A stretch of DNA of 64,000 nt, taken from positions 1-64,000 of the IMG/VR virus record IMGVR_UViG_3300048913_000256. The stretch is one strand, 5' to 3'. Each line of letters begins with the position of its first letter. Position 1 is the first letter of the stretch. This document shows, one piece after another, positions 1 through 64,000 of this stretch. The translations under genes were made by a program, and so were the position numbers. Below the pieces are notes generated by a model. That model searched no databases, had not been told where the DNA came from, and saw nothing but the letters and a program-made list of their open reading frames with translations. Origin of the DNA: a virus.

Positions 1-211
1 AAGCAGTAGGGATGTGTTTATCAACCCAAGCGCGAGATTCCGCATCAAGGCGGTCGAGGATCGCGAGGATCTCAGCGAGGAGGACGCGCTGTTTTTTCGT
101 GGACAGCGCATATCGCGAACCCGCTTCGAGCTTGGCGACGATAAGATCGGCGGCGTGGCGGTACTGGGCGACAAGTGACTCGATTTCCTTGTCGAAGTCA
201 AGTTCGCCCAT
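1..211 (-). CDS. Partial CDS (first ~70 codons, continues off the left edge) just downstream of portal. Possibly a head-morphogenesis or minor capsid protein.
   Basis: ATG at 209-211 overlaps the portal stop (TAATG). Reads MGELDFDKEIESLVAQYRHAADLIVAKLEAG... Function is guessed from position only. Confidence 0.45.
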   Translation of the reverse strand, partial: MGELDFDKEIESLVAQYRHAADLIVAKLEAGSRYALSTKKQRVLLAEILAILDRLDAESRAWVDKHIPTA

Positions 212-1752
212 TACGCTACCTCGCCATTGAATGCGCTACTGGCGGCCTGACTCGTGACAATCGCGGCGTCTCGCTGCTCGTCGTCTTGGATGCGGTCGAG
301 GATTTCCTGTGCTTGCATGTCGTCGAGGTCGTCGAGATGTTTGATCGCGGTCATCTGGTCCAGCGTCGGCTTGTTGCCGGTACGGATCTGCGCGATCTCC
401 GCCTCTTCGCGTTCGTTGCGCGGAATACCGTCTTTCCAGCGGATCTTCGGATACGGGACCTCGTACGGAACGAACCCTTCGACGCGCTCGTTTTGCGAGT
501 TGTCGAGAAGCATCGCCGTGTAGAGCGCGTCGCGTAGCGCAACATCGACGCTCTGACGAATCCGCTTGACTTTCGAGAGAATTGGGAAGAATCGTGCCTT
601 GATTGCGCCGCCATCGGTGTGCGACGTGCCCGTACCGCCCTCGTTGCCTTGCGCGATCGTCGTACCGAACACCCATTGTGGCGTTTCTGATTCTAAGAAC
701 ACGTAGGAGACGAGTTTGTCGAGCTGCCTAAAGGCTGCGTCCAGTTGGCCGTCCCACGTCATGTAGCCCGGCGTGACGTCAGCCTTATCAACCTCGATGT
801 ACTCGCCGCTCAATCGGACAGTCGTGTTGCCATCGTCCTGCAGCGGTGGTCCGTAGGTTGTGGGGTCGCTGTGTTTCAGCAAAATGTAGTCGATCTGAAC
901 CAAGCGGTCGTTAATCGCCGCCAGCAGGGATTCCATCTTCTCAATGCCGCTCACACCCCAAAACCGCTCGTCGTCAGTCTTGTACGGGATGTGGTGCATG
1001 AGTAGGCGGCTCGTTCCGGTCGGCGTGATTACGGACTCGCCGATCTGTCTTCCAATCGTGTACGTGTTGATGTGAACGCCGTCGCACTCGTCGTAAGTGC
1101 CACCGTCAAGCATGAACTTCTCGCGGATCACGTAGCCGGGGATGTGGCGCTCGACGTCGAGGTAAACGTACTCCTCGCGACCGTGAGCGTCCGTCACAGC
1201 GACTTCGTATGCAATATTGACCGCCTTCAGTCGTTTACGAGAGCCGTCCGCGAACTCAGGGAACACGTTTTCGGCGATGACCGATGTAATCATGGGTTCT
1301 AGTGGCGCATCGTTCGGCGGCTCCAGCCCGTCGTAGTCGGCGAGCGCAGACATGTCGTGGCGCGTTCCGAACCACGTCTTCAGCCACGCGTCGCCACGAT
1401 ATCCTGCGCCGATGACCAATTCATGCCCACGCCTGTTCAGGTCATTCTCTTCCACAATCGACGAGAGTCGCTTTTGAACGACCGAGTCGTCAGGCATGCC
1501 GCTCTCGTACACCGGCGGTTCCCCAAACATCAAATCGGCAGGCTTCGTAATCAAAACGTCGGCGAGGTTGACCGCAATGTAGAGTTGGCGAAGGTACTTC
1601 GCATGCGGCGTGTTTTTCAGGATGTCGGCAGCGCGCTCATAAATCTCCGCCTGACGCCCGTCGTAAATGATGCGACCGCGACGGTACTTGGCGATGCGCT
1701 CGATATCTTCGGGTGGCGGGTATGGCGCGCCGGTGCGAAACAGTTTCGTAAT
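211..1752 (-). CDS. Phage portal protein (start extended to ATT)
   Basis: The ORF-track 447-aa product (TTG at 1554) continues in frame 66 codons upstream with no ATG/GTG/TTG. AAAGGAGG + 8 nt + ATT sits at 1750-1752. The added N-terminus ITKLFRTGAPYPPPEDIERIAKYRRGRIIYDGRQAEIY looks portal-like, and the gene directly follows terL. Confidence 0.75.
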   Translation of the reverse strand: MTKLFRTGAPYPPPEDIERIAKYRRGRIIYDGRQAEIYERAADILKNTPHAKYLRQLYIAVNLADVLITKPADLMFGEPPVYESGMPDDSVVQKRLSSIVEENDLNRRGHELVIGAGYRGDAWLKTWFGTRHDMSALADYDGLEPPNDAPLEPMITSVIAENVFPEFADGSRKRLKAVNIAYEVAVTDAHGREEYVYLDVERHIPGYVIREKFMLDGGTYDECDGVHINTYTIGRQIGESVITPTGTSRLLMHHIPYKTDDERFWGVSGIEKMESLLAAINDRLVQIDYILLKHSDPTTYGPPLQDDGNTTVRLSGEYIEVDKADVTPGYMTWDGQLDAAFRQLDKLVSYVFLESETPQWVFGTTIAQGNEGGTGTSHTDGGAIKARFFPILSKVKRIRQSVDVALRDALYTAMLLDNSQNERVEGFVPYEVPYPKIRWKDGIPRNEREEAEIAQIRTGNKPTLDQMTAIKHLDDLDDMQAQEILDRIQDDEQRDAAIVTSQAASSAFNGEVA

Positions 1753-1779
1753 GGTGTCGTCCTCCTTTCGTTTACGGCG

Positions 1780-3513
1780 TTACAGGTACGAAGGCTTCTC
1801 GCGTACCCTGCGCGGCGGCTTCGATGCCACATCGACCGCGTATGCGAGTGCGTCCGGTCCGTCGTCGTGGTTATGCGACGGGTACTGCACGAACATTTCG
1901 AGGAGCAGGCGGTGATCGCGGCGGAACTGAAGCGTTCCGTTCTGCGTCAACGGCTCCAACGACTCGATGCGCTCCTCTTTCTTGCGCTTGGTGGCGATCT
2001 CGACGAGACGTGTGCGGTAGAGTCGCTCCTGCCGCAGCGCATCCTTGAGCTGGCGAGCCAAGTCGATTTGCCCGCCGACTGTCTCGACGACGAACGACCG
2101 GTGATCAAACTCCGCGATCTTGTCGACCGCGACCTTGAGCGCTTCGTGGGCGGGACACTTCGCCATCCACACGTCCCAAACATAAAGTACGCCCGTTTTT
2201 CGATGACGGGCGATGGTTACGATTGCGTTGTAGTCGGACCGGTTCGATTTCCCGAACGCGATGTCCCACGCGCCGTAGAAGTCGCACTCGTGTGTGTCGA
2301 GTTCGGCCGGGGCGAAGTAGAAGAACTGTTCGGGGCGGAAGACGGCGGACTCTTCGTCGATCGGGTTGTTCTGATACTCGGTCGAGAACGCCTTGGAACC
2401 GTTGTCCCATTTCCAGACCATCAGCGCCCATAGCGGCTGAACGTCGGGCCACAAGACGACAGCGCCTCGATCCATTTCGTCCTTGTTGTCCGCGTAGAAC
2501 GAGAGTGCTTCATCGGCGCGGTTTGGGTTCTCGCGATCTTGATATATCGTCTGACATCGCTGCCAGAGATCCATGCGGTCGGGTTCATCGATGAGCGCTC
2601 GGAAGAGACGTGACTTGAAGTCGGAGCGTTGCGTCATGATGTGCCGTAGAAGCGAGTCCTGATGAACCATCGTTCCCATAACGACAAAGGCTGTTTTCTT
2701 GCCGGAAGGATCGCCGAGCGGCATGACGACCTGCGTAAACCAGTCACGAAGTTCTTTTCGGAGCTCTGGCGTGTTTGTGTTCTTCTTGCCTTCGAGGTCA
2801 TCGCAAATAACGAGATCCGGCCGAACGCCGTTCCAGTTTCGACCACGCAATGCTTGGTTCGAGGAAGATGCCTCGACCTTCGTAAGCAACCGCTGTCCGC
2901 CGTCACCTGTCGGCTCCCATGCGATGAACTCCGACGAGTTGTCCTTCGGATTCATCTGCTGCTTGATGTGCAAGAGCGGTCCGAAATCGCGCCGGAACTT
3001 CTCGTTCGAGCGCAACTGCGTCGCGAGCCAATCGAGGTTCCCGACCGCAACCGTTGGCGTCTCTGAAATCACGATAATGTACTTGCGCTTCCGGTACGCA
3101 ATCTCGCGCGCCGGCGACGATTTCGACAGGAACGATGACTTTGCGTGTGATCGAGGCGCGGCCCATGCGATCTTGGCGTTGCGATTGACCATCGAGACGT
3201 CGTCCATGAGTCCGCAGAGCTGGCGATGGAAATCCGGTGCCATCGCGATCTCGACCGGAATCCAGTTACCGGAGTTGTCGGGGTTGTAGATCTCGCCGAA
3301 GTACTCGTATGAGAAGTACAGTAGATCGATCTCTGCGCGATGAATGCGCTCCAGTCGCGTCAACTCGTCGTCATACCCGATGCACTCTCGCAACTCATCG
3401 TCAGTCAGCGTCGGCTTCGCTGCGAGCGTGTCACGGAGTTCGCGATACAAGTCGATGAGTTGTTGTCGTTCTTCTCGCGGCGCGAACCGCTTTTCTGTTT
3501 CGATCCAAGCGAT
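1780..3513 (-). CDS. terL: Terminase large subunit
   Basis: Motifs: Walker-A-like AAPRSHAKSS, VICDDLEG, nuclease-domain AWDIAFGKSNRSDYNAIV and HNHDDGPDALAYA. The ORF-track N-terminus (up to 3678) is a tRNA read as protein. The best start is AGAGGAGG + 9 nt + ATC at 3511-3513; the start is uncertain. Confidence 0.85.
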   Translation of the reverse strand: MAWIETEKRFAPREERQQLIDLYRELRDTLAAKPTLTDDELRECIGYDDELTRLERIHRAEIDLLYFSYEYFGEIYNPDNSGNWIPVEIAMAPDFHRQLCGLMDDVSMVNRNAKIAWAAPRSHAKSSFLSKSSPAREIAYRKRKYIIVISETPTVAVGNLDWLATQLRSNEKFRRDFGPLLHIKQQMNPKDNSSEFIAWEPTGDGGQRLLTKVEASSSNQALRGRNWNGVRPDLVICDDLEGKKNTNTPELRKELRDWFTQVVMPLGDPSGKKTAFVVMGTMVHQDSLLRHIMTQRSDFKSRLFRALIDEPDRMDLWQRCQTIYQDRENPNRADEALSFYADNKDEMDRGAVVLWPDVQPLWALMVWKWDNGSKAFSTEYQNNPIDEESAVFRPEQFFYFAPAELDTHECDFYGAWDIAFGKSNRSDYNAIVTIARHRKTGVLYVWDVWMAKCPAHEALKVAVDKIAEFDHRSFVVETVGGQIDLARQLKDALRQERLYRTRLVEIATKRKKEERIESLEPLTQNGTLQFRRDHRLLLEMFVQYPSHNHDDGPDALAYAVDVASKPPRRVREKPSYL

Positions 3514-3522
3514 GGGCCGACG

Positions 3523-3575
3523 CCTCCTCTCGTGTGAAATAGAAAAAGCGCCCTGACCGCGATGGTCGAGCGCTT
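3523..3575 (-). terminator. Hairpin + U-tract + SD module between tRNA-Gly and terL
   Basis: Sense strand reads AAGCGCTCGACCATCGCGGTCAGGGCGCTTTTTCTATTTC...GAGGAGG. A close paralog of this module sits at 57551-57593. Confidence 0.55.
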
Positions 3576-3586
3576 GATTTGCGTTG

Positions 3587-3660
3587 TGGAGTCGGTAGTC
3601 GGAATCGAACCGACGTGTCGCGCTTGGAAGGCGCGTGCTCAACCACTGAGCGATACCGAC
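3587..3660 (-). tRNA. tRNA-Gly (anticodon UCC) with encoded CCA
   Basis: Cloverleaf read by eye: acceptor GTCGGTA/TACCGAC, D stem GCTC/GAGC, anticodon stem CGCGC/GCGCG with loop CTTCCAA, T arm GTCGG-TTCGATT-CCGAC, discriminator T, then CCA. Confidence 0.9.
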
Positions 3661-3672
3661 ACGATTACTTCT

Positions 3673-3731
3673 CCTCACTTATATAGGGGCTGAAAACGCC
3701 ATTTCGGGTAGTCGAAGACGAAATTTCATCG
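3673..3731 (-). promoter_or_regulatory. Late-operon element, copy 1 (candidate activator site plus promoter)
   Basis: The core GCTGAAAACGSCATTTCGGGTAGTC matches 7298-7322 at 24/25 nt. The sense strand carries the inverted repeat ATTTCG-N13-CGAAAT, then TATAAG about 18 nt before the tRNA 5' end. Confidence 0.55.
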
Positions 3732-3801
3732 AAAAAGTTGACGAAATCCTATCAGTGTGACAAAATGAGAGTAACGACACATTGATACGGAGGTTTCCGC
3801 C

Positions 3802-4410
3802 ATGAAAGAAGCCCAACCACTACGCGACGAACGCCATATCGACGCCTTGATCGAGTCCTTGACCGGTCGCGACCTACTCCTGTTCCTCGTCGGCATCCGT
3901 TCTGCCTACCGCGTGAGCGACATTGTTCCGCTTAAACTCGGCACCCTGCGCCATGACTCGCACTATTACGTCATCGAGACGAAGACCGGCAAGACGCGCA
4001 TGATTAAAATCGACGACGACGTCCGTGCGCTTGCTCGCGAGATGCCCGGCGACGACGGCGAATATGCGTTCAAGTCGCGTGAGGGCGAGAACCAACCGAT
4101 CACCCGCCAACAAGTCGACCGCATCCTGAAGGCGGCGCAACAACGGGCGAACGCGCTGTTGAAGTCACGCAAGCAGCCGATTATCGAGCGGCCGATCTCG
4201 GCGCATACGATGCGAAAGACATTCGGATATCACTACTACACGGAGACGCTCGATGTGGCAACGCTGATCCGCGTCTACAACCACTCGTCCTCTGCGATGA
4301 CTCTCGCGTATATCGGGATCACGCAAGACACGATCGACGACGCGGTTGACGTCGTGAGCAAGTTGGGGAAGCGCGCGTTGGCGAAGAGAGGCGTACGGAA
4401 GGCGAAGTGA
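3802..4410 (+). CDS. Tyrosine recombinase, catalytic domain only (202 aa)
   Basis: Catalytic residues: R in GIRSAYRVSD, K in ETKTGKTR, HxxR in AHTMRKTF, H in NHSSS, Y in TLAYIG. GGAGG SD lies 8 nt before the ATG. Confidence 0.85.
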   Translation: MKEAQPLRDERHIDALIESLTGRDLLLFLVGIRSAYRVSDIVPLKLGTLRHDSHYYVIETKTGKTRMIKIDDDVRALAREMPGDDGEYAFKSREGENQPITRQQVDRILKAAQQRANALLKSRKQPIIERPISAHTMRKTFGYHYYTETLDVATLIRVYNHSSSAMTLAYIGITQDTIDDAVDVVSKLGKRALAKRGVRKAK

Positions 4411-4432
4411 ATACGGGGAATTACGTGGGCGG

Positions 4433-4463
4433 CCGCTCTCTTGCGAAGGAGGGCGGTTTATTT
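4433..4463 (+). terminator. Intrinsic terminator after the recombinase gene
   Basis: CCGCTCTC-ttgcgaag-GAGGGCGG followed by TTTATTT. Confidence 0.6.
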
Positions 4464-4934
4464 GCGTGGGCGGGCGTGGTAGAATCGAGGGGCCAAAGTA
4501 AAATTTGATGCGCGGATTTTTCGGGGGCTAGATGCGGGGTCCAGCGAGGGGTACCTTGGGGGTCGAACGTGGCGATTGTATACGCATGCAGTCAACATGC
4601 ATATTGAATGTGACAAAAACAGTTTGTGTAACACTCGAAGTATCGCACAAACCCAGTAATACCAAGGCTTTCAGACGCGTTAGGTGTGCGAGTAATTGTG
4701 GTGATCTTTATGCATACGGCAGAATGCGGGCTGACGGGCTCTCAGCGCGGGAAATATGTGCATAAAATCCTGCATACGACGTCCTTCCTAAAACAACTGT
4801 TTAACGATAGAAATACGAACGCTTGTTCCTTTTTTGAAAGTTTTCGAGGCGGCACCCGCCTGAGCGCCGCACCCGATGTAAATCGCCTCCTCTGCGAAAT
4901 CACGCGATCATATCGTACCAACCGCTACTACTAA

Positions 4935-5330
4935 CTACGCCGTCTCAGCGTCGCTTGCAGATTGGTTACGTTTCATCTCCGCAAGTCTCGCCTTCAGCGC
5001 ATCCACATCGCCCGAGCCATCGGTAACGGTCGTGTTCATCTCGACTTTCTCCGTCAACATGCCGTTTGCTTGCAGGATGAGCTTCGCCGCAGCCGCATTC
5101 CCGCCGATACCGTGATCGATTAACGCTTCCATCAACTCGGGCAAGCGTGCCTGCGTATTCCGCGTAATCTCACGCTTCAACTCGGTTTGGAACGTCTCGT
5201 TGCGCTTCCAATCGTAGATAGTGCGCTCGCCCACGCCTACCTTCTTCGCGATCTCGGCGATCGTAGGCCGCTGTTCCTTCGGCAATGCGAGCAACGCAAT
5301 CGCCTCGTACTGTTCCGTTCTCAACGCCAT
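4935..5330 (-). CDS. terS: Terminase small subunit (HTH type)
   Basis: ATG at 5330 follows AAAGGAGGTGA; the track GTG at 5342 lies inside that SD. N-terminal HTH is PTIAEIAKKVGVGERTIYDWKR. Size and position upstream of terL fit. Confidence 0.7.
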   Translation of the reverse strand: MALRTEQYEAIALLALPKEQRPTIAEIAKKVGVGERTIYDWKRNETFQTELKREITRNTQARLPELMEALIDHGIGGNAAAAKLILQANGMLTEKVEMNTTVTDGSGDVDALKARLAEMKRNQSASDAETA

Positions 5331-5498
5331 TCTTCGTATCACCTCCTTTCACACGATAGTTTCAATCATCGCCTCTATACGCCCTCACACGCCACGATAT
5401 CGCCCACTCGGATACCATCGCACCGGATGCGTATATAAACGCCACCACACGCCTCCTAGACGCCACATAGCGACATATACGAACGAGTGTGCGTGTGC

Positions 5499-5555
5499 TT
5501 AGCGCAGTCCGCGGTCGATATATCGGATGATCTCGAAAACAACCGGTTCACACAT
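5499..5555 (-). CDS. 18-codon mini-ORF (MCEPVVFEIIRYIDRGLR) with a strong SD
   Basis: GAGGAGGTGA + 5 nt + ATG. Too short for the ORF track. It could be a leader peptide or chance. Confidence 0.25.
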   Translation of the reverse strand: MCEPVVFEIIRYIDRGLR

Positions 5556-5575
5556 TCTTGTCACCTCCTCGCGTA

Positions 5576-5836
5576 TTAGCGCCCTATCACGACGTCGACC
5601 ACTGTCTTCCCGACCCTGAACGAATCCCATCCGATGGTTTCGAGATCACGAATGAGTTCGGGCCTATTGCGCCTGATCTCGCTGTAGGACGAGAAAACGC
5701 CCGCATCAACGAGTGCTCGCGGTAAGAATCGCTCATCAGTGCGCAATGTCACCGATGCTTGGTCGAGTCCTAACGACACCAGCGAACATATCGGCTCACC
5801 TACTACGATGACAACGTGCCGGTTGTATTGCGACAT
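5576..5836 (-). CDS. Hypothetical protein (86 aa)
   Basis: ATG at 5836 is preceded by GCGAGGTGA. No recognisable motif. Confidence 0.5.
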   Translation of the reverse strand: MSQYNRHVVIVVGEPICSLVSLGLDQASVTLRTDERFLPRALVDAGVFSSYSEIRRNRPELIRDLETIGWDSFRVGKTVVDVVIGR

Positions 5837-6024
5837 ACTACGTCTCACCTCGCTTCCCTTGCGTAGTCTCATCGTATCTCTCGCGTGTAGGTGGCGCTTT
5901 GTCCACGACTTCGCTCCGAATATCGAATAGAAAAACGGTATCTGCGATCAATCGTCTCTATCGCCCATACCGTCCCTTATCCGCATATGCAATTCATAGA
6001 GATATCCCTTTGCTCGCTGAGTCT

Positions 6025-6060
6025 TTTATTCTTTATTCTTTTATTCTTAGGTCTTTATTC
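6025..6060. repeat. AT-rich tract with four TTTATTC repeats
   Basis: TTTATTC occurs at 6025, 6032, 6040 and 6054, directly abutting the iterons. Confidence 0.8.
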
Positions 6061-6063
6061 TTT

Positions 6064-6191
6064 GTTACGGTCAAAGTAGGGCGTAACGGTTACGGTGTGA
6101 AAGGGCGTAACAGAAACGCTCGTTACGGTGTAGAAGGGCGTAACATCTGCTCGTGATCACGCTAATGCGTTACGGTTAAATAGGGCGTAAC
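6064..6191. repeat. Four 23-24 bp iterons with palindromic ends (GTTACGGTKW..WAGGGCGTAAC)
   Basis: Units at 6064-6087, 6089-6111, 6122-6144 and 6169-6191. Each is GTTACG-N11/12-CGTAAC. Confidence 0.85.
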
Positions 6192-6195
6192 ATAC

Positions 6196-6735
6196 CTACA
6201 ACTTGCCGTTCATTTTGCGCCACAGGTACGACCCTTCTACGATATCCTGCACTCCAGCCGCCTCCTCCGCCCCATCTCCGCCAGCCTTCGCCCGATGTCG
6301 TTTCATCCGCTCCCGGCTCGCCTTATTTTCGCGCTGCGCCTTTTCGATCGACGCCGCTTTGAACTCGCCAATCTGCGACCACTTCGCGTGAAACTCAGCG
6401 GCGGGTAACGGCTCTCTAACGTGAAAAATGCACTTCTTCAAGCCATCCTCAATCAGCGTTATCTTATCTATCTCAACGAGTCCGACCGCCACCAGCCGCT
6501 TGATCCGTGACTCAGCGGTTCCTTTCGCCATCCCCGCATGTGCCGCCAATTCTACGTAAGCCAAGCGCACGGTTCCGTGTCGGTCGCTGCTGGCGTTGTT
6601 GTAGCGCAGTCGACGCATGATCGCATAGAAGCCGAGATCCGCGAAATCGAAATTCGGCAGGTGTAGGTATAAGTCGATCGCCTCGTTGTACAGTTTCGTA
6701 AATCCACGTTTTTTCCTCGATTTCTCTTCGTCCAT
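6196..6735 (-). CDS. Winged-helix DNA-binding protein (replisome-organizer/Rep-like N-terminus)
   Basis: The segment GTVRLAYVELAAHAGMAKGTAESRIKRLVAVGLVEIDK resembles the wHTH of 37909-38769. ATG at 6735 follows GAGGGG; an alternative TTG lies at 6792. Confidence 0.5.
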   Translation of the reverse strand: MDEEKSRKKRGFTKLYNEAIDLYLHLPNFDFADLGFYAIMRRLRYNNASSDRHGTVRLAYVELAAHAGMAKGTAESRIKRLVAVGLVEIDKITLIEDGLKKCIFHVREPLPAAEFHAKWSQIGEFKAASIEKAQRENKASRERMKRHRAKAGGDGAEEAAGVQDIVEGSYLWRKMNGKL

Positions 6736-6916
6736 GAGCGTTACCCCTCGATCAGATTCCCGTTCCTCGTTGATAAAAGTGCAGGCGGTCAAAGTCGTGA
6801 GGGTAACGGGTGTATACGACTTGTTCGCTTGGCCGAGCTAGACCGCCTGTGTTGAGAACGCCAGAAGACGCCTCAGCGATGAAGGCGACAGGTTCGTCAC
6901 CTCGCACGCTCAAACG

Positions 6917-7222
6917 TCATCCTCGAAAGTGTACAGCCTCTTCGATTAATTCCTCGGCTGAGATACCGCCCTCTTCGAATCTACGGATATGATCAAAAAG
7001 CCAGTCTCTCGAGAACTTTTCACCGTCGATCAATACCCCCTCGCAGGGTACTCCGAGGACATCAAAGACGGCATCCCACATCTCACACTCGTCTTTCTCG
7101 AACACTGCGAATAGTCCACCATCAATCCTCAAGAGAGCGGCTAAACGGTCCTGAAAGTCCCGTGCCTGCCGCATAGTCTCTGCAAAATGGATCGCTAGTT
7201 GTTTTTCGCCCGTAGTTGCCAT
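6917..7222 (-). CDS. Hypothetical protein (101 aa)
   Basis: Clean ORF and the first gene after late-element copy 2. Confidence 0.55.
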   Translation of the reverse strand: MATTGEKQLAIHFAETMRQARDFQDRLAALLRIDGGLFAVFEKDECEMWDAVFDVLGVPCEGVLIDGEKFSRDWLFDHIRRFEEGGISAEELIEEAVHFRG

Positions 7223-7281
7223 AGTAAAATCGCTCCCTTTTATTCGAACAGAAAGCGCCGCTCACTCGGAACGACGCCTGC

Positions 7282-7341
7282 CCTCATTTACTTACTAGCT
7301 GAAAACGGCATTTCGGGTAGTCTGTCACGAAATTTTCTTCG
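7282..7341 (-). promoter_or_regulatory. Late-operon element, copy 2
   Basis: Aligns without gaps to 3673-3731 apart from one indel. It overlaps the stop of the regulator gene and precedes 6917-7222. Confidence 0.55.
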
Positions 7342-8257
7342 TCTTCCCTGCGCCATAGTTCCAGCCGACCTCCAATTGCCACTGGTCGCCAATCCGCCGC
7401 ACATCGCCATCACTCGGCAGCCGGACCTTGAAATCCGATGAAAATTCGAATCCGAACGCATTCCGACGCGACCGCTCGCCATAGAACGTATCCTCATCGC
7501 ACCCCTTCGTTTCGCCCCGCCCCGCACGCTTCTGGCTGCGCTTGGACTTCGCGACTCTCGTTTCAGGCTTCGCGGTGTGCACTGTGTTCTTTTGCTTTCG
7601 CTCCATCACGCTCTCTGGCGGGATCGCGTATCGGAATCGCCCCGCCTCGTCCATCACGAATTGTGACGAGTAGAACGGGTACTCCGCCAACGTCGCCTGC
7701 CGGTAGTCGAGGGTCGCGTTGTAGAACGTGTATCGGTACGCGACCGGTGCGAGATCCACGACATTATCGGCTGGTTGCGGAAGTGAAGCGTTGATTGCCG
7801 CCAACATCGAGACGTCCGGTTCGGACAGAGGATTTATTGCGCCGGTTGCGACAGGGCGCAGAGGTGCGAATGGAACCGCGACGTCGGACGCTTCTGCCTG
7901 CGAGGTCGGGTGCCGGAACACCGCGCGAAGATTGCTCGCGATCCGCATCGCCGCCGAGCGCAGGGACTTCGATAGATTGGACGGATCCACACAAAGGAGG
8001 AGCGCCGCCTCTTGTACTTTGAGTCCGACAGAGTAGCGCAGGAAGATGGCGCAGCGTTGATGAGCGGTCAGCACGCCGGAGGTACCCGCCACGCGCATGA
8101 CGTCGACTAGGAGGGCGACCGAGTCGTCGGAGGATTCGGACTCATAGCGCACCGTCTCGATGCTGGCGAGGAGATTCGAGATCCCTTCGGTCGTGTATGC
8201 GTAGTCGGTATCATTCTGGAGCGGTTTCTTGCCTAGATCGCGTTTAACGTGTCCCAT
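7325..8257 (-). CDS. Putative late transcriptional activator (RinA/ArpU-like, sigma region-4-type HTH) with a ~190-aa C-terminal extension
   Basis: LTAHQRCAIFLRYSVGLKVQEAALLLCVDPSNLSKSLRSAAMRIASNL looks like a region-4 HTH. The gene sits immediately upstream of the packaging genes. Confidence 0.5.
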   Translation of the reverse strand: MGHVKRDLGKKPLQNDTDYAYTTEGISNLLASIETVRYESESSDDSVALLVDVMRVAGTSGVLTAHQRCAIFLRYSVGLKVQEAALLLCVDPSNLSKSLRSAAMRIASNLRAVFRHPTSQAEASDVAVPFAPLRPVATGAINPLSEPDVSMLAAINASLPQPADNVVDLAPVAYRYTFYNATLDYRQATLAEYPFYSSQFVMDEAGRFRYAIPPESVMERKQKNTVHTAKPETRVAKSKRSQKRAGRGETKGCDEDTFYGERSRRNAFGFEFSSDFKVRLPSDGDVRRIGDQWQLEVGWNYGAGKTKKIS

Positions 8258-8260
8258 CGG

Positions 8261-8455
8261 TTAATTCGCCTCCTTTTCGTGGACTTTCGATCCGCTGATG
8301 ATGGTGCGTACGCAGTCGTTGCAAACGCGCTCATCACGGCCGACACTCGTATGGTCGCGGAGTTTGGTTCGCGTCGCATAGCGGACTGGCACGTCCTCCG
8401 TGCCGCACACGTCGCAGCTTCCGAAATTCTCGTGGTAGTCAGGTCGCTTAAATAT
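8261..8455 (-). CDS. Small zinc-ribbon protein (CxxC...CxxC); start uncertain (ATA?)
   Basis: ...FGSCDVCGTEDVPVRY...ERVCNDCVRT... AGGAGG + 9 nt + ATA at 8453-8455. The next canonical start (GTG) would delete the first Cys. Confidence 0.45.
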   Translation of the reverse strand: MFKRPDYHENFGSCDVCGTEDVPVRYATRTKLRDHTSVGRDERVCNDCVRTIISGSKVHEKEAN

Positions 8456-8720
8456 TGAGATTCGCCTCCTTTCGTTGATGTGCGGCACGGAGCGTCTGCC
8501 ATGTCGCCTCGTCGAAATATTGCGCCAACCCGCGCCGCTCAACGCCCCAGTAGTCGAGGTTGGCGACGTTGTAGGTCGCGACCTTACCGTCGGGACGCGC
8601 AAGCCAGCGGTCAAGTGCGAGCGGAGCGTCGGTGATCTCACCTTCTGCGATAGACGGCTGTGTCATCGGGTTGTACGGCAGGCCGTTGGATCCGCGTGAG
8701 TTCGTGAGTTTAAGCGCCAT
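8448..8720 (-). CDS. Hypothetical protein (90 aa)
   Basis: GAAGGGGGG SD. First gene after promoter-like motif A. Confidence 0.6.
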   Translation of the reverse strand: MALKLTNSRGSNGLPYNPMTQPSIAEGEITDAPLALDRWLARPDGKVATYNVANLDYWGVERRGLAQYFDEATWQTLRAAHQRKEANLNI

Positions 8721-8797
8721 CGGTTGCGCCCCCTTCGCGGTGGATTACGTAGAGTGTCGTCAATGAATCGTCCCCTTTCGAGTGGTGTTGCGTAAGG

Positions 8798-8827
8798 TAT
8801 CTCGAAGGAGAAGGCGAGGTTGTCCGC
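8798..8827 (-). promoter_or_regulatory. Phage promoter-like motif, copy A (sense GCGGACAACC-N-CGAGATA)
   Basis: Sense strand: gcggacaacctcgccttctccttcgagata, 77 nt upstream of the 8720 start. Confidence 0.6.
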
Positions 8828-8877
8828 TCACTCACGTTCGCAAGAACTTCCCTTCGGTCACGAAGTGCGAGTGAGCG

Positions 8878-8911
8878 CAAAAGAAAAACGCCTCGCGCGG
8901 TGGCGGGCGTT
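8878..8911 (-). terminator. Intrinsic terminator
   Basis: Sense strand: AACGCC-loop-GGCGTT followed by TTTCTTTTG. Confidence 0.55.
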
Positions 8912-8958
8912 ATCCTTGGAACAGTGAGGACAAGAAAGGGAAGTTGCCATCTACAACA

Positions 8959-9171
8959 TCATAAAGACAAAATCAAGACTATTTTTTGACTGAGTGAGGT
9001 ATATAATGAAAAATAGAAAGTGCCGGTGGCAGCCGACACTTCCGCGACAAGTAATTGTCTTTTCTTTCGCTTGAAGCCTACGGGCTTCTTTTTCTCGTTT
9101 TTCAGTAACTTAAAGATTTCTAAAACCTTCGAAATAACTGACAGCAACAGTAGTAAGTAGTCAATATCCAC
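8959..9171 (-). CDS. Small hydrophobic, Lys-rich protein in an AT-rich islet (70 aa)
   Basis: GAGGGGGA + 7 nt + GTG. Sequence MDIDYLLLLLSVISKVLEIFKLLKNEKKK... Visibly low GC. Confidence 0.4.
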   Translation of the reverse strand: MDIDYLLLLLSVISKVLEIFKLLKNEKKKPVGFKRKKRQLLVAEVSAATGTFYFSLYTSLSQKIVLILSL

Positions 9172-9400
9172 TGGCGTATCCCCCTCTCGTATTTATGATA
9201 CAAGATTACGTCACAGGTTAAGTGGGGTCAAGACGCTAGAAGTCTATGAAATATGTACCAGCAGAGCGATAGAACCGAGCTAGTTCTGCGAGAATCGCCT
9301 AGAATCGTCATGGCGGGGGAGAAACGGTTAAGGTATCGTTTGACGCGTGTGCGCCCCGATTCGACCGTAGCTGACGCCCGCAAGATAGGCAATATTACCT

Positions 9401-9441
9401 ATAGAAAAGACGCCTGAGCCATCGCGCCCAAGCGTCTTTTT
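9401..9441 (-). terminator. Intrinsic terminator (A-run and T-run flanked, possibly bidirectional)
   Basis: AAAAGACGC-loop-GCGTCTTTTT. Confidence 0.6.
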
Positions 9442-9443
9442 CG

Positions 9444-9710
9444 TTATGCAACCCGCTGCTGTACGTCCGCTTGCGGTGTCTTCACCGGAAACTCGATGAT
9501 CTGCGCCCCGTCCGCCCGCTCTGCGCAGCGTTCATCGCGACCCAGCAGAATGTAATCGGTGAGCAGCGTCAGTAGCGCCGGCTCCGGTCGGTCCGCGAAC
9601 TCGTCGGTCAGCGCTTGGACTTCGCGGATGCGCTCCTGTGCGGTCAGTTCGGTGCGCGAGATCAGCGTGTTGACGTCGTCTCTGAAGCGTTGTTTGTCGT
9701 TATGCGGCAA
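9444..9710 (-). CDS. Hypothetical protein (88 aa)
   Basis: Clean ORF that overlaps the upstream gene's stop. Confidence 0.6.
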   Translation of the reverse strand: MPHNDKQRFRDDVNTLISRTELTAQERIREVQALTDEFADRPEPALLTLLTDYILLGRDERCAERADGAQIIEFPVKTPQADVQQRVA

Positions 9711-9888
9711 CGGTATCGCCTCCTTTCTCGTCTGACATCGTTGCTAGTTCGAGCCATGCCGCGACCTCCTCGAAGCGCTCGATGATGCGCAGGAGCGTTC
9801 GGGAGCCGTTGCCGGCGTGGTAGGCGATGAGGGCGGCGATGGTGTTGTCCAGTTCAACCACGGCGTCCGCGATCGTCGGTTTCGTCAT
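9700..9888 (-). CDS. Hypothetical protein (62 aa)
   Basis: Its ATG overlaps the methyltransferase stop (ATGA). The track ORF 9700-10149 extends spuriously into the MTase gene. Confidence 0.55.
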   Translation of the reverse strand: MTKPTIADAVVELDNTIAALIAYHAGNGSRTLLRIIERFEEVAAWLELATMSDEKGGDTVAA

Positions 9889-11312
9889 GCTGCGCTCAAC
9901 TCGTTTCTGTTCGATGATTGCGCCGCCAAGACTTGCGCAGATAGCGCGGCGGCGAGGTGGTACGCGACTCGCGAGGCTACTCCGTTCCCAACTACGCGGT
10001 ACATCGCGGATAGAGACATGCCTTCGGGAAATACGTAGGTGTCGGGAACCGATTGGATGCGCAGGCACTCGCGAACCGTGAATCGTCGCGGGGCACTCGT
10101 CGGGTGAATCGGCTGACCGCTGTTGTGGTGCGCTGGAATCGTGTTGCAAGGCGCGTCCATCGACTGTATGCGGTTCGCTTGGTCGTAGGAGTATTCGGAC
10201 TTCGGCGTCCAGTAATCTCCAATCACGGGATTGGCGATTGATGCGCGGACCTTGTCCATCGTTACGCTGCCGTCCGCCGGATGAATCGACGCATCGCGAG
10301 CATTCGTGAGTACCGTATATGCCGCGTCATCCCACGGTACGACGCGGTTTCGCGACAGGTACTGCGAGGAGTAGCGCCCATCTTGCGGGTTACGCTCGTT
10401 CTCAGTCGGTTCCGGTAGATCCCCGATAGCATCGCGCAGCACCGGTCGATACCCGCTCATCTCGAACTCAGAGCTCGGCCACTCGAATTCGAATCCGAGA
10501 TCCTCGCGAATCCCGACGATGAAGACGCGTTCACGTTTCTGCGCTACACCGTAATCCCATGCGTTGAGTACGCGCCAAGTCACGCGGTAGCCAAGTGCCT
10601 CGAATTCCGCGACCAGCGCGTCGAGCGTGTGGCGATGCTTCCTAGTCGTCAGTCCCTTCACGTTTTCGAATAGGAACGCCTTCGGGCGCTTGGCTGCGAT
10701 AATTTCGAGGTAGCGCCATACGAGTTTGCCGCGCTCTCCCGCTTCGCCCGCGCCTTTTCCTGCCGTCGAATAGTCTTGGCACGGCGGTCCGCCAATCACG
10801 AAATCGGCGTCAGGGATCGAGTTGATCGGAATTTGCGTGATATCGCCTTGGACGATGGAGCCAGCGCCGAAGTTGTGCTCGTGAGCGCGACATGCGTTCT
10901 TATCGAAGTCGTTCGCCCAAACGGTCGTGATGCCCGCGTGCTCGACGCCGAGGCGCATCAGACCGCCACCTGCGAAGAGTTCGATAGCGGTCAGACCGTT
11001 CGCAGGGAGGCGCGGGAGTGCGGGGAGTAGCGGTTGGTGAAGCGGGACTACGTTTGACATCGAATCACCTCCGGGGTGTAGTTGACACGTCGCTTTCGCC
11101 ATCGGCGCTGCAAGAACAGTTAAAGCGGGTTCATCCCATCGCATCCGGCGAAGAAACGTTGTTTGACCGCCACCGCTCCCGTATGCCCCGCCCATAAACG
11201 CACGTTGCTCGTCCTCCGACAGACTTCGCCAGTTCCCGCCTGGCGGTATTTTCTGAGCATACGGCGCTTCGTCGTTTCGGACACCATAGCCGACGTGGTT
11301 CGCCGGGATCAC
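9885..11312 (-). CDS. DNA (cytosine-5)-methyltransferase
   Basis: Motifs: I ELFAGGG, IV GGPPCQDYS, VI ENV, VIII QKRERVFIVG, IX RRFTVRECLRIQSVPD, X GNGV. An internal start at ATG 11060 with GGAGGTGA SD is also possible. Confidence 0.9.
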   Translation of the reverse strand: MIPANHVGYGVRNDEAPYAQKIPPGGNWRSLSEDEQRAFMGGAYGSGGGQTTFLRRMRWDEPALTVLAAPMAKATCQLHPGGDSMSNVVPLHQPLLPALPRLPANGLTAIELFAGGGLMRLGVEHAGITTVWANDFDKNACRAHEHNFGAGSIVQGDITQIPINSIPDADFVIGGPPCQDYSTAGKGAGEAGERGKLVWRYLEIIAAKRPKAFLFENVKGLTTRKHRHTLDALVAEFEALGYRVTWRVLNAWDYGVAQKRERVFIVGIREDLGFEFEWPSSEFEMSGYRPVLRDAIGDLPEPTENERNPQDGRYSSQYLSRNRVVPWDDAAYTVLTNARDASIHPADGSVTMDKVRASIANPVIGDYWTPKSEYSYDQANRIQSMDAPCNTIPAHHNSGQPIHPTSAPRRFTVRECLRIQSVPDTYVFPEGMSLSAMYRVVGNGVASRVAYHLAAALSAQVLAAQSSNRNELSAA

Positions 11313-12634
11313 GCCGCCACCCCCTTCGTGCTCGCGTCAGTCACGGTCAGCGTCGAGCGGAGGCGTTCGACCAACTCTCCGACTACCAGCGCATCGAGAT
11401 AGAGTCCATCGCGATCAATCGGTATTTTGAGGAGATCGATAACCTCGCGAACAACCGCATCCCGCGCATCCCGGCGCTCAATCTCGCACTTCACGTATTG
11501 AATCGCATCAATCAGCTCGTCCAGCGCGCCGTTCGCGCAGTCCCATGTCTTGTTCTCGTCGAGCGTCATGCCGTACTCGGCGACACCTTTCGCAGTTTGA
11601 GCGTCGAGTCGGGCGAGGATGTCGTCGGCTACGCGGTCACGGAAGGTTTGCGGCGGTTTGGGTTCTTGCGCCGGTTGGCGGAGATTCCACGGGATGATGT
11701 CGCCGGGTTTAACGTAATGCCCCAGTGCATAATATTTCTCACGCTTTCGTCGGATGAGGATGTCGCGGTCATCGTCGCGAAGATTTTCGACCAAAAACAC
11801 CTCGTCGCGGTCAAGGATTTCTCTGTCAAGCGCGCACGTTCTCGCCAGAACTGCAACCTCATCGCCAACCTGCGGAGTCCACGGACGGAGTTCGCTTACT
11901 TGCGCGGTCAGACGACGGTTTTCCGCGAGCCGTAGCGTGACCTCGCCGTCCGACGTGATTTCCTCGACGACACCAATCGACCGCCCACGCCAGTCGAGTT
12001 CCACGTAGTCGCCGACATTCGGTTCGTAGGCGGGTACTGTCGTGGTAGACGGTTTTTGCGGGAACCAGCGCTCCCATTCGCCCCCTTCCGCGTTTCCGAT
12101 GTCGGCGCGGAGTTCGCGCGGGGTGACGAGGCGTACAGCACTGTCACCGAATACCTCTCGATTCCATCCGTAGTTTATCGGAAGATCACTCGATAGGAAT
12201 CGCTTGTCGAAACACCAGAAGTCTTTCGTTCTGTGCTCGCCGAGGACGACGTTCTTTCCTCGGAAAGCATTGACAGCGAAGTCAGCGGTCAACTCCACGA
12301 CATCCCCCTCGTAGAACTCGCCTTCTTTGCGCGCCGCCAGCGATTGGGCAACGGGATGGTTCGCGGGGAAGATGGCGGTTAGCGCGTCTGCGGTGAATCT
12401 TCCGAGTCCATCGGTGTTGCGAACGATTGCGGCGAAGACGCCCTCCTCCGTTGCTTCAACGACGCCGCGCCCGAAGCAATTCGAAACAATCGCGCCGACC
12501 TCGATTCCTTGCGCCTGCTTCGCGGCTTCCTTCGCCTGTTCAGCGGCGAGTTGGCGTTCGAGTCCCGCGACTCGGTCGCCCCATTCTTTCGTGCGCGATT
12601 TTGAGTATTCCAACCGTTCCTGAATCGTTTTCAT
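11309..12634 (-). CDS. Hypothetical protein (441 aa) with repeated small beta-barrel-like modules
   Basis: Repeated VGDxVEL / GDVVEL motifs. The C-terminal helical part is vaguely MazG/NTP-PPase-like (weak call). Confidence 0.55.
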   Translation of the reverse strand: MKTIQERLEYSKSRTKEWGDRVAGLERQLAAEQAKEAAKQAQGIEVGAIVSNCFGRGVVEATEEGVFAAIVRNTDGLGRFTADALTAIFPANHPVAQSLAARKEGEFYEGDVVELTADFAVNAFRGKNVVLGEHRTKDFWCFDKRFLSSDLPINYGWNREVFGDSAVRLVTPRELRADIGNAEGGEWERWFPQKPSTTTVPAYEPNVGDYVELDWRGRSIGVVEEITSDGEVTLRLAENRRLTAQVSELRPWTPQVGDEVAVLARTCALDREILDRDEVFLVENLRDDDRDILIRRKREKYYALGHYVKPGDIIPWNLRQPAQEPKPPQTFRDRVADDILARLDAQTAKGVAEYGMTLDENKTWDCANGALDELIDAIQYVKCEIERRDARDAVVREVIDLLKIPIDRDGLYLDALVVGELVERLRSTLTVTDASTKGVAA

Positions 12635-12637
12635 CGT

Positions 12638-13138
12638 CTAATCGTCCCCATTCTCGTAAATTTTCGCTCTCAACCGCTGCCGTCCGAATCTAATCGCCTC
12701 GTCGCGATTCGAGTGTCCGACGTAGATATCGAGATGCCCCGCCGTGATCGCGCCTCCCCGATCCTCCACGATGAACTTGCGAATGGAGCCGTCGGGCATC
12801 GTGAGTTCGACGCGGCTGCCGAATGGAATCGCGCTCCAAGCGGCTACGGTCGTCCATGCGCGAGCTGGCGCTCCGCTTGCGGTGATGTCGTCGCCCCGTT
12901 GATCGCCGTCGATGCCGGTATAGGCGCTGACGTAGGCGGTGCCGTCGAAGATGACGACGGGATATCGCGTGGCGGGAGGTGCGACCTTCTCGACTGAACG
13001 CGAGACAGGCGGTGGAATCGGCGGCCCATGCGCGAAACCTTCGATTAGGTAGCGCGGAATATCGGGTGCGTGCGCTGGAATCGGAACAGCGGCGGATAAG
13101 AGCGTCAGGAGGACGGTGCATAGGCGGAGTAGTCGAAT
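12638..13138 (-). CDS. Secreted 3D-domain (MltA/RlpA-like) protein; absent from the ORF track
   Basis: AAGGAGG + 8 nt + ATT at 13136-13138. Signal peptide IRLLRLCTVLLTLLSAAVPIPAHA. 3D-type motifs GDDITASG...IPFGSRVEL...FIVEDRGGAITAGHLDIYV. Confidence 0.7.
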   Translation of the reverse strand: MRLLRLCTVLLTLLSAAVPIPAHAPDIPRYLIEGFAHGPPIPPPVSRSVEKVAPPATRYPVVIFDGTAYVSAYTGIDGDQRGDDITASGAPARAWTTVAAWSAIPFGSRVELTMPDGSIRKFIVEDRGGAITAGHLDIYVGHSNRDEAIRFGRQRLRAKIYENGDD

Positions 13139-13199
13139 GTGCGTCGCCTCCTTCTTACGGGCGGTCAGCCCTTCGTGGATGTGCGGTTGTTTCGCTATG

Positions 13200-13229
13200 T
13201 ATCTCGCAGGAGGAGGCGCGGTTGTCCGT
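13200..13229 (-). promoter_or_regulatory. Phage promoter-like motif, copy B
   Basis: Sense strand: acggacaaccgcgcctcctcctgcgagata, directly after the terminator at 13234-13269. Confidence 0.6.
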
Positions 13230-13233
13230 GAAC

Positions 13234-13269
13234 AAAAAAAAACGCCCGACCGCGAGGGTCTAGGCGTTT
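13234..13269 (-). terminator. Intrinsic terminator
   Basis: Sense strand: AACGCC-tagaccctcgcggtcg-GGCGTT followed by T9. Confidence 0.75.
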
Positions 13270-13466
13270 TTCGGTTTCGACTGACTCAATATTTCCGTTA
13301 CGATAGAAGAGCGAGATCCTCGACACCACGCGCCGAATCCCGTTTTATCGAGGCTGAATTTCGTTTTTGTGTCACGGGTCACCCGCCACTCTCCGATGAT
13401 AATTTGCTCGCCTTCAATGAGCTTATCGAGAGCTTCGTTCATTTCTTTTCGTTCCACCACCATCAC
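13260..13466 (-). CDS. Hypothetical protein (68 aa)
   Basis: Clean ORF with ordinary amino-acid composition. Confidence 0.55.
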   Translation of the reverse strand: MMVVERKEMNEALDKLIEGEQIIIGEWRVTRDTKTKFSLDKTGFGAWCRGSRSSIVTEILSQSKPKNA

Positions 13467-13502
13467 CTCGCTTTCCTATCGTCGTCTTGCGTGGAGTCGT
13501 GC

Positions 13503-13709
13503 TTACGGGTTACGGTTAAGTACGTCCCACTCGTGGTACGCGTCCTCCGCGAAGCGCTTATCCGCATCGCCTTTCTTGTTGGCAGGACGCGCGTAGAAAC
13601 ACCCGTCGCCCAGACGTGTAACAATCACGATTCCTTCGGAGGTACTATGCGTCCCTTTAACAGGCGCATTCTTTACGAGAATACGTTGACCTAAGCGCGT
13701 CTCTACCAT
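13503..13709 (-). CDS. Hypothetical protein (68 aa)
   Basis: ATG at 13709 follows AGAGGAG. The longer track ORF overlaps the upstream gene. Confidence 0.55.
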   Translation of the reverse strand: MVETRLGQRILVKNAPVKGTHSTSEGIVIVTRLGDGCFYARPANKKGDADKRFAEDAYHEWDVLNRNP

Positions 13710-13776
13710 CGTCAAAATCGCTCCTCTGCGTAATTTTACGCCTCGCTGCGTGAAAAACGAGGCGTTGTGAGGCGTT

Positions 13777-14319
13777 TTAAGGCGCTTGCGTGGTGAGGCG
13801 AGGGGTAGCGGTAGGGGCGGGATTAGACTCGATGCGGTCGAAGAACTCATTAACAGCGTTTTGATAAGCCTTAGATCCGCGTCTACCGCCATTCACCTTC
13901 GCCCATAGGTCGAGTACGATGTTGAATACTTTATCGCTAAGGTCGTCAATAGACCTAGATTCGAGATCCTTCGAAACGCTATACGCGAACGAGTATTCGT
14001 CGGTGATCACGAGATACTGCTGTTTCTTGTCGCTCCAAATCCGCTTAACAGATTGGTCGCGGAGAAACCCGATGATCCACTCGTTCTCAACGGAGAACCG
14101 TCTCACGCGCTCGAGATATTGCGCTTTCGTTTGCGTATCGCGAGCCTCACGCTCCTTGCGACGGGTAACGTAGTCGTCCACGTCGACGATAGAAGTCGGA
14201 ACTGGAAATCCGAGGACCGCTTTAATACACTCTCGACCGTAATCCTTCCCCTCGTAAACATGACGATGAACGATACCCGCCCCACAACGAGCGCACTCGA
14301 AGACTTCGCGATTACACAT
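13777..14319 (-). CDS. Hypothetical protein (180 aa) with an N-terminal CxxC
   Basis: Clean ORF. Confidence 0.6.
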   Translation of the reverse strand: MCNREVFECARCGAGIVHRHVYEGKDYGRECIKAVLGFPVPTSIVDVDDYVTRRKEREARDTQTKAQYLERVRRFSVENEWIIGFLRDQSVKRIWSDKKQQYLVITDEYSFAYSVSKDLESRSIDDLSDKVFNIVLDLWAKVNGGRRGSKAYQNAVNEFFDRIESNPAPTATPRLTTQAP

Positions 14320-14382
14320 CCTTAGCCCACCCTTTCATCTGTTTCTTCGATTATACCGCGCCAGCTTGCAGGTGTGTGACGC

Positions 14383-14553
14383 TTAGTCGCGGTACTTCCA
14401 TGCGTCCGTATCATCGTCCCATTTCGCCGCGACGCGCAGACCGGTTACTTCGGGGTAGTCGTCGGTCACCGTCTTCATCGCTTCTTCAGCGGTGTACGCG
14501 GTCATATCATAATTGAAGCCTACGTCGTCGACGAGAAGATATCGATTATACAT
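14383..14553 (-). CDS. Hypothetical protein (56 aa)
   Basis: Its ATG overlaps the stop of the upstream mini-ORF (TGATG). Sequence MYNRYLLVDDVGFNYD... Confidence 0.5.
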   Translation of the reverse strand: MYNRYLLVDDVGFNYDMTAYTAEEAMKTVTDDYPEVTGLRVAAKWDDDTDAWKYRD

Positions 14554-14654
14554 CACCGACCGCCGCCCTTCCGATTGTTCCGAACCGCGACCCCGAACGC
14601 TGCCAGCGAAATCAAAAGGCCCGCCGCCGCTACTACGACCCACGTCGTTTCCAT
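14553..14654 (-). CDS. 33-aa single-pass membrane peptide
   Basis: GAGGAGG + 7 nt + ATG. Sequence METTWVVVAAAGLLISLAAFGVAVRNNRKGGGR. Confidence 0.5.
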   Translation of the reverse strand: METTWVVVAAAGLLISLAAFGVAVRNNRKGGGR

Positions 14655-14721
14655 TCCGATTCCTCCTCGAATGTGATATATTAGGAGGCGAAGGGCGTTG
14701 CGAGCGCCCCTCACCGTATTG

Positions 14722-14880
14722 CTATTTGCGATTTTTCTTGCGAGACTTGTTGCGGTTGCCACTTCGTGTGACGCCGCTTCGAGTCTCTTTTCGTTTGGCG
14801 CGGTAGTTCATAATCGCTGTTGCGAGATTTACTACCGATGTAATCACCGTTAGGATTATCGCCAGATGCGCCAAGTCCAC
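14722..14880 (-). CDS. 52-aa membrane peptide with a basic tail; absent from the ORF track
   Basis: GGAGGTG + 8 nt + GTG. Sequence MDLAHLAIILTVITSVVNLATAIMNYRAKRKE... Confidence 0.45.
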   Translation of the reverse strand: MDLAHLAIILTVITSVVNLATAIMNYRAKRKETRSGVTRSGNRNKSRKKNRK

Positions 14881-14988
14881 TCGTTGCTCACCTCCTCTGT
14901 GTCTTTATTATACCGCGCTTATCGGTGTACGTCAACACCTTTTAACGCGGTATTTTTCGTGGTATACTGAGGTCGAGGTGATACGAAA

Positions 14989-15276
14989 ATGCCAACGATT
15001 ACCCTGCGCGAACTGGTCGAAGTTGAGCGCGGCCTGACGCTCCGCTCCGTTATGATCGACGCCATGCAATACGCGAAGATCCGCGAGGAGTCATTCTATG
15101 CGTTCGCAAACAACGAGATGAAGCGATACCCTGCGGATTTGATAGACGCGCTGTGTGCCGCGCTCGATTGTGAGCCGTCCGCATTCATCGAGAGAAAGCG
15201 TATAGAAAAACTCGCGATCCCGGCGAAGCCGCGTAGTGTGAGACGAAAAGAGAATATCGAGGAGGAATCGGTATGA
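14989..15276 (+). CDS. XRE-family HTH protein (95 aa)
   Basis: Plus-strand gene among minus-strand genes, with an upstream extended -10 (TGGTATACT). HTH-like N-terminus. Confidence 0.6.
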   Translation: MPTITLRELVEVERGLTLRSVMIDAMQYAKIREESFYAFANNEMKRYPADLIDALCAALDCEPSAFIERKRIEKLAIPAKPRSVRRKENIEEESV

Positions 15277-15443
15277 ACGGCAAGTTGATTTTCAGCGACG
15301 GCGGCGTCTGTACGACCGATTGCGAATATGAAATCGGCGAAGTCATCACCGTCAACTCGACGCGACTGGAGCGTTGTGTGCGCAAGGAATTGCTTGACGG
15401 AGAACTCCGCCAATATTTCGCCCATTACGGGTATCGAGGGTAA
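15273..15443 (+). CDS. Hypothetical 56-aa protein coupled to the XRE gene
   Basis: ATGA overlap with the XRE stop; GGAGGA SD. Sequence MNGKLIFSDGGVCTTDCEYEIGEV... Confidence 0.5.
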   Translation: MNGKLIFSDGGVCTTDCEYEIGEVITVNSTRLERCVRKELLDGELRQYFAHYGYRG

Positions 15444-15446
15444 AAG

Positions 15447-15493
15447 AAAAGGACGCCGAGCCACGCGAATAACGTGTGCCCGCGCGTCCTTTT
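15447..15493. terminator. Bidirectional intrinsic terminator (paralog of 31329-31367)
   Basis: AAAAGGACGCCGAGC...GCCCGCGCGTCCTTTT between convergent genes. Confidence 0.65.
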
Positions 15494-15500
15494 GCGGTTT

Positions 15501-15698
15501 TTATATGACCGCTGGAAAGTCCAGAACTACCTTGCCGTCGCAGATATCGAGAGTATGCGCTATTCCGTATAGTTCTCCGCTGAGTTCGTTCTCGATACCA
15601 CCACGCATGTCCTTCGTAAAATGTAGCGATGGAGAACTCAACTCGACACGTAGCGGTTCTCGGGTATCGAGTAGCCATTGCAGGATGTGCTTTCTCAC
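15501..15698 (-). CDS. Hypothetical protein (65 aa)
   Basis: GTG overlaps the thyX stop (GTGA). The longer track ORF is a shadow of thyX. Confidence 0.5.
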   Translation of the reverse strand: MRKHILQWLLDTREPLRVELSSPSLHFTKDMRGGIENELSGELYGIAHTLDICDGKVVLDFPAVI

Positions 15699-16552
15699 GC
15701 CACCTCCGCCTCCCCTGCGCCAGCTCCGAAGAACTGCGCCGTCCACGGCTCCACCGCCACCACCGTATCCCGCAGCGCCTCCGCGAGAGCAACGATTTCC
15801 CACTGTGCTCCGTTCCCCTTGCGCCGCTTCTCGTAAAATTCGAGGAGGGAGCGGAGGTTCACTGTGAAGGTTTCGTTCGTCGCGCACGCATTCGGAAAGA
15901 CGAACCGCGCATCCTCAGCAGGTATGCCGAGTTTACGGAGAAGGTCGTATGCCCATTGACTGACGAGCATGGCGAATTTGAAGACCGCAGGAGCCGTTAC
16001 TTCGCGAATCCTGCCGAAAACCGCGCGTAGTCCTAGCCGCATACCACGCTTAGAAATATCGAGAAGTCCGACTGTATTCGTGCAATTTTTTACACTCGGA
16101 GGGATGATGTAATCGAACCCGCCCGACTTATCCTCGGAACCGAAGCGAACGTATCGCTGTGACTGGACACTGTGGGATGCGTGGCGATGCCGCGTCAGTT
16201 GCGCGAGGAGGGCGCGGCTCACGCCTTCAATCGCGAAGGTGAACGAGAGATGTTCGAGCGTACTCGTATGTTTGGAACGAACAATGTGGCGGAACAGGCG
16301 GTCGGCTTCGGTTCCGGCAGCGCCGTCGGTCGCCTGTGTGCCGAAGTATTTCGCGCCTTCGGTGGCGACGATTGCGGACGGCTTGAGATGCGAGTAACAC
16401 GTGCGGATCGCGGTGAGGGCGACCAGCGCGCCGGAGCTGGCGCGACCATCGAGAGCGTCGATAACCTCCGAGTCCTCCCATAGCGACTTTACGAATGATT
16501 CGCTGACTTGCGTGTGCGCCAGAAGTTTGACGCTGAGTTGCGTTTCTGCCAA
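15695..16552 (-). CDS. thyX: FAD-dependent thymidylate synthase
   Basis: ThyX signature RHRHASHSVQSQRY; the size fits. Confidence 0.9.
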   Translation of the reverse strand: MAETQLSVKLLAHTQVSESFVKSLWEDSEVIDALDGRASSGALVALTAIRTCYSHLKPSAIVATEGAKYFGTQATDGAAGTEADRLFRHIVRSKHTSTLEHLSFTFAIEGVSRALLAQLTRHRHASHSVQSQRYVRFGSEDKSGGFDYIIPPSVKNCTNTVGLLDISKRGMRLGLRAVFGRIREVTAPAVFKFAMLVSQWAYDLLRKLGIPAEDARFVFPNACATNETFTVNLRSLLEFYEKRRKGNGAQWEIVALAEALRDTVVAVEPWTAQFFGAGAGEAEVA

Positions 16553-16554
16553 GA

Positions 16555-16791
16555 CTATTCGCCTCCTTCGTTAATTTCGATGTCGTCGAGATTCGTGCGC
16601 CAGATCTGCGAGGAGTCATACGGCGTGTCCAGCGCGACCTGAATCGGGTAGTAGTTCGCGTCAATACCGTCCGCCATCTTGTGCGGCGCGTAGATGTTGC
16701 GCCAGTCGATGAGTTCGACGCGACCGGTTCCCCCGTGGCCGCGCTCGACTAGCGAGGGGATGCGGACGGGGTCGTTGAGCTGTGGGATCAT
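16555..16791 (-). CDS. Hypothetical protein (78 aa)
   Basis: Clean ORF, tightly packed with its neighbours. Confidence 0.55.
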   Translation of the reverse strand: MIPQLNDPVRIPSLVERGHGGTGRVELIDWRNIYAPHKMADGIDANYYPIQVALDTPYDSSQIWRTNLDDIEINEGGE

Positions 16792-17009
16792 TCGTCAGGC
16801 ACCTCGACCAGAATCGCGACCATCTTGCGGTAGCCCGGCGCATGGGCGTTCGCAGGTACGACGAACTTTCCATCGCTCAGGACGTCAATGACGTGGATTC
16901 CGTCGAGTTTCGAGAGGTCGGTCAGAGGGACTTCGAGGTCATACACGGAAACGTCGAACTCCGTTAGGAGTCGGTTCATCGCAGAGACGAAGCTAGAGAT
17001 CGTCTTCAC
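16788..17009 (-). CDS. Hypothetical protein (73 aa)
   Basis: Clean ORF with 4-nt overlaps on both sides. Confidence 0.55.
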   Translation of the reverse strand: MKTISSFVSAMNRLLTEFDVSVYDLEVPLTDLSKLDGIHVIDVLSDGKFVVPANAHAPGYRKMVAILVEVPDE

Positions 17010-17572
17010 ACGCCCACCTCCACGCTAGTTCCCGTCGAGCCGAATCCGTCGACGCCGCGCTCGCTCTCGCTGAGTTCCGCCACTTCCACGAAGGAGGCGC
17101 TGACGACTGGTGCGATGACGCCTTGCGCGATGCGATCGCCTTTGCGGATGAGATACGTGCCACACGGAATCTTTTCGGATACACCCGAGTATCGGCGCTG
17201 ATGTGTTCCATCGACGAGAAGGACCGAGTAGCGGTGATTTGTGTGAATTTGCACGAGTTGACCGCCGATGGTGGCGACATTCCCGTTTTGTGCGATGTTA
17301 TCGACCATCACCGCGACCTCTCCGCGAAATCCACTGTCCACAGTGCCGAGGATCACGCGCAGTTTCGTCTTGCTCGACACACCGCTGCGGGGGCGGATTT
17401 GCAACTCGTACCCTTGCGGAATCTCGAACGCGAGCCCCGTCGGGATGCGCACGGTTTCGCCGGGGCGAACGATGACGTCCTCCAGCGCTACGAGGTCGAA
17501 ACCAGCGTCACCGGCGCGGGCGTAGCGTGGAATTACGGCGTCGGCGTGGAGGCGTTTGATTTCGATGTTCAT
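17006..17572 (-). CDS. dut: Trimeric dUTPase with a ~35-40 aa insertion
   Basis: Motifs GDAGFDL, RPRSG, GTVDSGFRGE, GDRIAQ and RGVDGFGSTG. There is an unusually long segment between motifs III and IV. Confidence 0.9.
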   Translation of the reverse strand: MNIEIKRLHADAVIPRYARAGDAGFDLVALEDVIVRPGETVRIPTGLAFEIPQGYELQIRPRSGVSSKTKLRVILGTVDSGFRGEVAVMVDNIAQNGNVATIGGQLVQIHTNHRYSVLLVDGTHQRRYSGVSEKIPCGTYLIRKGDRIAQGVIAPVVSASFVEVAELSESERGVDGFGSTGTSVEVGV

Positions 17573-17787
17573 GCGGACACCTCCTCGATGTGCTGAACAA
17601 ATACGATTTTGTCTCGCGCAACTGCGAAATTGTGGTAAGTGGAAAAATTCGCAGAGAATAGGTTTGTGCAGAACGATCGGAAAGTCTCACCTTCTAGCAG
17701 ATCGACGTCAACATGCTTTTGCTCGACGCAGTAAATACGAACCTTATCTCGACTCACTAAAGAACGCCACCTTCTCGTTAGGATCAC
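17569..17787 (-). CDS. Hypothetical protein (up to 72 aa; start ambiguous)
   Basis: GTG at 17787, or a downstream GTG preceded by GAAGGTGG. Confidence 0.45.
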   Translation of the reverse strand: MILTRRWRSLVSRDKVRIYCVEQKHVDVDLLEGETFRSFCTNLFSANFSTYHNFAVARDKIVFVQHIEEVSA

Positions 17788-17837
17788 GCCCCACCCCGCG
17801 AAACGTCGAAGGGCGGGCGTGTTTTGGTTTCATCGTG

Positions 17838-17867
17838 AATCTCGCGTGGAGTTGCGAGGTTGTCCGC
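17838..17867 (-). promoter_or_regulatory. Phage promoter-like motif, copy C
   Basis: Sense strand: gcggacaacctcgcaactccacgcgagatt, abutting the RNR stop codon. Confidence 0.55.
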
Positions 17868-20360
17868 TTAGATCGAGCACGCCCCGTCTTTGCAGCCATA
17901 TGTCGGCATCTCGATTGCAGATGCGCTCTCTTCGCCAACCACGTTCTCCTGCGGTACATAATCCTCCACGTGCGGGAATTGACCGCCGAAGACCTCGCGA
18001 ATATCGAAGTGGTGCGAGTTCAGATCGAGAGGCTTGCGTCCGCCCGCGCCTTGGTCCTCCTTATCCGTATACATGACCGACGACACCTTCGACTTGTCGC
18101 GATAGACGGCGATCGCCTTTAGTCCGCTGTAGTATCCGTAGAGGTATACGTCGGAGATATCCGCTACGGTCGCCTCTTCCGGCAAGTTGATGGTCTTCGA
18201 AATCGCGCCAGACAAGTACGGCTGACAGTGCGCCATCATGTCGATATGCGCTCGCGGCTGCAAGTAGCGAGTTCCCTTCGCAGGCTTTACAGCGGTATCG
18301 AAGACCTCGTAATGGTCAGTGCTAATGTGCGGCGCACCCTCGACGGTTCCGTTCTGGAAGACATAGCGGACGATGGAACCCTCGGTGTTCTCGTCGCCGA
18401 TCTGCTCTGCGCTGTAGCCGAGACGCGCAAGTGCTTTCGGTACAAGGCGATTGATCGACTCAAGCCAGCCGCCGCCCGCGAGCAACTTGTACTTCTTAAG
18501 CGCGTAATCCGGCTCGATTCCGAACGTGTCCGCATCCATCGCAAAGGAGATCGTTCCAGTCGGCGCGAGCACGGTCGTCTGCGCGTTGCGGTAGCCAAAA
18601 CGCTCACCGAGGTAAAGTGCGTCATCCCACGCCATGCGAGCCGCTTCGAGCAAGTAGCGATGTTCTTTCGGGAAATCGTCATCGGCGAGTCCTTTCGGAT
18701 CAATCGTCAGGCCCTCGTAATCTTGTGCATTGTACGCGGCGCGACGGTGATTTCGGATGACGCGCAGATGCGACTCGCGGTTCGCTTCAAAACGCGGGTA
18801 CGGAGCGAGATCGCGTGCCATGACCGCCGATTGTGCGTAGGATTGAGCGCCGAGAAGCGCTGTGATTGCGCCGCCGATCAACTGACCTGCGCGGGTTCCG
18901 TAGCCATATCCCATGAGCATCAACAATCCGCCGAGATTCGTGTAACCGAGACCGGTCGTGCGGTAAAGCATCGATTTTTCAGCGAAACGTTTAGATGGGT
19001 ACTGCGCCATCGAGACGGTGATGTCGAGAGCCGTCTGCCAAATCGAGTTAACGTGCTCATAGAGGTCCACATTGAAGTAGTTCTCCTCGAAATCGTAGAA
19101 CTTCACAAGGTTTCCGGATGCGAGGTTGCATGCCGTCTCCTTGAACCAAAGGTACTCACTGCAAGGGTTAGACTCGTCGATTTCCTCGTCGCCAAGGCAG
19201 GTATTCCATTCGTTGATCGTTCCACGCGCATGAACGCCCGGATCGGCGCAGTTGTGGGTGGCGTAGCATACTTCGCCCCAAATAAATTGGGCTGGGAGTT
19301 CCTCGGTTACGTACGAGGGATCGGTCACGCGGCGCAATTCCCACGTTTTGTTCTGGTCGAGCGCTTGGAAAAACTCGTGGGAGAACGAGACGGTGTTATT
19401 CGAATTCTGCCCACTGACAGTCGAGTACGCCTCGCCTTCAAAGTGGTTGTCGAGACCGGCTTCGACGAGGATGCGCACCTTCTTCTCCTCGCGCATCTTC
19501 CAACGGATGAAGTCGAGAAGCTCTGGATGAGTATCTTTGCAGATGTCCATTTTCGCAGCGCGACGGTTTTTACCACCGGACTTGATCGTACCGCCGCCCG
19601 CGTCGAAAATCTTGAGGAACGACATCATACCAGAGGATACGCCTCCGCCCGATACCGGTTCACCCTTCCCGCGAAGGGTTGAGTAGTCCGTCCCGGCACC
19701 GCTGCCGAAGTAGAAAATCTTGCCCTCCAACGCAAGTTGGTCATAGATGCCGCGCTCTCCAAAGAGGTCGTCTTTGATGCCGAGGATAAAGCAGGCGTGA
19801 GCTTGCGGATGCTCGTAGCCGTTCGTCGATGGAACCGCCTCGCCACGCTCGAAGTCGAAGAAATACTGACCCTTCGCTTCCCCTTCGATTCCGTACGCAT
19901 GGAAGAGACCTGTGTTAAAGAACTGCGGGGAGTTCGGTTCAGCGTATTGATGGATCATCGAGTAGGCGATTTCATCGTAAAACGCTTGAGCGTCGCGAGC
20001 AGTCCGGAAGTAACCGTACTTTTCGCCATACACGCGGAAAGTCAGCGCGATCCGATGTGCGACCTGCTTGAACGAGTACTCGCGCCCTACGTTCGGCACG
20101 CCTTCTTTGCGGAAGTATTTTTCCGCGACCTGCTGTCGCGCGTTCGGCGACCAGAACTTCGGAAACTCGACACCGGCGATCATCTCGCCACCACCGGTCA
20201 CTACGTCTGACATTTCCCATTCGCAGGTTTTGAACACATCCTCGCCATCCTTCGTGAATCGACGCGGAATAACGAGCCCGTTCGTTCCTTTGTGCTCGTC
20301 GATCGTTAGCGCCAGAGAGCCGAATACTTCGCTCTCACTCGCCTTTTTCATTTCGTTCAA
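17868..20360 (-). CDS. nrdJ: Ribonucleotide reductase, class II (B12-dependent) type
   Basis: 830 aa. Active-site-like ESNPCSEY, a C-terminal Cys pair (CKDGACSI), and a single large subunit with no adjacent small subunit. Confidence 0.75.
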   Translation of the reverse strand: MNEMKKASESEVFGSLALTIDEHKGTNGLVIPRRFTKDGEDVFKTCEWEMSDVVTGGGEMIAGVEFPKFWSPNARQQVAEKYFRKEGVPNVGREYSFKQVAHRIALTFRVYGEKYGYFRTARDAQAFYDEIAYSMIHQYAEPNSPQFFNTGLFHAYGIEGEAKGQYFFDFERGEAVPSTNGYEHPQAHACFILGIKDDLFGERGIYDQLALEGKIFYFGSGAGTDYSTLRGKGEPVSGGGVSSGMMSFLKIFDAGGGTIKSGGKNRRAAKMDICKDTHPELLDFIRWKMREEKKVRILVEAGLDNHFEGEAYSTVSGQNSNNTVSFSHEFFQALDQNKTWELRRVTDPSYVTEELPAQFIWGEVCYATHNCADPGVHARGTINEWNTCLGDEEIDESNPCSEYLWFKETACNLASGNLVKFYDFEENYFNVDLYEHVNSIWQTALDITVSMAQYPSKRFAEKSMLYRTTGLGYTNLGGLLMLMGYGYGTRAGQLIGGAITALLGAQSYAQSAVMARDLAPYPRFEANRESHLRVIRNHRRAAYNAQDYEGLTIDPKGLADDDFPKEHRYLLEAARMAWDDALYLGERFGYRNAQTTVLAPTGTISFAMDADTFGIEPDYALKKYKLLAGGGWLESINRLVPKALARLGYSAEQIGDENTEGSIVRYVFQNGTVEGAPHISTDHYEVFDTAVKPAKGTRYLQPRAHIDMMAHCQPYLSGAISKTINLPEEATVADISDVYLYGYYSGLKAIAVYRDKSKVSSVMYTDKEDQGAGGRKPLDLNSHHFDIREVFGGQFPHVEDYVPQENVVGEESASAIEMPTYGCKDGACSI

Positions 20361-20424
20361 ATGACCATCTCCCTCGTTGTTGTTCGAAAATAAAAGCGCA
20401 AGCTCGCGCCCGCGCTGCGTTACC

Positions 20425-20454
20425 TATCTCATTGTGTGCGTCGCGAATGTCCGC
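20425..20454 (-). promoter_or_regulatory. Phage promoter-like motif, copy E
   Basis: Sense strand: gcggacattcgcgacgcacacaatgagata, upstream of the RNR start. Confidence 0.5.
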
Positions 20455-20457
20455 CTG

Positions 20458-21063
20458 TTACGCGACTTGCTTCTCGCGGCTCTGCTTCAGTAGCGCGTCC
20501 CACTTACCGACTTCCTTGCGGTGCTCGGCGATGATTTTCGCATGGTGAGCGGCGCGGGCGTGAAGCTCTGCGATAAGTTCGACGTCATCGAATGATACTG
20601 CGCGCATCTTTTCGCGAACGGCGCGGTACAGTTCGACCTCGTCGTTGTGTTTCTCCGCCGCCAGCGCACGTTTGCCCGCGTAGAACACCTCGTAGACTTG
20701 TTCGGCGGGAATCGCTTCACCGGCGAGAGTCATCGTCTGGAGGCCGAAGGTTGCGAGGAGGGGCGCATTAGTGAGCGGTTCTTGCGGAGGATCGATGACC
20801 TCGATGGGTTCGAGGACGAGATATTCGTCATGCCATAGCTCGTCAAAAACGCGACCGCTCTTGAATTTAATAAGCGCGGGTTGTACAGACGCTACTTCGA
20901 GAACATCCCCATTTTCGTAATGCGCAGGTTCTTTCTTATTAACCACGAGTACCGTCTCGCCAACCTTCGCCTTCCGCGCCACCAAGCGCCAGTCGCGCCC
21001 CCCGTGCGAGATCACGTCGTCCGCCTTATGTGCTACCGCTCCTTGCGTCGCGCTTACGTCCAT
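20458..21063 (-). CDS. Hypothetical protein carrying the VAR-x-A-x-x-GE...GDVLEV...VLEP domain
   Basis: RLVARKAKVGETVLVVN...NGDVLEV...YLVLEPIE. Paralogous to parts of 29427-29948 and 35991-37295. Confidence 0.6.
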   Translation of the reverse strand: MDVSATQGAVAHKADDVISHGGRDWRLVARKAKVGETVLVVNKKEPAHYENGDVLEVASVQPALIKFKSGRVFDELWHDEYLVLEPIEVIDPPQEPLTNAPLLATFGLQTMTLAGEAIPAEQVYEVFYAGKRALAAEKHNDEVELYRAVREKMRAVSFDDVELIAELHARAAHHAKIIAEHRKEVGKWDALLKQSREKQVA

Positions 21064-21353
21064 ACCAAATCGCCACCCTTTCGAGATTTATCGAACATTG
21101 ACGTTGCACCAGCGCCACCGGGCGGATCGTCCTCGCCGAACACGTCGATGAGGATCGCGACCGTCCACGCTGCAATGGCGTTCCAGAACGCGAAAGCGTC
21201 GTATGCCCATCCGATACCGGCGAAGAAAAAGCCGATATTCGTGATGAGGCGGTCGAAACCGCTGGATTTCGCCTGTCGAAATAACTGCCGAATGGTTTTC
21301 AACGAATCACCTCCGAACGTATGTTTCTGACGATAAGAAATCGCTATCGCCAT
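21054..21353 (-). CDS. Small membrane protein (99 aa)
   Basis: Hydrophobic core NIGFFFAGIGWAYDAFAFWNAIAAWTVAILI. Confidence 0.55.
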   Translation of the reverse strand: MAIAISYRQKHTFGGDSLKTIRQLFRQAKSSGFDRLITNIGFFFAGIGWAYDAFAFWNAIAAWTVAILIDVFGEDDPPGGAGATSMFDKSRKGGDLVWT

Positions 21354-21414
21354 TACTCGATTCCTTTGCGCGCTGTCAACGTGGGCGTTGCGCCTTTCAT
21401 CGTCTTTCTCGCAG

Positions 21415-21552
21415 TTAGGATCGCTTCTGTCCGCCCACCCGTGTCAGTTCCGCCAGCCCCGCGACAAGCGCCACACACACACCAACCGCGACCCCTGCGA
21501 CAGCGAACGCTAGGACTACGACGGCGGCGAAACATTCGATGGCGCGGCGCAT
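21415..21552 (-). CDS. 45-aa hydrophobic peptide; absent from the ORF track
   Basis: The ATG follows the upstream TAA directly. Sequence MRRAIECFAAVVVLAFAVAGVAVGVCVALVAGLAELTRVGGQKRS. The Arg-rich track ORF 21353-21535 is the wrong frame. Confidence 0.45.
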   Translation of the reverse strand: MRRAIECFAAVVVLAFAVAGVAVGVCVALVAGLAELTRVGGQKRS

Positions 21553-21852
21553 TTATTTCGCCACCTGTTCGACCTGTACGTCATACTTGCGCGGCTTGAA
21601 TACCAGCGAGCCGACGAGAAGTAGCGTCGCCGTAACCGCAGGAATCGCCTCTGCCGTGAATCGCGGTTCGCCCACGATCATGTTCAGCGCCCACGCAACG
21701 GTGTCCCCGCAGAACCACGCCAACACCCAACCACTTGCGTAGCCGTACGCGAAGATTTGAATCTGGCGCAGGAAGGCGAAGAAGATGAACTCGCCCAACT
21801 TCGCGCCGAAATTCGACGCCCTCGATTCAACTTCGGGTTTTTTCGTTGTCAT
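21553..21852 (-). CDS. Membrane protein (~99 aa)
   Basis: ATG at 21852 follows AAAGGGGA. Several hydrophobic segments. Confidence 0.55.
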   Translation of the reverse strand: MTTKKPEVESRASNFGAKLGEFIFFAFLRQIQIFAYGYASGWVLAWFCGDTVAWALNMIVGEPRFTAEAIPAVTATLLLVGSLVFKPRKYDVQVEQVAK

Positions 21853-21869
21853 GCCGATTCCCCTTTTCG

Positions 21870-22112
21870 CTATTTCGTTTGACCGCACCCGAGCGGTTTG
21901 CCGTCAGTTCCGAGACGCGGAGTAACTGAGCCCTTGTCAGCGCGGATGTACTGACATCCAGTAGCGGTATCCTCCACTAGCGTCCACGTCTCAACTTTCT
22001 GATGCGTACCAACAAGGCGGAGATCGTCGAGGTTCGTTTTCTCCTGCACCCCACACCCGACGACACCTGCGATGATGCACGCCACGAGAGCGATGGTTGC
22101 GAGTTTTTTCAA
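21870..22112 (-). CDS. Putative lipoprotein (80 aa)
   Basis: Signal peptide with lipobox-like IAGVVGC. Confidence 0.6.
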   Translation of the reverse strand: MKKLATIALVACIIAGVVGCGVQEKTNLDDLRLVGTHQKVETWTLVEDTATGCQYIRADKGSVTPRLGTDGKPLGCGQTK

Positions 22113-22130
22113 GATTGAGCGCCTCCTTCG

Positions 22131-22307
22131 TTAATTTGCCAAAATTGCGATTCCGACGAGAATGAACAGCGGGGTCAAGAGGAGTAGCGGTGCACCTACA
22201 GCAATCGCAAGAAGAACCTGCCACCACTTGCGACAGTTAAACTCGTCGATAACACAGCCGCACGCAGCAATGTATCCGACAAGAACGATAGTAGCTTCAA
22301 GTGTCAC
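22131..22307 (-). CDS. 58-aa membrane protein
   Basis: GTG overlaps the RuvC-like stop (GTGA). Sequence MTLEATIVLVGYIAACGCVIDEFNCRKWWQVLLAIAVGAPLLLL... Confidence 0.5.
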   Translation of the reverse strand: MTLEATIVLVGYIAACGCVIDEFNCRKWWQVLLAIAVGAPLLLLTPLFILVGIAILAN

Positions 22308-22975
22308 GCCACCTTCACCCCGCTCTCGAATTTCTTCCGCACACTCTCCGCGAACTTCGCCCGTTTCGCCCGCTCCTTCGGTTCCAGCGGCTTGCCGTTG
22401 GGCTTCATCGTCAACCACACACGACAGTATCCGCGCAGACGCTCATATACGAACGAGTTCGGGAGCGCCTCGGCCAGCGCCAGATACGCCAGCCCTACGG
22501 AAACCGCATCGCTCTCGTCGGAGTTTGCGAACGTGAGCGCCTCATCCAGCACCAGATGTGCGCGAACCGCGCGCTCCACGTCGTCCTTCTCCACGTCGCT
22601 GCCACCGCGTCCGACTACGATCGCCTTGACGGTGCCTTGCGGAATATCGACCCAGTCGCGAGGCGCGAACCCCGCCTCGATAGCGCCGTGTACGCGGTTC
22701 AGGATCGCGCCGGTCACAGGTGAAGGTGGAGCGTCCTCCTTCGCGTAGACGCGCTCCATCGTCGGATACTTCGCATCGAGGGCGGTCGCCCAGTCGACGA
22801 TCGCACGCTCGCGCTCCCCGCGATTGGCTCGCTGGTTGGTGCGGAGATACGCGACCTCTGCGATGCGAACCGAGTCAGCGCCGACGGCGAGAACCGCCGC
22901 GCCCGGTCCGTTAAGCGACAGGTCGAGCGCCAAGACGAATATTTCGGCGGGATCAGTCGGTTGCTTGCGCGGCAT
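22304..22975 (-). CDS. RuvC-like Holliday junction resolvase
   Basis: N-terminal FVLALDLSLNGPG, acidic residues in EDAPP and SDESDA, and a recombination-module context. Confidence 0.6.
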   Translation of the reverse strand: MPRKQPTDPAEIFVLALDLSLNGPGAAVLAVGADSVRIAEVAYLRTNQRANRGERERAIVDWATALDAKYPTMERVYAKEDAPPSPVTGAILNRVHGAIEAGFAPRDWVDIPQGTVKAIVVGRGGSDVEKDDVERAVRAHLVLDEALTFANSDESDAVSVGLAYLALAEALPNSFVYERLRGYCRVWLTMKPNGKPLEPKERAKRAKFAESVRKKFESGVKVA

Positions 22976-23237
22976 CGGCTGCCTCCTTCGACGTCAATTC
23001 GTGGATACTGTAACGAGCGTATTCATTCGGCCAATCCGCTTCGGCACGTGCCATTCGCTCGCCCCAGTCTCCATTTTGTCGGTATACGTGCTTTTCACGC
23101 ATGGCGCTGGTGCATGCCGACTTCACGATTGCGTCCGCCTTAGCGTAACTGAGGTACGCCCGAACGTGAGCGCCACGGCGCGAGTTACCCATCCACGGTT
23201 CTCCATCTTTGTATACGACGAACAACGGTTTAATCAC
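22953..23237 (-). CDS. Hypothetical protein (94 aa)
   Basis: Clean ORF. Confidence 0.55.
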   Translation of the reverse strand: MIKPLFVVYKDGEPWMGNSRRGAHVRAYLSYAKADAIVKSACTSAMREKHVYRQNGDWGERMARAEADWPNEYARYSIHELTSKEAADAAQATD

Positions 23238-23518
23238 GCGGTGACAGCCCCCTTCGCTTGGTACAGGTCATCGAGTTCATCCTCTGCGTCAGCGAGCACC
23301 TCTTCAAGACGTTCAACTTCGGCGGTCTTTGCGCGGAGTTCGCGACCCATTGCGCGCTGCGCAAACTTTTCGGTGATAGTCGAAGCCACCGCCAGAGCGA
23401 GCATGATACCGCCGCCAACCGGATGCGCTTCGTAGATCAGCGAGAAGGCGAAGAAGTAGAACAACGCCTCCCACACCGCCTCGTATACCGCAAGCGCGAT
23501 CCTTCCGAATGTCTTCAC
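23234..23518 (-). CDS. Membrane protein (94 aa) with a C-terminal coiled coil
   Basis: Two hydrophobic segments followed by ELRAKTAEVERLEEVLADAEDELDDL. Confidence 0.55.
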   Translation of the reverse strand: MKTFGRIALAVYEAVWEALFYFFAFSLIYEAHPVGGGIMLALAVASTITEKFAQRAMGRELRAKTAEVERLEEVLADAEDELDDLYQAKGAVTA

Positions 23519-24552
23519 GCTACCGCCCCCATTTCGCTGTGTTCCGCCCGAATGGACTCGATATCCGCCAGCGCCTTTGCGTAATCCTCTTTCACCTTCG
23601 GCTTCAGCCCGCTCGTCTGCACTTGCGCGACCTTACTGCGGATGTGGTTGAGTTCGTCGCCGGTCAGCGAAAGCGCGCACGCCGTCTTGTAGCCGTTGAA
23701 CGTCCACTTGTCGAGGTCGAGCGGCGGCGGCGTTTTGGCGGCGACAGCATCGAGGATGTTAGCGCAACGGTCGAGAATTTCCCACCGCGCAACATTGTTG
23801 ATCTCTTCGTGGAATGCGCGCAGGTCTGGACTCTTCGCGTACTCCTCTTCGGTCATGAACCACGCCTTCTTCGAGAGGTTGCCGTAGACGATGATGCGGT
23901 CATCAACGTTGTAAGCGATGGAGTACGACACCGTCTGATCGGCGTGCTTGTCCTCCGCGCCCTTCATCGAGTATTCGGAGGTTCGCGAACTGGTCGTCTG
24001 CTTCGATTTGAACTCGACAAGCACCCGCTTGCCCGTCGCCGTGTGACGCAAGACTCCGTCAGGGAGCGCGAATAGACTGAACGTGTGGTCACCATGCGTG
24101 ATTGGCATGACGGCACGAGCAAACTGTTCCCACATCGGTTCTCCGTGCTCGTTGCGCTCGACCGTGAACGGCGCAGACTCCCCGAAGATTCGCGGCCAAT
24201 GTTTCTCGATGAAGAGAAGATCACGCTGCATCACATCACCGAACGCAGTCCCCATGCGAGTCCAGCGCCCTTGGTGCGGGGGTTGTCCGCTTTTGTCGCG
24301 CGTGGCACCGGTTAGGCGCAAGTAGTTCGCTCGTGGGCACATGTCTATGCTCGACGGCGTGAAGTACGGTTGGCGCGGGAATCGGAACTTTCGGCGGAGG
24401 ACAGCGACGTATTGCTCGTGGATCTGCGCGTCCAGTTCGTCATCATAAACTTCTGGCAGCGAGTGCCAACGATCCATCATCGCGACGAAATCTGCGGCGA
24501 GGTCCGGGTGATTCTCGACAGGTCGGCGCGTCAGGCGCGGTTGCTCGCTCAA
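23515..24552 (-). CDS. PD-(D/E)XK-family nuclease (recombination exonuclease-like)
   Basis: LPDGVL ... VLVEFKSKQ motif pair. The call is weak beyond the motif. Confidence 0.5.
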   Translation of the reverse strand: MSEQPRLTRRPVENHPDLAADFVAMMDRWHSLPEVYDDELDAQIHEQYVAVLRRKFRFPRQPYFTPSSIDMCPRANYLRLTGATRDKSGQPPHQGRWTRMGTAFGDVMQRDLLFIEKHWPRIFGESAPFTVERNEHGEPMWEQFARAVMPITHGDHTFSLFALPDGVLRHTATGKRVLVEFKSKQTTSSRTSEYSMKGAEDKHADQTVSYSIAYNVDDRIIVYGNLSKKAWFMTEEEYAKSPDLRAFHEEINNVARWEILDRCANILDAVAAKTPPPLDLDKWTFNGYKTACALSLTGDELNHIRSKVAQVQTSGLKPKVKEDYAKALADIESIRAEHSEMGAVA

Positions 24553-24884
24553 TGTACGCCACCACCTACGAAGATTAGGTTCGCCATCAGCGGGTTCGCC
24601 ACGACGATGATCGCGATTTCCGGTTGCGGCGGCTGGTCGCGTTCGAATCGCACGCCGACGACTTTTGCGACAGACTCGCCGTCGCCCACGCCGAACGTCT
24701 CCCCGATACCCGCGATGTGCGGCTTGCCTTGGAAGGCGAACTCACCATCGAGATAGCGTCCAACGAAGCCGCCGCACTGGGTTCGACGCACGCGGATCGA
24801 GGTGCCGTCGCTCATGTCGAGGAGCATCGAGTAGTCTGCGGGCATTGCGTCGAGGTCGATGAACTTGCGTTGAGATTGAGTCAT
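24549..24884 (-). CDS. Hypothetical protein (111 aa)
   Basis: Clean ORF. Shares an R..(Q/D)CGG(F/Y) segment with the next gene. Confidence 0.55.
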   Translation of the reverse strand: MTQSQRKFIDLDAMPADYSMLLDMSDGTSIRVRRTQCGGFVGRYLDGEFAFQGKPHIAGIGETFGVGDGESVAKVVGVRFERDQPPQPEIAIIVVANPLMANLIFVGGGVH

Positions 24885-25384
24885 TAGGCGGTCGCCTCCT
24901 GTTCGCTTTTAGATTCGGGTTCGGTCGCATCAATCACGAGTGGGGCGTATGTCACGGACTCAACGCGACTTGTGCGATACTCACCGAAGAACATCGGTGC
25001 GTTCAGGTCGACGATGAACGGCGGTCGGTTGTAAATCTCTTCCTTGTCGAGTACACCGCCGCACACGCCGTATCCGCCACAATCGTACTTCCGAATAGTG
25101 TACGAGCTGTTGCGCGTCTTAACGATTGCCTTGCCGTTGCCGAGCCGCTCGATATCGAGGAAGTTACCGTCGTGCGGATTAACTTCTTCCGCCGGGATGC
25201 GTTTGAGTTCGAAGATCGTCGACGACTTCTCGGTGTCAAGCGAGCACTTGTAGTCACCTACAAGAATGTCGCCACTAATCGACTGTAACGCGAGACTCGC
25301 TTGTCGGTGCGCCACATCGTCGTTCTCCGCGATTACACGCACCGTCACGGTCAACTCGTGCGTGAACGTTTTCTTTTCGCTCAT
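24884..25384 (-). CDS. Hypothetical protein (166 aa)
   Basis: Clean ORF downstream of promoter-like motif F. Confidence 0.55.
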   Translation of the reverse strand: MSEKKTFTHELTVTVRVIAENDDVAHRQASLALQSISGDILVGDYKCSLDTEKSSTIFELKRIPAEEVNPHDGNFLDIERLGNGKAIVKTRNSSYTIRKYDCGGYGVCGGVLDKEEIYNRPPFIVDLNAPMFFGEYRTSRVESVTYAPLVIDATEPESKSEQEATA

Positions 25385-25418
25385 GAATCGTTCCCCTTCC
25401 GCTATGTGTTTCGCTATC

Positions 25419-25448
25419 TATCTCGCAGGCTCTACGCGGCTTGTCCGC
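25419..25448 (-). promoter_or_regulatory. Phage promoter-like motif, copy F
   Basis: Sense strand: gcggacaagccgcgtagagcctgcgagata. The extended downstream match to copy B is ...gagataNatagcgaaac. Confidence 0.6.
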
Positions 25449-25818
25449 GATGCTCGTCCGCAACCTCCGCCATCTCGCGCAACTTGCGCCCCTTGTTCGG
25501 GACCGACGCTCGCCACTTCGCCCATTGGCGCTGCTTCTTGAGATCGGCGCGGAACCGCGGCTTGCGTGCGGGGTGCGACTTCGGACGATACGGCGACGAG
25601 TCGATATTGTCGTCGGAGAATACCGCCTCGCTCGCAAGTTTCCAGTACCGGCCGCGCTTGAACCGGTTGGTCATCGCTTCATGACGCGGGAGCACGATTT
25701 CGCAACCGTCGTGATCAATCTTGCCGAAGTGATACGCGGTATAGGCGAGCCATTCCAAATCGTCGAGGATCGAGGAGATCGATTGCGGCACGTAACGTTG
25801 CGCGGTTTCGTAGGTCAT
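25432..25818 (-). CDS. Hypothetical protein (128 aa)
   Basis: Its ATG overlaps the polymerase stop (ATGA). Confidence 0.55.
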   Translation of the reverse strand: MTYETAQRYVPQSISSILDDLEWLAYTAYHFGKIDHDGCEIVLPRHEAMTNRFKRGRYWKLASEAVFSDDNIDSSPYRPKSHPARKPRFRADLKKQRQWAKWRASVPNKGRKLREMAEVADEHRGQAA

Positions 25819-28817
25819 GCGGGTTGCGCCTCCTTCGGTTTCAAGTAGTCGTATTTGTTCGCAAACTCCGGTAGTGGGCGGCAATTCTCGAAGTCCCACT
25901 CGTCGGGCGAATATTCCTCCATCCAGCGAGGCTCGATGACGGTGTCCGTTTCAAGCGGGACGGCGAGGTCGACGGTGGTCGTCATGATGTCGGCATAGAG
26001 CTCAATCGCTTCGGGTGTGAGTTGGTCTTCAGGGATGCCGTGTTTCAACTCGTCGTGGAGCGTGAGATGGAACAACCAGCCTCGCCCAATCACGCAGACG
26101 TAGTAAAACATGATCATGTTCTGCTGAAGGACCGCCGCACCAGACGACTGAATCGTGTGATTGAACGCCTCGCGTTCGGCAGCGCCGGTCTTGCGGATGA
26201 GATCCCAAAATTCGGAGCGTTCCTCCCATTTGAGCTTGCCGGATTTCTTGGCGAGTTCAGGGTCGTTCTTATCCGAAATCCCGACCTTACGCATGAGATC
26301 GCACAACCGATTCCACCGCGCCTTATACTCGGGGAAGCGACGTTTTTGCCCCCACAGATTCTCCGCAAACTCACGTTCTCGAAGAATCGCGAATGTCGCC
26401 TCAACCATGCGCTGAAAGCCCGGGAGTATCTCCGCAAACTTGTCGTATGCGACACGAGCTTGTGCGTCCGATACGCCGTACTGACGAACCTTCTTCGCAA
26501 ACGACTCGAACGCTTGTCCGTAGCCGCGCGCAAGGAATAGCTCCTTCATCGCTTTTCGATACGGCGGGATCTCGCCGGGCGTGCCCTTGCGTTCCTTGTA
26601 CGCCTTCTCGACGCACAGTTCCCGCGCAACTTCGAACAGAATCGATGCGAACTCGACATATGGATCGAGCCCTTGGCGATACATATCCGCGAAGATTTGA
26701 TCGCCGAACTCAACCGCCATCCGGTGCGCTTGTAGGCGAGGTTCAATCGAGGAGAGGTCGCTACCAACGAACCTATACCCTTCGCGTGGGATGAACGCCA
26801 TTCGGACGCGGATACCCTCGTCGTATCGCGCGGGGATGTTCTGGAGATTCGTCCCTTTCGAAACCTTGCGATCGCACTCGACGAGGGTGCGCATGATTTC
26901 GAGGTACTCGCCCTGCGGCATCGACGTAAAAGGCTTGCCGTTGTAACTCTTCGATTTATAGCGGGCGGTCTGCGCTACACCGAGTTGCGTGTGCAATCGG
27001 CCGTCTACGTCCAGAGCATTCGGAATCTTCTCAACGAACGTCCCGAGGAGAGTCGCGAACTTCGCATATTCGGCAAGCGGTTTGAGCGAGGGTTCCTCTT
27101 CGTAGTAGGCGGCGAGGACATCTTTAGAAACGCCGCGCCTCTTGTTCTTGTCCTTGTCAATTTCTCCGGTGCGGTCCTTGATGCCGAGACGGTCATAAAT
27201 GAGGTATGCGAGATGGTCGTCTGAATCGAGATTGAACTCGCGAACGAAGTCCGGTGCGTTTTGCGGGATCGGTTCGGCGAGTACTTCAGTCTCGTAACGC
27301 TCGATACGACGTCGCAAGTCCGCGTATTTCTTCGTCACTGGATTCGCCGCCGCTAGATCGGTGCGACACTTCGCGAGCATGTCGTCTCGATTGGCGATCT
27401 TCTTGCGCTTCTGCTCGCACCATGCGTTGATTTTCTCGCCCTTTATTGCCATCGACATGTCGTATAGGAACGCTGCGTCGATTTTGTAAGCGTCAAATAT
27501 CGCCTGCTTCGCCTTCTCAAGACGTTTCCGATACTCTTTGCTGAGACGTACCAGTTCGTCGAGGTCGATGTCGAAGCCGGTACGTACTATGTTCGCGTTA
27601 ACTTCGATCAGGTATTGGCGTATCTCCGCGTAGGCGACGCCGAGGCGGTCACGCGACATCAGCAGGTTAATCTGCCATTTCGTGAAAGCCCAGCCTTTGT
27701 GGACGTCCTTGATCGCGTAGATCCCGACCACTTCTGGCGAGAACAGCATCGGTGAGACGTTCCCAAACAGATCCTCGAACGCGTAATCGTCCATCGGCGG
27801 TAAGTCGAGGCGGTGTTTGTACTTCGCGACGGTTTCCTTCAAAGGGGCGAACTCCTCGCCGCTCAGAACTTGGTAGCCGTCCATCGAGCAGTAGCGAATG
27901 CCTGCCGGTTGGAATCCGTCGTTCAGGTGCATATTCAAGTCGAAGTCCGCGTTGTGGTACGCCTTGATCTGCGCCGCGTCTTCGATAAACGCCTGTACCG
28001 CCAGCAACGCCGCCTCACGCGAACATTGCGCATCTCCCGTCAGATGTCCATAAGCCACGTAGTAGCCTTCGTTGAGGAGCGGCAACCAGAACGAGTATCC
28101 GCCGGTCAAGTCGATGAAGCGGTCGACGCCGCTCGTCTCCGTGTCCCATTCGGTAAGCGACTGAACCAGCGGAATTTCGATGCCACGTTCGAGGAGCTTG
28201 CGCCGGATCGCGGTGTTGTCGAACCACGAGAACACGCGCTGGAACCATTCGTCTTGACGCTGGAGGGCGCACTCTTCGTGGAGCCGCGCCATCATACGCT
28301 CAAGGTCACGATCATCGGTGATCACGAAGTAGTTGTCGGGCTTAGTCGCCAGCGTTTCGGAAATACGCGCCTCTCGCGCAGACTCTTCGCGAACCTCCGC
28401 AACCCGTTCGCCGATTTCGAGGAGTTCGCCTTTCGTCAGCCGCGCCGTGGATTCGCGCACGATCTCGCCGTTGAGAAGCGCTTCCTGCGCCAGATTCCGC
28501 ATCCGCGCCTCTTTCTCGTTCCACTTACACTCGGAAGTCAGACGATCAATCGCCGCCTCCAACGTCTCCTCACGCTGAGAGCGCGTTCGGGCGGCCCTCA
28601 GCGGTTTCGGCGGTTCTTGTGATTTTTGCTCCGATATCTCTTCGATGTTCTTCGCGTGATATGGGTGGTTGGTAATTCGAGGATAGTCGTCTATCGAGCG
28701 AGGTCCGAACGATTTGTCTGCGACCTGATTAGGACGAATCTCCGTTTGATACTCGCCATCTCTGACGACATAGACGGGATTCCACCACTCGTCGTACATC
28801 TTGTTAACTTCGGACAC
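25815..28817 (-). CDS. Family A DNA polymerase (Pol I-like, with a 3'-5' exonuclease-like N-terminal part)
   Basis: Motif A DLSSIEPR, motif B RKAMKELFLARGYG, motif C HDEL. 1000 aa. Confidence 0.9.
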   Translation of the reverse strand: MSEVNKMYDEWWNPVYVVRDGEYQTEIRPNQVADKSFGPRSIDDYPRITNHPYHAKNIEEISEQKSQEPPKPLRAARTRSQREETLEAAIDRLTSECKWNEKEARMRNLAQEALLNGEIVRESTARLTKGELLEIGERVAEVREESAREARISETLATKPDNYFVITDDRDLERMMARLHEECALQRQDEWFQRVFSWFDNTAIRRKLLERGIEIPLVQSLTEWDTETSGVDRFIDLTGGYSFWLPLLNEGYYVAYGHLTGDAQCSREAALLAVQAFIEDAAQIKAYHNADFDLNMHLNDGFQPAGIRYCSMDGYQVLSGEEFAPLKETVAKYKHRLDLPPMDDYAFEDLFGNVSPMLFSPEVVGIYAIKDVHKGWAFTKWQINLLMSRDRLGVAYAEIRQYLIEVNANIVRTGFDIDLDELVRLSKEYRKRLEKAKQAIFDAYKIDAAFLYDMSMAIKGEKINAWCEQKRKKIANRDDMLAKCRTDLAAANPVTKKYADLRRRIERYETEVLAEPIPQNAPDFVREFNLDSDDHLAYLIYDRLGIKDRTGEIDKDKNKRRGVSKDVLAAYYEEEPSLKPLAEYAKFATLLGTFVEKIPNALDVDGRLHTQLGVAQTARYKSKSYNGKPFTSMPQGEYLEIMRTLVECDRKVSKGTNLQNIPARYDEGIRVRMAFIPREGYRFVGSDLSSIEPRLQAHRMAVEFGDQIFADMYRQGLDPYVEFASILFEVARELCVEKAYKERKGTPGEIPPYRKAMKELFLARGYGQAFESFAKKVRQYGVSDAQARVAYDKFAEILPGFQRMVEATFAILREREFAENLWGQKRRFPEYKARWNRLCDLMRKVGISDKNDPELAKKSGKLKWEERSEFWDLIRKTGAAEREAFNHTIQSSGAAVLQQNMIMFYYVCVIGRGWLFHLTLHDELKHGIPEDQLTPEAIELYADIMTTTVDLAVPLETDTVIEPRWMEEYSPDEWDFENCRPLPEFANKYDYLKPKEAQPA

Positions 28818-28871
28818 GTTTTCCGCCTCCTTCCGTCGTTGACGCCGCCATCGGCGCTCACCTCCTTCGAT

Positions 28872-29030
28872 TTACCAGTAGGACACAGTCGCTACGATAG
28901 AAAACACAGCGCTTGTAAACGCGAGTGCTGTTGCCACAAGACGCTCCCCGCCGGTTCTACCGCCACTCGCAACAGCGTCGCCGAGTACGAGAATCGTGAT
29001 AAGACTCGCAACTACTCCGATCCAGAACAT
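28872..29030 (-). CDS. 52-aa two-helix membrane peptide
   Basis: AGGAGG + 9 nt + ATG. Sequence MFWIGVVASLITILVLGDAV... Confidence 0.5.
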   Translation of the reverse strand: MFWIGVVASLITILVLGDAVASGGRTGGERLVATALAFTSAVFSIVATVSYW

Positions 29031-29068
29031 ATCCAACCGCCTCCTGTTCGCAAATTTCGTCCCGCCAC

Positions 29069-29458
29069 CTAGAACATCTCGTACAGGTTCCGCCTGCTGA
29101 TCCAAATCTCGCCGCGCCCGCCGATCTCTGACGCTCGTACGTAGAACGCGCGCCCGCTCTCGAAGTCCCACGCGACTAACAAGTCGATGTCCTCCGCTGT
29201 GTAGCGCTGACCGTTGCTGCGCGTGCATCCGATGACCACGTATTCCACGCCGTTCTTCACGCGACGCCGCGCCGTTTTCGCCTGCACGCGCAGGGTTTCG
29301 TCGCCGCGAGTTGCGTAGAAGTCGAACGGTAGCGACTCAGGCGCATTGGAGACGAAGTAGCCGTGGACATACGCCATGTGCGCCATTACCTGCTGACAGG
29401 CGGCGTGTCCGATGTGCGAGGAGTCGTTAGAAGTTCGATTCATCCGAATCTTGCGCAT
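29069..29458 (-). CDS. Restriction-endonuclease-fold (PD-(D/E)XK-like) small nuclease
   Basis: FDFYA ... LRVQAKT motif pair. GGAGG + 6 nt + ATG at 29458. Confidence 0.45.
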   Translation of the reverse strand: MRKIRMNRTSNDSSHIGHAACQQVMAHMAYVHGYFVSNAPESLPFDFYATRGDETLRVQAKTARRRVKNGVEYVVIGCTRSNGQRYTAEDIDLLVAWDFESGRAFYVRASEIGGRGEIWISRRNLYEMF

Positions 29459-29948
29459 GAGACGCCTCCTTTTCGACTGGTTCGAGGACGACAAAACTTC
29501 CGTCGGTAGATGAGTACCACCCTCCCGCGTATACGTCGAGATCGGCACCTACGTCAATGGTAGTTGCGGTGAGCACGTCACCGACTCGATGACCAATCAC
29601 GGGGTGCTTCACAATCAAGACACGTTCACCACGCCGAGGCATCCGCGCCACCTTGCGGAACAACTCGCCGTTCAGGTTGAACAGTCCGTCGTCATCAAGA
29701 TACTCCGTTTCCTCTGCGGCAGGTACGTAGCCAACCGCATCAGTCACGAACCCTATCCGATCCATCGTCGACTCTTCGTCATCGTCCGCTGCCGAGCCGA
29801 TGCTGACGACAACTTGCGTTCCAGACGTTACGCCCTCGCCAACCTTCGCCATATACGCACGGACCGCGAGAGCGGCTTCTTTCGCCGCCCCCACGATATC
29901 TCCGCGCCCCACGCCGACTGCAATTTGCAAAACGTGCTCATTCGCCAT
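29427..29948 (-). CDS. Hypothetical protein with a C-terminal VAR..GE..GDVL..VLEP domain
   Basis: KVARMPRRGERVLIV...VGDVLTA...FVVLEPVE. ATG at 29948 follows AAAGGTGG. Confidence 0.55.
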   Translation of the reverse strand: MANEHVLQIAVGVGRGDIVGAAKEAALAVRAYMAKVGEGVTSGTQVVVSIGSAADDDEESTMDRIGFVTDAVGYVPAAEETEYLDDDGLFNLNGELFRKVARMPRRGERVLIVKHPVIGHRVGDVLTATTIDVGADLDVYAGGWYSSTDGSFVVLEPVEKEASHAQDSDESNF

Positions 29949-29967
29949 GTGTAGCGCCACCTTTCGT

Positions 29968-30723
29968 TTAGAATGCTTCTTCGGGATCAGTCGGTGGGAT
30001 CGGAGTTGCGTCGGCGTCGTTTTGCGCGGAACCAACCGAGATGTTCACGCCGATCTTCGAGACGTCGAAGCCGAATTTGATGAGGCCAGCGATTTGTTCC
30101 TGTTCGTTGATCGGAGCGAGACAGTGGTCGAACAGGTCGTGATTGAACGCCGCGCCCGCGGTCGCCGTAAAGTGCTTGCGTTGAGTCTCGTTGAGGTCGC
30201 TATCATCCTCCGGATCGAGCAAGCGAATTTTCACTTTCGTATCGGTCCCTTTACCTTCTTTCGAAATAGCAAACGCGAACCGGTCGAGTTTTTTTGCGTT
30301 CACGGCGAGATCCTTCGCCACGTCGCCACCTTGCGTTTCGGTAAGGTCGACAACAACCGGAAGTCCATCATCAAGATTGATAAAGCCGAGCAGGAATCGC
30401 GGCTTCGCTTCGAGCGCTTTTGCCTGTTTCCACAGTTCGGAGGACAAATCATCGTTGCCCGCTTTCTTTGCGGCATTCGCTTCTTGCAGGAGCACTTCAG
30501 ATGCGCGGTCGTAGAGGGTCGGCTTATCCGGCTTTTCAGTCGGTGTCGTGTTGAACACACCAAATACGGAGTTTGCGAGGTATCCCGCGAGATCTTCCGT
30601 GCTCGTAAAGCGTACCTTGAACGAAGCGCCTGCCTTAAACTTTTTGAAGACCTTCGAGGTATCGACCTTTTCGGTTTTCGCGGCTTCGGCTGCCGCTGCG
30701 CCTTTGTTTCGGATGAATGACAT
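29968..30723 (-). CDS. Putative ssDNA-binding protein (gp2.5-like acidic tail)
   Basis: Acidic C-terminus DADATPIPPTDPEEAF ending in Phe, in a replication-module context. The track N-terminus (to 30945) covers promoter-like motif D. Confidence 0.45.
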   Translation of the reverse strand: MSFIRNKGAAAAEAAKTEKVDTSKVFKKFKAGASFKVRFTSTEDLAGYLANSVFGVFNTTPTEKPDKPTLYDRASEVLLQEANAAKKAGNDDLSSELWKQAKALEAKPRFLLGFINLDDGLPVVVDLTETQGGDVAKDLAVNAKKLDRFAFAISKEGKGTDTKVKIRLLDPEDDSDLNETQRKHFTATAGAAFNHDLFDHCLAPINEQEQIAGLIKFGFDVSKIGVNISVGSAQNDADATPIPPTDPEEAF

Positions 30724-30907
30724 CAAATCGTCCCCTTCGATATGGTTTTTTGGTTCAGCGGCACGAATCGCTATGGTGTCGTGAATGACGCACAACCCGC
30801 GCCGCTGGTCGGTGACGGTTCGCTCTGACGCATCAATCGGGAACGGCGGCTCATACGTCCACCGTAGCGTCGCTATCCCTTCGCGCGAACCGTCGACCTT
30901 CGGAATG

Positions 30908-30937
30908 TATCTCGCGGAATAGGCGAAGGTTGTCCGC
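30908..30937 (-). promoter_or_regulatory. Phage promoter-like motif, copy D
   Basis: Sense strand: gcggacaaccttcgcctattccgcgagata. Confidence 0.55.
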
Positions 30938-31012
30938 AACCACATACCATATTTGAAATTAAAGAGATTTTTTGATAGACTAATTTTTATAACGATGGAA
31001 GGTGTGATACTG

Positions 31013-31327
31013 TTGAAAATTAACGTTAAGTACTATCAGGGTGAATGGGATAACGGCGCACCCGCTCAAGTAATCGAGATGGAAGTTGTAGACAAGGAAG
31101 ACTTCTATACCGATAAGATCTTTAGCCCCACATACGAGAAGTTTGAACGCGGAGAAGTAGTTTACCCGGACGCCGAAAGCAAGGCTACGATCAAAATGAG
31201 ATTCAACACATTCGAAAAGGCTCAACTATTTGAAAAAGTTGTCAAACAACAAGTTGATGAGATCGTGACTAAAAACAGGGAGCGCGTCGCCGCTTTCGTG
31301 TCAGAAGAAAAGTCGCTCAATGTATAG
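31013..31327 (+). CDS. AT-rich plus-strand moron, hypothetical protein (~104 aa)
   Basis: GGAAGGTG + 8 nt + TTG at 31013 (alternative ATG at 30995). Visibly low GC and opposite strand to its neighbours. Confidence 0.55.
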   Translation: MKINVKYYQGEWDNGAPAQVIEMEVVDKEDFYTDKIFSPTYEKFERGEVVYPDAESKATIKMRFNTFEKAQLFEKVVKQQVDEIVTKNRERVAAFVSEEKSLNV

Positions 31328-31328
31328 C

Positions 31329-31367
31329 AAAAAGGACGCCGAGCTTCATTAGCCCGCGCGTCCTTTT
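31329..31367. terminator. Bidirectional terminator (paralog of 15447-15493)
   Basis: AAAAAGGACGCCGAGC...GCCCGCGCGTCCTTTT. Confidence 0.6.
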
Positions 31368-32371
31368 CCAATTCGCAACCCTTTCGACCCCACTCGCAAC
31401 TCCCCGAGCATTCCCGCTAGCAACGCCTCATTCGCATCCTTCCCGTCAAAACCCCGCGGCCACTCCGCCTCCAGCGTCCGCACGCCATACCGCGCCATCT
31501 TCCGCTCGATCTCCGCATTCATCCTCGCCCCCGCTGCATCCCGATCGCCAAGCGCCACGACTTCCTCGACGCCAGCCAGCGCCAGCTCCCGCGCCATCTC
31601 GTCGGTGAATACGCTCCCTCCCGTTGCGACCGCCCCGAGCGAATGTGAAGCATGAAGCGACTGCCACACGCTCATTGCGCAAATCGGCGCTTCCACTACC
31701 GCCACCCTTCGCTCCTGACGCCGCTGAACGTGATGGATTCCGTAGAGGAGCGCCTTCTTTACGCCGCGTCCGCACGGCAGGAACCAGAACCCTTTCGTCC
31801 ACGTCGGGCGATACTGCACGGTCATCAGCGCCCCTTTGCGGTCGTACCACGGGAATGTAATCGCCTTGCGCCGACGATCGAAGCCGATGTCGAACCGCCG
31901 CTGCCACGCTTCCTCGATGCCGCGCTCCTCTTCGAGATACGACGACCGCCAGCGATACTCGTCGAGGATCTTCGGATCGGGCGGCGACCACTTCGCGGCT
32001 GGCGCTTTCACGGCGAGATCCACGCCGATGCTCAGGCGGAGCGGGCGTTCCTCGCCGTCATCGTAGCGGTTGATGCCGTAGACTTCGCGAAGCCACGCCA
32101 AAGCCACGCCGTAGGTCGCGAACCCTTCGATGCGCTGGACGAGAGAGACGACGTTGCCACTCGCCCCGCACGCGTTGCAGAAGTAGCCGCCGCTCTCCGT
32201 GAAGATGGCGAGGTTCGGGCGCATTCCGTCCGTGTGGAACAGGCAAGCGCCGATTAGCATGTCGCCGCGATACCCTTCGAGGAAGTGCGCGGGCAGTCGG
32301 TCAGCGAGGTAGGCGGAGATGTCGAGGTCGAGCGTGGTTGTCGTGTGATTGTCGTGCTGGAGCGTGATCAT
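31349..32371 (-). CDS. DNA primase (zinc finger + Toprim)
   Basis: CLFHTDGMRPN...FCNACGASG zinc finger. Toprim-like VVEAPICAMS ... ALGDRDAAG. Confidence 0.75.
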   Translation of the reverse strand: MITLQHDNHTTTTLDLDISAYLADRLPAHFLEGYRGDMLIGACLFHTDGMRPNLAIFTESGGYFCNACGASGNVVSLVQRIEGFATYGVALAWLREVYGINRYDDGEERPLRLSIGVDLAVKAPAAKWSPPDPKILDEYRWRSSYLEEERGIEEAWQRRFDIGFDRRRKAITFPWYDRKGALMTVQYRPTWTKGFWFLPCGRGVKKALLYGIHHVQRRQERRVAVVEAPICAMSVWQSLHASHSLGAVATGGSVFTDEMARELALAGVEEVVALGDRDAAGARMNAEIERKMARYGVRTLEAEWPRGFDGKDANEALLAGMLGELRVGSKGLRIGKGRAG

Positions 32372-32799
32372 TCAGCGCTGTTGATGATCGGAAAGACTCG
32401 CGCCTGAAGACGCTGAAACTCTTCGTGATCAGACGGGTGGATGGCGAGGAAGTCTCGCAAAAACGTACGGTATGCTCCAGACAAACTTCTGCACATCGCC
32501 ATTACGCCCTCTGACGCTAGATATGCGGTTTGCAGGCGTTCAGCCTCACCGCGAAGCGCACCAACCTCGTCCAGCAGGCGCGGCATGACGGTGCGGGCTG
32601 TGGTAAGAAACTCGAGGTCAGCATCTTCAATCGATATTCCACCATAGCAGTTCGCATATGCCACGTCTTTCGTTCCGGATTTCAATTCGACGCCAAATCT
32701 CTCATCCCCGCCGTCATGCCACGGTCCCGGTGTCGCCGCATCGCACACCGCGCGCAGCTCCGCGATTTCTTCCGCCGTCATTTGTTCAGCCTTGCTCAT
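32368..32799 (-). CDS. Hypothetical protein (143 aa)
   Basis: Clean ORF. Confidence 0.55.
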   Translation of the reverse strand: MSKAEQMTAEEIAELRAVCDAATPGPWHDGGDERFGVELKSGTKDVAYANCYGGISIEDADLEFLTTARTVMPRLLDEVGALRGEAERLQTAYLASEGVMAMCRSLSGAYRTFLRDFLAIHPSDHEEFQRLQARVFPIINSAE

Positions 32800-32996
32800 G
32801 CGATAACCCCCGCTTCCAAGTCGTATTTGTAATACCGAACAGCATCCTCAACCACTCGCCTGTGCGACGATTCCCACTTCATTACGCTGACTTGAGCGCG
32901 GACGTAGCGCCATTGCGTGTACCGCCAGCGCAGGTTCAGCCACTTATTTCGAAACCAGCGTTTCATGTTTCCGCTCCTCCTCGCGAATCCACTCAC
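32796..32996 (-). CDS. Hypothetical protein (66 aa)
   Basis: Clean ORF. Confidence 0.45.
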   Translation of the reverse strand: MSGFARRSGNMKRWFRNKWLNLRWRYTQWRYVRAQVSVMKWESSHRRVVEDAVRYYKYDLEAGVIA

Positions 32997-33195
32997 ACAG
33001 TTTGATTGTCATGCGGTTGAGTTTCTCGCCGTCTAACTTTTCGAGTCGTGCCGTCAAGTGTTCGAGATATGACGCATACCTCCCGTGTACGACGACGCGA
33101 TCCCGCGGTGCCATAACAGCCATTGGTGTCAATTTCGGTTTCGGCGGAATCACCACGACAGCCGGTTCTTCTTTCTTCGTAAACCATCCGAACAT
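32944..33195 (-). CDS. Hypothetical protein (83 aa)
   Basis: Clean ORF that abuts the helicase stop. Confidence 0.5.
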   Translation of the reverse strand: MFGWFTKKEEPAVVVIPPKPKLTPMAVMAPRDRVVVHGRYASYLEHLTARLEKLDGEKLNRMTIKLCEWIREEERKHETLVSK

Positions 33196-34634
33196 CAGAA
33201 CGCCCCCTCCGCTTTCGCCGCCGCAATCTGGCGAGCCGCCTCGTCATCAAACGCCCGCACCACGCCGTACTCAGGTGCGAACACGATCGGAACTTCCGTC
33301 CCCGCCCCACCTTTACGCGACATCATAACGCCGATCACCGCGTCGCCGAGCTTGGTCGTCTTGTCAACGTGAGAGTCGACGCCGAACGTTACCACGCCAT
33401 CCTCGATAACCGCCTTGGTCGATTTGACGTCCTCCAGCGACGGGACGCGGATCTGAATCACGCCGTCTTCGCCTTCTTTGCGATCCTCGTATGTCGCCTG
33501 CACTACGAGCACGATAACGACTTGCTTGCGCGTCGCCATGCGCCGGAGCGATCGACTAAACGCCTCAGCACCAGCGCCGTTTTTCTGTTCGCCGGTCTTC
33601 GGATACGAACACAGCGAGAGTTGGTCGATGAGCACGACGTCCGGCTTGTGTTCGTCGATGAGCGATTCGATTTTGCGGAGATCCACACGCTCCATATCGC
33701 TGTCCTCGAACGTCTTGACGATGTAGTCGCCATAGCCGATGAGGTCCCCGCCAGTCGCGAACCGGTTCGTCCAGTCGCGGTAGGTCGCCTTCTCGCTCGC
33801 CGTCATGTAGCCGTACGCGACTTTACGCCGCGAGAAGCCGGCATCGACGTGAACTCCGCCGAGAGTAATCGCGCCGAGCGCATGTTGGTACGCCGCCTCC
33901 ATCGAATCCAGCAGCGTCTCAATTTCGAACCGCTCGTTCTCCAGCGCCAAGTCGAGGACACGGTTGCCTACGCGCGCCGCCGGTAGCGTGATTCCAGCGC
34001 GAGCCAGCGTTGACTTTGCCGCTTTCGGCATACCGTAGAGGACGATGTAGTCGCCTTTTACGAACGCGCCGTCATCCTTACCCGTCAGCGCACGATTGAT
34101 TTCACGGAAGCCCGACGGTATGAGCGCCGACTTGTTGCTCTCGCGCTCCTCATATGTTTTGAAGCGAGCCGCGCCGTTCGTCGTCCAGTTCGTGTTCATG
34201 TCGTCGCCAATCGCCCACTTGCGCTCCACTTCGCGAGCAATGGAAGCGACTTCCTGCGCGAGCTCCGCACCGGATAAACGCGTCGAGTCGAGCGCCTGCA
34301 ACCGCTGTTCAATCTCGCGCTTAGCGTTCGCATCCGCCAACTTGCGCTTCAGCACCGACGGCTCCTCGTAGGTGACGTCAAGGTCGAGCCCCCACGCCTC
34401 CAGCGACTTCGTAACGCGCTTTCCGTCGTGGTCGACACCCTCCGCCTCGGTTCGCAACAGCGTCGTCGCCGTCGGGACCGAATCGAACCGCGCCACATGG
34501 TCGCTATAGGCGTCGAAGGCTTGCGGTAGAGAGCGGAACCATTCGCGGGTGACGCCGAGTCGCGAGAAGAACGCGAGGTCGTTGGCGTCGATGGCTACCG
34601 AGATGAGTTGAGACTCGATTAGGTGCGTGTTCAA
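33195..34634 (-). CDS. Replicative DNA helicase, DnaB-like
   Basis: Walker A GMPKAAKST, Walker B VVLIDQLS, and a DnaB-like N-terminal domain (SQLISVAIDAND). Confidence 0.75.
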   Translation of the reverse strand: MNTHLIESQLISVAIDANDLAFFSRLGVTREWFRSLPQAFDAYSDHVARFDSVPTATTLLRTEAEGVDHDGKRVTKSLEAWGLDLDVTYEEPSVLKRKLADANAKREIEQRLQALDSTRLSGAELAQEVASIAREVERKWAIGDDMNTNWTTNGAARFKTYEERESNKSALIPSGFREINRALTGKDDGAFVKGDYIVLYGMPKAAKSTLARAGITLPAARVGNRVLDLALENERFEIETLLDSMEAAYQHALGAITLGGVHVDAGFSRRKVAYGYMTASEKATYRDWTNRFATGGDLIGYGDYIVKTFEDSDMERVDLRKIESLIDEHKPDVVLIDQLSLCSYPKTGEQKNGAGAEAFSRSLRRMATRKQVVIVLVVQATYEDRKEGEDGVIQIRVPSLEDVKSTKAVIEDGVVTFGVDSHVDKTTKLGDAVIGVMMSRKGGAGTEVPIVFAPEYGVVRAFDDEAARQIAAAKAEGAF

Positions 34635-34855
34635 ATGATCTGCACCGCCTTTTTCGAAGCATCTTCCCGTTCCTTCTCTTCAACAGCGATACTCTTCTGA
34701 ATTTCGTCAATCCCCACGCCGATGCCCGTAAGGAAACAAGTTACCGCCAGCAAAAGAGCTAGCGCCATCACATAAACCGTCTCTCCAACCAGCGTATTGC
34801 GAATGAGCGCTCCAACGAGCACTGTAAACCAAACCCCGAGTACGAACCTCCCCAT
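34631..34855 (-). CDS. 74-aa membrane protein
   Basis: MGRFVLGVWFTVLVGALIRN...VMALALLLAVTCFLTGIGV. Confidence 0.5.
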   Translation of the reverse strand: MGRFVLGVWFTVLVGALIRNTLVGETVYVMALALLLAVTCFLTGIGVGIDEIQKSIAVEEKEREDASKKAVQII

Positions 34856-34860
34856 AAATC

Positions 34861-35598
34861 TCACGCCCCTCTCCGTCTCTTGTCGCTGCCGCCGAACGCC
34901 ACCGTCACGCAAGCACCGCTAATCCGCGAAGCAATCCGCCTCCCCTGCGTTGGATCCTGCGCGGAGAACATCGCCTCCAACTCGCCCAGCGGCAGGTTCG
35001 ACGTCGCGATGATCGACTTTTCACGGTTCAGACGCTCATTGATGATCCGCATGAGTTTGTCGAGCACCGATTGCGTGTTCTTGCCTGCGCCGATGTCGTC
35101 AAGCACGAGGAGATCCGCCTCCAGCGACCGTCGCATCATCAACTCTACACGAGCCTTCGCCTCCTCGTCGCCATACATGACCTTGCAGTCGTCGAGGAAC
35201 GTCGGCACGTCGAGGAAGTACGCCAGCAGGCGATTGACCGGCTGGAGGTCGCCCCACACCGTTTTCATGGCGCTGAGTACGATATAGTCGCGAGCCAGCG
35301 CGCCCGCCGACGTCGTCTTACCGTTACCGGTCGTCTTGCTGACGAGGTAGAGTCCGCGACCAGCCGCGACATTTTCGAGAACATCGCCGCCCCAGCCGCC
35401 GACAAACTCGGACGCGCCACGGTTCTCGGATTTCAACAGCGCGGCGACTTCGGATACACTCGCTGTTTGATAGCGCGGCGGGATCGCAGATGCGGTGAGC
35501 TGGCGCTGAAGCTCGCGGTAGGCGACACAGGACTCGTTGCAGTTGCGCCCAACCAGCGGACAGACGGCGCGGGCGGCGCAAGTAGTTGCGAGGCTCAT
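34861..35598 (-). CDS. DnaC/IstB-like AAA+ helicase loader
   Basis: Walker A SKTTGNGKTT, Walker B LLVLDDIG. Its ATG overlaps the upstream stop (ATGA). Confidence 0.7.
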   Translation of the reverse strand: MSLATTCAARAVCPLVGRNCNESCVAYRELQRQLTASAIPPRYQTASVSEVAALLKSENRGASEFVGGWGGDVLENVAAGRGLYLVSKTTGNGKTTSAGALARDYIVLSAMKTVWGDLQPVNRLLAYFLDVPTFLDDCKVMYGDEEAKARVELMMRRSLEADLLVLDDIGAGKNTQSVLDKLMRIINERLNREKSIIATSNLPLGELEAMFSAQDPTQGRRIASRISGACVTVAFGGSDKRRRGA

Positions 35599-35825
35599 CG
35601 CTTCAACGCCTCCCTGAACATCTCGACAAGGTTGCGCTCCTGCGGAGAAAGGTCGACGACACTCGCCTTCGCTTCCGCCCATTCGAGGATCATCAAAATT
35701 TTGCTGCGCGTCAGGATCGGCGCTACGACATTTTCGAGTTCATGGCGCTTGATCTCCGCGATCTGCGCCGCGTTGCCGAATTGGAGCGGTCGGTCAAGCG
35801 GGTTTACTTGTCCGTTACACGGCAT
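35595..35825 (-). CDS. Hypothetical protein (76 aa)
   Basis: GGGAGGTG + 7 nt + ATG at 35825. Confidence 0.5.
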   Translation of the reverse strand: MPCNGQVNPLDRPLQFGNAAQIAEIKRHELENVVAPILTRSKILMILEWAEAKASVVDLSPQERNLVEMFREALKR

Positions 35826-35994
35826 CGGGCGACACCTCCCAGTTATGACGGCGCAGACGTTCGATCGTTTCCTCATCCGCGAGCGCCTCGTAATATCCCC
35901 CGTATTGGGCGTATTTCCCGACGAAAGCACCGAGCGCGGTAAGCGCCCAGTTATCGTCCACTCTCGCACGAATGCGAATTCGTTCGTAGTTCAC
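35815..35994 (-). CDS. Hypothetical protein (59 aa); absent from the ORF track
   Basis: GTG overlaps the upstream stop (GTGA). Sequence MNYERIRIRARVDDNWALTALGAFVGKYAQYGGYYEAL... Confidence 0.45.
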   Translation of the reverse strand: MNYERIRIRARVDDNWALTALGAFVGKYAQYGGYYEALADEETIERLRRHNWEVSPDAV

Positions 35995-37295
35995 GCAACC
36001 TTCGCCTCCTTCTCGCGGTGCTTACTTCGTGCGGCGCGCCACTTCTCGACGTCGTACACGTAGCCGTCGCGGGTGTCGTCGATAACCGTGAATTGTTTCG
36101 TTCCGAGCCAACCTGAACCCCATGTCCCAAGGAACGGCTCTCCGTACATTCGGAATCGAATCGTCGTGTCCCTCGATGTAATTTCGTGAACTCCGCTGGA
36201 GGAGCGGGTTACAACCACATCGCCAACCTGCGCTTCCGTCGGCTCCGGCGCGTTCAGATACTCGCGAGGCACGTCCAATCCGAGAGCGCGGCGCAGGGCA
36301 ATCGCCATTCCGATGTGAGCGTTGAACACGTCGCCGGGCGCACATGTCGCGTAGAACCGTGCCTTGTCACCCATGAAATCGCGAGTCTCTACCACAACGG
36401 TTCGGAACTCTCGGTTGATTCGGAATTTGACGCTAACCTCCTCCCGTTCATCCGATTTGAGCAGGCGCTCAACGTCAACCTTCGCCATCTCGACGATTTC
36501 AGCGCGCGTGTTCGGCGGCTCCGAAACTTTTTCGTCGGATACACCACCCGTTTTCGCGTTTTCAACTAGTCGCGAATGCTTCTGCGCTAGCTTGCGGCGA
36601 TCCTCTTCGCGACGCGCCCGCTCCATCGCGATACCTTCCGCAACGCCGCGATCGAACTCCGCCTTGCGCATGCTGTCGATCTGTTGCGCAATCACCGCGG
36701 CTCCTGCGCTGACTTCGATGGTTGCGCCGAGATTCGTGTGGAGCGTGGCTGTGGGCGCGGATTCGTCAGCGGACGCTTGGCTATCGTCAGCAATCGGAAG
36801 GAGGGCGCGGTACTCGGAGTGCCACATACAGTTGCGATCCCCCGCACGGTCACGAAACGCTACTTTAACTTCGTCGAGATCGATAACCTCGATCACATCG
36901 CCGTTTGCGTAATCGAACGCAAGTTTCGCATCAACAACGAGCACCTTCTCGCCCTCCTGCGCCGCACGTCCGGATTCCGCGAGTTGGTAGCGTGCGTTGT
37001 CGATGACTACGACGTCGGTCGGTTCGAGGACGACGTAATTACTCGGATAGATATTTGCCCCGCCGTGTTCTGAATTCCAACCTTTCGGATGCTTGATGAA
37101 CAGGGCACAGTCGCTACGTACTTCGATAACCTCGTAGACCTCGCCGACGCGGACACGGTGATCACGAGGAACCGTAATCTTAATCGATTCGCCGACATCC
37201 GCCTTCCGCGCCACCTCGCGATACTCGCGCATCACACCGCCAATCGTCGGATCTGCCATTACGTGAACGCCTACTTGCACCGTTTTCATCGCCAT
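35991..37295 (-). CDS. Hypothetical protein (434 aa) with two VAR..GE..GDV.EV..LEP-type domains
   Basis: EVARKADVGESIKITV...VGEVYEVIEV...YVVLEPTD and GRAAQEGEKVLVVD...NGDVIEVIDL. C-terminal CAPGDVFNAHIGMAIALRRALG motif. Confidence 0.6.
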   Translation of the reverse strand: MAMKTVQVGVHVMADPTIGGVMREYREVARKADVGESIKITVPRDHRVRVGEVYEVIEVRSDCALFIKHPKGWNSEHGGANIYPSNYVVLEPTDVVVIDNARYQLAESGRAAQEGEKVLVVDAKLAFDYANGDVIEVIDLDEVKVAFRDRAGDRNCMWHSEYRALLPIADDSQASADESAPTATLHTNLGATIEVSAGAAVIAQQIDSMRKAEFDRGVAEGIAMERARREEDRRKLAQKHSRLVENAKTGGVSDEKVSEPPNTRAEIVEMAKVDVERLLKSDEREEVSVKFRINREFRTVVVETRDFMGDKARFYATCAPGDVFNAHIGMAIALRRALGLDVPREYLNAPEPTEAQVGDVVVTRSSSGVHEITSRDTTIRFRMYGEPFLGTWGSGWLGTKQFTVIDDTRDGYVYDVEKWRAARSKHREKEAKVA

Positions 37296-37297
37296 CG

Positions 37298-37762
37298 TTA
37301 CATCGCCTCCTGTTCGGATTGGTTACGTTTCCCTGCAAAGAAATCGCGGACTCGCTGGAAGATCGAGTTCGGCGCGGATTTGCCGTTATAGACGCCCAAC
37401 TTCACGAGATCGGCCGCCTCGGTTCGAACCACCACTTTCGCCGGTTCCGCCTTGATGCCGAGGGCGACGCTAAGTTCGGTGTGCCGCGCCTTGTTGAAGC
37501 GCCAGCCGCGCGCCGTCTGTTCGTGCTGGCGAATCCAAACGATGGTATCTCCGACGACGAGGATTTCGAGATTGCCGTATTGGTACTTCGCCTTGCCCGC
37601 TTCGCGCGATTTCACATATCCGCCCTCATCCGCGATGATCACGTTCCGGGTCAACTTGCGCGCCGCCATGTCTTCGCTGATACCGACGTTGCCGCTGACG
37701 AACCGGCGATAATACGGGAGCACTCGCGGGTGCAGCGCCAGAATTTTGATATCGTTTTCCAT
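37298..37762 (-). CDS. Hypothetical protein (154 aa)
   Basis: Clean ORF downstream of promoter-like motif G. Confidence 0.55.
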   Translation of the reverse strand: MENDIKILALHPRVLPYYRRFVSGNVGISEDMAARKLTRNVIIADEGGYVKSREAGKAKYQYGNLEILVVGDTIVWIRQHEQTARGWRFNKARHTELSVALGIKAEPAKVVVRTEAADLVKLGVYNGKSAPNSIFQRVRDFFAGKRNQSEQEAM

Positions 37763-37831
37763 CGTCTATCATCCTCTCAATCGCAAGTCGCGCTGTATGG
37801 CGTCTAGTAGCCTCGCAGTGCGTTCGTAGAC

Positions 37832-37861
37832 TATCTCGGCACTCATTGGTCGGATGTCCGC
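37832..37861 (-). promoter_or_regulatory. Phage promoter-like motif, copy G
   Basis: Sense strand: gcggacatccgaccaatgagtgccgagata, 70 nt upstream of the 37762 start. Confidence 0.55.
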
Positions 37862-37908
37862 GAATAACGCGTCAGACGGGCGTACAGAAGGCGTACGCGT
37901 GTTCGTGA

Positions 37909-38769
37909 TCACAGGCGACCAAGCGCGGCGAGTTCGGCATACGTTAGTTGCGGCTCTGGGGCGGGTTCAGGCGTATGAGAGGCGACAAGGGCGGCGAGAT
38001 CATTGGCATACTGGACGAGGAAGGCGACCGTGGGGCGCGGGTATTGCGGAGATTTCCAGCGGCTGTATTCGTAGCGTTCGATGGCAACGTCGATCATGGC
38101 GACGATCTTCTCTGCGCTAAAATTGGCGAGTAACTTCGACTTGACCTGTGAGTTAGTAGCGGCGTAGTTCTTGATGACGAAATCATCGCCATATCGTTCC
38201 TTGTATTTGGCGCAAAAGTACTTCGTGATATCTGGCGCTTTATACTCAGCGATACTCTTTTCTGTCGCTGCCTTCGACGGAGTCGCTATGTCTTTTTCTA
38301 GGTCTTGATCTTTAGATCTTGATATATAGTTATTGATCGGGTTTCCTACGCTACCAGTAATGGTAACCTCGGCTACCAGTGTGGTTTCCCTCGCTACCAT
38401 CTCGGTCATTTTCGCAACGTCGATTTCATCCGCCGATAACGGGTCATGGACCGTATATTGCACCTTCACACGACCGCCTCCGATCGGAACGCGCTCGATC
38501 TCGACCAGCCCCGCGCCCACCAACTTCGCATCAATCGTCGCGAGCGTTTTCTTCGCGATCCCGAGCGTCTGCGCGACGGTATTGCGCCCCGGCCACGCTT
38601 TCCCGAAACGCGGGTCCTTCGGGTTCGTCATGCGGCGGTCGAGCAGATACAGGTAGTAGAGCAGCGCATCCTTACCGATGACCGGCAGGTAGTGCGTCCA
38701 CACCTCGCGATAGACAGGCGTCCATCCGCCGCGCAGGTTGCCGGTGATTGGCGCTTGTTCGTGAGTCAT
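37909..38769 (-). CDS. Replisome organizer / replication initiator-like wHTH protein
   Basis: WPGRNTVAQTLGIAKKTLATIDAKLVGAGLVEIERV winged helix. Located upstream of the loader/helicase genes. Confidence 0.55.
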   Translation of the reverse strand: MTHEQAPITGNLRGGWTPVYREVWTHYLPVIGKDALLYYLYLLDRRMTNPKDPRFGKAWPGRNTVAQTLGIAKKTLATIDAKLVGAGLVEIERVPIGGGRVKVQYTVHDPLSADEIDVAKMTEMVARETTLVAEVTITGSVGNPINNYISRSKDQDLEKDIATPSKAATEKSIAEYKAPDITKYFCAKYKERYGDDFVIKNYAATNSQVKSKLLANFSAEKIVAMIDVAIERYEYSRWKSPQYPRPTVAFLVQYANDLAALVASHTPEPAPEPQLTYAELAALGRL

Positions 38770-38903
38770 GCGAGACGCACCCCTTTCAGGCGACCTGTCA
38801 GCGCGAGTTCGATCAGGCGCTGGAGCGCAGCCTCCTCTTCGGCGCAGGTGCAATCGCTGAACCGGCGGTCACATGCGGGACAACGCGACATTGGCGGCTT
38901 CAT
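38766..38903 (-). CDS. 45-aa Cys-rich protein; absent from the ORF track
   Basis: ATGA overlaps at both ends. Sequence MKPPMSRCPACDRRFSDCTCAEEE... Confidence 0.45.
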   Translation of the reverse strand: MKPPMSRCPACDRRFSDCTCAEEEAALQRLIELALTGRLKGVRLA

Positions 38904-39133
38904 GCGCCTTCACCGCCTGCCTCGTAGAACAGAACGATGGAACCGCGGTCATGCTCTTGGATCGAAACGATCTGCGCGCGAGTGATGCGATGAGCGGCGA
39001 TGTAATCGTTGAGTTGGTCGATGGTGTCGCGTGCGTTGGGATCGAGCTTAAACGGCTCGTCGTAGTTATAGCCGCCACCTTCGGCACGGAAATAGACCGG
39101 CGGATGGAAAATGATGCGCTTGATTTCGTTCAT
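38900..39133 (-). CDS. Hypothetical protein (77 aa)
   Basis: GAGGAGG SD. First gene after promoter-like motif H. Confidence 0.55.
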   Translation of the reverse strand: MNEIKRIIFHPPVYFRAEGGGYNYDEPFKLDPNARDTIDQLNDYIAAHRITRAQIVSIQEHDRGSIVLFYEAGGEGA

Positions 39134-39164
39134 GGGCGTTCCTCCTCGTTTGGGTATCGTAGGA

Positions 39165-39194
39165 GAACTCGCGGGAGGTGGCGCGGGTGTCCGA
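39165..39194 (-). promoter_or_regulatory. Phage promoter-like motif, copy H (degenerate)
   Basis: Sense strand: tcggacacccgcgccacctcccgcgagttc, directly after the terminator at 39200-39233. Confidence 0.4.
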
Positions 39195-39199
39195 AGACA

Positions 39200-39233
39200 A
39201 TAAAAAAGACGCTGAGGCTTTTGCCGTCGCGTC
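39200..39233 (-). terminator. Intrinsic terminator
   Basis: Sense strand: AGACGC-loop-GCGTCT followed by TTTTTTATT. Confidence 0.65.
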
Positions 39234-39238
39234 TCTTA

Positions 39239-39267
39239 TTGATTAAAATTTTAATACGTGCTATTAT
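39239..39267 (+). promoter_or_regulatory. Sigma-A-type promoter
   Basis: TTGATT, a 17-nt spacer, then TATTAT. Confidence 0.6.
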
Positions 39268-39358
39268 CCGTGTACGGCCCTTTTAGGTTCTCCTAAAGAT
39301 GGCGCGGATTCTGACTCTAAATTAGAGTTACCGCCGTTGGAAAGGAGGTGGCTAAGTC

Positions 39359-39472
39359 ATGGTACTGGAAATACAGAACGTGATGATAACGGTTGATATT
39401 AACCTGTCGCTGTTCGCCGCAGCATTACAGGTGGCCGTTGCCGCCGTACGCCAAAAGAACGACCTTCGCTAA
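39359..39472 (+). CDS. 37-aa hydrophobic peptide (type I toxin-like); absent from the ORF track
   Basis: AAAGGAGGTG + 8 nt + ATG. Sequence MVLEIQNVMITVDINLSLFAAALQVAVAAVRQKNDLR. It has its own promoter and terminator. Confidence 0.45.
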   Translation: MVLEIQNVMITVDINLSLFAAALQVAVAAVRQKNDLR

Positions 39473-39490
39473 CCGCGAGGGTTTTTCTTT
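39463..39490 (+). terminator. Intrinsic terminator after the 37-aa ORF
   Basis: CCTTCGC-taacc-GCGAGGG followed by TTTTTCTTTT. Confidence 0.55.
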
Positions 39491-39597
39491 TATTTTAGAA
39501 CTGCGGTGGACAGACGTCTTGCTTGTTAGGAATCGGCGGTTGGTATCCGTTTGGGGTCGGCGGTTCAAACTTTCGCATTTGTTGTCACCCCCTTTCG

Positions 39598-40065
39598 CTA
39601 ATTGATGTTCCCTGCGCGTAACCGATCCCAGCGCTTCGGCTCGATAACCACCGTCTGTGTCGAGGATAGCTTCGGAAGCCATTGACGAATGAACTGGCGC
39701 GCCTCCACGACATGGATCACGAGAAGGTTTTTATATGAGTTTCCGCAACCGAACTCGGTACGTAATTCGGCATACAGAGTGCTCTTTACGCTCGCGGGAA
39801 GACCGAGTTCTTCGCAGACTCGCTTGTTGATGAGTTTGCTGATCTCGCGCTCGGTTTTCTGATCTATACGGAGCGCCGCATCGTTCTTGTAGACCAAGGT
39901 TCGCACCGCCGACTCGTTCGCATCGAGGCGTTTGCTGGCGTTTTTCTCAAAACGTTCGAGTTTCGCATCCATGAAGTATGTGTTCTGGCGAACGTGTGCA
40001 ACGTCGCCTCCGAGACGTTCGATTTCGGCCTGCATTGCGGCAATCACCTGTAGAATTTGTTCCAT
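39598..40065 (-). CDS. Hypothetical protein (155 aa), coiled-coil N-terminus
   Basis: Clean ORF. A resemblance to ORF6C-type phage regulatory domains is only an impression. Confidence 0.5.
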   Translation of the reverse strand: MEQILQVIAAMQAEIERLGGDVAHVRQNTYFMDAKLERFEKNASKRLDANESAVRTLVYKNDAALRIDQKTEREISKLINKRVCEELGLPASVKSTLYAELRTEFGCGNSYKNLLVIHVVEARQFIRQWLPKLSSTQTVVIEPKRWDRLRAGNIN

Positions 40066-40138
40066 CGTTTACCCTCCCGTAGTCTTGCGATTTGGACTCG
40101 TTCATTTACTCGTCAACGCTCTACGGTCTTGTCCGGGG

Positions 40139-41458
40139 TTACGCTAGATTCGTTTGGTCAGGTAAAAGCTTGAAACGCGGAAACTCTCGCCGTTCAACGT
40201 CATTCGGGCGCAACTCCTCGACACGCTCGAGCAGCTCCGTAAGTGCCGCGATTCCAGTCGCTATGGCGACGACATACTGCTCGTATCCTTCACGCGATAG
40301 CCGCTTGCAGTCTTTCGCAAGTTCCGTGTAGGTTGCGATCTGAGCGATGTATCCAGCGAACTGAATTGATCCTCCGATGAAGACGCTAGACTCACGGAGT
40401 TCGGTGATCTCGAGGTCCCTCCGTTCGATTTCTTCGAGAAGTCGCGCGCGTTCGGCGTCATTGGCGGCGTTATCGAGTTGATTGCTGAGATTCGATCTCT
40501 CGTCGATGAGGCGGTCAATTTTCGCATCCCTCTCCTTGACCTCGTTACCCTTCTCGACGATCTCCTCGTTGAGTTCGCGTACGATGCGCTTGGCGTCGTT
40601 AAGTTCACTTTCGAGGTATTTGATGCGCTGCACGTCCTCGGGCGATCGCTCACCTACCGGTTTCTGGCGCGCCATCGTGAGGTCGCGGTTCAGCTCGTCG
40701 ACTGTGTTGCGAGATTGCGTGAGCTGGCGCGTGAGATCCTCGATCGTGGCGGCGTTGCGCGATGCAGCGTCTTGTGCGGTCTTTACTTTGTCGTCCATTT
40801 CGGCGCGGATCTTCTTCGCCTCGGCGACGGTGACTTTCTTCGTGTACTCGCGGATACCGTCATAGGCGCGTTGCTGCGCTTCAGGCGAGAGACAAGCGAA
40901 CTCGTACGCAGCGGTTGCGTTGAGTTCGCCTTTCTCGACCATGAGTTCGAGCGGGCGGATGAGTTCGTTGAGTTTGTCCAGTTTATCTACCATAGAGCCG
41001 GATACGCCCACCTCATTAGCGACGATGTCTCGCGTATTCCCTTTTAACTCCTGTGAATTATTATCAGGAGTCGTGTCGAGATCCGAGCGTTTCCCCTGAC
41101 GGTTTCCGATCAATTGCTTCTTGCGTCGAATCGCCTTCGCCATTTCCATATGGGTAAGCGTCCTAGTCCGCGTGTTCGCGTCGATCAGCGCTTCCTCGGC
41201 CTCACTCGCATCACGGAACTCTCGAATAATGCACGGAACCTCGTCCCACTCAAGAATACGCGCCGCTCTCGTACGCTGGTGTCCAGAGATGATCGTGAAG
41301 GACACGCCGTCGCGGATTACGACAACCGGATGTTGCATCCCGAGAGACTCGATACTTCCCGCCAATTCACCGAGTTCCTCTTCGTCAAGTGTGCGGAAAA
41401 AGTTGCGCGGGTGCTCTTTCAGTTGCTCTATCGGAATCATCGTGATCTTTTCGCTCAT
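40139..41458 (-). CDS. ParB-like nuclease-domain protein with a long coiled coil
   Basis: IPIEQLKEHPRNFFR...IISGHQRTRAA (ParB N-terminal domain). GGGAGGA SD before ATG 41458. Confidence 0.7.
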   Translation of the reverse strand: MSEKITMIPIEQLKEHPRNFFRTLDEEELGELAGSIESLGMQHPVVVIRDGVSFTIISGHQRTRAARILEWDEVPCIIREFRDASEAEEALIDANTRTRTLTHMEMAKAIRRKKQLIGNRQGKRSDLDTTPDNNSQELKGNTRDIVANEVGVSGSMVDKLDKLNELIRPLELMVEKGELNATAAYEFACLSPEAQQRAYDGIREYTKKVTVAEAKKIRAEMDDKVKTAQDAASRNAATIEDLTRQLTQSRNTVDELNRDLTMARQKPVGERSPEDVQRIKYLESELNDAKRIVRELNEEIVEKGNEVKERDAKIDRLIDERSNLSNQLDNAANDAERARLLEEIERRDLEITELRESSVFIGGSIQFAGYIAQIATYTELAKDCKRLSREGYEQYVVAIATGIAALTELLERVEELRPNDVERREFPRFKLLPDQTNLA

Positions 41459-41471
41459 TGTCGTATCCTCC

Positions 41472-42071
41472 CTATCGCGCCACGCGGCTCGTGTGCTTCG
41501 ATTTTTCACGCAGATACTGTTGGTGGTTCTTGAACAGCTCAGGCGCTAGGTTCACGACTTCACGCGATGAGAGTTCGAGATCCGCATCCGTACGATAGAG
41601 CGCTCTTTGCTCGGCGGTAAGACCGGGATTGCGTGCGGATACGCCGGTGAAGTGCTCACGAACTTCCTCGCGAAGTTCGAACAGACGCTCCTCTGAAGCT
41701 TCAAACGGGAGGGCTGCGTCGCCGATCGCCTCTACGCGGCCGTCGAGCGACTCCGAGTGCTCACGATCCTTCTTCCCTTTGTCGAGGAGATCGTAGACTC
41801 GCGAAGTGACTGCGCGGGTAAGTACTTTGATGAACGGTCCCTTGTCAGCGGAAGTGTATCGGCGGACCTCGTTCCAGACAGCCTCGAGATAAGCGGATTC
41901 GATGTCGCACGGATCAAGCGATTTGAATTTCGAGAAGGTTGCGAACGTTTTCGCCTTATGCTCGTCTAACTTCGCGATGAGCCGGTTAAACTGAGAATCA
42001 TCGGAACGTGTGAGGCCGCGATTTGCTGCGAGTGCCAGAGCGGTGATCGTTGCAGAGTTTGCGTTTTTCAT
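41472..42071 (-). CDS. Putative ECF-sized sigma-70-family factor (early regulator)
   Basis: Region-2-like IESAYLEAVWNEVRRY...FIKVLTRAVTSRVYDLL and region-4-like LTAEQRALYRTDADLELSSREVVNL. First gene of the leftward operon leaving the immunity region. Confidence 0.4.
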   Translation of the reverse strand: MKNANSATITALALAANRGLTRSDDSQFNRLIAKLDEHKAKTFATFSKFKSLDPCDIESAYLEAVWNEVRRYTSADKGPFIKVLTRAVTSRVYDLLDKGKKDREHSESLDGRVEAIGDAALPFEASEERLFELREEVREHFTGVSARNPGLTAEQRALYRTDADLELSSREVVNLAPELFKNHQQYLREKSKHTSRVAR

Positions 42072-42281
42072 TCGGGATCATCTCCTGATTTTCGGAATGG
42101 TAACTAATTCCCATTTCTCGAAAGGAGGCGACTCTTGCGAAAGTTAGACCGATTATTTGAAAATAGAACGTTAGTTCGCTTTAATGCAATCGGCAACTAT
42201 CGTAAGATGTAAGTAGTGTCACGCCATTGACATTCAGTGTCAGTCCGTTGTACATTTGACTTAACACAACTAGAATAAAAT

Positions 42282-42477
42282 GGCCAGACATCGCCTCACC
42301 ATCGAGATACCTGTTACGTGAGCCTCGCAACCGATCGCCAAATCGATGCGCAGCGTCTCAGGGCGGAGCCAATCGCCCGAGAATTACCGTGTGTCCCAAC
42401 CAACTAAAGATTCGTGATCGTGCCGCCAAGCACGTTTCACAACAGCAAAGGGCGCGGGTGCAACCGTGTCCTTTTTT
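42282..42477 (+). ncRNA. Candidate structured small RNA in the immunity intergenic region
   Basis: A GC-normal islet in AT-rich DNA with no ORF. It has a weak GGCCAGA-N14-CGAGATA motif at its 5' side, several hairpins, and a terminator hairpin at 42450-42471 followed by T6. Confidence 0.25.
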
Positions 42478-42739
42478 CGTTTTACTAGCAACGCGCCAAC
42501 GCACTATGTAAAACGATATTTCGTTTAACTATTACTATTGATAGACTAATAATACAGTATCGGAAATATTCGAGCAATAGCGAAACATGTCGAAACAAGT
42601 TCACAATACTCCTTATTACTAGAATACTTGGAAACTTCTACGAGTGTCAATCGTATTATACTAGATTCATACAATGTAAGAATAAAGACGCACGTGATAT
42701 AGTTTTACTATTAGACGTTTTTGGAAAGAGGTTGATAAC

Positions 42740-43051
42740 ATGGGGAACTTTCGCGTCAAAGGTGAGGAGATTCGGAAATTACGAGAGGTCATTGGGTGGA
42801 CAGGTGGTGAATTAGCAGAACGTGTCGGGACACACATGCAAGTGCTATATAGAATAGAGCAAGGTAGAGAGAAGCCCTCTATGTCTCTATTAACCGATTT
42901 TGCAAGAGCACTTGGAGTTCCTGTCTCGGAGTTGATTGAAGTTGAGCAAACATCGTCGATGGGATTCTTGCGATCTGGCCCTATCGTGATGGATATTCCT
43001 CCTGAGTTAGTAGAGCCTTTTATAGCAATTGTAAGATCGCATAAGAAGTGA
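42740..43051 (+). CDS. XRE-family HTH repressor-like protein (103 aa)
   Basis: ELAERVGTHMQVLYRIEQGREKPSMSLLTDFARALGV. Divergent from the early leftward operon. Confidence 0.75.
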   Translation: MGNFRVKGEEIRKLREVIGWTGGELAERVGTHMQVLYRIEQGREKPSMSLLTDFARALGVPVSELIEVEQTSSMGFLRSGPIVMDIPPELVEPFIAIVRSHKK

Positions 43052-43052
43052 T

Positions 43053-43082
43053 TTGACCCTTAATATACTACTGCAGTATAAT
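43053..43082 (+). promoter_or_regulatory. Sigma-A-type promoter overlapped by a 10-bp palindrome
   Basis: TTGACC, an 18-nt spacer, then TATAAT. The palindrome TACTGCAGTA lies at 43069-43078. Confidence 0.5.
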
Positions 43083-43107
43083 ACAGATAGATGGGAGGTG
43101 CCTAATT

Positions 43108-44361
43108 ATGCACTTAACTGGCGATCAGATTAAAGTTAGACGAAAGGAATTAAACTTGTCACAGAAACAACTCGCTGATCTCGCGGGGGTATCACGAAGT
43201 TATATTGCACAGATTGAGGCCGGCACGGCTACAAATGTCTCTGACGAGCACGTCCGTAGTATCGCTGCGGCCTTAATGCTACCGACAACGGAACAAACTG
43301 GCGATGACAACATCCCACTAACCGTTCGAATCGCACAACTGCAAGTCGACTTCGAATCGAATGAGCATGACTTGGCGTTGATGATTTCGCGAGCAGCCGA
43401 AATTGAGCGTTGTCTTGCGACTGACCGACGATCCGTTCACGCAGGTGATTTATTCACGTTATCAGCTCGTATGCTTCGTAAAAAAGGAGATTACTCTTCC
43501 GCCTATCGACACGCTTACGATGCGCAATCAGCCTATTCACTCTGCTCCGAAGTATACCGATGGTGCAAGGCTACCTACGAAATAGCGAGTATAGATTTCT
43601 ATAAATCAGAATATGGACATGCTATAGAACTATTTCGACAAATTGACACGCGCCTGCGTGAAACTGGGTTTCCTGATGACACTTTCAAAACACAACTGTA
43701 CGTGTCACTAGCTACCGCACTATCGGCTATCGGGGAGGTGGATGAAGCAATTTCCTTTGCGATGCGTGTAGAAGGCAATATCGAGTTCATTGAGGAGACG
43801 CAAAGGGATCGAGTTCGCGCCAACAATAACTACTTGCGTGGAATTGCTTCAGCCTCGACTGGTTCGTTTGAGGACGCTCTACGTTTTCTTAACATTGCAC
43901 TCGCACAATTCGAGGATATAAGCGATGGTCGAAATGTGTTGCGTATGAAAAATAATATTGCTCGCTTGTACTTCAAAAAAGGCGACATTCAGTACGCAAC
44001 CGAACTAGTTGAGAACATTCGAAATCTGGATAACTTCTCATCTCTTCCGTGGGACGACACATCTGAAACTATTTTACTTTTAGCTCAAATCGCTGAAGCC
44101 CGGTCGCACTTTCCTGTTGCGGTCGAAAATTGCGAATACTTAATCAAAAAAGGGGCAGATCCCGCCACAATGGCAAGAGCACATAGAGTCCTTGCATGGT
44201 GCTCCTACAAAGAGGGAAATCTTAGCGGTTTCAACAAGAGTATTACTGACGCACTCACCGCTCTCGATAATGCCCCTTTCCAAAAAGTGTTGGGGTTCGA
44301 ACTAATGCGTGAGTATATGATCGTTAACCATAGGCCAGATAGCCTTGTTCTAAAATTATAA
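43108..44361 (+). CDS. HTH(XRE)-TPR receptor-type regulator (RNPP/AimR-like architecture)
   Basis: N-terminal LSQKQLADLAGVSRSYIAQIEAG, followed by ~350 aa of TPR-like helical repeats (e.g. FEDALRFLNIALAQF, NIARLYFKKGDIQYATELVENI). Confidence 0.7.
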   Translation: MHLTGDQIKVRRKELNLSQKQLADLAGVSRSYIAQIEAGTATNVSDEHVRSIAAALMLPTTEQTGDDNIPLTVRIAQLQVDFESNEHDLALMISRAAEIERCLATDRRSVHAGDLFTLSARMLRKKGDYSSAYRHAYDAQSAYSLCSEVYRWCKATYEIASIDFYKSEYGHAIELFRQIDTRLRETGFPDDTFKTQLYVSLATALSAIGEVDEAISFAMRVEGNIEFIEETQRDRVRANNNYLRGIASASTGSFEDALRFLNIALAQFEDISDGRNVLRMKNNIARLYFKKGDIQYATELVENIRNLDNFSSLPWDDTSETILLLAQIAEARSHFPVAVENCEYLIKKGADPATMARAHRVLAWCSYKEGNLSGFNKSITDALTALDNAPFQKVLGFELMREYMIVNHRPDSLVLKL

Positions 44362-44393
44362 AAACCACGATCCGCTATGGACGTGGTTTTTTT
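44359..44393. terminator. Bidirectional terminator between the receptor gene and the peptide gene
   Basis: AAAAACCACG-loop-CGTGGTTTTTTT. Confidence 0.75.
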
Positions 44394-44404
44394 GATTCTC
44401 CCTT

Positions 44405-44578
44405 TTATACTGTATATGATCCGGGAAGCGGTGGTTGCCAATCAGCTACTTTATCGCTCTGGTACGCACCCGGAAGCGGCGGTTGATACTCGGATACCTT
44501 CGCAACCTCTACGCCACCGGCCGCCACTAGCGCCACCAGCGCGATCCCCGCCATCCATCGTTTCATTTTCGTCATCAT
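44405..44578 (-). CDS. 57-aa secreted pro-peptide with a tandem QPPLPG(A/S)Y repeat; absent from the ORF track
   Basis: GGGGGA + 8 nt + ATGATG. Sequence MMTKMKRWMAGIALVALVAAGGVEVAKVSEYQPPLPGAYQSDKVADWQPPLPGSYTV. TATAAT (sense) at 44621-44626. Confidence 0.6.
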   Translation of the reverse strand: MMTKMKRWMAGIALVALVAAGGVEVAKVSEYQPPLPGAYQSDKVADWQPPLPGSYTV

Positions 44579-44776
44579 CGTTCCATTCCCCCATTTAACG
44601 TGTTATCATTCCCCACGCTCATTATAGCGCATCTGAGCGCGATCCGCCTTTACTTCTTCGTTAAATTCGCGCTAATACGTCCCAATAAAAGACGCCTCCC
44701 TTCGCGGTTATCCTCGCCAGTCCTGCGCGATCTGTCCGCGTTGTGAGGCGTCGTGCTTCCGACATCGTGCTATAGG

Positions 44777-45022
44777 CTATTCGTCACTCTCGTCCTTAAA
44801 CTTCGCCAAGAAGCGCTCATGCGCCGCCAGCGCCTCTTTCTCGTCATCGATCGCCAGCGCCCGACCGGTGCGCAGCGCTGCCTCCACGGTCGCTAGGTCG
44901 GCGTTAGCTTCCGGGAAATCCGCGAGCACTTCGGCGATTACCTTGAGCGACTCTTCTGCGGTGTTGAAAAGCACACGCATCTGCACCAGCCCAGCGTCGC
45001 GCACCTTATCGAATCCGCTCAT
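44777..45022 (-). CDS. Hypothetical acidic helical protein (81 aa)
   Basis: Clean ORF and last gene of the par operon. Confidence 0.55.
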   Translation of the reverse strand: MSGFDKVRDAGLVQMRVLFNTAEESLKVIAEVLADFPEANADLATVEAALRTGRALAIDDEKEALAAHERFLAKFKDESDE

Positions 45023-45315
45023 CCGAGATACCCCGGCGCAAACCCGCCACTCGCCCGATCACGCACGAAAACCTCCGCGCCTTTCGATTCATCCTCGCAG
45101 AACCGCGCCTGTAGCCCCGCCACGAGGCGTTCACCTTCGTCCGCACTGTTATCCCTCGCTAGCACCGCAACGGCGCGTGTAGCGTCCAGCAGCGCCCGTG
45201 CGTGTTTCATTCGTTCGATTTCGGTAATGGCGTGGCACTCGCGAAGTGTGCGGAGGTAGGCTAACTGGTCGGAGAATAGCGTCAGTGTTGCGTCAACGTC
45301 GAACATATCGATCAC
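45019..45315 (-). CDS. Hypothetical protein (98 aa)
   Basis: Clean ORF with a 4-nt overlap. Confidence 0.55.
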   Translation of the reverse strand: MIDMFDVDATLTLFSDQLAYLRTLRECHAITEIERMKHARALLDATRAVAVLARDNSADEGERLVAGLQARFCEDESKGAEVFVRDRASGGFAPGYLG

Positions 45316-45362
45316 TCCCGTTGTGAAATCGTACAGGCGATTATATGCGCGGAGTTGGCGGA

Positions 45363-45578
45363 TTAATCTTCGAGTTTCCAGCCCATACGTTTACCGATCT
45401 CGCGCCATTCCATAGGGGTTAGCGTGATCGTATCGGATCGCGGGTGTCCCTCAGGCGGATATATTTCTTTCGTCACAGTAGCCACTACATCGTATTTCGT
45501 CGTAGTAGTTACGAAATTCCAACCGTTTCTAACGGAGTGGTAGATAACTTCGTACTCCTCGCGTGGATCGTTCTTCAT
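45363..45578 (-). CDS. Hypothetical protein (71 aa)
   Basis: AGGAGGAAGAGGAG SD before ATG 45578. Confidence 0.55.
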   Translation of the reverse strand: MKNDPREEYEVIYHSVRNGWNFVTTTTKYDVVATVTKEIYPPEGHPRSDTITLTPMEWREIGKRMGWKLED

Positions 45579-45597
45579 CGCTCCTCTTCCTCCTAGT

Positions 45598-46428
45598 TCA
45601 TACTCGCCGCACAAACTGCCACTCGAAAAGCGATTCAAACGCTTCTCCGCCGATGTAATGGCGCGCCACCACGCCTTCCCGCCGCAACTCCAAGCAATCC
45701 GCATCAACGTATACGCCATCCCTGCGCACCTTGATCCGATCCCCCACATCTACCCCGCGACGCCGCGCCTTCTTCCGAACAGCATCGTCCTTCTTCGCCA
45801 CCAGTCGCGGGACATCGGGAAACATCGCATAGAACGTATCATCGAAGTCCTTTCGATGCTCCTCGATCATCCCGTCAGCGCGCAGCTCAGGCGGCACAAC
45901 ACGGACATCCTCGATTGTCATATCGCGCATATTTACGAAGTCTGCATCGTTAGTGCGATATTCCAGCGCGTTCGGATCGGACTTATAGCGCGAGGTGTGC
46001 GTATCCGGCGTGTCTCCTCGCATCGATTCCACGCGCCACTCGATTTCATCGTCGCGCTCCTCGCGGGTATAAGCGGCCATCTCGTGTTCTGACGCCAGCG
46101 CCGTGTAGAAATAGCCGAGGAGACTCGCCTGAATGTCGCCGTGGTAGACTTCGCGGCGGAACGTGATGAGTGCGCGGAGCATCGCGTCCATATCGAGCTG
46201 GATCTTCGTGTTTCGTGAGAAGATGATGCAGCGATCGAAGAGGTCGCGAATCATGTGCTCATACGGAAACAGTCGGAAGGCGGCATCGGCGAACTCCTGC
46301 GGCATTACTTCGAGGAGGCGTACGTCGTAGCGCGGTGAGCGCGGCATCGTTTGGACCGATTCCTCGCGATACATCTTGCGGCGGGCGATATCGTACTTGG
46401 CGAGTTCCATGCGCACGTAATCGTTCAC
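45598..46428 (-). CDS. Hypothetical protein (276 aa)
   Basis: Clean ORF with no recognisable motif. Confidence 0.6.
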   Translation of the reverse strand: MNDYVRMELAKYDIARRKMYREESVQTMPRSPRYDVRLLEVMPQEFADAAFRLFPYEHMIRDLFDRCIIFSRNTKIQLDMDAMLRALITFRREVYHGDIQASLLGYFYTALASEHEMAAYTREERDDEIEWRVESMRGDTPDTHTSRYKSDPNALEYRTNDADFVNMRDMTIEDVRVVPPELRADGMIEEHRKDFDDTFYAMFPDVPRLVAKKDDAVRKKARRRGVDVGDRIKVRRDGVYVDADCLELRREGVVARHYIGGEAFESLFEWQFVRRV

Positions 46429-46439
46429 GACGACACCTC

Positions 46440-46679
46440 CTATCTTTGCGAGAGTCCTAATAGGCGCATGGACGGCTCTCTACGCTTCTCTGGCGGCTTT
46501 TCATCGGGCACAACGACTACCGGAGGCGACACAACCTCGCCGCGCTCGCGCGCCATGTAATCGCGGATCGCGCGGCGCAGCGTTTCGTTTCGCCGATTGC
46601 GCGGCTTGCTGGCGATCCAATCGATAATGTCGCGGTCGAGGTCGAGGTCGAGCGGCAACTGCTGGATCTTGTCGGCCAT
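46440..46679 (-). CDS. parR: Ribbon-helix-helix protein, ParR-like adaptor
   Basis: DLDRDIIDWIASKPRNRRNETLRRAIRDYM (RHH pattern). Located immediately downstream of the ParM-like gene. Confidence 0.5.
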   Translation of the reverse strand: MADKIQQLPLDLDLDRDIIDWIASKPRNRRNETLRRAIRDYMARERGEVVSPPVVVVPDEKPPEKRREPSMRLLGLSQR

Positions 46680-46684
46680 AGCGT

Positions 46685-47734
46685 CTACTCCGCCGTAACT
46701 GGCGATTCTGCACGCCCCAAGAACAGCCCGTAGCGATAGAATCCGACCGCGTTCGCTTCTTGTGCGTTCTCAACAACGACGATATCCGGGTGCCACCCGC
46801 GGAGAACCTCGACGATTTGCGGGATTGCTGCACCGCCGCCGGTCAGCAGGATCTTATCGAACTTGGCGCGATCCTTCCAGCGGGCGTTGATTGCCGTTTT
46901 GACGCGACCTGCGAGGTTACGGAACGCCGTATCGACAATCTCGGTGATGTCGACCTTGTAGTTGTTGTTTACGATATAGCGAATGGCGTTGGTACCGGCG
47001 AGCTGTTTCTTGACGCGCGGGGCAGACGCTTTGATTGCCGCGTCCTTCGCGTTAAGCCAGTTCGCGATTTCTTGATAGACCGTGTTGATGCCGAGATCAA
47101 ACGTATCAGTGTCAAGTGGTTCGCGCAAGAGTTCCTTTATGCCGTCAATGTCCGTCGTTCCGGATCCGATGTCGATTACGCCAATATAGCCAAACTCGTA
47201 AGAATCATCGGCGACATACCCGTCTTCGTCGAGGTAGCACGCCAATACGGAGCCAAGCGGCTGCGGCAGTACCTGAACGTCGGTCACGTTGAGCATCTTC
47301 TGGCCGCCCTCGACGTCGATGTAGTGCGCTCCCTTGTAAACCGCGATGATATCGTTCTCAAGCGGAGTTTTGATCTCGTTAGAAGGAACGCCAGTGATGA
47401 TGCGAACCTCAACGATACCGTCCGGCGCGAGCGCAGCCAGAATCGCCTCGGAGAGGATTTGATATTCACGTTGTTTGTAGCGGTCAACTGTCGCGAGTGT
47501 GGCGATCGGGTTCGCTACCTTGTGGATCTCGTCGCCCCACACGATAGACTCGTTGGTGCGCCCAACTTTATAGGTACGCAGGGACGGCGAGCCGGTGCCG
47601 CCCCCGATCGCGATTACTTCTTGCGGGACATCGCCCGGAAGCGCGTACTCGCTAGGGCGCAGAATCGTCGCATGTTTGGAAATCGCCTTTACATAGCCGT
47701 TGCCGTGATCGATACCCATCGCCAATTTCGTCAT
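46685..47734 (-). CDS. parM: Actin-like segregation ATPase (ParM/Alp family)
   Basis: Phosphate-1 GIDHGNGYVKA, phosphate-2 VIDIGSGTTDI, adenosine LLTGGGAA. ATG at 47734 follows GGAGG. Confidence 0.8.
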   Translation of the reverse strand: MTKLAMGIDHGNGYVKAISKHATILRPSEYALPGDVPQEVIAIGGGTGSPSLRTYKVGRTNESIVWGDEIHKVANPIATLATVDRYKQREYQILSEAILAALAPDGIVEVRIITGVPSNEIKTPLENDIIAVYKGAHYIDVEGGQKMLNVTDVQVLPQPLGSVLACYLDEDGYVADDSYEFGYIGVIDIGSGTTDIDGIKELLREPLDTDTFDLGINTVYQEIANWLNAKDAAIKASAPRVKKQLAGTNAIRYIVNNNYKVDITEIVDTAFRNLAGRVKTAINARWKDRAKFDKILLTGGGAAIPQIVEVLRGWHPDIVVVENAQEANAVGFYRYGLFLGRAESPVTAE

Positions 47735-47888
47735 GAGTCGAAAACCTCCGTTTTTGTATGCGGTTTTATATAAAACTGCGGGTGATAAGTACATCATAGC
47801 GCGGTTGGGCGGATTTGGCAATAGTATACGCGTTCTCAATATGGCACTTTTATATAGAACTTCATTGGTTGGAGTTTTTGGCGTATCT

Positions 47889-47975
47889 TGTGGATTTTGT
47901 GGATAAAGTCGATGTTATCCACAACTCAATTTTAATCGCCGTCTCGATATTCGCATTCCCTTGCGGATATCCACA
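47889..47975. promoter_or_regulatory. DnaA-box cluster (putative origin or centromere-proximal region)
   Basis: TGTGGATTT at 47889, TGTGGATAA at 47898 (perfect), TTATCCACA at 47915 (perfect), ATATCCACA at 47967. An AT-rich tract lies just to the left. Confidence 0.6.
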
Positions 47976-48303
47976 GCTCGTGGTAATGTAGAAGCAATAC
48001 AATCTACCAAAATTCGACTATCACCAAAATTACATAGAGTACGTTCAGACCACGCACTTCGTGTTTTGCGCCAACAGAACATGAAAAAGGGTTCCTCCGC
48101 CAAGAGGAACCCCGTGGTTGCACCGAAACCGTCGAAAGAAGCGGTGCACAAGACATCAAACTGTTACCCTTATTGTAGCCAAATTCCGGCTTATAATCAA
48201 GGGGTTACGGCACATTTAACGAGCCTTCTCGTTGGATTAGAGCCGATCTTGTGCGACTACGTCCTTCTGACGGTAATCGTGCGGATCGGCTCTTTTGCGT
48301 ATC

Positions 48304-48333
48304 TCGGACAACACCGCCCATTAGCGCGAGATC
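48304..48333 (+). promoter_or_regulatory. Phage promoter-like motif, copy I (plus strand)
   Basis: tcggacaacaccgcccattagcgcgagatc, 40 nt upstream of ATG 48374. Confidence 0.55.
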
Positions 48334-48373
48334 TCCGACGACTACGTATATCCACGAGGAGGCTTATTCCGTT

Positions 48374-49579
48374 ATGGCTACTATCGAACAAGTGGCGCAT
48401 CTCCAGTCGTTCCCGTCAGTCGAGGCGATGGATGCGCATCTCCAACGTTTCTTCACGCTGTCCAAGCACCAACTCAGCGACACCCGTCGCAAGGTTCTCG
48501 AATACATGCAGACTCGCGCCGTCAAGGTCGTCGGTGTATGCAACGCAAAGGTGCGCACGATCGCGGCGGCCGTCGGTTGCAGCACGCGAACCGTCCAGCG
48601 AGCGATAGACTTCGCGGTTGACTGCGGCCTGATTCGCGAGGAGCTTCGGTGGCACGAGAACGGCGCACAGGCGTCGACCGTGTACGTTTTTCAGAACGAA
48701 TTGTCAGGAGGGTTGTCACCCTCCCCTGTCACCCCATATACGCTTTTAGATCTTTCACACTCTTCTGCTACACCAAAACCTACAGAGGTAATCGTAAACG
48801 ACGTCCGCGACTGCGATTCGAAATTTGATTCGATGACTTTTATTCCGAGCTACATCCCGAGAAACTTCGCCTATCACGCACATCTCTACTTCGGCGATCC
48901 GGTTGAAGTTACCGCACTTTGGCGAGCTGCGGTCGAAGGGTTCCGAGTACTCGGCGAGAAGGTCGACGCTGTTTTCGCTTGTGGCGCACTCACCGACGCG
49001 ATCGTCAGCAAGCAGTACAAAGACGAGAAGGGCGAACCGGTCCGCAACTTCCGCTCGTTCTTTAAGGGCGCGCTCATCCGCATTTTCCGCCGGTTGGAAG
49101 AGAACGAGGCGGTGCGCCAGCAGAACGCGGAGAACGCCCCTATCCGCCAGTTTGCACAGAAGTCTGCCGTCCCAAACGTAAGCACCGACGCGCTTGACGA
49201 ACTCCTGCGTATGAAAGCCGCCGCACTCGAATCAGATCCGCAAGCGGACGAACCTGTCGTGCAACCATCCGCAGACGACCGCGAGGATGCGCTCATCGCC
49301 GAAACCCTACGTTCCGAAACGCACCACACCGCGCGCGCAAAATGGATCGATGTCCTTTCCGCTGCCGCCGTGCAAGTCTCGCCAAGCGCATATCAGCGCT
49401 GGTGGTCGCAGTCACGCGGGGTCGCGGAGGTTGACGGAAAGTTGATCGTGGCAGTAGATACGGAGATGGAGCGCGGTTGGTTGGAGACATACGCGAGAAC
49501 AATTGCGGAATTAGCGCAGCAACCGGTCCGTATCGTCGTCTCCTCTACCGCTCCCCTTTCGACAACGACGGCAGGCTGA
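48374..49579 (+). CDS. Rep-like winged-helix protein (candidate plasmid-mode initiator)
   Basis: GAGGAGG SD. wHTH segment RKVLEYMQTRAVKVVGVCNAKVRTIAAAVGCSTRTVQRAIDFAVDCGLI. Adjacent to the DnaA boxes. Confidence 0.5.
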   Translation: MATIEQVAHLQSFPSVEAMDAHLQRFFTLSKHQLSDTRRKVLEYMQTRAVKVVGVCNAKVRTIAAAVGCSTRTVQRAIDFAVDCGLIREELRWHENGAQASTVYVFQNELSGGLSPSPVTPYTLLDLSHSSATPKPTEVIVNDVRDCDSKFDSMTFIPSYIPRNFAYHAHLYFGDPVEVTALWRAAVEGFRVLGEKVDAVFACGALTDAIVSKQYKDEKGEPVRNFRSFFKGALIRIFRRLEENEAVRQQNAENAPIRQFAQKSAVPNVSTDALDELLRMKAAALESDPQADEPVVQPSADDREDALIAETLRSETHHTARAKWIDVLSAAAVQVSPSAYQRWWSQSRGVAEVDGKLIVAVDTEMERGWLETYARTIAELAQQPVRIVVSSTAPLSTTTAG

Positions 49580-50303
49580 CGCGGAACTCGTTCTGCAACG
49601 GGTATCTGCGTGTATCGACCGACTGGTACCGTGGCTCTTGCGTCTCCTCCGCAACCGGTGCGCCGAGGTAGCGCCCGACCGCATCCTTGACCGTCACTAG
49701 CGAGTTTGCGCATTCTTCCGCCAGATACGCCACCAGCGCGCTCACCGATATGTGGAATCCCGCGTCGTTCTCCGCTTCGATTGCGCGTAGCAACGTGGCA
49801 AGAGTCCGTCTGCGATCTGGCGTGAGTTCCGCTGCGGCCGATTTCGTGACGAGGCGCAGAACGTGTTTGCGGCTGTGTAGCGTAGTTGTCAGGACGAGTC
49901 CGTGCGCAGCCGATCGTGAGCATTTCAGTGCGAACGCATATCCGTCGAGGATGTCGATGACCGGCGCGAGATAACGCCCGCTTGGGCGCTCTGTCGGCGA
50001 TCCAAACATCGGCTTGTAGGCCGAACCCCGCGCGTTTCCGAAATAGGCTGCGTTGGTCAGCGTGATCGGACGGCAGAAATACGCCGAAACCGCGCGCTCG
50101 ATGTCCGCCGATGCGAGACCTTCGAGGACCAGCGCTTGGACAACGTCCTTGATCGGCTTGCCGCAGATGAACGCGAGCATCGAAATCATTTCGCAGTCGG
50201 TCGCTAGAATCGTTGAGCGGATCTCCGTCGTCTTATCGCTTCTTGTCTTGCGATTTTTGTGCGCCTCTCCCCCGCTTCTTCTCATCGCTAAAACCGCCTC
50301 CAC
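49545..50303 (-). CDS. Hypothetical protein (252 aa) with three RHH-like repeats by eye
   Basis: Clean ORF, convergent with the Rep-like gene and overlapping it by 35 nt. Confidence 0.5.
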   Translation of the reverse strand: MEAVLAMRRSGGEAHKNRKTRSDKTTEIRSTILATDCEMISMLAFICGKPIKDVVQALVLEGLASADIERAVSAYFCRPITLTNAAYFGNARGSAYKPMFGSPTERPSGRYLAPVIDILDGYAFALKCSRSAAHGLVLTTTLHSRKHVLRLVTKSAAAELTPDRRRTLATLLRAIEAENDAGFHISVSALVAYLAEECANSLVTVKDAVGRYLGAPVAEETQEPRYQSVDTRRYPLQNEFRVSLPSLSKGER

Positions 50304-50462
50304 TCTCGAAATTAGGTTCGCGACGATGTCGGAGTGTCGCGAGGATATTCGAGTGTATGCGATAGGGTAGGCGAGTCAGAACGCTTTACGACACTTCGAC
50401 GGTGTCGCGGGCTTCGTACGGACAATCGAGCACGTTGGCGCGTGTTTAACCTTTCGGATGTT

Positions 50463-50492
50463 TGGCAAAACTCGTATGTAGAATGCGAGATT
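50463..50492 (+). promoter_or_regulatory. Phage promoter-like motif, copy J (weak -35)
   Basis: tggcaaaactcgtatgtagaatgcgagatt, 20 nt before ATG 50513. Confidence 0.3.
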
Positions 50493-50512
50493 ACGAGAGG
50501 AGTCGATTGGGA

Positions 50513-50671
50513 ATGGCGAAGAATGCACCGAAGAAGAACGCGAGAGGAAATTACGATATCGGAGGTCGTGAGTGGACACCGGAGGAGTTGCGCGATCTGT
50601 CGCACAAGATCGTTGGAGCGGCGCAGCGTGCGGGGATCAAGCTGAAACCGAAGAGGCCGAAACAAAAATAG
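50513..50671 (+). CDS. Small basic protein (52 aa)
   Basis: GAGAGGAG SD. Sequence MAKNAPKKNARGNYDIGGREWTPEEL... Confidence 0.45.
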   Translation: MAKNAPKKNARGNYDIGGREWTPEELRDLSHKIVGAAQRAGIKLKPKRPKQK

Positions 50672-50707
50672 CGCCCCCAACGCGGCTAGGCGCTGAGGGC
50701 GAAAGTG

Positions 50708-50905
50708 TTATGATGTGGGCGTGTTCTTGATCGCTTTTACGTTCGTCAGCAACGCGGATACCAGTGCCACCAGTGCGCCAACTCCGTTCGCGATCGCCTC
50801 GGTTTCGTTGTCGTCGAATACGTGCCAGCCGAGGGCAGCGAGAAGCGGTTTCGCACCGGTCAGCACGGCGATAATCAGCAGCACGAGATTGCGGTTTACG
50901 GCCAT
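50708..50905 (-). CDS. Holin-like two-TM protein (65 aa)
   Basis: Two hydrophobic helices, directly downstream of the endolysin. Confidence 0.6.
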   Translation of the reverse strand: MAVNRNLVLLIIAVLTGAKPLLAALGWHVFDDNETEAIANGVGALVALVSALLTNVKAIKNTPTS

Positions 50906-50907
50906 CG

Positions 50908-51651
50908 TTACTTCACCGCCTTTCCAGCGCGAGCCTTCAGCGCATCGTCGAAGACACCGGCGCGGTCAACGATTGCCAGCGCCTCGTATACGACAGGCGA
51001 CTTGGTACCGCTCCACTGTGCGCCGAGCTTCGAGAGTTTGGCGGCAACCGGCGCAAACCAGTCAGGCATCGGTTGCGGGCGGAGTGCGGCGAGGTCTTGC
51101 AGGAGTTGGCGTTCATCGTTCGTCATGTCATCGTCTCCATTCGTTTGGTTTGCGAGAAGCTTCGCGACGTCGTGGCGAAAGTCATCGACAGTCTTGCCGT
51201 ATGTGGCGAAGTAGTCGTCGGGATCGGTGTGGTCGGTTCCGCCGTAGCGTTTCGTGATCTCGTGATGCGAGAGGATTCGTTCAGCTCCGAACCCGTATGC
51301 ACGGCATCGGTCGGCGAAGAACTGCGTGGCAATCGCCCATTCGGCGGCGAAGTCGGCCGCGTTTCCGGCGTGGCATAGTTCGTAACCTTCGGTGAAGCCG
51401 TTTGCCTTCGGGCCGACGTGCCAGCCGACCTCATCGAAAGGGAGCGTTTGGATTACGCCTGTCCAGTCGATGAAGCCGTGCGCGTTCGCACCGCGATCAC
51501 CGCCGTTGAAGTACGCGATCTGGCGTGCTGCAGTTGCCTGCGATACAGTCTCGTGGAGGACGAGGAACTGCGTCTCGCGGCGTTTCTGGTACGAGCGGTT
51601 GGCGGCGAGCGTGATGAATGATTGGGTAAGCGTGTAGGTCAACGTGATCAT
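50908..51651 (-). CDS. Endolysin, N-acetylmuramoyl-L-alanine amidase (Amidase_2/PGRP type) with a C-terminal binding domain
   Basis: FLVLHETVS...ANAHGFIDWTG...VGWHVG motifs, in a lysis-cassette context. Confidence 0.75.
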   Translation of the reverse strand: MITLTYTLTQSFITLAANRSYQKRRETQFLVLHETVSQATAARQIAYFNGGDRGANAHGFIDWTGVIQTLPFDEVGWHVGPKANGFTEGYELCHAGNAADFAAEWAIATQFFADRCRAYGFGAERILSHHEITKRYGGTDHTDPDDYFATYGKTVDDFRHDVAKLLANQTNGDDDMTNDERQLLQDLAALRPQPMPDWFAPVAAKLSKLGAQWSGTKSPVVYEALAIVDRAGVFDDALKARAGKAVK

Positions 51652-51682
51652 CGTCCCTTCATCGTTAATTTCGTGATTACAA

Positions 51683-51718
51683 AACCGACCAGCCGCGTTA
51701 CATTAGTCGGTTTTTTTT
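51683..51718 (-). terminator. Hairpin with flanking A-run and T-run between the holin and endolysin genes
   Basis: AAAACCGAC-loop-GTCGGTTTTTTTT. Confidence 0.5.
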
Positions 51719-51918
51719 AAGATACCGTCAACTTTCGCGGTCAGTCCGCGCAGTTCCGGGATGATCTCGTCGGCGAGCTTGTTGATGACGGACACGTACC
51801 CCTCCTCGCGACGCTTGTTTTCGCGTAGAGTCCAGATAAACAGTGCAACGAAAAGAATCGCAAACAATCCGTACTCGGCGGCGTACTTTATCAAGGTTGC
51901 CTCTTCTATCGCTACCAC
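51703..51918 (-). CDS. BhlA/UviB-type holin-like protein (71 aa)
   Basis: One N-terminal TM segment (YGLFAILFVALFIWTL) followed by a charged coiled tail. Confidence 0.6.
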   Translation of the reverse strand: MVAIEEATLIKYAAEYGLFAILFVALFIWTLRENKRREEGYVSVINKLADEIIPELRGLTAKVDGILKKTD

Positions 51919-51930
51919 CTCCTCTCTCGT

Positions 51931-52218
51931 TTATGGCTTTACGAACAGGATCCACATATCGCGCGGGCTATACGTCTGCACTCGCACGCGATCGTTCACC
52001 GCGAGTGTTCCGGCGACGTGTTTTGGAATACCGACGTTAGGCGTCGCGGTCGTATCGCCGCTGAGTTTCACGGTAGCGGTCTTTCCGTCACCTGCGATTG
52101 CGGTAACAACGCCGTCGCGATTGGCGAGTTCGTTCCGTACGCGTTCCTCGTCGAGCACGCGCCGCACAAGCGCCTCTACGCCGGAAATGTGCCGCTTCTG
52201 ATTCGGTTCCATAGTCAA
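51931..52218 (-). CDS. Hypothetical tail-module protein (95 aa)
   Basis: Clean ORF. Confidence 0.55.
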   Translation of the reverse strand: MTMEPNQKRHISGVEALVRRVLDEERVRNELANRDGVVTAIAGDGKTATVKLSGDTTATPNVGIPKHVAGTLAVNDRVRVQTYSPRDMWILFVKP

Positions 52219-53369
52219 GCCACCTTTCGGACGCGCTGCGCTTCAGCACGCATGAATTGCGATCCACTTAGCGGAATATCGAACCGCAACAGCTCATAGT
52301 TGTCGCGGGTGCTCGTCTCAGGCTCGATGATCGTGATGACGTCGCCAGCCTCGTGTAGATAGTTCGGCAGCAATTCGATTGTTTGGCGCTCAATGACGCG
52401 GCGGCGCTGCTGAAGCTCGTAGTCAGCGCGGGCCTGTGCGAGGGCGAACGTCGTAATCAAGGGGTCATCTGCGCCATTGTTGTAATGGCAGATGCGCTCC
52501 CCTACGTTCACAGTCGAAAGAGGATCGGAAGGGTCGGTACTGGCGGCGACCGCCGAAACGTCTTTACCGCGCACGACGACCTTGTTGAAGAACTCGCCGA
52601 CGTCGAGCGTTTTATCGCTACTGGCGTAGATCGTACGGGCGTCACCGGCGTCATACGTCCAGCAAGGCGCAGCAGTCGTCATATCCGCTAGTTTCGGCGT
52701 GAAGCGCAGGAACCCGTTTACGTCGTAGTAGACGTCATAGACTGCGAGATCCGCGAGTTCCTTGATCGCCTTCCCGCGAGCTTCGCCCTGCTGGTACGTC
52801 AGGTCGTATGGAACCGCCACAGTACACGAGTCAAACGCGAACTTCGTTTCGCCGACACCTCCCGCAATCAGGCGAATCACGTCGGACACGAGCGGTGCGG
52901 TGACGGCTTGGATAATCGTAGCGTCGGCGAACTTGCCGAGGGGCGCACCATCTAACGTCTTCCACTTGTCGCCGCCGGAGATCCGCGCCTCTGCGCTGTC
53001 TGGCGTGGACGAAGCGGTCGGTGCGTCGATTAAAAAAACGCCTTGCGGGAGCCAGTCGATGACCCCCGAAGACGTTTCGAAACCAACGTAGAATTTGACA
53101 CGCTTGTCGAGCCAGATGCGGCCGCCGACCGACCATGTGAACGTACCGTCGCTGTTGTCGAGCGTCACGCTGAACTGGCGGCGGGGTGCGTTGTCACCGG
53201 TCTTGTCAACCGAGATTGATCCGTCCTTGATTGGCGCTGTATACGTCTCGAGGAAATTCTCGCTCTTATCGAGCAAATCAAAACGGGCGTAAAGTGTCGC
53301 CACCTCGCCCGTCATGACCGCCTTGAATGCGTCTGTTGCCGTAATCAAACGGCCTTCACCTCCGTCCAT
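52215..53369 (-). CDS. Tail/baseplate-associated protein (384 aa)
   Basis: Position in the tail module. The start may lie downstream of 53369. Confidence 0.55.
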   Translation of the reverse strand: MDGGEGRLITATDAFKAVMTGEVATLYARFDLLDKSENFLETYTAPIKDGSISVDKTGDNAPRRQFSVTLDNSDGTFTWSVGGRIWLDKRVKFYVGFETSSGVIDWLPQGVFLIDAPTASSTPDSAEARISGGDKWKTLDGAPLGKFADATIIQAVTAPLVSDVIRLIAGGVGETKFAFDSCTVAVPYDLTYQQGEARGKAIKELADLAVYDVYYDVNGFLRFTPKLADMTTAAPCWTYDAGDARTIYASSDKTLDVGEFFNKVVVRGKDVSAVAASTDPSDPLSTVNVGERICHYNNGADDPLITTFALAQARADYELQQRRRVIERQTIELLPNYLHEAGDVITIIEPETSTRDNYELLRFDIPLSGSQFMRAEAQRVRKVA

Positions 53370-56300
53370 TTCAGCGAAACGTCGAGAACGCGGCCGCTGA
53401 ACGTCTCTTCGGTATGCAAGTCTCTTAGCGCGACCCCGAACACCCGTCCGATCGGCGTTTTCAGTAGGTAGACAGTTCCGGCGCTCGCCATCGTCTCCAG
53501 ACGCGTGAGAAGCGCCAAGAGGTCGGTGTCTGACGAGAAGAACGAGCCAGCGAGCGTCCCTGCGTGGTTTTTCGTGATCTCACGGCGCAGGCGCGGCAAT
53601 GTGGCCTTGGTTCGCAGCTCCGTCGTATTCTGCGTGAAGTCAATCGAGTTCCCTTCGCTGTTGTACTGGAACACGATCGGCGCTGTCACGGCAGACTCGT
53701 CGATCAACCAGCTACCGGAGAAGGATAGCGCCGTCTGCGCGGTCCCATACGCCGATACCGATCCGCTCGCCGATATCGCCGCTACTGCGTACTCATACGT
53801 TCCGGCGGGCGCTAGATAGTCGACATATGGCGAGGTCGCCGAGGCTGCGACCAAGCGCCATGTAGTCTCGCCCAACTTGCGGCGATAGACGTCATTGCGC
53901 GTGACGGTCGGAGCGTTCGACGCGGATTGCGAGACGTTGTCGTTTCGGACGTAGGTCGTGAATGCCGCACCTGTTTCGACCTGCCCTGCGTCGATCTTGA
54001 ACGCGAAGTTACCGGTCGTGGCTTGACGGACCTGCAACTTGACCTGCGTGGTGGTCGCGGGCATAATCGCCGTACAGGTCGCCTGCTGCCACGCTCCAGT
54101 CAACGTCACCGTCGGGCTGGTCAGGTCGGTTAGGTAGCTCGCGCCGTTGTACGCTTGCATACGCAGGGTGACGGTTTTACCTGCCGTACCTTTGATCCAG
54201 ATCGACGCGGTGTACTGGACACCTGCGCTAACCGGCAAAAATCCCGACTGGATTCCGTGACTGGTCGCGACATTGGCGATCTGCGTTGAGATCGCGTATG
54301 TCCCGATCTTGGCATCCGTGTCGAGCGCGATTGCAGCCGCGCCCTGTGATGTGTAAACCGCCCACGAGTCAGCCATTGGAGCCGAAACACTTGCGTCCTT
54401 GAACACAACCCCGGCGTCGCCGCCTACACCGATCAGAAAGCCTCCCGACAAAGCGGTGTCCGTTACGGTGATCGTTTGAAGCGGCGTCCCTGTAGATGTC
54501 GATCCGCTGTACAACTTCGCGGTGAGCTGACCGGTTGTGTCTCGCGACAACGTGATGGTGTAGACTGTGCTTGCCGTCGTCGTGACCACAGCCGGAGTGC
54601 CTAGAATCGATGTCGATCCCGGCACGACTTTCTCGATGCGGAACGCCGTTGCCGTCAAGTATGCGCGGTAGCAACTCGAGAGGTCGGCCGTTGCGGATAA
54701 AGCAAGGTACTGGAACCCATTGGACGAGTTAGTCGTGAGAGTGACCTGCGCGGTCAATGCAAGATTCTGCCCGCCAGATCCCGTCAACGGAACCCAAACA
54801 GCATTCCCCGCCGACATTCGCGATCCTGCCGTACCGATCGTCGCGCCACCTGCGGCAAACGAAAACGCATCACCTGCACGCACCGCCCACGCTGCCCCGC
54901 TCGTCAAGTTGTCGTTGAACACCTGCGCTGTGCCTGTCGCGACTTCAGCGCCAGAGTTCCGCAGAAGATTCGTCGTGGTAACGGGATTCGAAAACGTCAC
55001 GGTGTTCCGCGCGTTCGCCCCGTCGCTAGTCGCAGTGACTACCGGCGTAAACGGCGGCGTATACGCGACGCTGAACGTCTTCTTGGCGCTGGTAGCCGAT
55101 ACCCCGTCTTGCGACGTCGCCGTGAACTCGACCTGATACGTCGTATTGTTCGCCAGCCCTGCGAAAGTGTAGGCGTTCGTTTTCGAAAGGATTGTGCCGC
55201 TGTCTTGGAGAATCGTCGTACCTGCTGCGTCGTACAGTTTGAACTGGAACGACGTTTGCGTGGACCCTGCGCCCTGCGAGTAGGTGCCGCCGAACGTGTA
55301 CGAGTCGGACGAGATCGACGCGGGCGCAACCGCCGTGACTGTCGGAGCCGCCGAGCATTTGAACGTCGAGTATGCGCTCCACGGGGATGCGAATCCCGCC
55401 GCGTCATACGTCAGTACGCGCCATTGGTACGTAATGCCGTTGGTGAGCGTATTGGCGGCGAGTGTATGCGAGGAGACGGTCGAGCCGGTCTTAGCGACCT
55501 TGACGACGGGCGTGCTCGGTGCGGCGGTGTCGTAGATTTCGAGTTCATACGCGGACTGCGTATCGCCGGTCGTGTCATTGAATGTCCACGAAAACACGGC
55601 GCTGGTCGTCTTGTCGAAATTGGCGCGGGTCAGCGCGGATGGCGCAAGCGGCGGGACGTTGATCGAGAACGAATCGAACTTCGTCGATACCGCCTGCGCG
55701 TCCGTATAAATCCAGCGCACGGCATCCGAAGAATTCATGTTGAACATCGACCATAGCACCGCCGGATTCTGCGCGTGGCCCGTCGTGTTGGTGGTCATAT
55801 CGGTAGCCGCGCCCCATGTCGAGGTAGCGGCAGTGTATTTGACTCGGCGTACTTGATCGTACGTGCCGGACGTCCTCCCTTGAAACAGAACGTACTTGTC
55901 GCCGGTGTTCGGGTCCAGCGTTGCGGACGGCAAACTTTGCGAGTAGGTAGCGTTGGTAACGATGTCCTGTTGTGATGTCCAAGTCGAGCCGCCGTCGACA
56001 GAGCGCGCCCAGCGAATGCGGCCGATACTCGAGCCTGCCGGAATGTTCGTCCAGTAGACGTCAATCACGCCATTTGCGTCGACCGTCGCGGTAGGATAAC
56101 GCTGAGGTGCTTGGTCGCTCGCGGTTTGAACGATGGAAGACGTCCACGTCGAGCCTGACAGAGAGAACGCTAGGATAGACGAGGCCCCCGCCGCGTTCGC
56201 GTCACCCGGAAACAGCGCTTGACATACGATGAGCGGCGCGTTTGTCGACTTGATTACGATGGCGGGGTTCGCGTAGGATTCCGCGCCATTCATCGTACTG

Positions 56301-57544
56301 GTGATCGCAGTGGGTGCCGACCACGTCACGCCGCCGTCGGTAGATTTCGAATAGCGGAGATTGTTGTTCGTGTACGTGGGGGTTGCGGCGATCCAAGCGG
56401 CGTGAAGAACGCCTGCGCCGTCAGTGGCGAGCGACATGTTCCCTAGAACACTCGTCCCCGAAAACGCCGGTTCGATTTGAGTCGTACTATTCGGGAGTGG
56501 GTCCGTGTTACTCACTGTCGTCGCATCGAACTTGTTGCAGAAAACGGTTCCGTCGGGCGAGGTGTTAGGTTTATACAAGATGTAAATGGTCGTCCCAACG
56601 CTTGCGATCGCCGCGCCAGCCTCTTTTACGGTCAGGTAGCAGAGTAGCGACCATGTCGCGGCGTTGTCTTTCGATACGTAGAAGTATTGCGTTCCGCTAC
56701 GGAATGCGGTCGCCACGATCCATCCGTTGCTCAGGCGCACGATCTTCCGTCCGCCGTTGCCCGAAGTATCGTTTGATCCGCTGGCTACTACGGTAGGGTC
56801 GATGATAACCGGATACGCGCGATCGTCAGACGTCATCCACGAGTTGTCGACGATGATGTCAAAAGGGAGTACCGCGACCGAACCGTCCTCACTCTCGACA
56901 AAAACGCGACCTTCGTCAGTATCGAACCAATCGCCGCGAGTCACGCCGGTCGTGCGATACTTGCCGCCAGTCTCGGCGCGCGTCGGGAACGCGGAGTCAC
57001 CGACGACAATCGGCGGCAGCGAGAACACGATGTTCCCTGCAGCATCGCAAAGTTCGATCGCGCCCGACGTCTCGAATCCGCCTACGAGAGTTATACCATC
57101 GGCGCGAACCGCGAGGTCCATGTCGAACGTGAGCGTGCCGCCGAGCGCGAAGTCGACGTTCTCACCGAACCATGGCGCGGCGTCCGGCTGGAACCCTTGG
57201 ACTACGATTTGGTGCTTGAGTCTGTCGCCCGATACGATGAAGAGATCGTCGACATCCGGCATTGGTCGATTGATGCGGGCGGTGTGGCCGCGTACCTCGA
57301 GCGGAACCTCCTGCACCGTATAGATCAAGTCCTCGTCAAGCGTATCGCGATCCACATAGCGCATGGACTCGGGATGCCACGTTACGAAACGCCCGCTCGA
57401 TTCAACGGTGATGCGGTTTCCCTTCTGTTCGAACATCGCGCGGATAACACCGTTGTCAGCGAGGTAGACGCCCGCCTTCGACTGCATCGGGCGGATCCGA
57501 TTATCAAGTCCCTCTAGCGGAGATGCTGCGATTGTTTGACCCAT
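53345..57544 (-). CDS. Large tail protein with BNR/Asp-box propeller, Fn3-like and C-terminal carbohydrate-binding-like regions (1399 aa)
   Basis: Asp-boxes SKSTDGGVTWS and ARSVDGGSTWT (plus VSKDNAATWS). Repeated Fn3-like stretches. Located downstream of the tape measure. Confidence 0.7.
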   Translation of the reverse strand: MGQTIAASPLEGLDNRIRPMQSKAGVYLADNGVIRAMFEQKGNRITVESSGRFVTWHPESMRYVDRDTLDEDLIYTVQEVPLEVRGHTARINRPMPDVDDLFIVSGDRLKHQIVVQGFQPDAAPWFGENVDFALGGTLTFDMDLAVRADGITLVGGFETSGAIELCDAAGNIVFSLPPIVVGDSAFPTRAETGGKYRTTGVTRGDWFDTDEGRVFVESEDGSVAVLPFDIIVDNSWMTSDDRAYPVIIDPTVVASGSNDTSGNGGRKIVRLSNGWIVATAFRSGTQYFYVSKDNAATWSLLCYLTVKEAGAAIASVGTTIYILYKPNTSPDGTVFCNKFDATTVSNTDPLPNSTTQIEPAFSGTSVLGNMSLATDGAGVLHAAWIAATPTYTNNNLRYSKSTDGGVTWSAPTAITSTMNGAESYANPAIVIKSTNAPLIVCQALFPGDANAAGASSILAFSLSGSTWTSSIVQTASDQAPQRYPTATVDANGVIDVYWTNIPAGSSIGRIRWARSVDGGSTWTSQQDIVTNATYSQSLPSATLDPNTGDKYVLFQGRTSGTYDQVRRVKYTAATSTWGAATDMTTNTTGHAQNPAVLWSMFNMNSSDAVRWIYTDAQAVSTKFDSFSINVPPLAPSALTRANFDKTTSAVFSWTFNDTTGDTQSAYELEIYDTAAPSTPVVKVAKTGSTVSSHTLAANTLTNGITYQWRVLTYDAAGFASPWSAYSTFKCSAAPTVTAVAPASISSDSYTFGGTYSQGAGSTQTSFQFKLYDAAGTTILQDSGTILSKTNAYTFAGLANNTTYQVEFTATSQDGVSATSAKKTFSVAYTPPFTPVVTATSDGANARNTVTFSNPVTTTNLLRNSGAEVATGTAQVFNDNLTSGAAWAVRAGDAFSFAAGGATIGTAGSRMSAGNAVWVPLTGSGGQNLALTAQVTLTTNSSNGFQYLALSATADLSSCYRAYLTATAFRIEKVVPGSTSILGTPAVVTTTASTVYTITLSRDTTGQLTAKLYSGSTSTGTPLQTITVTDTALSGGFLIGVGGDAGVVFKDASVSAPMADSWAVYTSQGAAAIALDTDAKIGTYAISTQIANVATSHGIQSGFLPVSAGVQYTASIWIKGTAGKTVTLRMQAYNGASYLTDLTSPTVTLTGAWQQATCTAIMPATTTQVKLQVRQATTGNFAFKIDAGQVETGAAFTTYVRNDNVSQSASNAPTVTRNDVYRRKLGETTWRLVAASATSPYVDYLAPAGTYEYAVAAISASGSVSAYGTAQTALSFSGSWLIDESAVTAPIVFQYNSEGNSIDFTQNTTELRTKATLPRLRREITKNHAGTLAGSFFSSDTDLLALLTRLETMASAGTVYLLKTPIGRVFGVALRDLHTEETFSGRVLDVSLKWTEVKAV

Positions 57545-57550
57545 ACGATT

Positions 57551-57593
57551 CCTCCTCGAAATAGAAAAAGCGCCCTCACGATGGAAGGCGCTT
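57551..57593 (-). terminator. Hairpin + U-tract + SD module (paralog of 3523-3575)
   Basis: Sense strand: AAGCGCCTTCCATCGTGAGGGCGCTTTTTCTATTTCGAGGAGG, then ATG 57544. Confidence 0.55.
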
Positions 57594-57610
57594 GTTTGCG
57601 TTGTTTTCGT

Positions 57611-57958
57611 CTATACCTCGGTCGTCGGCGGTGTCGGCGGGTACGACTCAAAGGTTGGGCGCAGGAGGCCCGTATCGAAATCGAAGTCCACCGTCAGCGT
57701 ACCGGCTACCAACGCATAGGTCGTCGGGTAGACGTAGGAACCGCGCGGGATCTCGATACGGTCGATGTACCACGTATTCGTCGGCGCGCGGTACGTGTGG
57801 TTCAGGTCGTTGTGAACGATTTGAAACGTCTGGATGGTTGCGGGATCGACGCTTTCGAGCGAAACGTCGAGCGGGCTGTAGCTCCCGCCCTGAACGTTCT
57901 TCACCTTGCCGTTGATCTTGAGCGACGCGTACCAACGTGTAGCGGTGTAATCTGCCAT
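57611..57958 (-). CDS. Small tail protein (115 aa)
   Basis: GGGAGGA SD. Sits between the tape measure and the large tail protein. Confidence 0.6.
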   Translation of the reverse strand: MADYTATRWYASLKINGKVKNVQGGSYSPLDVSLESVDPATIQTFQIVHNDLNHTYRAPTNTWYIDRIEIPRGSYVYPTTYALVAGTLTVDFDFDTGLLRPTFESYPPTPPTTEV

Positions 57959-57970
57959 TGTGATTCCTCC

Positions 57971-60900
57971 CTATTTCCACGAGTGTGCGAGTTTTTGGTC
58001 GTAGGCGCGAATGGCGCGATCAACGCCTTCCTCGATGCGCTTGTCGATTTGCGGATCGGTTGCGCCGCGTGCGTCGATGTGGAACGTGAACGACGAGTTG
58101 TTCGTGGTGTTCGAGTTCACGACCTCACGGACACCCGCGGAACTAGCGGCGGCGTCTCTCGACAACGTCGGTGGCGGTGCGGTGAACGGATCAGCCATCA
58201 TACTGCCGAGAGACTTGAGCGCGCTCTGCTTTCGCGCTTCTCCGAATGCTTCACGCTGCTGCCTCTCGTTCAGCACGAGTTCTCCGATCTTCAGTTTCGC
58301 AATGACTTCGTCGCCGCCGATCCGCGTCCCAACGATGCCGCCATCATGGAACGTCCATTGACCGGTCTTATCGTTGTACTTGCCGCCGATGGAATCGCCG
58401 AGCTTGATGTTAGCGTCGTGAAGCTGCGCTTGCTCTGCGGGAGTAGCGGAAGCCCACCGTGCGGAATTGGCGTTCATCTGGTCGATGACACTCTGCTTCG
58501 AACCGGCGGGAACGGGAGGTCCGTATTGCGACGAGTTCGGCGAGTTTGGCACGGATTGCGGCGGGAACAGCGAACCTTGCAGCATGATCTCGTTTTGTAC
58601 GCGCGTGTACGCCGCCTTCATGTCGGCGAGGTACTTCTCGACATCCGCCAGAGTCCGTTGGAGTCCGTTCTGCTGGACTAGCGCACGAGTATCCGCGTTG
58701 ACCTTGTCGTCGGTCGTCCACTGGTCGTAGAACGCCTTGAGCGCCGCGAGACGTTGCGAGTTTTTATCGCGAGTGTCCTTCAGTTCCTTTTCGAGAGCGT
58801 CGCGGTTCGCCTTGATCGCGCCCTGTCGTGCTTTCTCGGCGATGTTCTCCTGCTGGTCTGCGATCTGCTCGTCGAGATCCGAGAGCTTTTCGAGGTCGGC
58901 AACCTTGCGCTCGACCAACTGCCCGCTCGCGTCACGCTCAATTAGTGAGAACCGTTTGTCGGCGGCAGTCTTGGCGCGTTGATCTTGGAGGTCGGCGAGG
59001 CGTTTTCGGTCCTTCTCGATCTCGAGCAACCGTTGCTGTGCGCTCTCTTCGCGATCGAGCGCGTCAATCTTCGCCTGAATCGCGTCTTCGGCGGACTTGT
59101 TCGCCTTCTCCTGCGCGTCCAGAATTGAATTCCGTTGCATCTCGCGTGCTTGCTTGAGATCGGCGGCAATCGCTTGCGTGAGCGCCCGTTTCGCACTCTC
59201 TGCATTCTCACGTGCCTGTGCCGCATCCTCTGCGTTGAGTTGCGCCTTGCGCGCGTAGACTCGCTCCCATGATTGAAGTTCCATGTCGGCGATCTCGATC
59301 GCACTCTTGCCTTCGTCCTGCATCGTCAGCTTCTTCGCGTTGATCCATTGGACAGAATCGGCGAAGGATGCGGCAGCGGCGTCGTGTTGCGCCTGTTTCA
59401 GCGAGGCGAGCGCGGTTTTGCGGTCTTCAGCGAGAAGGTTCTCGCGGGAGGCGACGCGGTTCCACGATTCGATTTCGAAGGCGGCGACCTCGGCGGCGGT
59501 GGCTCCGCGCTCTTGCATGGCGGATTTCTGTTCCGCGATCCACTCAGACGAATAGGTAAACGCGCCCTTTGCGATATCGTTGTCGATCCGATACTGGTCC
59601 GCCGCGTGACCTTTCAGCCAGTCAGCGTATGCGGTGCGCGTGTTCTTCTCGCGTTCGATGTACTGTTCGAGGTCGATTTGACCGGCATCGAGCAGTTGTT
59701 TCGAGTAGGCGCGACTTGCCTCGTAAGATTCACGCATGGCGGCGTCAGCTTCACGCGCGAGATCCTCGGCGGACTTACCTTTCGGACCGTCGACAGGCGC
59801 TGCCCACGATTGAGAACCGTAGGACTTTTCGCCAGTGGTCGAGGAACCGCCGGGCGGCGTGGCGTATGCGTTCTTCGCGTGGTTGGCGCGGGAGTCGACG
59901 TAGGGTTCGTTGCTCGCTTCACCGTTGAGCTGCGCCATTTGAGCGTTCAATTGTTTGAGTTTGTTCTGTGCATCCGTGACTGACTTGAGCGCTTTTTGCT
60001 GCTCCTCTAAATACCGACCGGCGTCAGGCCCAGTAACCTTAGTCCAGTCGAGATTCGCAGATTTTTGTTTTGCCGCGCTCAGGTCGTTAGTCGCCTTGAT
60101 GAAGTCCGTCTGTAGGTCTTGGAGAACACTCGCTCGCTTGGCTTTCGCAAGTTCGTAGTAAGCCGCTGTGTTGAGAGAAACCGCATTACCCTCTGCGTCG
60201 AGCTGTCCAATGATCTCAGGATGGAGTGCGCCAATTTCCTTGATGACCGATTTCAATTCCTGTTGCGCGGCGGTCTTTTCTTGGTCGGAAGCGGTCGAGG
60301 ACTTCGTGACGGCTATGAGTTTGTCGTAGCGGTTGGCGAGCGAGACTATTTGCTTGTCCTGCTCCTGCTGTTCCATCCTCGCTTTCTCCGCCTCGACCGT
60401 GTAGCCTACGGCTGCGGTCGCAACCAAGCCGATAACCGTCGCAATTGCGCCCCACGGACCTGCCGCAACGGTTGCCGCCGTACCGAGTCCAGTCATCGCT
60501 ACAGTCGCGGAAGCAATCGCCGGAAGCACCAATTTGACCGCGCCGTAGGTTGTCCCGAACGCAGTTGCGAGCAAGCCGATTTGCACGACCTGCTTAACCG
60601 TCTCACTGGCGGACGATTTCTGAGCGTCAGACATTTGCGAGAACAGGCTTGTAATAGCCCCCATCTCCAGCCCGAGTTCGTTAATTGCCGGTACGAAAAT
60701 GGAGCCGATGGAGATCGCCATATTCTCGAATGCAGCTTTCGATTTCTCGATACTGCCGTTCAGCGTGTCAATTCGATCCCGTGCTTGGTCAACGGCGCTG
60801 GTCGAGGTCAAGGCGCTCCGCATGTCGTTGATCTGCTGTGTCGTCGCCTGCATAAAAGCGAGGGCGGCACGAGAAGAGTCGGAGCCGAACAGTCGCGAGA

Positions 60901-61783
60901 AGATATCGGACTGTGCCTGCTGGTTGAACTGACCGAACTTCGTTTTCAGTACGTCGATTACAGATGCGATGTCCTTCAACTTACCGGACGCATCGAAGAA
61001 GACGTTTTTGTTGTCCGCCGTGATGAGGCCGAACTCTTTGAACAGTTCCGTAGCTTCCTTTGTCGAGGGCAGTAGGTTTTGAAGCATCGTCTTGTAGGAC
61101 GTGCCTGCGTCGGAGCCTTTCAATCCTGCGTTATGGAGTAACCCAAGCGCTGCGACAAGGTCGTTGAACGATTGACCTGTACCATTGGCGACCGCTTGCG
61201 ACTGCGCGAGCGCCATGCGAATATCTCCGATAGAACCTGCGGCCGCGTTTCCTACACCGACGATTGTGTTCGCGATCTGCGAGTAACCGCCTACGGCGTC
61301 CTTATACACGTTCTTGACGGTAGCAAGCGTTTCGCCCGCGTCCGCCATCGAAATCTCGCCAGCCTTCGAGAGCGCAACCATCGCCTCACCGCCGCCGTCG
61401 AGTACGTCTTTGAGTTGCCCGCCCGCCTTGATGATGTCGCCCATACCGGCGACGATGGAAGCGCTGGAATCGCCGAACTCTGCCGCGAGCTTCATCGCCG
61501 AGTCCTGCATCTGCTTGAGTTGCGCGTCGGTTGCCTGCGCCGCTACCTGTGCGTTCTTCGACTGTTGCTCGAACTGCTTATACTTCTCGATGACTTGCGT
61601 GAACGCGACGCCGATCCCGCCCATTGCCGCAATTCCGCCGAGCGTGTTACGGAGTTCCGCAGAAACAGTCTTCGAGACGTCTTGTAAGTCCTTGAGGTCC
61701 TTCTGCGCCCGTTGCGAATTGCGACTCCACTCAGACGAGTCAAGTCGGAGGCGTGCTAAGATGTCGCCAATCACGATGGACAA
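57971..61783 (-). CDS. Tail tape measure protein
   Basis: ~1270 aa and highly helical, with a hydrophobic central segment. GAGGAGG + 9 nt + TTG at 61783. Confidence 0.85.
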   Translation of the reverse strand: MSIVIGDILARLRLDSSEWSRNSQRAQKDLKDLQDVSKTVSAELRNTLGGIAAMGGIGVAFTQVIEKYKQFEQQSKNAQVAAQATDAQLKQMQDSAMKLAAEFGDSSASIVAGMGDIIKAGGQLKDVLDGGGEAMVALSKAGEISMADAGETLATVKNVYKDAVGGYSQIANTIVGVGNAAAGSIGDIRMALAQSQAVANGTGQSFNDLVAALGLLHNAGLKGSDAGTSYKTMLQNLLPSTKEATELFKEFGLITADNKNVFFDASGKLKDIASVIDVLKTKFGQFNQQAQSDIFSRLFGSDSSRAALAFMQATTQQINDMRSALTSTSAVDQARDRIDTLNGSIEKSKAAFENMAISIGSIFVPAINELGLEMGAITSLFSQMSDAQKSSASETVKQVVQIGLLATAFGTTYGAVKLVLPAIASATVAMTGLGTAATVAAGPWGAIATVIGLVATAAVGYTVEAEKARMEQQEQDKQIVSLANRYDKLIAVTKSSTASDQEKTAAQQELKSVIKEIGALHPEIIGQLDAEGNAVSLNTAAYYELAKAKRASVLQDLQTDFIKATNDLSAAKQKSANLDWTKVTGPDAGRYLEEQQKALKSVTDAQNKLKQLNAQMAQLNGEASNEPYVDSRANHAKNAYATPPGGSSTTGEKSYGSQSWAAPVDGPKGKSAEDLAREADAAMRESYEASRAYSKQLLDAGQIDLEQYIEREKNTRTAYADWLKGHAADQYRIDNDIAKGAFTYSSEWIAEQKSAMQERGATAAEVAAFEIESWNRVASRENLLAEDRKTALASLKQAQHDAAAASFADSVQWINAKKLTMQDEGKSAIEIADMELQSWERVYARKAQLNAEDAAQARENAESAKRALTQAIAADLKQAREMQRNSILDAQEKANKSAEDAIQAKIDALDREESAQQRLLEIEKDRKRLADLQDQRAKTAADKRFSLIERDASGQLVERKVADLEKLSDLDEQIADQQENIAEKARQGAIKANRDALEKELKDTRDKNSQRLAALKAFYDQWTTDDKVNADTRALVQQNGLQRTLADVEKYLADMKAAYTRVQNEIMLQGSLFPPQSVPNSPNSSQYGPPVPAGSKQSVIDQMNANSARWASATPAEQAQLHDANIKLGDSIGGKYNDKTGQWTFHDGGIVGTRIGGDEVIAKLKIGELVLNERQQREAFGEARKQSALKSLGSMMADPFTAPPPTLSRDAAASSAGVREVVNSNTTNNSSFTFHIDARGATDPQIDKRIEEGVDRAIRAYDQKLAHSWK

Positions 61784-61809
61784 TTCTTCGTTCCTCCTCT
61801 TTTTGGCAA

Positions 61810-61841
61810 CAAAAAAAGACGCCTCCATAGTGGAGACGCCT
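61810..61841 (-). terminator. Strand-specific intrinsic terminator after the moron
   Basis: Sense strand: AGGCGTCTCC-acta-(U)GGAGGCGUCU with two G-U pairs, then T7. The plus-strand version has C-A mismatches instead. Confidence 0.55.
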
Positions 61842-62229
61842 ATCTTAGAGCCGCGCTAAGTTTAGATAAACTACTGTATAGTGCTAGTTGACCAGCGACT
61901 TTGTCGTCAGGTCTCGTCTTAATAGTAAGCAAATAATCCTCATAGCTCTCGTACACTTGTTGCGTTGCTTGCACAATCTGCTTCTCGTGTTTGTCGAGGT
62001 CGGTTGAATGTTGATAGCTCATGACCTTAGCATACTTAGACATGTCGTCATCGGAAATACCTCTACCAAGCGCATCATTGCTGACTGCTGAATAGAAGTC
62101 TTGCGCATTGTTCAGTAGTTCGGGCCGTACCGCATCTTTTGCGACAAAGAACCAGTACGATAATATACATATCCCGGCAATACCTATAAGTGTTCCTATA
62201 TCCCAATAACGCTTCAACGAAAAAAGCAC
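61840..62229 (-). CDS. AT-rich moron: N-terminally membrane-anchored protein (129 aa)
   Basis: TM segment IGTLIGIAGICILSYWFFV. Visibly low GC. Inserted between the GT chaperone and the tape measure. Confidence 0.6.
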   Translation of the reverse strand: MLFSLKRYWDIGTLIGIAGICILSYWFFVAKDAVRPELLNNAQDFYSAVSNDALGRGISDDDMSKYAKVMSYQHSTDLDKHEKQIVQATQQVYESYEDYLLTIKTRPDDKVAGQLALYSSLSKLSAALR

Positions 62230-62281
62230 CCCTCTACACGTTTATGTAATAGAGGATATTCGAGGGCGAGCGTTCGAATCC

Positions 62282-62994
62282 CTACCCGCCCATCGCCGCG
62301 CGGAACATCTCCATTCCGCCAACATCCGCCTTCGCGTTAAGAATGCGCTGTTCTGGACGAATTCCCGTCGCTTGTCCCGTCAACTCATCGACGTACTTCG
62401 CCGTACCTTCGTTCGGGTGCGCTGCGTTCGCGATGAGACGAAGCAGTCGCAACTCACGAGCCGCGTCCTGCCTGCGCCACACCTCCGCGACTATGTAAGC
62501 TCGGCGTAAGCTGTACTCCGCGTGCAACGTATCAACCGAGATCCCGCGCGCTGAGAAAACGGCGACGAGTTCCGCCTGTGAGTCGGTTGAGATCGGATCG
62601 GGACTTACTCCGCCGGACGACTCTTGCGAATCTTCCCGAACAGCGCCCCGTACTTTTTTACGGCGGCGATCACGTCGTCGATGCGGTTCACCTCGACCCA
62701 CGCTTCGATGTAGGCGATGAGTTCGTGTGGGGCGGCGTTCTCAAGCAACCACTGACGCTCTTTACCGGTCATCACTTCGACAATATCAAACATCTCGTCG
62801 CCGGTCTCATCGGCAGCAGCCAAGAGCGACGGAAGAAATGCGTGTGCTTCGGCATTGGCGACAAGTGCGATTGCGGCAGGAAGTTTTTGCAGGCGCTTGA
62901 TAGTATCGAAGTATTTACCCATAGCCAGCGTGCGGACCTCGACAGTCTCGCCGCCTAGCGTGAGGTTGCGTTCAATATCGGACGAAATGGACAT
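62282..62994 (-). CDS. Tail assembly chaperone GT fusion, made by a -1 frameshift
   Basis: The -1 frame is open from the slippery site to 62282 (KKVRGAVREDSQESSGGVSPDP...). Confidence 0.65.
62605..62994 (-). CDS. Tail assembly chaperone G (129 aa)
   Basis: Located between the major tail protein and the tape measure. GGAGGA SD. Confidence 0.7.
   Translation of the reverse strand: MSISSDIERNLTLGGETVEVRTLAMGKYFDTIKRLQKLPAAIALVANAEAHAFLPSLLAAADETGDEMFDIVEVMTGKERQWLLENAAPHELIAYIEAWVEVNRIDDVIAAVKKYGALFGKIRKSRPAE
62653..62659 (-). other. -1 programmed frameshift slippery heptamer A_AAA_AAG
   Basis: Sense strand: GTA AAA AAG in frame 0 of the G gene. Confidence 0.65.
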
Positions 62995-63055
62995 TTGTGA
63001 TTCCTCCGTTGTTTGTGAGATAGAAGAGGAGCCGCCCGAAGACGGCCCCGTTTGT

Positions 63056-63592
63056 TTAGGCAGCGGTTACGGTCTTGTCACCGAAGACGACCATGTCATT
63101 GTTCGAGGTCGGGTCAGGGAACGCCTCGATTTCCACGCCGATGACGCGGTCGGTGTCCGTGTCGAACTTGAACTTGATCTGCGGATTCGGCAAGCCCTTG
63201 AGGATCGTGATCGAGTAGTCGATACCGACATCCAGCGGCTCAATCAGAACGGGCTTCGCGTATTGCAAGAGGTCTTGGCCCGCGTTGCCGTTGACGACCA
63301 CTTTCGACTTGCCGGAGGTAGTGTTCGTGATGAGCGTGGAAGTCGGAATCATCTTCGCCAGCGTCTTGTGGTCGTATTCGCCGATCGGCACAACAGCCTT
63401 GCAGGACGTCGCCTTCTTGATTTTCTTGACCGGAGTGTCACCGGTTTGGTCCGTCTTAACGTCACGCGTGGCGAACTCGAGGTTCAACTCCACACCGCCG
63501 ATCGTAGTCTCGATGACCAGCGGAGACGTACCTCCTACGTCGAACGTGACACGACACGGACCTGCCATGATTTTTTCGTAATTCTGTGCCAA
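63056..63592 (-). CDS. Major tail protein (178 aa)
   Basis: Size and position upstream of the chaperones. GAGGAGG + 7 nt + TTG. Confidence 0.6.
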   Translation of the reverse strand: MAQNYEKIMAGPCRVTFDVGGTSPLVIETTIGGVELNLEFATRDVKTDQTGDTPVKKIKKATSCKAVVPIGEYDHKTLAKMIPTSTLITNTTSGKSKVVVNGNAGQDLLQYAKPVLIEPLDVGIDYSITILKGLPNPQIKFKFDTDTDRVIGVEIEAFPDPTSNNDMVVFGDKTVTAA

Positions 63593-63638
63593 TTAAATTC
63601 CTCCTCGTTGTGCGCGCAAACAAAAAAGCCACCGACGA

Positions 63639-63824
63639 TTACTCGCCAGTGACTCGTTTTGCATACCCGCCTTGAATCAGTTGTTCCGCGTGACTTTCCG
63701 TCACCACCGCCGTTTCGCCCGGTCGCCGAATATCGTCCGGCTTACCGTGTTCGGCGAGGTTGTAGAGGTCCGCTCCGTCAATAAACACAACCTCAACGGT
63801 CGCCTCCTCGCGTTTTACCGCCAT
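63639..63824 (-). CDS. Hypothetical head-tail/tail protein (61 aa)
   Basis: GGAGGTG + 5 nt + ATG at 63824. Confidence 0.5.
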   Translation of the reverse strand: MAVKREEATVEVVFIDGADLYNLAEHGKPDDIRRPGETAVVTESHAEQLIQGGYAKRVTGE

Positions 63825-63826
63825 CG

Positions 63827-64000
63827 TCACACCTCCTCGAACGCCCGCAAGCGCACGTTAAACGCCCACTCGACATTCCCGTTCTTGTCGTGCCCCATCG
63901 AAAACGGCGGCTGCTCGGCGACAACGTACCGAATCCGCACACCATCTACCGATTGCTCTCGCAATCCGTTCAGCGCCTTGTACGCCTGTCGCGCGAGATC
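63827..64000 (-). CDS. Partial CDS (C-terminal 57 aa), probable head-tail connector or tail terminator
   Basis: Open to the right edge. Ends ...NGNVEWAFNVRLRAFEEV. Function is guessed from position only. Confidence 0.4.
   Translation of the reverse strand, partial: DLARQAYKALNGLREQSVDGVRIRYVVAEQPPFSMGHDKNGNVEWAFNVRLRAFEEV

Follow-up and report, generated by a model that had tools for sequence, protein, structure and literature searches.

Organization of the locus

The window (the whole stretch analysed: 64,000 nucleotides of viral DNA, positions 1 to 64,000 of IMG/VR record IMGVR_UViG_3300048913_000256), from a phage of soil Bacillales, carries a small module in which two rightward genes, one for an XRE-family protein and one for a larger HTH protein that is a candidate peptide receptor, face a short leftward gene for a candidate pre-pro-peptide. 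The sequence features recorded in the first-pass annotation (ORFs, terminator, repeats, SD and TATAAT) were all found where it had placed them. They and their surroundings are as follows:

42072..42739, no strand assigned: AT-rich control region, GC 0.42, with several promoter-like sites and short inverted repeats
42740-43051, + strand: first gene of the module, XRE-family HTH protein of 103 aa (Pfam HTH_31/HTH_3, E 3e-12)
43053..43082, + strand: sigma-A-type promoter, near-consensus TTGACC-18-TATAAT, in front of the receptor gene
43061-43083: imperfect inverted repeat, 9-nt arms with 1 mismatch, centred on TACTGCAGTA and overlapping the receptor promoter
43108..44361, + strand: receptor candidate, 417 aa, HTH plus TPR (Pfam HTH_3, E 8e-14; TPR_12, E 5e-9)
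44354..44397, no single strand: bidirectional intrinsic terminator common to the convergent receptor and pro-peptide genes
44405..44578, - strand: pre-pro-peptide gene, 57 aa, MMTKMKRWMAGIALVALVAAGGVEVAKVSEYQPPLPGAYQSDKVADWQPPLPGSYTV, convergent to the receptor gene
44414..44440, - strand: repeat unit 2, WQPPLPGSY; only TV and the stop codon come after it
44462..44488, - strand: repeat unit 1, YQPPLPGAY
44614..44641, - strand: pro-peptide promoter region, with a TATAAT -10 at 44621-44626, 48 nt upstream of the ATG
44685..44752, - strand: long terminator-like hairpin with a U-tract, after the upstream 81-aa gene

The module had been described as a low-GC island at a lysis-lysogeny switch. GC is indeed 0.42-0.46, against 0.565 for the window overall, across the control region (0.419), the XRE gene (0.452) and the receptor gene (0.456), with flanks at 0.55-0.57; the description fails for the 57-aa ORF, which lies outside the island, beyond the terminator that forms its boundary, and has the GC of the backbone (0.557).

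The control region separates a leftward early operon (a 199-aa gene, then a ParB-like gene) from the rightward XRE and receptor genes. Promoter-like sites are in excess between 42000 and 45500 (11, with 4.9 expected), and the control region is presumed to be the site of regulation; operators within it are inferred, and none has been demonstrated. When the control region and the promoters of the receptor and pro-peptide genes were searched for a common operator, the matches were short and unconvincing; an Rfam scan of 41900-44900 gave no credible match. The inverted repeat over the receptor promoter is a candidate operator, a role likewise inferred.

The 103-aa XRE gene was called correctly at the outset, and its homologues stand directly upstream of the receptor in five of the related loci described below (L003, L004, L006, L007 and L010), at 31-39% identity and with a common C-terminal motif. 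Its product is possibly a repressor or co-regulator.

The receptor candidate

The initial reading of the 417-aa protein had two parts: an HTH joined to TPR-like repeats, and an architecture resembling peptide-sensing RNPP receptors and the arbitrium receptor AimR. The first is sound. An XRE HTH occupies approximately residues 1-58 (HTH_3 match 8-58) and is followed by a linker and 18 helices, that is, nine TPR-like pairs; the AF2 model (pLDDT 88) likewise presents the HTH and then nine helix pairs. The protein meets the receptor criteria for RRNPP(A) systems: about 250-500 aa, a TPR-type domain, and an N-terminal HTH in all subfamilies except Rap.

The second part survives for NprR, Rap and PlcR but not for AimR. 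A fold comparison with these four had been proposed; among the top 50 Foldseek matches in the PDB, the best TM-score is that of apo NprR (5dbk_A, 0.61/0.70), and NprR-NprX (4gpk, 0.57/0.68), Rap, PlcR and the peptide-binding LGN TPR domain are present as well, the PlcR score normalised to the query being 0.38. No AimR structure is among those 50. By Foldseek E-value, non-signalling TPR proteins (consensus TPR, LGN, OGT) rank ahead of NprR, and a fold search of BFVD returned generic giant-virus TPR proteins only. At the level of sequence, models for Rap, NprR, PlcR and AimR are absent from the Pfam (E<=0.1) and NCBIfam (E<=1) matches of the receptor; phmmer aligns it marginally with NprR (E 0.05-0.11, residues 194-324); and the receptor-family profile, run against the PDB, matches Rap proteins (6t3h, 1e-7; 3q15, 5e-6), a similarity to the Rap TPR region that points to distant relatedness only.

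The candidate pro-peptide gene

The small convergent ORF, inferred earlier from the letters alone, is also annotated as a gene by JGI, and lies 43 nt from the receptor stop codon. Its product divides into signal-peptide-like residues 1-22 (44513-44578) and a 35-aa region with two pheromone-like units. The N-terminus deserves the signal-peptide label it was given, on composition and hydrophobicity: three K/R and no D/E precede the hydrophobic stretch, and the best 12-aa window has a Kyte-Doolittle mean of 2.59. Export itself is inferred. RRNPP(A) systems are expected to have a neighbouring ORF of 10-100 aa that carries an export signal, and this one qualifies on its K/R-rich n-region and hydrophobic h-region.

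The two near-identical motifs are real and unlikely to arise by chance: an exact repeated 6-mer appeared in 25 of 1,000,000 shuffles of the mature region. Over the QPPLPG core the two units differ by three synonymous and no non-synonymous changes (3/18 nt). Two overlapping frames were considered and rejected, a 73-aa ORF on the + strand (44377-44598), whose start falls within the terminator, and a 47-aa ORF in another - strand frame (44451-44594); the 57-aa frame is preferred to both because synonymous-only differences between the repeat units fit that frame alone.

The gene is a separate transcription unit. The terminator it was said to share with the receptor gene is strong in both directions: the + strand hairpin folds at -18.7 kcal/mol (z -7.2) and that of the - strand at -16.8 kcal/mol (z -4.5), and flanking A- and T-tracts supply a U-tract on each strand. 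On the other side of the gene, the hairpin at 44685..44752 insulates it from the 81-aa gene, and a counterpart hairpin lies upstream of the pro-peptide promoters in L006 and L009. The TATAAT and SD (GGGGGAA) attributed to it are present, though the -35 is poor, and a consensus promoter scan missed the promoter for that reason. An 8-bp inverted repeat, CGCGCTCA-N12-TGAGCGTG, surrounds the -10, and its geometry is matched in L006; in six of seven pro-peptide genes examined, the -10 lies at -48 to -60 from the ATG. Dependence of this promoter on an activator or a repressor is inferred.

Relatives of the receptor and their neighbours

Relatives are few and distant. An exhaustive HMMER scan, the only method that recovered the family, returned about 15 at 20-33% identity, nearly all from metagenomes. 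Tumebacillus supplies all of the named ones, and a genome scan for the family returned Tumebacillus flagellatus alone. Queried with the receptor, the peptide or the family profile, word-indexed protein searches gave essentially self matches; DNA searches of GenBank phages and PLSDB plasmids found no relatives, and protein searches of these sets found HTH-only matches; tblastn against 50,697 GenBank phage records found no match; no relatives were found in IMG/VR or in the JGI metagenome scan. Pattern-based locus searches from the family alignments A1 and A2 were unproductive, the alignments being too divergent.

Co-occurrence of receptor and repeat peptide in related phages had been suggested as a check, and the outcome is positive. 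Of the 11 relatives with readable context, 7 have a small signal-peptide ORF just 3' of the receptor; with the window included, the count is 8 of 12 loci (window, L005, L006, L007, L008, L009, L012-14 and L016). Its orientation is convergent in seven of these (the window and six relatives) and co-directional in L016. Receptors of the peptide-positive relatives are only 22-30% identical to that of the window. A short Pro-containing motif is repeated two to four times in seven of the eight loci and occurs once in L009; motifs in relatives include LDQPPLT, ADVPPIPT, VVDPDPIG and TEPPIM. No pro-peptide was found beside the receptors of L003, L004 and L015, a set that includes the closest relative, on contigs of only 2-3 kb; the L010 contig stops 67 nt past the receptor.

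The association is specific. When about 130 kb was scanned in six frames (3,996 ORF/start combinations of 30-130 aa), a signal-peptide-like N-terminus together with an exact repeated 5-mer was found in seven ORFs only, all of them adjacent to a receptor. Repeat units that encode the same peptide carry only synonymous differences (6/21 nt in L008, up to 5/21 in L006, 5/24 in L007 and 5/24 in L012), and in three relatives the repeats finish exactly at the stop codon. Short motifs in several copies, under purifying selection and ending at the stop, are the mark of a pheromone precursor.

One pair of closely related phages suggests how such precursors diversify. L006 and L009 have flanking DNA that is 91% identical, including a 143-aa protein that is 97% identical; across the promoter and signal peptide of the pro-peptide gene, identity is still 82%; homology is then lost at about residue 21 of the pro-peptide, where the signal peptide ends. 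The mature peptides differ (LDQPPLT in three copies vs PEPPIPSPP) and the receptors are 29% identical. Since the break falls where the signal peptide ends, mature peptide and receptor have been exchanged together, and on these alignments the two behave as an exchangeable specificity cassette.

Interpretation and alternatives

The reading we prefer, with a probability of roughly 0.72, is that the convergent 57-aa ORF encodes the cognate pro-peptide of the 417-aa HTH and TPR protein, an RRNPP(A)-type receptor from a previously uncharacterised family in phages and prophages of Tumebacillus-like Bacillales. The pairing proposed at first sight is thus supported by comparison, in 8 of 12 loci, without binding data; re-import and binding of the peptide are inferred, with the joint divergence of receptor and mature peptide as indirect support. 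As the window and its relatives present the same sensor/peptide pairing in those 8 of 12 loci, a new family of viral ‘chemical communication’ system is very likely.

One might instead see the receptor as an ordinary CI-like repressor, with TPRs for oligomerisation or other sensing, and the 57-aa ORF as an unrelated secreted or membrane-anchored accessory, for superinfection exclusion for example. Nothing yet links peptide to receptor by binding, three relatives on short contigs lack the peptide, its gene has backbone rather than island GC, and generic TPR proteins are strong structural matches. Such an account seems improbable nonetheless: adjacency is kept at 22-30% receptor identity, in three genomic contexts and in both orientations; the mature peptide has diverged along with the receptor, the signal peptide remaining linked to the flank; and multi-copy short motifs that are under purifying selection and end at the stop codon mark pheromone precursors. 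Still harder to sustain is the notion that the repeat peptide acts as an effector whose gene the receptor regulates without binding its product; such an effector could be, for instance, an antimicrobial or interference peptide rich in proline and released from a multi-copy precursor. The poor -35 and the inverted repeat around the -10 do suggest regulated expression, and some eukaryotic antimicrobial peptides come from Pro-rich multi-copy precursors; but the motifs here have only 6-8 residues and are mostly uncharged or acidic, not cationic, and co-variation with the receptor is predicted for a ligand-receptor pair, not for an effector.

The question of output is separate, and here a genuine receptor/pro-peptide pair might serve something other than lysis-lysogeny: replication or partition of a plasmid-prophage, or host physiology such as sporulation or competence. 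The module in the window sits between a ParB-like gene on one side and a ParM/Alp7A-like partition operon with a Rep-like HTH_36 gene on the other; the 199-aa and ParB_N gene pair is kept beside the receptor in L005 and L009, and L005 is surrounded by chromosomal genes; phage Rap-Phr systems target host sporulation and competence (PMC11343458). We consider this unlikely, if the least so of the three alternatives. The receptor has the classical CI position in the integrated prophages L008 and L012, where it neighbours the integrase, and also in L016, where an 83-aa HTH gene diverges from it; no host-regulator homologue is adjacent. The switch position assigned to the module at the start also has support from synteny in Tumebacillus prophages: in Tumebacillus flagellatus GST4 (prophage at JMIR01000002.1, about 36-46 kb; receptor WP_038083888.1, peptide WP_152559143.1) and in a related prophage, cro-like XRE genes diverge from the receptor gene, which adjoins a serine integrase. 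The receptor/peptide system, a new RRNPP-type subfamily on this evidence, probably governs lysis-lysogeny, the regulatory output being inferred. The window phage has no obvious full-length integrase; its temperate lifestyle is therefore only inferred, from a 202-aa tyrosine recombinase, ParB, the ParM-like protein and the Rep-like gene.

A more detailed proposal, which we hold at slightly better than even odds, is that these loci form a distinct RRNPP subfamily of Alicyclobacillaceae-type phages, in which the CI-position protein is itself the pheromone receptor; a polyprotein-like precursor releases two to four copies of a pheromone with the Pro-Pro core (Q/E/V)PP(L/I)(P/T); and signal types are switched by recombination that swaps the receptor and the mature half of the pro-peptide, leaving promoter and signal peptide with the phage backbone.

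In outline, the 57-aa precursor would be expressed from its own promoter, a step for which the insulated transcription unit and conserved -10 are observed; it would be exported via Sec by its N-terminal signal sequence, as the sequence implies; extracellular cleavage, inferred from the repeats, would release two copies of a short Pro-Pro pheromone with QPPLPG; and the host oligopeptide permease would re-import it, if the system resembles other RRNPP pathways. Judging from the NprR-like fold, the pheromone may then lie in the groove of the nine-TPR superhelix and shift the oligomeric or DNA-binding state of the receptor, whose HTH would act on promoters of the AT-rich stretch that separates its own operon from the early one; the pro-peptide promoter may be a further target. 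The choice between lysis and lysogeny, or between prophage maintenance and induction, would in this way depend on how dense phages or lysogens with that signal type are nearby. That the peptide would promote lysogeny, on the example of arbitrium, is only a guess at the direction of the response.

Peptide communication by phages has been established experimentally mainly for arbitrium and for the Rap-Phr systems of Bacillus phages. If the proposal is true, these receptors form an independent family that the curated Rap, NprR, PlcR and AimR sequence models do not cover, in a different host lineage (Tumebacillus, Alicyclobacillaceae). It would have three testable peculiarities: multi-copy Pro-Pro pheromones, a conserved convergent, terminator-sharing layout, and a recombination boundary inside the pro-peptide gene that shows how new signal types can be installed as a cassette. 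Moreover, if the receptor is the prophage repressor, immunity and communication functions are directly fused. As the peptides are short and easily synthesised, the hypothesis becomes directly testable once the receptor is expressed.

Comparison with known systems

The closest likeness is to NprR-NprX of the Bacillus cereus group, the best structural match: NprR too has an XRE HTH and nine TPRs in about 420 aa, and a Sec-type pro-peptide. The mature NprX peptide is short and Pro-containing (SKPDI-type), as is the inferred mature peptide of the locus. The differences are that nprX is co-directional downstream and encodes one pheromone copy; that NprR, encoded on the chromosome, governs necrotrophism and sporulation rather than a phage switch; and that receptor sequence similarity is only marginal. 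The window receptor is placed with NprR in the nine-TPR, non-degenerate clan B of PMC12700828. Membership in the PlcR/Rgg/ComR/PrgX clan (five often degenerate TPRs, about 285-320 aa) is rejected for a receptor of 417 aa and nine helix pairs.

With the AimR-AimP-AimX system of SPbeta-like and other Bacillus phages, the locus shares a phage-encoded intracellular HTH and TPR-like receptor, a secreted pro-peptide, a lysogeny control region, and joint diversification of receptor and peptide into specificity types. Yet aimP is co-directional, as is the peptide gene of L016, whereas that of the window is convergent; and arbitrium uses a single C-terminal hexapeptide, the family here two to four motif copies (two in the window). 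Nothing lies between receptor and terminator, and an aimX-like gene is absent downstream because the terminator and convergent gene fill that position. Identity with AimR is rejected: no AimR family is among the Pfam/NCBIfam matches, none is in the top 50 from Foldseek, and the aimP layout is not met.

Phage Rap-Phr systems offer a phage-borne TPR receptor and pro-peptides with more than one pheromone copy, freed by extracellular proteolysis; tandemly duplicated pheromones are found in those of phi3T and phi105 (PMC11343458). Rap lacks an HTH and works through contacts with other proteins, phr overlaps rap on the same strand, and the motifs are unrelated. The locus is thus not a Rap-Phr system: its receptor has an HTH, where Rap has a three-helix N-terminal domain and TPRs, and its peptide gene is convergent.

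The first-pass annotation had argued from layout and repeats that the pair may be distinct from aimR-aimP. It is not AimR and the layout does differ, but convergence has RRNPPA precedents. In Group III Rgg/SHP systems of streptococci, the peptide gene is convergent at the 3' end of the receptor gene (PMC13361665), although Rgg has a degenerate five-TPR fold and SHPs are short, hydrophobic, PptAB-exported, single-copy peptides of Lactobacillales chromosomes. The RRNPP_detector tables list convergent candidate pairs (PMC10075063), among them one from Alicyclobacillus curvatus (QSO53942.1/QSO53941.1), also of the Alicyclobacillaceae: no HTH is recorded for it, and it is a candidate only, a singleton cluster without repeat or context analysis, but it consists of a 409-aa TPR receptor and, 11 nt away, a convergent 58-aa SignalP-positive ORF with the predicted cleavage site DNS-QP (PMC10075063). 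A convergent layout is thus not unprecedented among RRNPPA systems (PMC13361665, PMC10075063).

The putative receptor-peptide locus

All three ORFs of the peptide-communication pair proposed in the first-pass annotation, and the signals claimed for them, are present as described. The 103-aa protein has an XRE helix-turn-helix (HTH); the 417-aa protein, the putative receptor, matches HTH_3 (E 8e-14) and TPR_12 (E 5e-9). They lie in a low-GC island (control region 0.419, XRE gene 0.452, receptor gene 0.456 vs 0.565 for the window) bounded by the shared bidirectional terminator, a hairpin at 44354-44397 that folds strongly and has U-tracts on both strands. Beyond the island lies the 57-aa ORF (GC 0.557), with its own TATAAT (44621-44626), a poor -35 element and the SD GGGGGAA. 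Flanking signals are:

43053-43082 (+), receptor promoter, near-consensus TTGACC-18-TATAAT
44685-44752, terminator-like hairpin upstream of the 57-aa ORF

With this hairpin upstream, its own TATAAT and SD, and the shared terminator downstream, the 57-aa ORF makes up an insulated transcription unit. Its start is signal-peptide-like (three K/R, then a hydrophobic stretch), and its two motifs are indeed near-identical. When the mature part was shuffled 10^6 times, an exact repeated 6-mer like QPPLPG arose only 25 times.

An imperfect inverted repeat at 43061-43083, centered on TACTGCAGTA, overlaps the receptor promoter -10; the decamer AGTATAATAC is found again, inverted, at 42653-42662 in front of the XRE gene, a position in which it might serve as a leftward -10. 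Within the control region, a promoter-like TTGACA-18-TACATT and an intrinsic terminator (42447-42484, + strand) together span 42227-42484 (+) and could bound a small transcript of ~220 nt without an ORF; this has no Rfam match and a fold z-score of -2.25.

Peptide genes beside receptor relatives

Receptor and peptide also co-occur elsewhere. Of the 11 receptor relatives whose contexts were retrieved, seven have a small ORF directly 3' of the receptor gene; its N-terminus is first K/R-rich and then hydrophobic, and it carries a short motif with Pro, in most cases repeated.

Motifs of the small ORFs, by receptor locus
L005: YDIPGPLKNKQVT, 2 copies, last unit ends at stop codon
L006: LDQPPLT, 3 copies, last unit ends at stop codon
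L007: ADVPPIPT, 4 copies
L008 (Tumebacillus flagellatus): IVDPDPK / MVDLDPQK / IVDPDPK, 3 copies
L009: PEPPIPSPP, 1 copy
L012-14: VVDPDPIG, 2 copies
L016: TEPPIM, 2 copies, last unit ends at stop codon; co-directional, 15 nt downstream

L016 alone shows the canonical RRNPP layout; in all other peptide loci the small ORF and the receptor gene are convergent. No peptide ORF was seen in L003, L004 or L015, all short contigs, and the L010 sequence stops 67 nt past the receptor gene. A control scan took all non-redundant sequence of the analysis in six frames (~130 kb; 3,996 ORF/start combinations, 30-130 aa). A signal-like N-terminus with an exact repeated 5-mer was found there only in seven receptor-adjacent ORFs, the window's included.

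Within one precursor, peptide-identical repeat units differ in DNA only synonymously: at 3 of 18 nt in the window, 6 of 21 in L008, up to 5 of 21 in L006, and 5 of 24 in both L007 and L012. This pattern is partly ascertainment, since the repeat cores were defined by peptide identity. Still, identities of 6-13 residues persist despite 10-29% nucleotide divergence, which would not be expected of non-coding DNA or of another frame. With that reservation, the comparison indicates translation of the small ORFs and selection on the motif.

The L005 locus, which is Tumebacillus lipolyticus-like, has a gene for a trypsin-family serine protease (7804-8559, -) immediately upstream of the pro-peptide gene and in the same orientation. 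Its product may be a processing enzyme; no such neighbor was seen in the other loci.

Receptor family and fold

Word-indexed protein searches recovered only the receptor itself. Exhaustive HMMER scanning across 1.84 billion representatives yielded ~15 relatives, mostly full-length (~405-418 aa, 20-33% identity), almost all metagenomic singletons. Since the only two named members are from Tumebacillus (WP_038083888.1, T. flagellatus GST4; WP_386043817.1, T. lipolyticus), the hosts are likely Tumebacillus-like Alicyclobacillaceae or neighboring Bacillales.

The AlphaFold model, built on the family alignment, is confident (pLDDT 88). In it a helical HTH is joined by a disordered linker to 18 helices, which are arranged as nine TPR-like pairs. 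Among the best 50 Foldseek hits in the PDB, the lowest E-values go to generic TPR proteins and the top TM-scores to NprR (apo 5dbk_A, 0.61/0.70; NprR-NprX complex 4gpk, 0.57/0.68), followed by Rap proteins, the peptide-binding LGN TPR domain and PlcR. AimR structures are absent from these 50 hits. The family profile matches Rap TPR regions by sequence. The AimR, Rap and PlcR/Rgg subfamilies were rejected as a home for the system. The model and sequence place the receptor among the nine-TPR RRNPPA-like folds, designated clan B (PMC12700828), outside all curated subfamilies.

Probable exchange of specificity cassettes

The closely related phages of L006 and L009 have flanks 91% identical and a 143-aa protein 97% identical. 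Identity is 82% across the pro-peptide promoter and first 21 codons, the signal peptide (L006 2458-2687 vs L009 3370-3598); nucleotide homology then breaks inside the ORF, at the signal-peptide end. Beyond the break the mature peptides are unlike and the receptors only 29% identical. The break marks a recombination or divergence boundary between the export signal and the mature peptide plus receptor. Similarly, the window and L007 pro-peptides have similar signal peptides (MMTKMKRWMAGIAL... vs MMTENFKRMIAGIAL...) and different motifs. Receptor and mature peptide travel together, in the pattern of specificity-type (‘pherotype’) cassettes, which accounts for the low-GC island of the window ending at the terminator. 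Receptor genes are 3-12 GC points below their flanks in every locus with enough measurable flank.

Position and possible output

Two prophages, that of T. flagellatus and a metagenomic relative, share one gene order: leftward early genes, an XRE gene and a cro-like XRE gene are followed by the divergent receptor gene, the convergent pro-peptide gene, a serine integrase gene and host genes. By this order the receptor occupies the position expected of a CI repressor, and neither prophage has another repressor candidate. In L016 it is likewise divergent, from an 83-aa HTH gene. In the window, L003, L004, L006, L007 and L010, the gene before the receptor, in the same orientation, encodes a conserved XRE protein with a common C-terminal motif, and the window-type pair is divergent from a 199-aa gene and a ParB-like gene.

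Window 41472-42071 (-), 199-aa protein, first gene of the divergent operon
L005 4745-5362 and L009 477-1127, its homologs, beside receptor and ParB_N genes

The 199-aa protein (42-49% identity in these two loci) has no Pfam or PDB match, and in NCBIfam nothing beyond a very weak, sigma-factor-like hit (E 0.08); its gene is a candidate direct target of the switch. From the receptor's position and conserved divergent neighbors, receptor control of the divergent early promoter region is inferred; the system would then couple phage or lysogen density, with either sign, to a lysis-lysogeny or maintenance decision.

In six of seven loci the pro-peptide promoter retains a -10, positioned -48 to -60 relative to the ATG; the -35 elements are poor. 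In the window (44614-44641, -) and L006 (~2560-2590), this -10 lies between the arms of an 8-bp inverted repeat (12-nt spacer), which may be an operator; its arms are unlike in the two loci (CGCGCTCA/TGAGCGTG vs GCCTACTT/AAGTAGGC), it was not seen in L009 or L007, and a search for a common operator identified none. The poor -35 elements and the enclosing repeat suggest that expression of the signal gene is regulated.

The window represents a tailed phage whose hosts are Gram-positive Bacillales, with large terminase (60% identity to the enzymes of the Paenibacillus larvae phages Tripp and Halcyone), portal, tape-measure protein, Amidase_2 endolysin, BhlA holin, family-A DNA polymerase, class II ribonucleotide reductase, ThyX, primase and DnaB-like helicase. 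Four further genes bear on lifestyle:

3802-4410 (+), tyrosine recombinase, Xer-like, 202 aa, catalytic domain only
40139-41509 (-), ParB-like protein
46685-47839 (-), ParM/Alp7A-like actin
48251-49579 (+), HTH_36 Rep-like protein

The ORFs scanned included no full-length integrase, and persistence as a plasmid prophage is a possibility inferred from these four genes. Two samples contain the same phage (JGI 3300048914, Logan SRR35925505); there are no DNA-level relatives among GenBank phages or PLSDB plasmids. The 56% GC genome has many long ORFs antisense to real genes, among them 44377-44598 (+), 40478-41047 (+) and 46760-47773 (+); these were rejected as genes, being mechanical by-products of composition.

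Relation to known systems

The observation itself is real, and independent comparative evidence supports the first-pass reading of a receptor/pro-peptide communication pair; peptide binding and phenotype are predictions only. The elements of the system are a new receptor subfamily, multi-copy Pro-Pro pheromones, a conserved convergent layout sharing a terminator, a cassette boundary within the pro-peptide gene, and a receptor at the CI position. In the literature searched, no paper links Tumebacillus to such a system. RRNPP_detector accepts any orientation, and its unfiltered table (PMC10075063) has many uncharacterized Alicyclobacillaceae pairs. One of them, from Alicyclobacillus curvatus, is convergent (409 aa and 58 aa) and at most a possible member of the present family. 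Duplicated pheromones have a precedent in phage Rap-Phr (PMC11343458), and the convergent layout in group III Rgg/SHP (PMC13361665). In characterized Sec-dependent Bacillales systems the peptide gene is downstream and co-directional (PMC9765709), as in L016, whereas in the window it is convergent. The window pair would work as RRNPP(A) systems do, and in architecture and fold is nearest to NprR-NprX.

Follow-up and report, generated by a model that had tools for sequence, protein, structure and literature searches.

Organization of the parMR-rep locus

The window that we analyzed, a stretch of 64,000 nucleotides with a GC content of 56.5%, comes from a 68-kb tailed phage whose host is Paenibacillus-like. 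In it, parM and parR lie divergent from rep, a predicted initiator gene, across a noncoding region whose measured length agrees with the ~640 bp reported in an earlier note on this DNA (Table 1). That note had described the layout of a low-copy plasmid replicon and partition locus, and we found all of the elements that it listed, with slightly shifted coordinates. The module is, as had been claimed, separate from the lytic replication genes, and the genome also encodes an RNR, ThyX, a methyltransferase, and a full replisome.

Table 1. Features of the module and of related genes elsewhere in the window
Feature	Position	Strand	Description
parR	46440-46679	-	79 aa; predicted RHH centromere-binding adaptor, then Pro/Lys-rich linker and short C-terminal tail
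parM	46685-47734	-	349 aa; actin-like partition ATPase; ALP/ParM superfamily, BtParM/Alp7A-like branch
Noncoding spacer	47735-48373		639 bp
Candidate parC site A	47760-47779		Palindrome GCGGTTTTATATAAAACTGC; between parM -10 box and RBS
parM promoter	47793-47821	-	TTGCCA, 17-nt spacer, TATGAT; promoter scan, 10/12 matches
Candidate parC site B	47844-47863		Imperfect palindrome GCACTTTTATATAGAACTTC; upstream of parM -35 box
DnaA-box cluster	47889-47975		Five boxes, two perfect and three degenerate
DnaA box 1	47889-47897	-	2 mismatches
DnaA box 2	47898-47906	-	Perfect
DnaA box 3	47915-47923	+	Perfect
DnaA box 4	47962-47970	-	2 mismatches
DnaA box 5	47967-47975	+	1 mismatch
Putative rep promoter	47961-47989	+	TTGCGG, 17-nt spacer, TGgTAATGT (extended -10); overlaps boxes 4 and 5
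Direct repeats	48006-48031	+	Two copies of ACCAAAATT (48006, 48023), 17-bp spacing
Predicted ctRNA unit	48078-48200	-	Promoter and ~85-nt RNA with two stem-loops and terminator
ctRNA terminator hairpin	48113-48088	-	Followed by U-tract TTTTTCATGTT
ctRNA promoter	48200-48172	-	TTGATT-17-TACAAT; promoter scan
Structured 3' part of rep leader	48217-48364	+	Folding
rep	48374-49579	+	401 aa; predicted initiator
Rep winged HTH	48374-48703		aa 1-110; HTH_36/DnaD_N type
Rep linker	48704-48820		aa 111-149; disordered
Rep helical domain	48821-49168		aa 150-265
Rep C terminus	49340-49543		aa ~323-390; DnaA-domain-I-like
Tyrosine recombinase	3802-4410	+	202 aa; catalytic domain alone, Xer-like; outside the module
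DnaC-like, DnaB-like, primase, PolA	25.8-35.7 kb		Lytic replication genes
"Organizer"	35991-37295		434 aa; lytic replication gene in the earlier note

A candidate ParMRC partition cassette

The identification of an actin-like ParM with three nucleotide-binding motifs was borne out. The protein matched the Pfam families ALP_N (3.8e-20), MreB-like_C (4.9e-12), Alp7A_like_C (1.5e-8), and the ParM C-terminal domain (1.5e-6), all four scores exceeding the family cut-offs, as well as a PHROG labeled "partition protein" (4.8e-52) and, as the top solved structure, 3js6 "ParM" (1.6e-22). Its phosphate-1 (DHGN), phosphate-2 (DxGxGTxD), and adenosine (TGGG) motifs were invariant in an alignment of 23 sequences. 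Translation starts at an ATG with GGAGG ahead of it.

The gene that begins 5 nt downstream of parM had been called an RHH ParR-like gene. In five relatives a small gene occupies this position, with a product 39 to 47% identical to ParR, and a profile of all six sequences matched RHH chains, including 2jd3 StbB and CopG-family chains. The best PDB match of the profile was 2q2k (E 0.0024), which we take to be the RHH domain of pSK41 ParR bound to centromere DNA and which links the cassette to pSK41 ParMRC. ParR also matched PHROG 38823 (2.3e-12), and its single-sequence AF2 model has an extended N terminus and two helices.

Two palindromes with the core TTTTATATAAAA, 84 bp or eight helical turns apart, bracket the parM promoter. 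The paired-site design recurs in five related parM loci: L009 has the core in the identical position upstream of parM, L011, L003, L014, and L015 have analogous paired sites there, and in L011 the sequence TTGCCA...TAATAT lies between the two parC-like sites. Judged from this arrangement, the flanking palindromes are likely to be the centromere, and together with ParM and ParR they probably constitute a type II (ParMRC) partition cassette. RHH-fold dimers of ParR would bind both palindromes, repressing parMR and assembling a complex that captures ParM filaments, and ParM polymerization would then drive sister copies apart.

DnaA boxes at the putative rep promoter

Two perfect and two near-perfect DnaA boxes had been reported in the spacer. 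Both perfect copies of TTATCCACA, 17 bp apart, stood, but the near-perfect class turned out to be one box with a single mismatch and two with two mismatches. No other perfect TTATCCACA occurs in the 64 kb (0.16 expected from shuffles), and Monte Carlo sampling gave P values of ~9e-4 for two random sites within 30 bp and ~3e-4 for three of the eight matches with ≤1 mismatch falling within 80 bp. The AT-rich tract noted beside the boxes is also present, with GC falling to 30 to 35% at 47820-47880 and 47980-48040, compared with 56.5% for the window. The direct repeats, likewise present, might bind Rep or act as weak DnaA-like sites, two copies being a weak signal. Apart from these two 9-bp repeats we found no iteron array in the module, which counts against the plasmid reading.

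The rep genes of L009, L011, L014, and L038, unrelated in sequence, are preceded at ~330 to 400 bp by DnaA-box clusters, which in the first three overlap a TGGACA-18-TAGAAT promoter. The spacing between box half-sites varies by element (8 nt, overlapping, 0 nt, or 6 nt), which fits reading of each 9-mer by a protein monomer, as with DnaA, better than by a dimeric operator protein. The putative rep promoter of the window was placed by reading the sequence and by analogy to these three promoters; the promoter scanner did not report it, and its poor consensus match also counts against the plasmid reading.

Transcription of rep would start at a promoter embedded among boxes for host DnaA, which may either help to open an adjacent AT-rich origin or tune rep transcription. 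The boxes may be regulatory rather than the origin itself, since those of the relatives sit on the rep promoter and the iterons lie inside rep. In L009, L011, and L014 the box pair overlaps the -35 box of that promoter, and their rep genes carry four to six direct repeats in the central linker-coding part, comparable to the internal origin in rep of pSK41 (PMC5703833). In the window, too, boxes overlap the best candidate rep promoter, GC falls to 40 to 48% at 48734-48883 within rep, and TGTCA occurs three times at 48701-48732. We give somewhat less than even odds to the idea that the boxes form a promoter-proximal operator or titration site coupling rep transcription to host DnaA, with the origin elsewhere, most likely within the rep linker-coding stretch, as in RepA_N plasmids. 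Against it, no clear iteron array is present inside the window rep, AT-rich tracts adjoin the boxes, and L038 and L009 have boxes downstream of rep too, which a purely promoter-operator role leaves unexplained.

A structured rep leader and a predicted counter-transcript

The minus-strand hairpin and U-tract in the earlier note proved real and has its own promoter inside the rep leader. The predicted counter-transcript (ctRNA) unit had no Rfam match. Folding of the entire leader gave a z-score of -7.45, and two fold tests of its structured 3' part gave scores of -6.4, for the sequestered SD, and -4.1. In this part an anti-SD segment (48217-48238) is predicted to pair with the rep SD region (48345-48364), enclosing a terminator-like hairpin (48239-48293) that is followed by TTTTGCG. 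The ~380-nt leader would fold to bury the ribosome-binding site and a counter-transcript would be made from its opposite strand; Gram-positive theta plasmids, among them pSK41 and pIP501, control their copy number by this logic. RNAI of pSK41 is an antisense RNA of ~83 nt with two stem-loops whose target in the rep leader lies ~100 nt before the start, and its action results in sequestration of the RBS (PMC5703833), much like the predicted ~85-nt two-stem-loop RNA and sequestered SD of the window.

Rep is a predicted winged-helix initiator

We took the ATG at 48374, with the RBS GAGGAGG, as the rep start and rejected a GTG at 48251. The description of rep as a divergent Rep-like winged-helix gene held, with a Pfam HTH_36 match of 3e-10 and matches to PHROG replication-initiation families across the winged-HTH region. 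AF2 modeled the winged-HTH and helical domains confidently, DnaD_N was among the structural matches, and the top PDB fold match was domain I of Bacillus subtilis DnaA (4tps_D). We therefore predict rep to be a DnaD_N/HTH_36-type winged-helix initiator gene. Its C-terminal domain resembles DnaA_N (Pfam E 0.004) and may recruit replisome-loading factors, but the sequence scores are subthreshold and this part of the model has low pLDDT, which we counted against the plasmid reading. So did we count its near-orphan status: Rep matches no curated Rep family and has no full-length homologues, and its best matches reach ~30% identity across the 240 aa at the N terminus.

The N- and C-terminal domains of pSK41 Rep resemble DnaD, and the pPR9 variant, a real plasmid initiator, has a working pfam13730 N-terminal domain (PMC5703833). 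Rep of the window differs in not being RepA_N and in having no Rep boxes that we could find inside its gene. The window also has DnaA boxes, whereas staphylococcal plasmids were reported without detected ones (PMC5703833), and pSK41 is a staphylococcal plasmid whereas the window element is a phage.

The closest ParM relatives are on extrachromosomal elements

The closest ParM relatives (40 to 46% identity) are encoded on ~44- to 69-kb extrachromosomal phage-like elements of Brevibacillus, Aneurinibacillus, and Bacillus, closed or plasmid-sized (PMC9867215). Extrachromosomal relatives comprise CP085875, CP085877, pAT1, B. mycoides p52, and 37- to 54-kb contigs of the B. cereus group; more distant ParM homologues occur in chromosomes without phage context, which counts against the plasmid reading. 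The closest group in both ParM (40 to 46%) and ParR (40 to 47%) consists of CP085875, a 61.6-kb extrachromosomal element of Brevibacillus sp. HD3.3A, its 58- to 61-kb metagenomic relatives, and Aneurinibacillus thermoaerophilus pAT1. Like the window, these have the two-site parC design and a rep promoter with DnaA boxes, downstream of which comes a long leader bearing antisense signals, and they too carry phage tail and lysis genes (PMC9867215). They differ in their myovirus-like tails, with baseplate J and sheath initiator genes, in having FtsK/Replic_Relax genes, and in their rep genes, which are unrelated in sequence, contain internal iterons, and stand several kilobases away from parM instead of diverging from it.

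The gene set of the window phage has been documented in the circular B. cereus-group plasmid prophages vB_BtS_B83, whose DNA was detected in the plasmid fraction, and IEBH, which is listed as experimentally proven (PMC6669507, PMC8026635). Elements of the B83/IEBH/p52 type resemble the window phage in being siphoviruses and in encoding a ParM-like protein, a small RHH adaptor, a replication initiator, an Xer-type tyrosine recombinase, and a regulator of the HTH-TPR/arbitrium type, and they have repeats upstream of parM (PMC6669507, PMC8026635). The window and p52 share the gene order AimR, large winged-HTH gene divergent from parM-parR, endolysin, holin, and tail genes, and their ParR proteins are 40% identical. 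ParM of these prophages is just ~38% identical to that of the window, however, their Rep has no detectable similarity, and no DnaA boxes lie close to the module of p52. The window phage is further set apart by its 56.5% GC, Halcyonevirus-like backbone, full replisome, RNR, ThyX, and methyltransferase.

The cultured phage Tripp of Paenibacillus larvae (Halcyonevirus) has a backbone collinear with that of the window phage, with identities of 61% for TerL, 35% for portal, 35% for tail tube, 24% for TMP, 29% for the DnaC-like protein, 32% for primase, 37% for PolA, 45% for the Cas4-like protein, and 33% for dUTPase. In the slot between the lysis and early genes, Tripp has a full-length, 392-aa integrase with a repressor and an excisionase-like module. 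In the window phage this slot is taken by rep, parMR, and an HTH-TPR regulator, which supports the reading as a phage-plasmid.

Genome closure and lifestyle of the phage

The genome is a 68,283-bp circle in two independent assemblies, circularly permuted relative to each other; inspection for host junctions, as the earlier note had advised, found no host DNA. TerL is 61% identical to that of phages packaging via direct terminal repeats (DTR) (PMC6070908), so circular assemblies are expected even without a plasmid state. Cumulative GC skew has its raw minimum at 49.4 kb and its detrended minimum at 37.8 kb; it does not single out the module, which counts against the plasmid-module reading.

The gene lists of the genome include no full-length integrase, and the sole recombinase, a candidate multimer resolvase, adjoins a complete tRNA-Gly gene. 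Such a pairing can mark an attP site and was counted against the plasmid reading. The phage might be an ordinary integrating one that uses this recombinase at a tRNA-Gly-related site, with ParMR a relic or put to other use and "Rep" a transcription regulator, a scenario compatible with the circular assemblies that DTR virions would give (PMC6070908). Above threshold, moreover, Rep matches generic winged-HTH families alone, and PHROG 1835, one of its matches, is labeled just "HTH DNA binding protein". We consider this unlikely: the recombinase is without the arm-binding and core-binding domains that phage integrases have at the N terminus and best matches Xer models, and the Logan assembly is continuous through the recombinase-tRNA-TerL region. 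Neither parM nor parR is disrupted, every catalytic motif is present, and the centromere-like design is conserved; the leader with its counter-transcript is organized as is typical for plasmid rep genes and not for repressors, and cassette-bearing relatives are extrachromosomal in closed genomes (PMC9867215).

Still less probable, in our estimate, is a mainly lytic role, in which Rep initiates with the phage DnaC, DnaB, primase, and PolA while ParM positions replicating or packaging DNA, like the cytoskeletal proteins of some large phages. SPO1-like and Bastille-like Bacillus phages, which are strictly lytic, have ParM-like genes, a helicase loader, a helicase, a primase, and a polymerase are all encoded by the window phage itself, and its "organizer" belongs to no recognizable family and has no recognizable initiator domain. 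The ParMs of lytic phages, however, are just 23 to 30% identical to that of the window, whereas the relatives at 40 to 46% are without exception encoded on plasmid-like elements and retain the RHH partner. In addition, rep lies on the strand opposite to the lytic genes and adjoins lysogeny regulators, and throttling by an antisense RNA suits low-copy maintenance, not burst replication.

The P1 prophage is a low-copy plasmid with an oriR-repA initiator gene by DnaA boxes, parABS partition, and Cre/lox. The window shares this functional logic of an initiator gene by DnaA boxes, an active partition operon next to it, and a tyrosine recombinase for resolving dimers. P1 uses type I ParA/ParB, an iteron-binding RepA with handcuffing control, and full-length Cre, whereas the window has type II ParM/ParR and a putative antisense RNA and lacks an iteron array.

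The analysis shows the gene identities, the positions and statistics of the motifs, the RNA folds, the circular closure, and the synteny with relatives; we infer the binding events and the origin position in the module, and likewise the plasmid state of the phage itself. The earlier phage-plasmid proposal is supported by the extrachromosomal ParM relatives, the circular closure, and the position of the module in the Tripp integrase slot. At a probability of about 0.7, the phage is a temperate siphovirus, probably kept as a low-copy circular plasmid whose multimers the Xer-like recombinase would resolve, and the interval is its prophage-state maintenance module. It most likely persists as a plasmid because a ParM-type partition cassette and a tightly regulated rep replace the integrase of its cultured relative, and the module is most likely of the ParM/RHH plasmid-prophage kind, a lifestyle already known from Bacillus phages.

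The phage genome closes as a circle

The window covers 64,000 bp of a siphovirus-type phage genome that is 68,283 bp long, and nearly all of its genes lie on the minus strand. These encode the portal, large terminase, a methyltransferase, ribonucleotide reductase, ThyX and dUTPase; a family A DNA polymerase, primase, DnaB-like helicase, DnaC/IstB-like loader and ParB_N protein; and an endolysin, BhlA holin, tail proteins and the tape-measure protein. The tailed-phage structural, packaging and lysis set is complete (TerL, portal, scaffold, MCP, tail terminator, tube, TMP, tail proteins, holin and endolysin). The ParB_N protein, encoded in the early region without a ParA partner, matched the NCBIfam Noc model at 2.7e-19 and fell just under the cut-off for parB_part; possible roles are those of a nuclease, of a Noc-like protein or of a second factor in DNA segregation. 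Coordinates are collected in the table.

The earlier note had asked whether the genome closes as a circle or runs into host DNA. It closes, at 68,283 bp. Two assemblies recovered the same genome: the JGI contig measures 68,410 bp, and Logan contig SRR35925505_42775 measures 68,312 bp. The ends of the Logan contig overlap by exactly 29 nt, at a junction that falls inside the tape-measure gene and is continuous in the window, and the contig joins the two ends of the window through 4,283 nt, at L016 4712-8994, encoding minor capsid, scaffold, major capsid and connector proteins. The lengths agree (64,000 + 4,283 = 68,283 = 68,312 - 29). The JGI contig exceeds 68,283 bp by 127 nt, an excess that we attribute to a k-mer overlap. 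Both assemblies, which are circularly permuted relative to each other, thus give a circular map, and host DNA was absent from both.

A circular assembly alone does not prove a plasmid, because the type of large terminase points to direct-terminal-repeat packaging, and virion DNA with such repeats would give the same circular assembly. The enzyme is 61% identical to those of Paenibacillus larvae Halcyone-cluster phages, whose DNA is packaged with 377-378-bp direct terminal repeats (PMC6070908). Virions of the window phage are predicted to carry direct terminal repeats too.

GC skew on the reconstructed 68,283-bp circle was ambiguous: the raw cumulative curve has its minimum at 49.4 kb, and detrending moves it to 37.8 kb. 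The detrended minimum (37,782) sits just upstream of the block formed by a 434-aa gene and the DnaC-like and DnaB-like genes, and it may mark the lytic origin.

A maintenance cassette lies where a relative carries an integrase

Synteny with the P. larvae phage Tripp (Halcyonevirus) is, on sequence comparison, the strongest contextual argument for a plasmid state. The window is collinear with Tripp over the packaging, head, tail, lysis, replication and nucleotide-metabolism genes. Between the lysis and early genes, Tripp carries a 392-aa integrase with repressor and excisionase-like genes, whereas in the window that slot is filled by rep, parMR and an HTH-TPR regulator. On a single conserved chassis, the relative has an integrase and the window phage a cassette for plasmid maintenance, a clean module swap. 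Plasmid-type replication and partition genes are present in the form of parMR and a predicted rep with plasmid-style antisense control, Rep being the presumed initiator. In phage Halcyone, which is integrase-less, the products of gp25/gp24 (337 aa and 94 aa) had been guessed to be a parMR pair; this was ruled out on checking.

As to integration, the sole recombinase in the genome is a 202-aa tyrosine recombinase consisting of the catalytic domain only. Its best NCBIfam matches are Xer models, all under cut-off, and its gene adjoins a complete tRNA-Gly(TCC) gene. In the literature on Bacillus plasmid prophages, Xer-like genes have been ascribed to multimer resolution and are stressed as non-diagnostic (PMC8026635). 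Flanked by the large terminase and recombinase genes, the tRNA-Gly(TCC) gene is in a region across which the assemblies are continuous; it could be a phage tRNA or the marker of an att or dif-like site.

The HTH-TPR regulator, an HTH_3 and TPR protein, resembles RRNPP/AimR-type receptors; it reached no NCBIfam AimR model. Convergent with its gene is a 57-aa ORF, the last in the string of genes on the parM strand. Its N-terminus resembles a signal peptide and (E/D)(Y/W)QPPLPG(A/S)Y occurs in it twice, which makes the ORF a candidate for a secreted pro-peptide with two mature signals.

Coordinates of features in the window and in related elements
Element	Feature	Position	Strand	Detail
Window	tRNA-Gly(TCC) and recombinase region	3587-4410
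Window	Tyrosine recombinase	3802-4410
Window	ParB_N protein	40139-41509		456 aa
Window	HTH-TPR regulator and pro-peptide ORF region	43108-44578		regulator on + strand, 417 aa
Window	Candidate pro-peptide ORF	44405-44578	-	57 aa
Window	parR	46440-46679		79 aa; immediately downstream of parM
Window	parM	46685-47734	-	349 aa; ATG start preceded by GGAGG
Window	Palindrome	47760-47779		GCGGTTTTATATAAAACTGC
Window	parM promoter	47821-47793		TTGCCA-17-TATGAT
Window	AT-rich tract	47820-47880		30-35% GC
Window	Palindrome	47844-47863
Window	DnaA box, two mismatches	47889
Window	DnaA box, perfect	47898	-	TTATCCACA
Window	DnaA box, perfect	47915	+	TTATCCACA
Window	Putative rep promoter	47961-47989		TTGCGG-17-TGgTAATGT; weak match
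Window	DnaA box, two mismatches	47962
Window	DnaA box, one mismatch	47967		ATATCCACA
Window	AT-rich tract	47980-48040		30-35% GC
Window	Terminator	48113-48088	-	11-bp stem, then UUUUUCAUGUU
Window	Antisense promoter	48200-48172	-	TTGATT-17-TACAAT
Window	rep start	48374		RBS GAGGAGG; 401 aa
Window	Candidate internal origin in rep	48701-48883		40-48% GC; TGTCA x3; GGAGGG-N6-CCCTCC hairpin
Window	Junction of Logan contig	61507-61535
L003 (pAT1)	CRISPR array	346-705		six RF01315 repeats
L009	BsrG-like RNA	2641-2943		104.8 bits
L009	DnaA boxes	4077, 4190, 4199		before DnaD_N/HTH_36 gene; perfect box just after gene
L009	Internal rep repeats	5004-5114
L011	DnaA boxes	5232, 5241, 5275
L011	rep leader	5300-5590
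L011	Internal rep repeats	6036-6174
L014	DnaA boxes	3467, 3476
L014	rep leader	3490-3790
L014	Internal rep repeats	4210-4311

An actin-like ParM and a ribbon-helix-helix ParR

ParM was above cut-off for four Pfam models (ALP_N, MreB-like_C, Alp7A_like_C and the ParM C-terminal domain) and, among the PHROGs, matched family 691 ('partition protein', 4.8e-52). Of solved structures, 3js6, an entry deposited under the name ParM, is closest (1.6e-22), and the Clostridium ParMs 6ixw and 6izr were weaker PDB matches. Against the NCBIfam ParM equivalog model it scored 239 bits, below the cut-off of 417 bits, and so is a family relative rather than an equivalog. The phosphate-1, phosphate-2 and adenosine motifs were invariant in a 23-sequence alignment. 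An actin-like ParM with all three nucleotide-binding motifs, as had been described from the sequence, is thus borne out by domains, structure match and motifs alike.

ParR had no Pfam or NCBIfam match, and it was modelled from a single sequence only because the word-index search returned just the query (searches of this kind with Rep and ParR found no protein besides the queries themselves). The AlphaFold model, of low confidence, has an extended N-terminus, two helices and a disordered tail, and would be compatible with a ribbon-helix-helix monomer. In five related elements a small gene likewise comes after parM, with synteny kept, and its product shares 39-47% identity with ParR. A six-sequence ParR profile searched against the PDB found ribbon-helix-helix proteins, the best being 2q2k (E 0.0024), followed by CopG-family chains and 2jd3 StbB. 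We take 2q2k to be the pSK41 ParR-centromere complex. Conserved synteny, identity and the profile matches all support the earlier proposal of a ribbon-helix-helix ParR-like gene downstream of parM. The 276-aa gene downstream of parR proved unrelated to the 276-aa gene of the A. thermoaerophilus element pAT1. Neither Rep nor ParM gave a relative in scans of IMG/VR, and in PLSDB the only blastn match to the module was a 139-bp part of parM.

Two AT-rich palindromes bracket the parM promoter, with their centres 84 bp apart; there are only these two sites. We extracted the 330 bp upstream of parM from five relatives for comparison, and all five had the same design: a site or cluster 110-155 bp before the ATG, another 25-47 bp before it and a promoter between. 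The core TTTTATATAAAA is common to the window and the 61.5-kb relative L009, and the Brevibacillus element L011 has TTTTAATAAAA. The palindromes are the likely centromere (parC) and candidate ParR sites, with this comparative pattern as the best available evidence. In such a putative type II (ParMRC) partition system, ParM filaments capped by ParR would segregate the DNA. Conservation of the parC design across relatives would be a modestly new feature.

Rep has a winged helix and probably a DnaA-domain-I-like tail

Rep matched Pfam HTH_36 at 3e-10 and, below threshold, DnaA_N over residues 323-382 (E 0.004). PHROG 1835 spans residues 2-242, and several 'replication initiation' PHROGs match the winged-helix region only. 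An exhaustive HMMER search of 1.8 billion representatives gave matches of at most about 30% identity, almost all to the N-terminal 240 residues. The AlphaFold model, run with a 60-sequence alignment, consists of a confident winged-helix domain (residues 1-110), a disordered linker (111-149), a confident helical domain (150-265) and a low-confidence C-terminus with alpha-alpha-beta-beta-alpha-beta order. The HTH_36 match and the modelled domain agree with the winged-helix, Rep-like gene of the earlier note.

In a Foldseek search of the PDB, the top match of Rep was B. subtilis DnaA domain I (4tps_D, E 0.016, TM-score 0.53 target-normalised), and DnaD_N (2v79) was also among the matches. When the C-terminal 99 residues were searched against the PDB with phmmer, 4tps ranked third, without significance (E 1.1). 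The C-terminus has a probable DnaA-domain-I-like fold, and such a tail is possibly a modestly new feature. Rep had no Rep_3 match, only HTH_36 and DnaD_N-like folds, and in Pfam no RepA_N or PriCT_1 match. Its N-terminal domain is pfam13730, as is that of the pPR9 hybrid initiator (PMC5703833). No meaningful similarity was found between Rep and the divergent winged-helix protein of the B. mycoides element p52, or among the relatives' rep-like proteins compared all against all, where the best pair (L011 and L014, both Brevibacillus elements) shared 22% identity over 68 aa at E about 0.01.

The predicted control of rep resembles that of pSK41

A minus-strand promoter inside the rep leader and a terminator on the same strand predict an RNA of ~85 nt with two stem-loops. 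The hairpin and U-tract previously suggested to end a counter-transcript thereby gain, in silico, an 11-bp stem and a promoter of their own. On the plus strand, 47990-48380 folds far better than shuffles (z = -7.45). The last 170 nt of the leader form a three-way structure in which, at minimum free energy, the SD pairs with an upstream CCUUCUC (z = -6.4); this pairing encloses a hairpin followed by UUUUGCG (z = -4.1). The spacer matched no Rfam family at the gathering threshold or at E <= 5.

In pSK41, an ~83-nt RNAI with two stem-loops acts ~100 nt upstream of the start and leads to sequestration of the RBS (PMC5703833). The ~85-nt two-stem-loop RNA and sequestered SD of the window match this logic in silico, and the control of rep also resembles pIP501-type attenuation (PMC5703833). 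A leader with antisense promoter and terminator, and an RBS-sequestering structure before rep, are features of antisense-controlled Gram-positive theta replicons (pSK41 RepA_N, Inc18 pIP501) seen here in silico only. In L009, too, the scanner called a comparable promoter on the antisense strand; those of L011 and L014 are proposed from by-eye sequence reading only. The ~300-nt rep leaders of L011 and L014 share long conserved stretches, e.g., GAAAGCCGACCGG...CAGTGACCAGGCTTTCCGATCGGCTA, although the two Rep proteins are barely related. This leader may be a conserved regulatory RNA without an Rfam family.

DnaA boxes recur at rep promoters of related elements

The perfect DnaA box occurs exactly twice in the window, where 0.16 would be expected from shuffles. 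The two perfect boxes of the earlier note stand, and one box with one mismatch and two with two mismatches bring the total to five in 87 bp. Under random placement, two sites <=30 bp apart have P about 9e-4, and three of the eight matches with <=1 mismatch would fall inside 80 bp with P about 3e-4. The cluster adjoins an AT-rich region of the spacer, as in DnaA-assisted iteron theta replicons (P1 oriR / F oriS type), and the origin candidate put forward earlier, the boxes with the adjacent AT-rich tracts, is a reasonable one.

Clustered boxes are also found in the ParM-bearing elements L009, L011 and L014, in each of which a box pair overlaps a TGGACA-18-TAGAAT promoter. The B. cereus group element L038 has an inverted pair ~340 bp before its RepA_N-like gene and a palindromic pair past the stop. 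The rep-like proteins of these box-bearing relatives have essentially no sequence similarity to each other. DnaA boxes are thus recurrent in related elements but not universal, since such boxes are lacking in pAT1 and p52. A dimeric phage operator was considered for the TGTGGATA repeats and rejected: the half-site spacing varies, and the 9-mer recurs beside unrelated regulators. Because the 9-mer stays constant while half-site spacing and neighbouring proteins vary, we infer that its most economical reader is DnaA, a host factor that binds each 9-mer as a monomer.

DnaA-box pairs inside the rep promoter, sometimes with extra boxes 3' of the gene, would allow host DnaA to gate replication of the prophage-plasmid. 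The probable DnaA-domain-I-like fold of Rep might bind DnaA's host partners (DnaD, helicase, regulators) or pair with box-bound DnaA. To our knowledge, no plasmid or phage initiator mimicking DnaA domain I has been described. We offer the joint proposal, that Bacillales phage-plasmids with unrelated initiators share promoter-embedded DnaA-box gating and that the window Rep bears its own DnaA domain-I fold, tentatively, at roughly three chances in ten. The pBtoxis replicon has been described as having putative DnaA boxes (PMC6199540), and according to a 2017 review none had been detected in staphylococcal plasmids (PMC5703833); their presence at rep promoters across unrelated initiators would be modestly new.

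The relatives' rep genes carry four to six direct repeats in the linker-coding middle, which resemble pSK41-type internal origins. In L009, L011 and L014 these repeats, of 21-36 bp, lie in the part that codes for an acidic linker and are probably internal origins in the pSK41/RepA_N style. The window rep has a GC dip in its linker-coding part and no clear iterons. No direct-repeat array of at least three iterons was found in the spacer or rep, only two 9-bp direct repeats; the linker-coding DNA at 48701-48883 is a candidate internal origin. By the tests applied to its sequence, the window replicon falls outside the iteron/Rep_3 and RepA_N families. It would work like a hybrid, with pSK41-style control and predicted DnaA-assisted initiation.

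Relatives among plasmid prophages

The closest ParM relatives are encoded on elements that are extrachromosomal or of plasmid size: one of 61.6 kb in Brevibacillus HD3.3A, extrachromosomal and bearing phage genes (PMC9867215); one of 44.6 kb in strain DP1.3A; pAT1; Brevibacillus contigs of 58 kb, assembled independently, that carry baseplate genes; p52, whose local gene order is that of the window; and contigs of plasmid size (37-120 kb) from GTDB genomes. Homologues at a greater distance (about 34% identity) also occur in chromosomes without phage context. Near its parMR, the phage-plasmid-like pAT1 has two LexA-like repressors and an Abi_2 gene, as well as a CRISPR array. In L009, the maintenance module is adjoined both by AgrB/LytTR quorum-sensing genes and by a strong Rfam match to the BsrG toxin/antitoxin RNA.

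The published signature of circular plasmid prophages of Bacillus (B83, IEBH) comprises a ParM-like protein, a ribbon-helix-helix adaptor, a Xer-type recombinase, an initiator and a peptide-sensing regulator, all in a siphovirus, and B83 DNA was located in the plasmid fraction of lysogens (PMC6669507, PMC8026635). The window element is a probable, sequence-distant addition to these prophages on a different phage backbone, and its host probably belongs to a different family from theirs. It would extend the ParM/ribbon-helix-helix plasmid-prophage lifestyle, mostly known from the Bacillus cereus group, to a phage of high GC content that is uncultured and whose backbone is Paenibacillus-type and Halcyonevirus-like. 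Circular contigs of this type of ~50-70 kb would best be annotated as phage-plasmids, not as plain 'plasmids' or 'phages'. With its 3.1 kb, the module might serve as a stable low-copy replicon in Paenibacillaceae or Brevibacillus and might become a cloning tool. The DnaA boxes at rep promoters and the domain-I-like end of Rep bear on how replication of such elements may be coupled to the host cell cycle.
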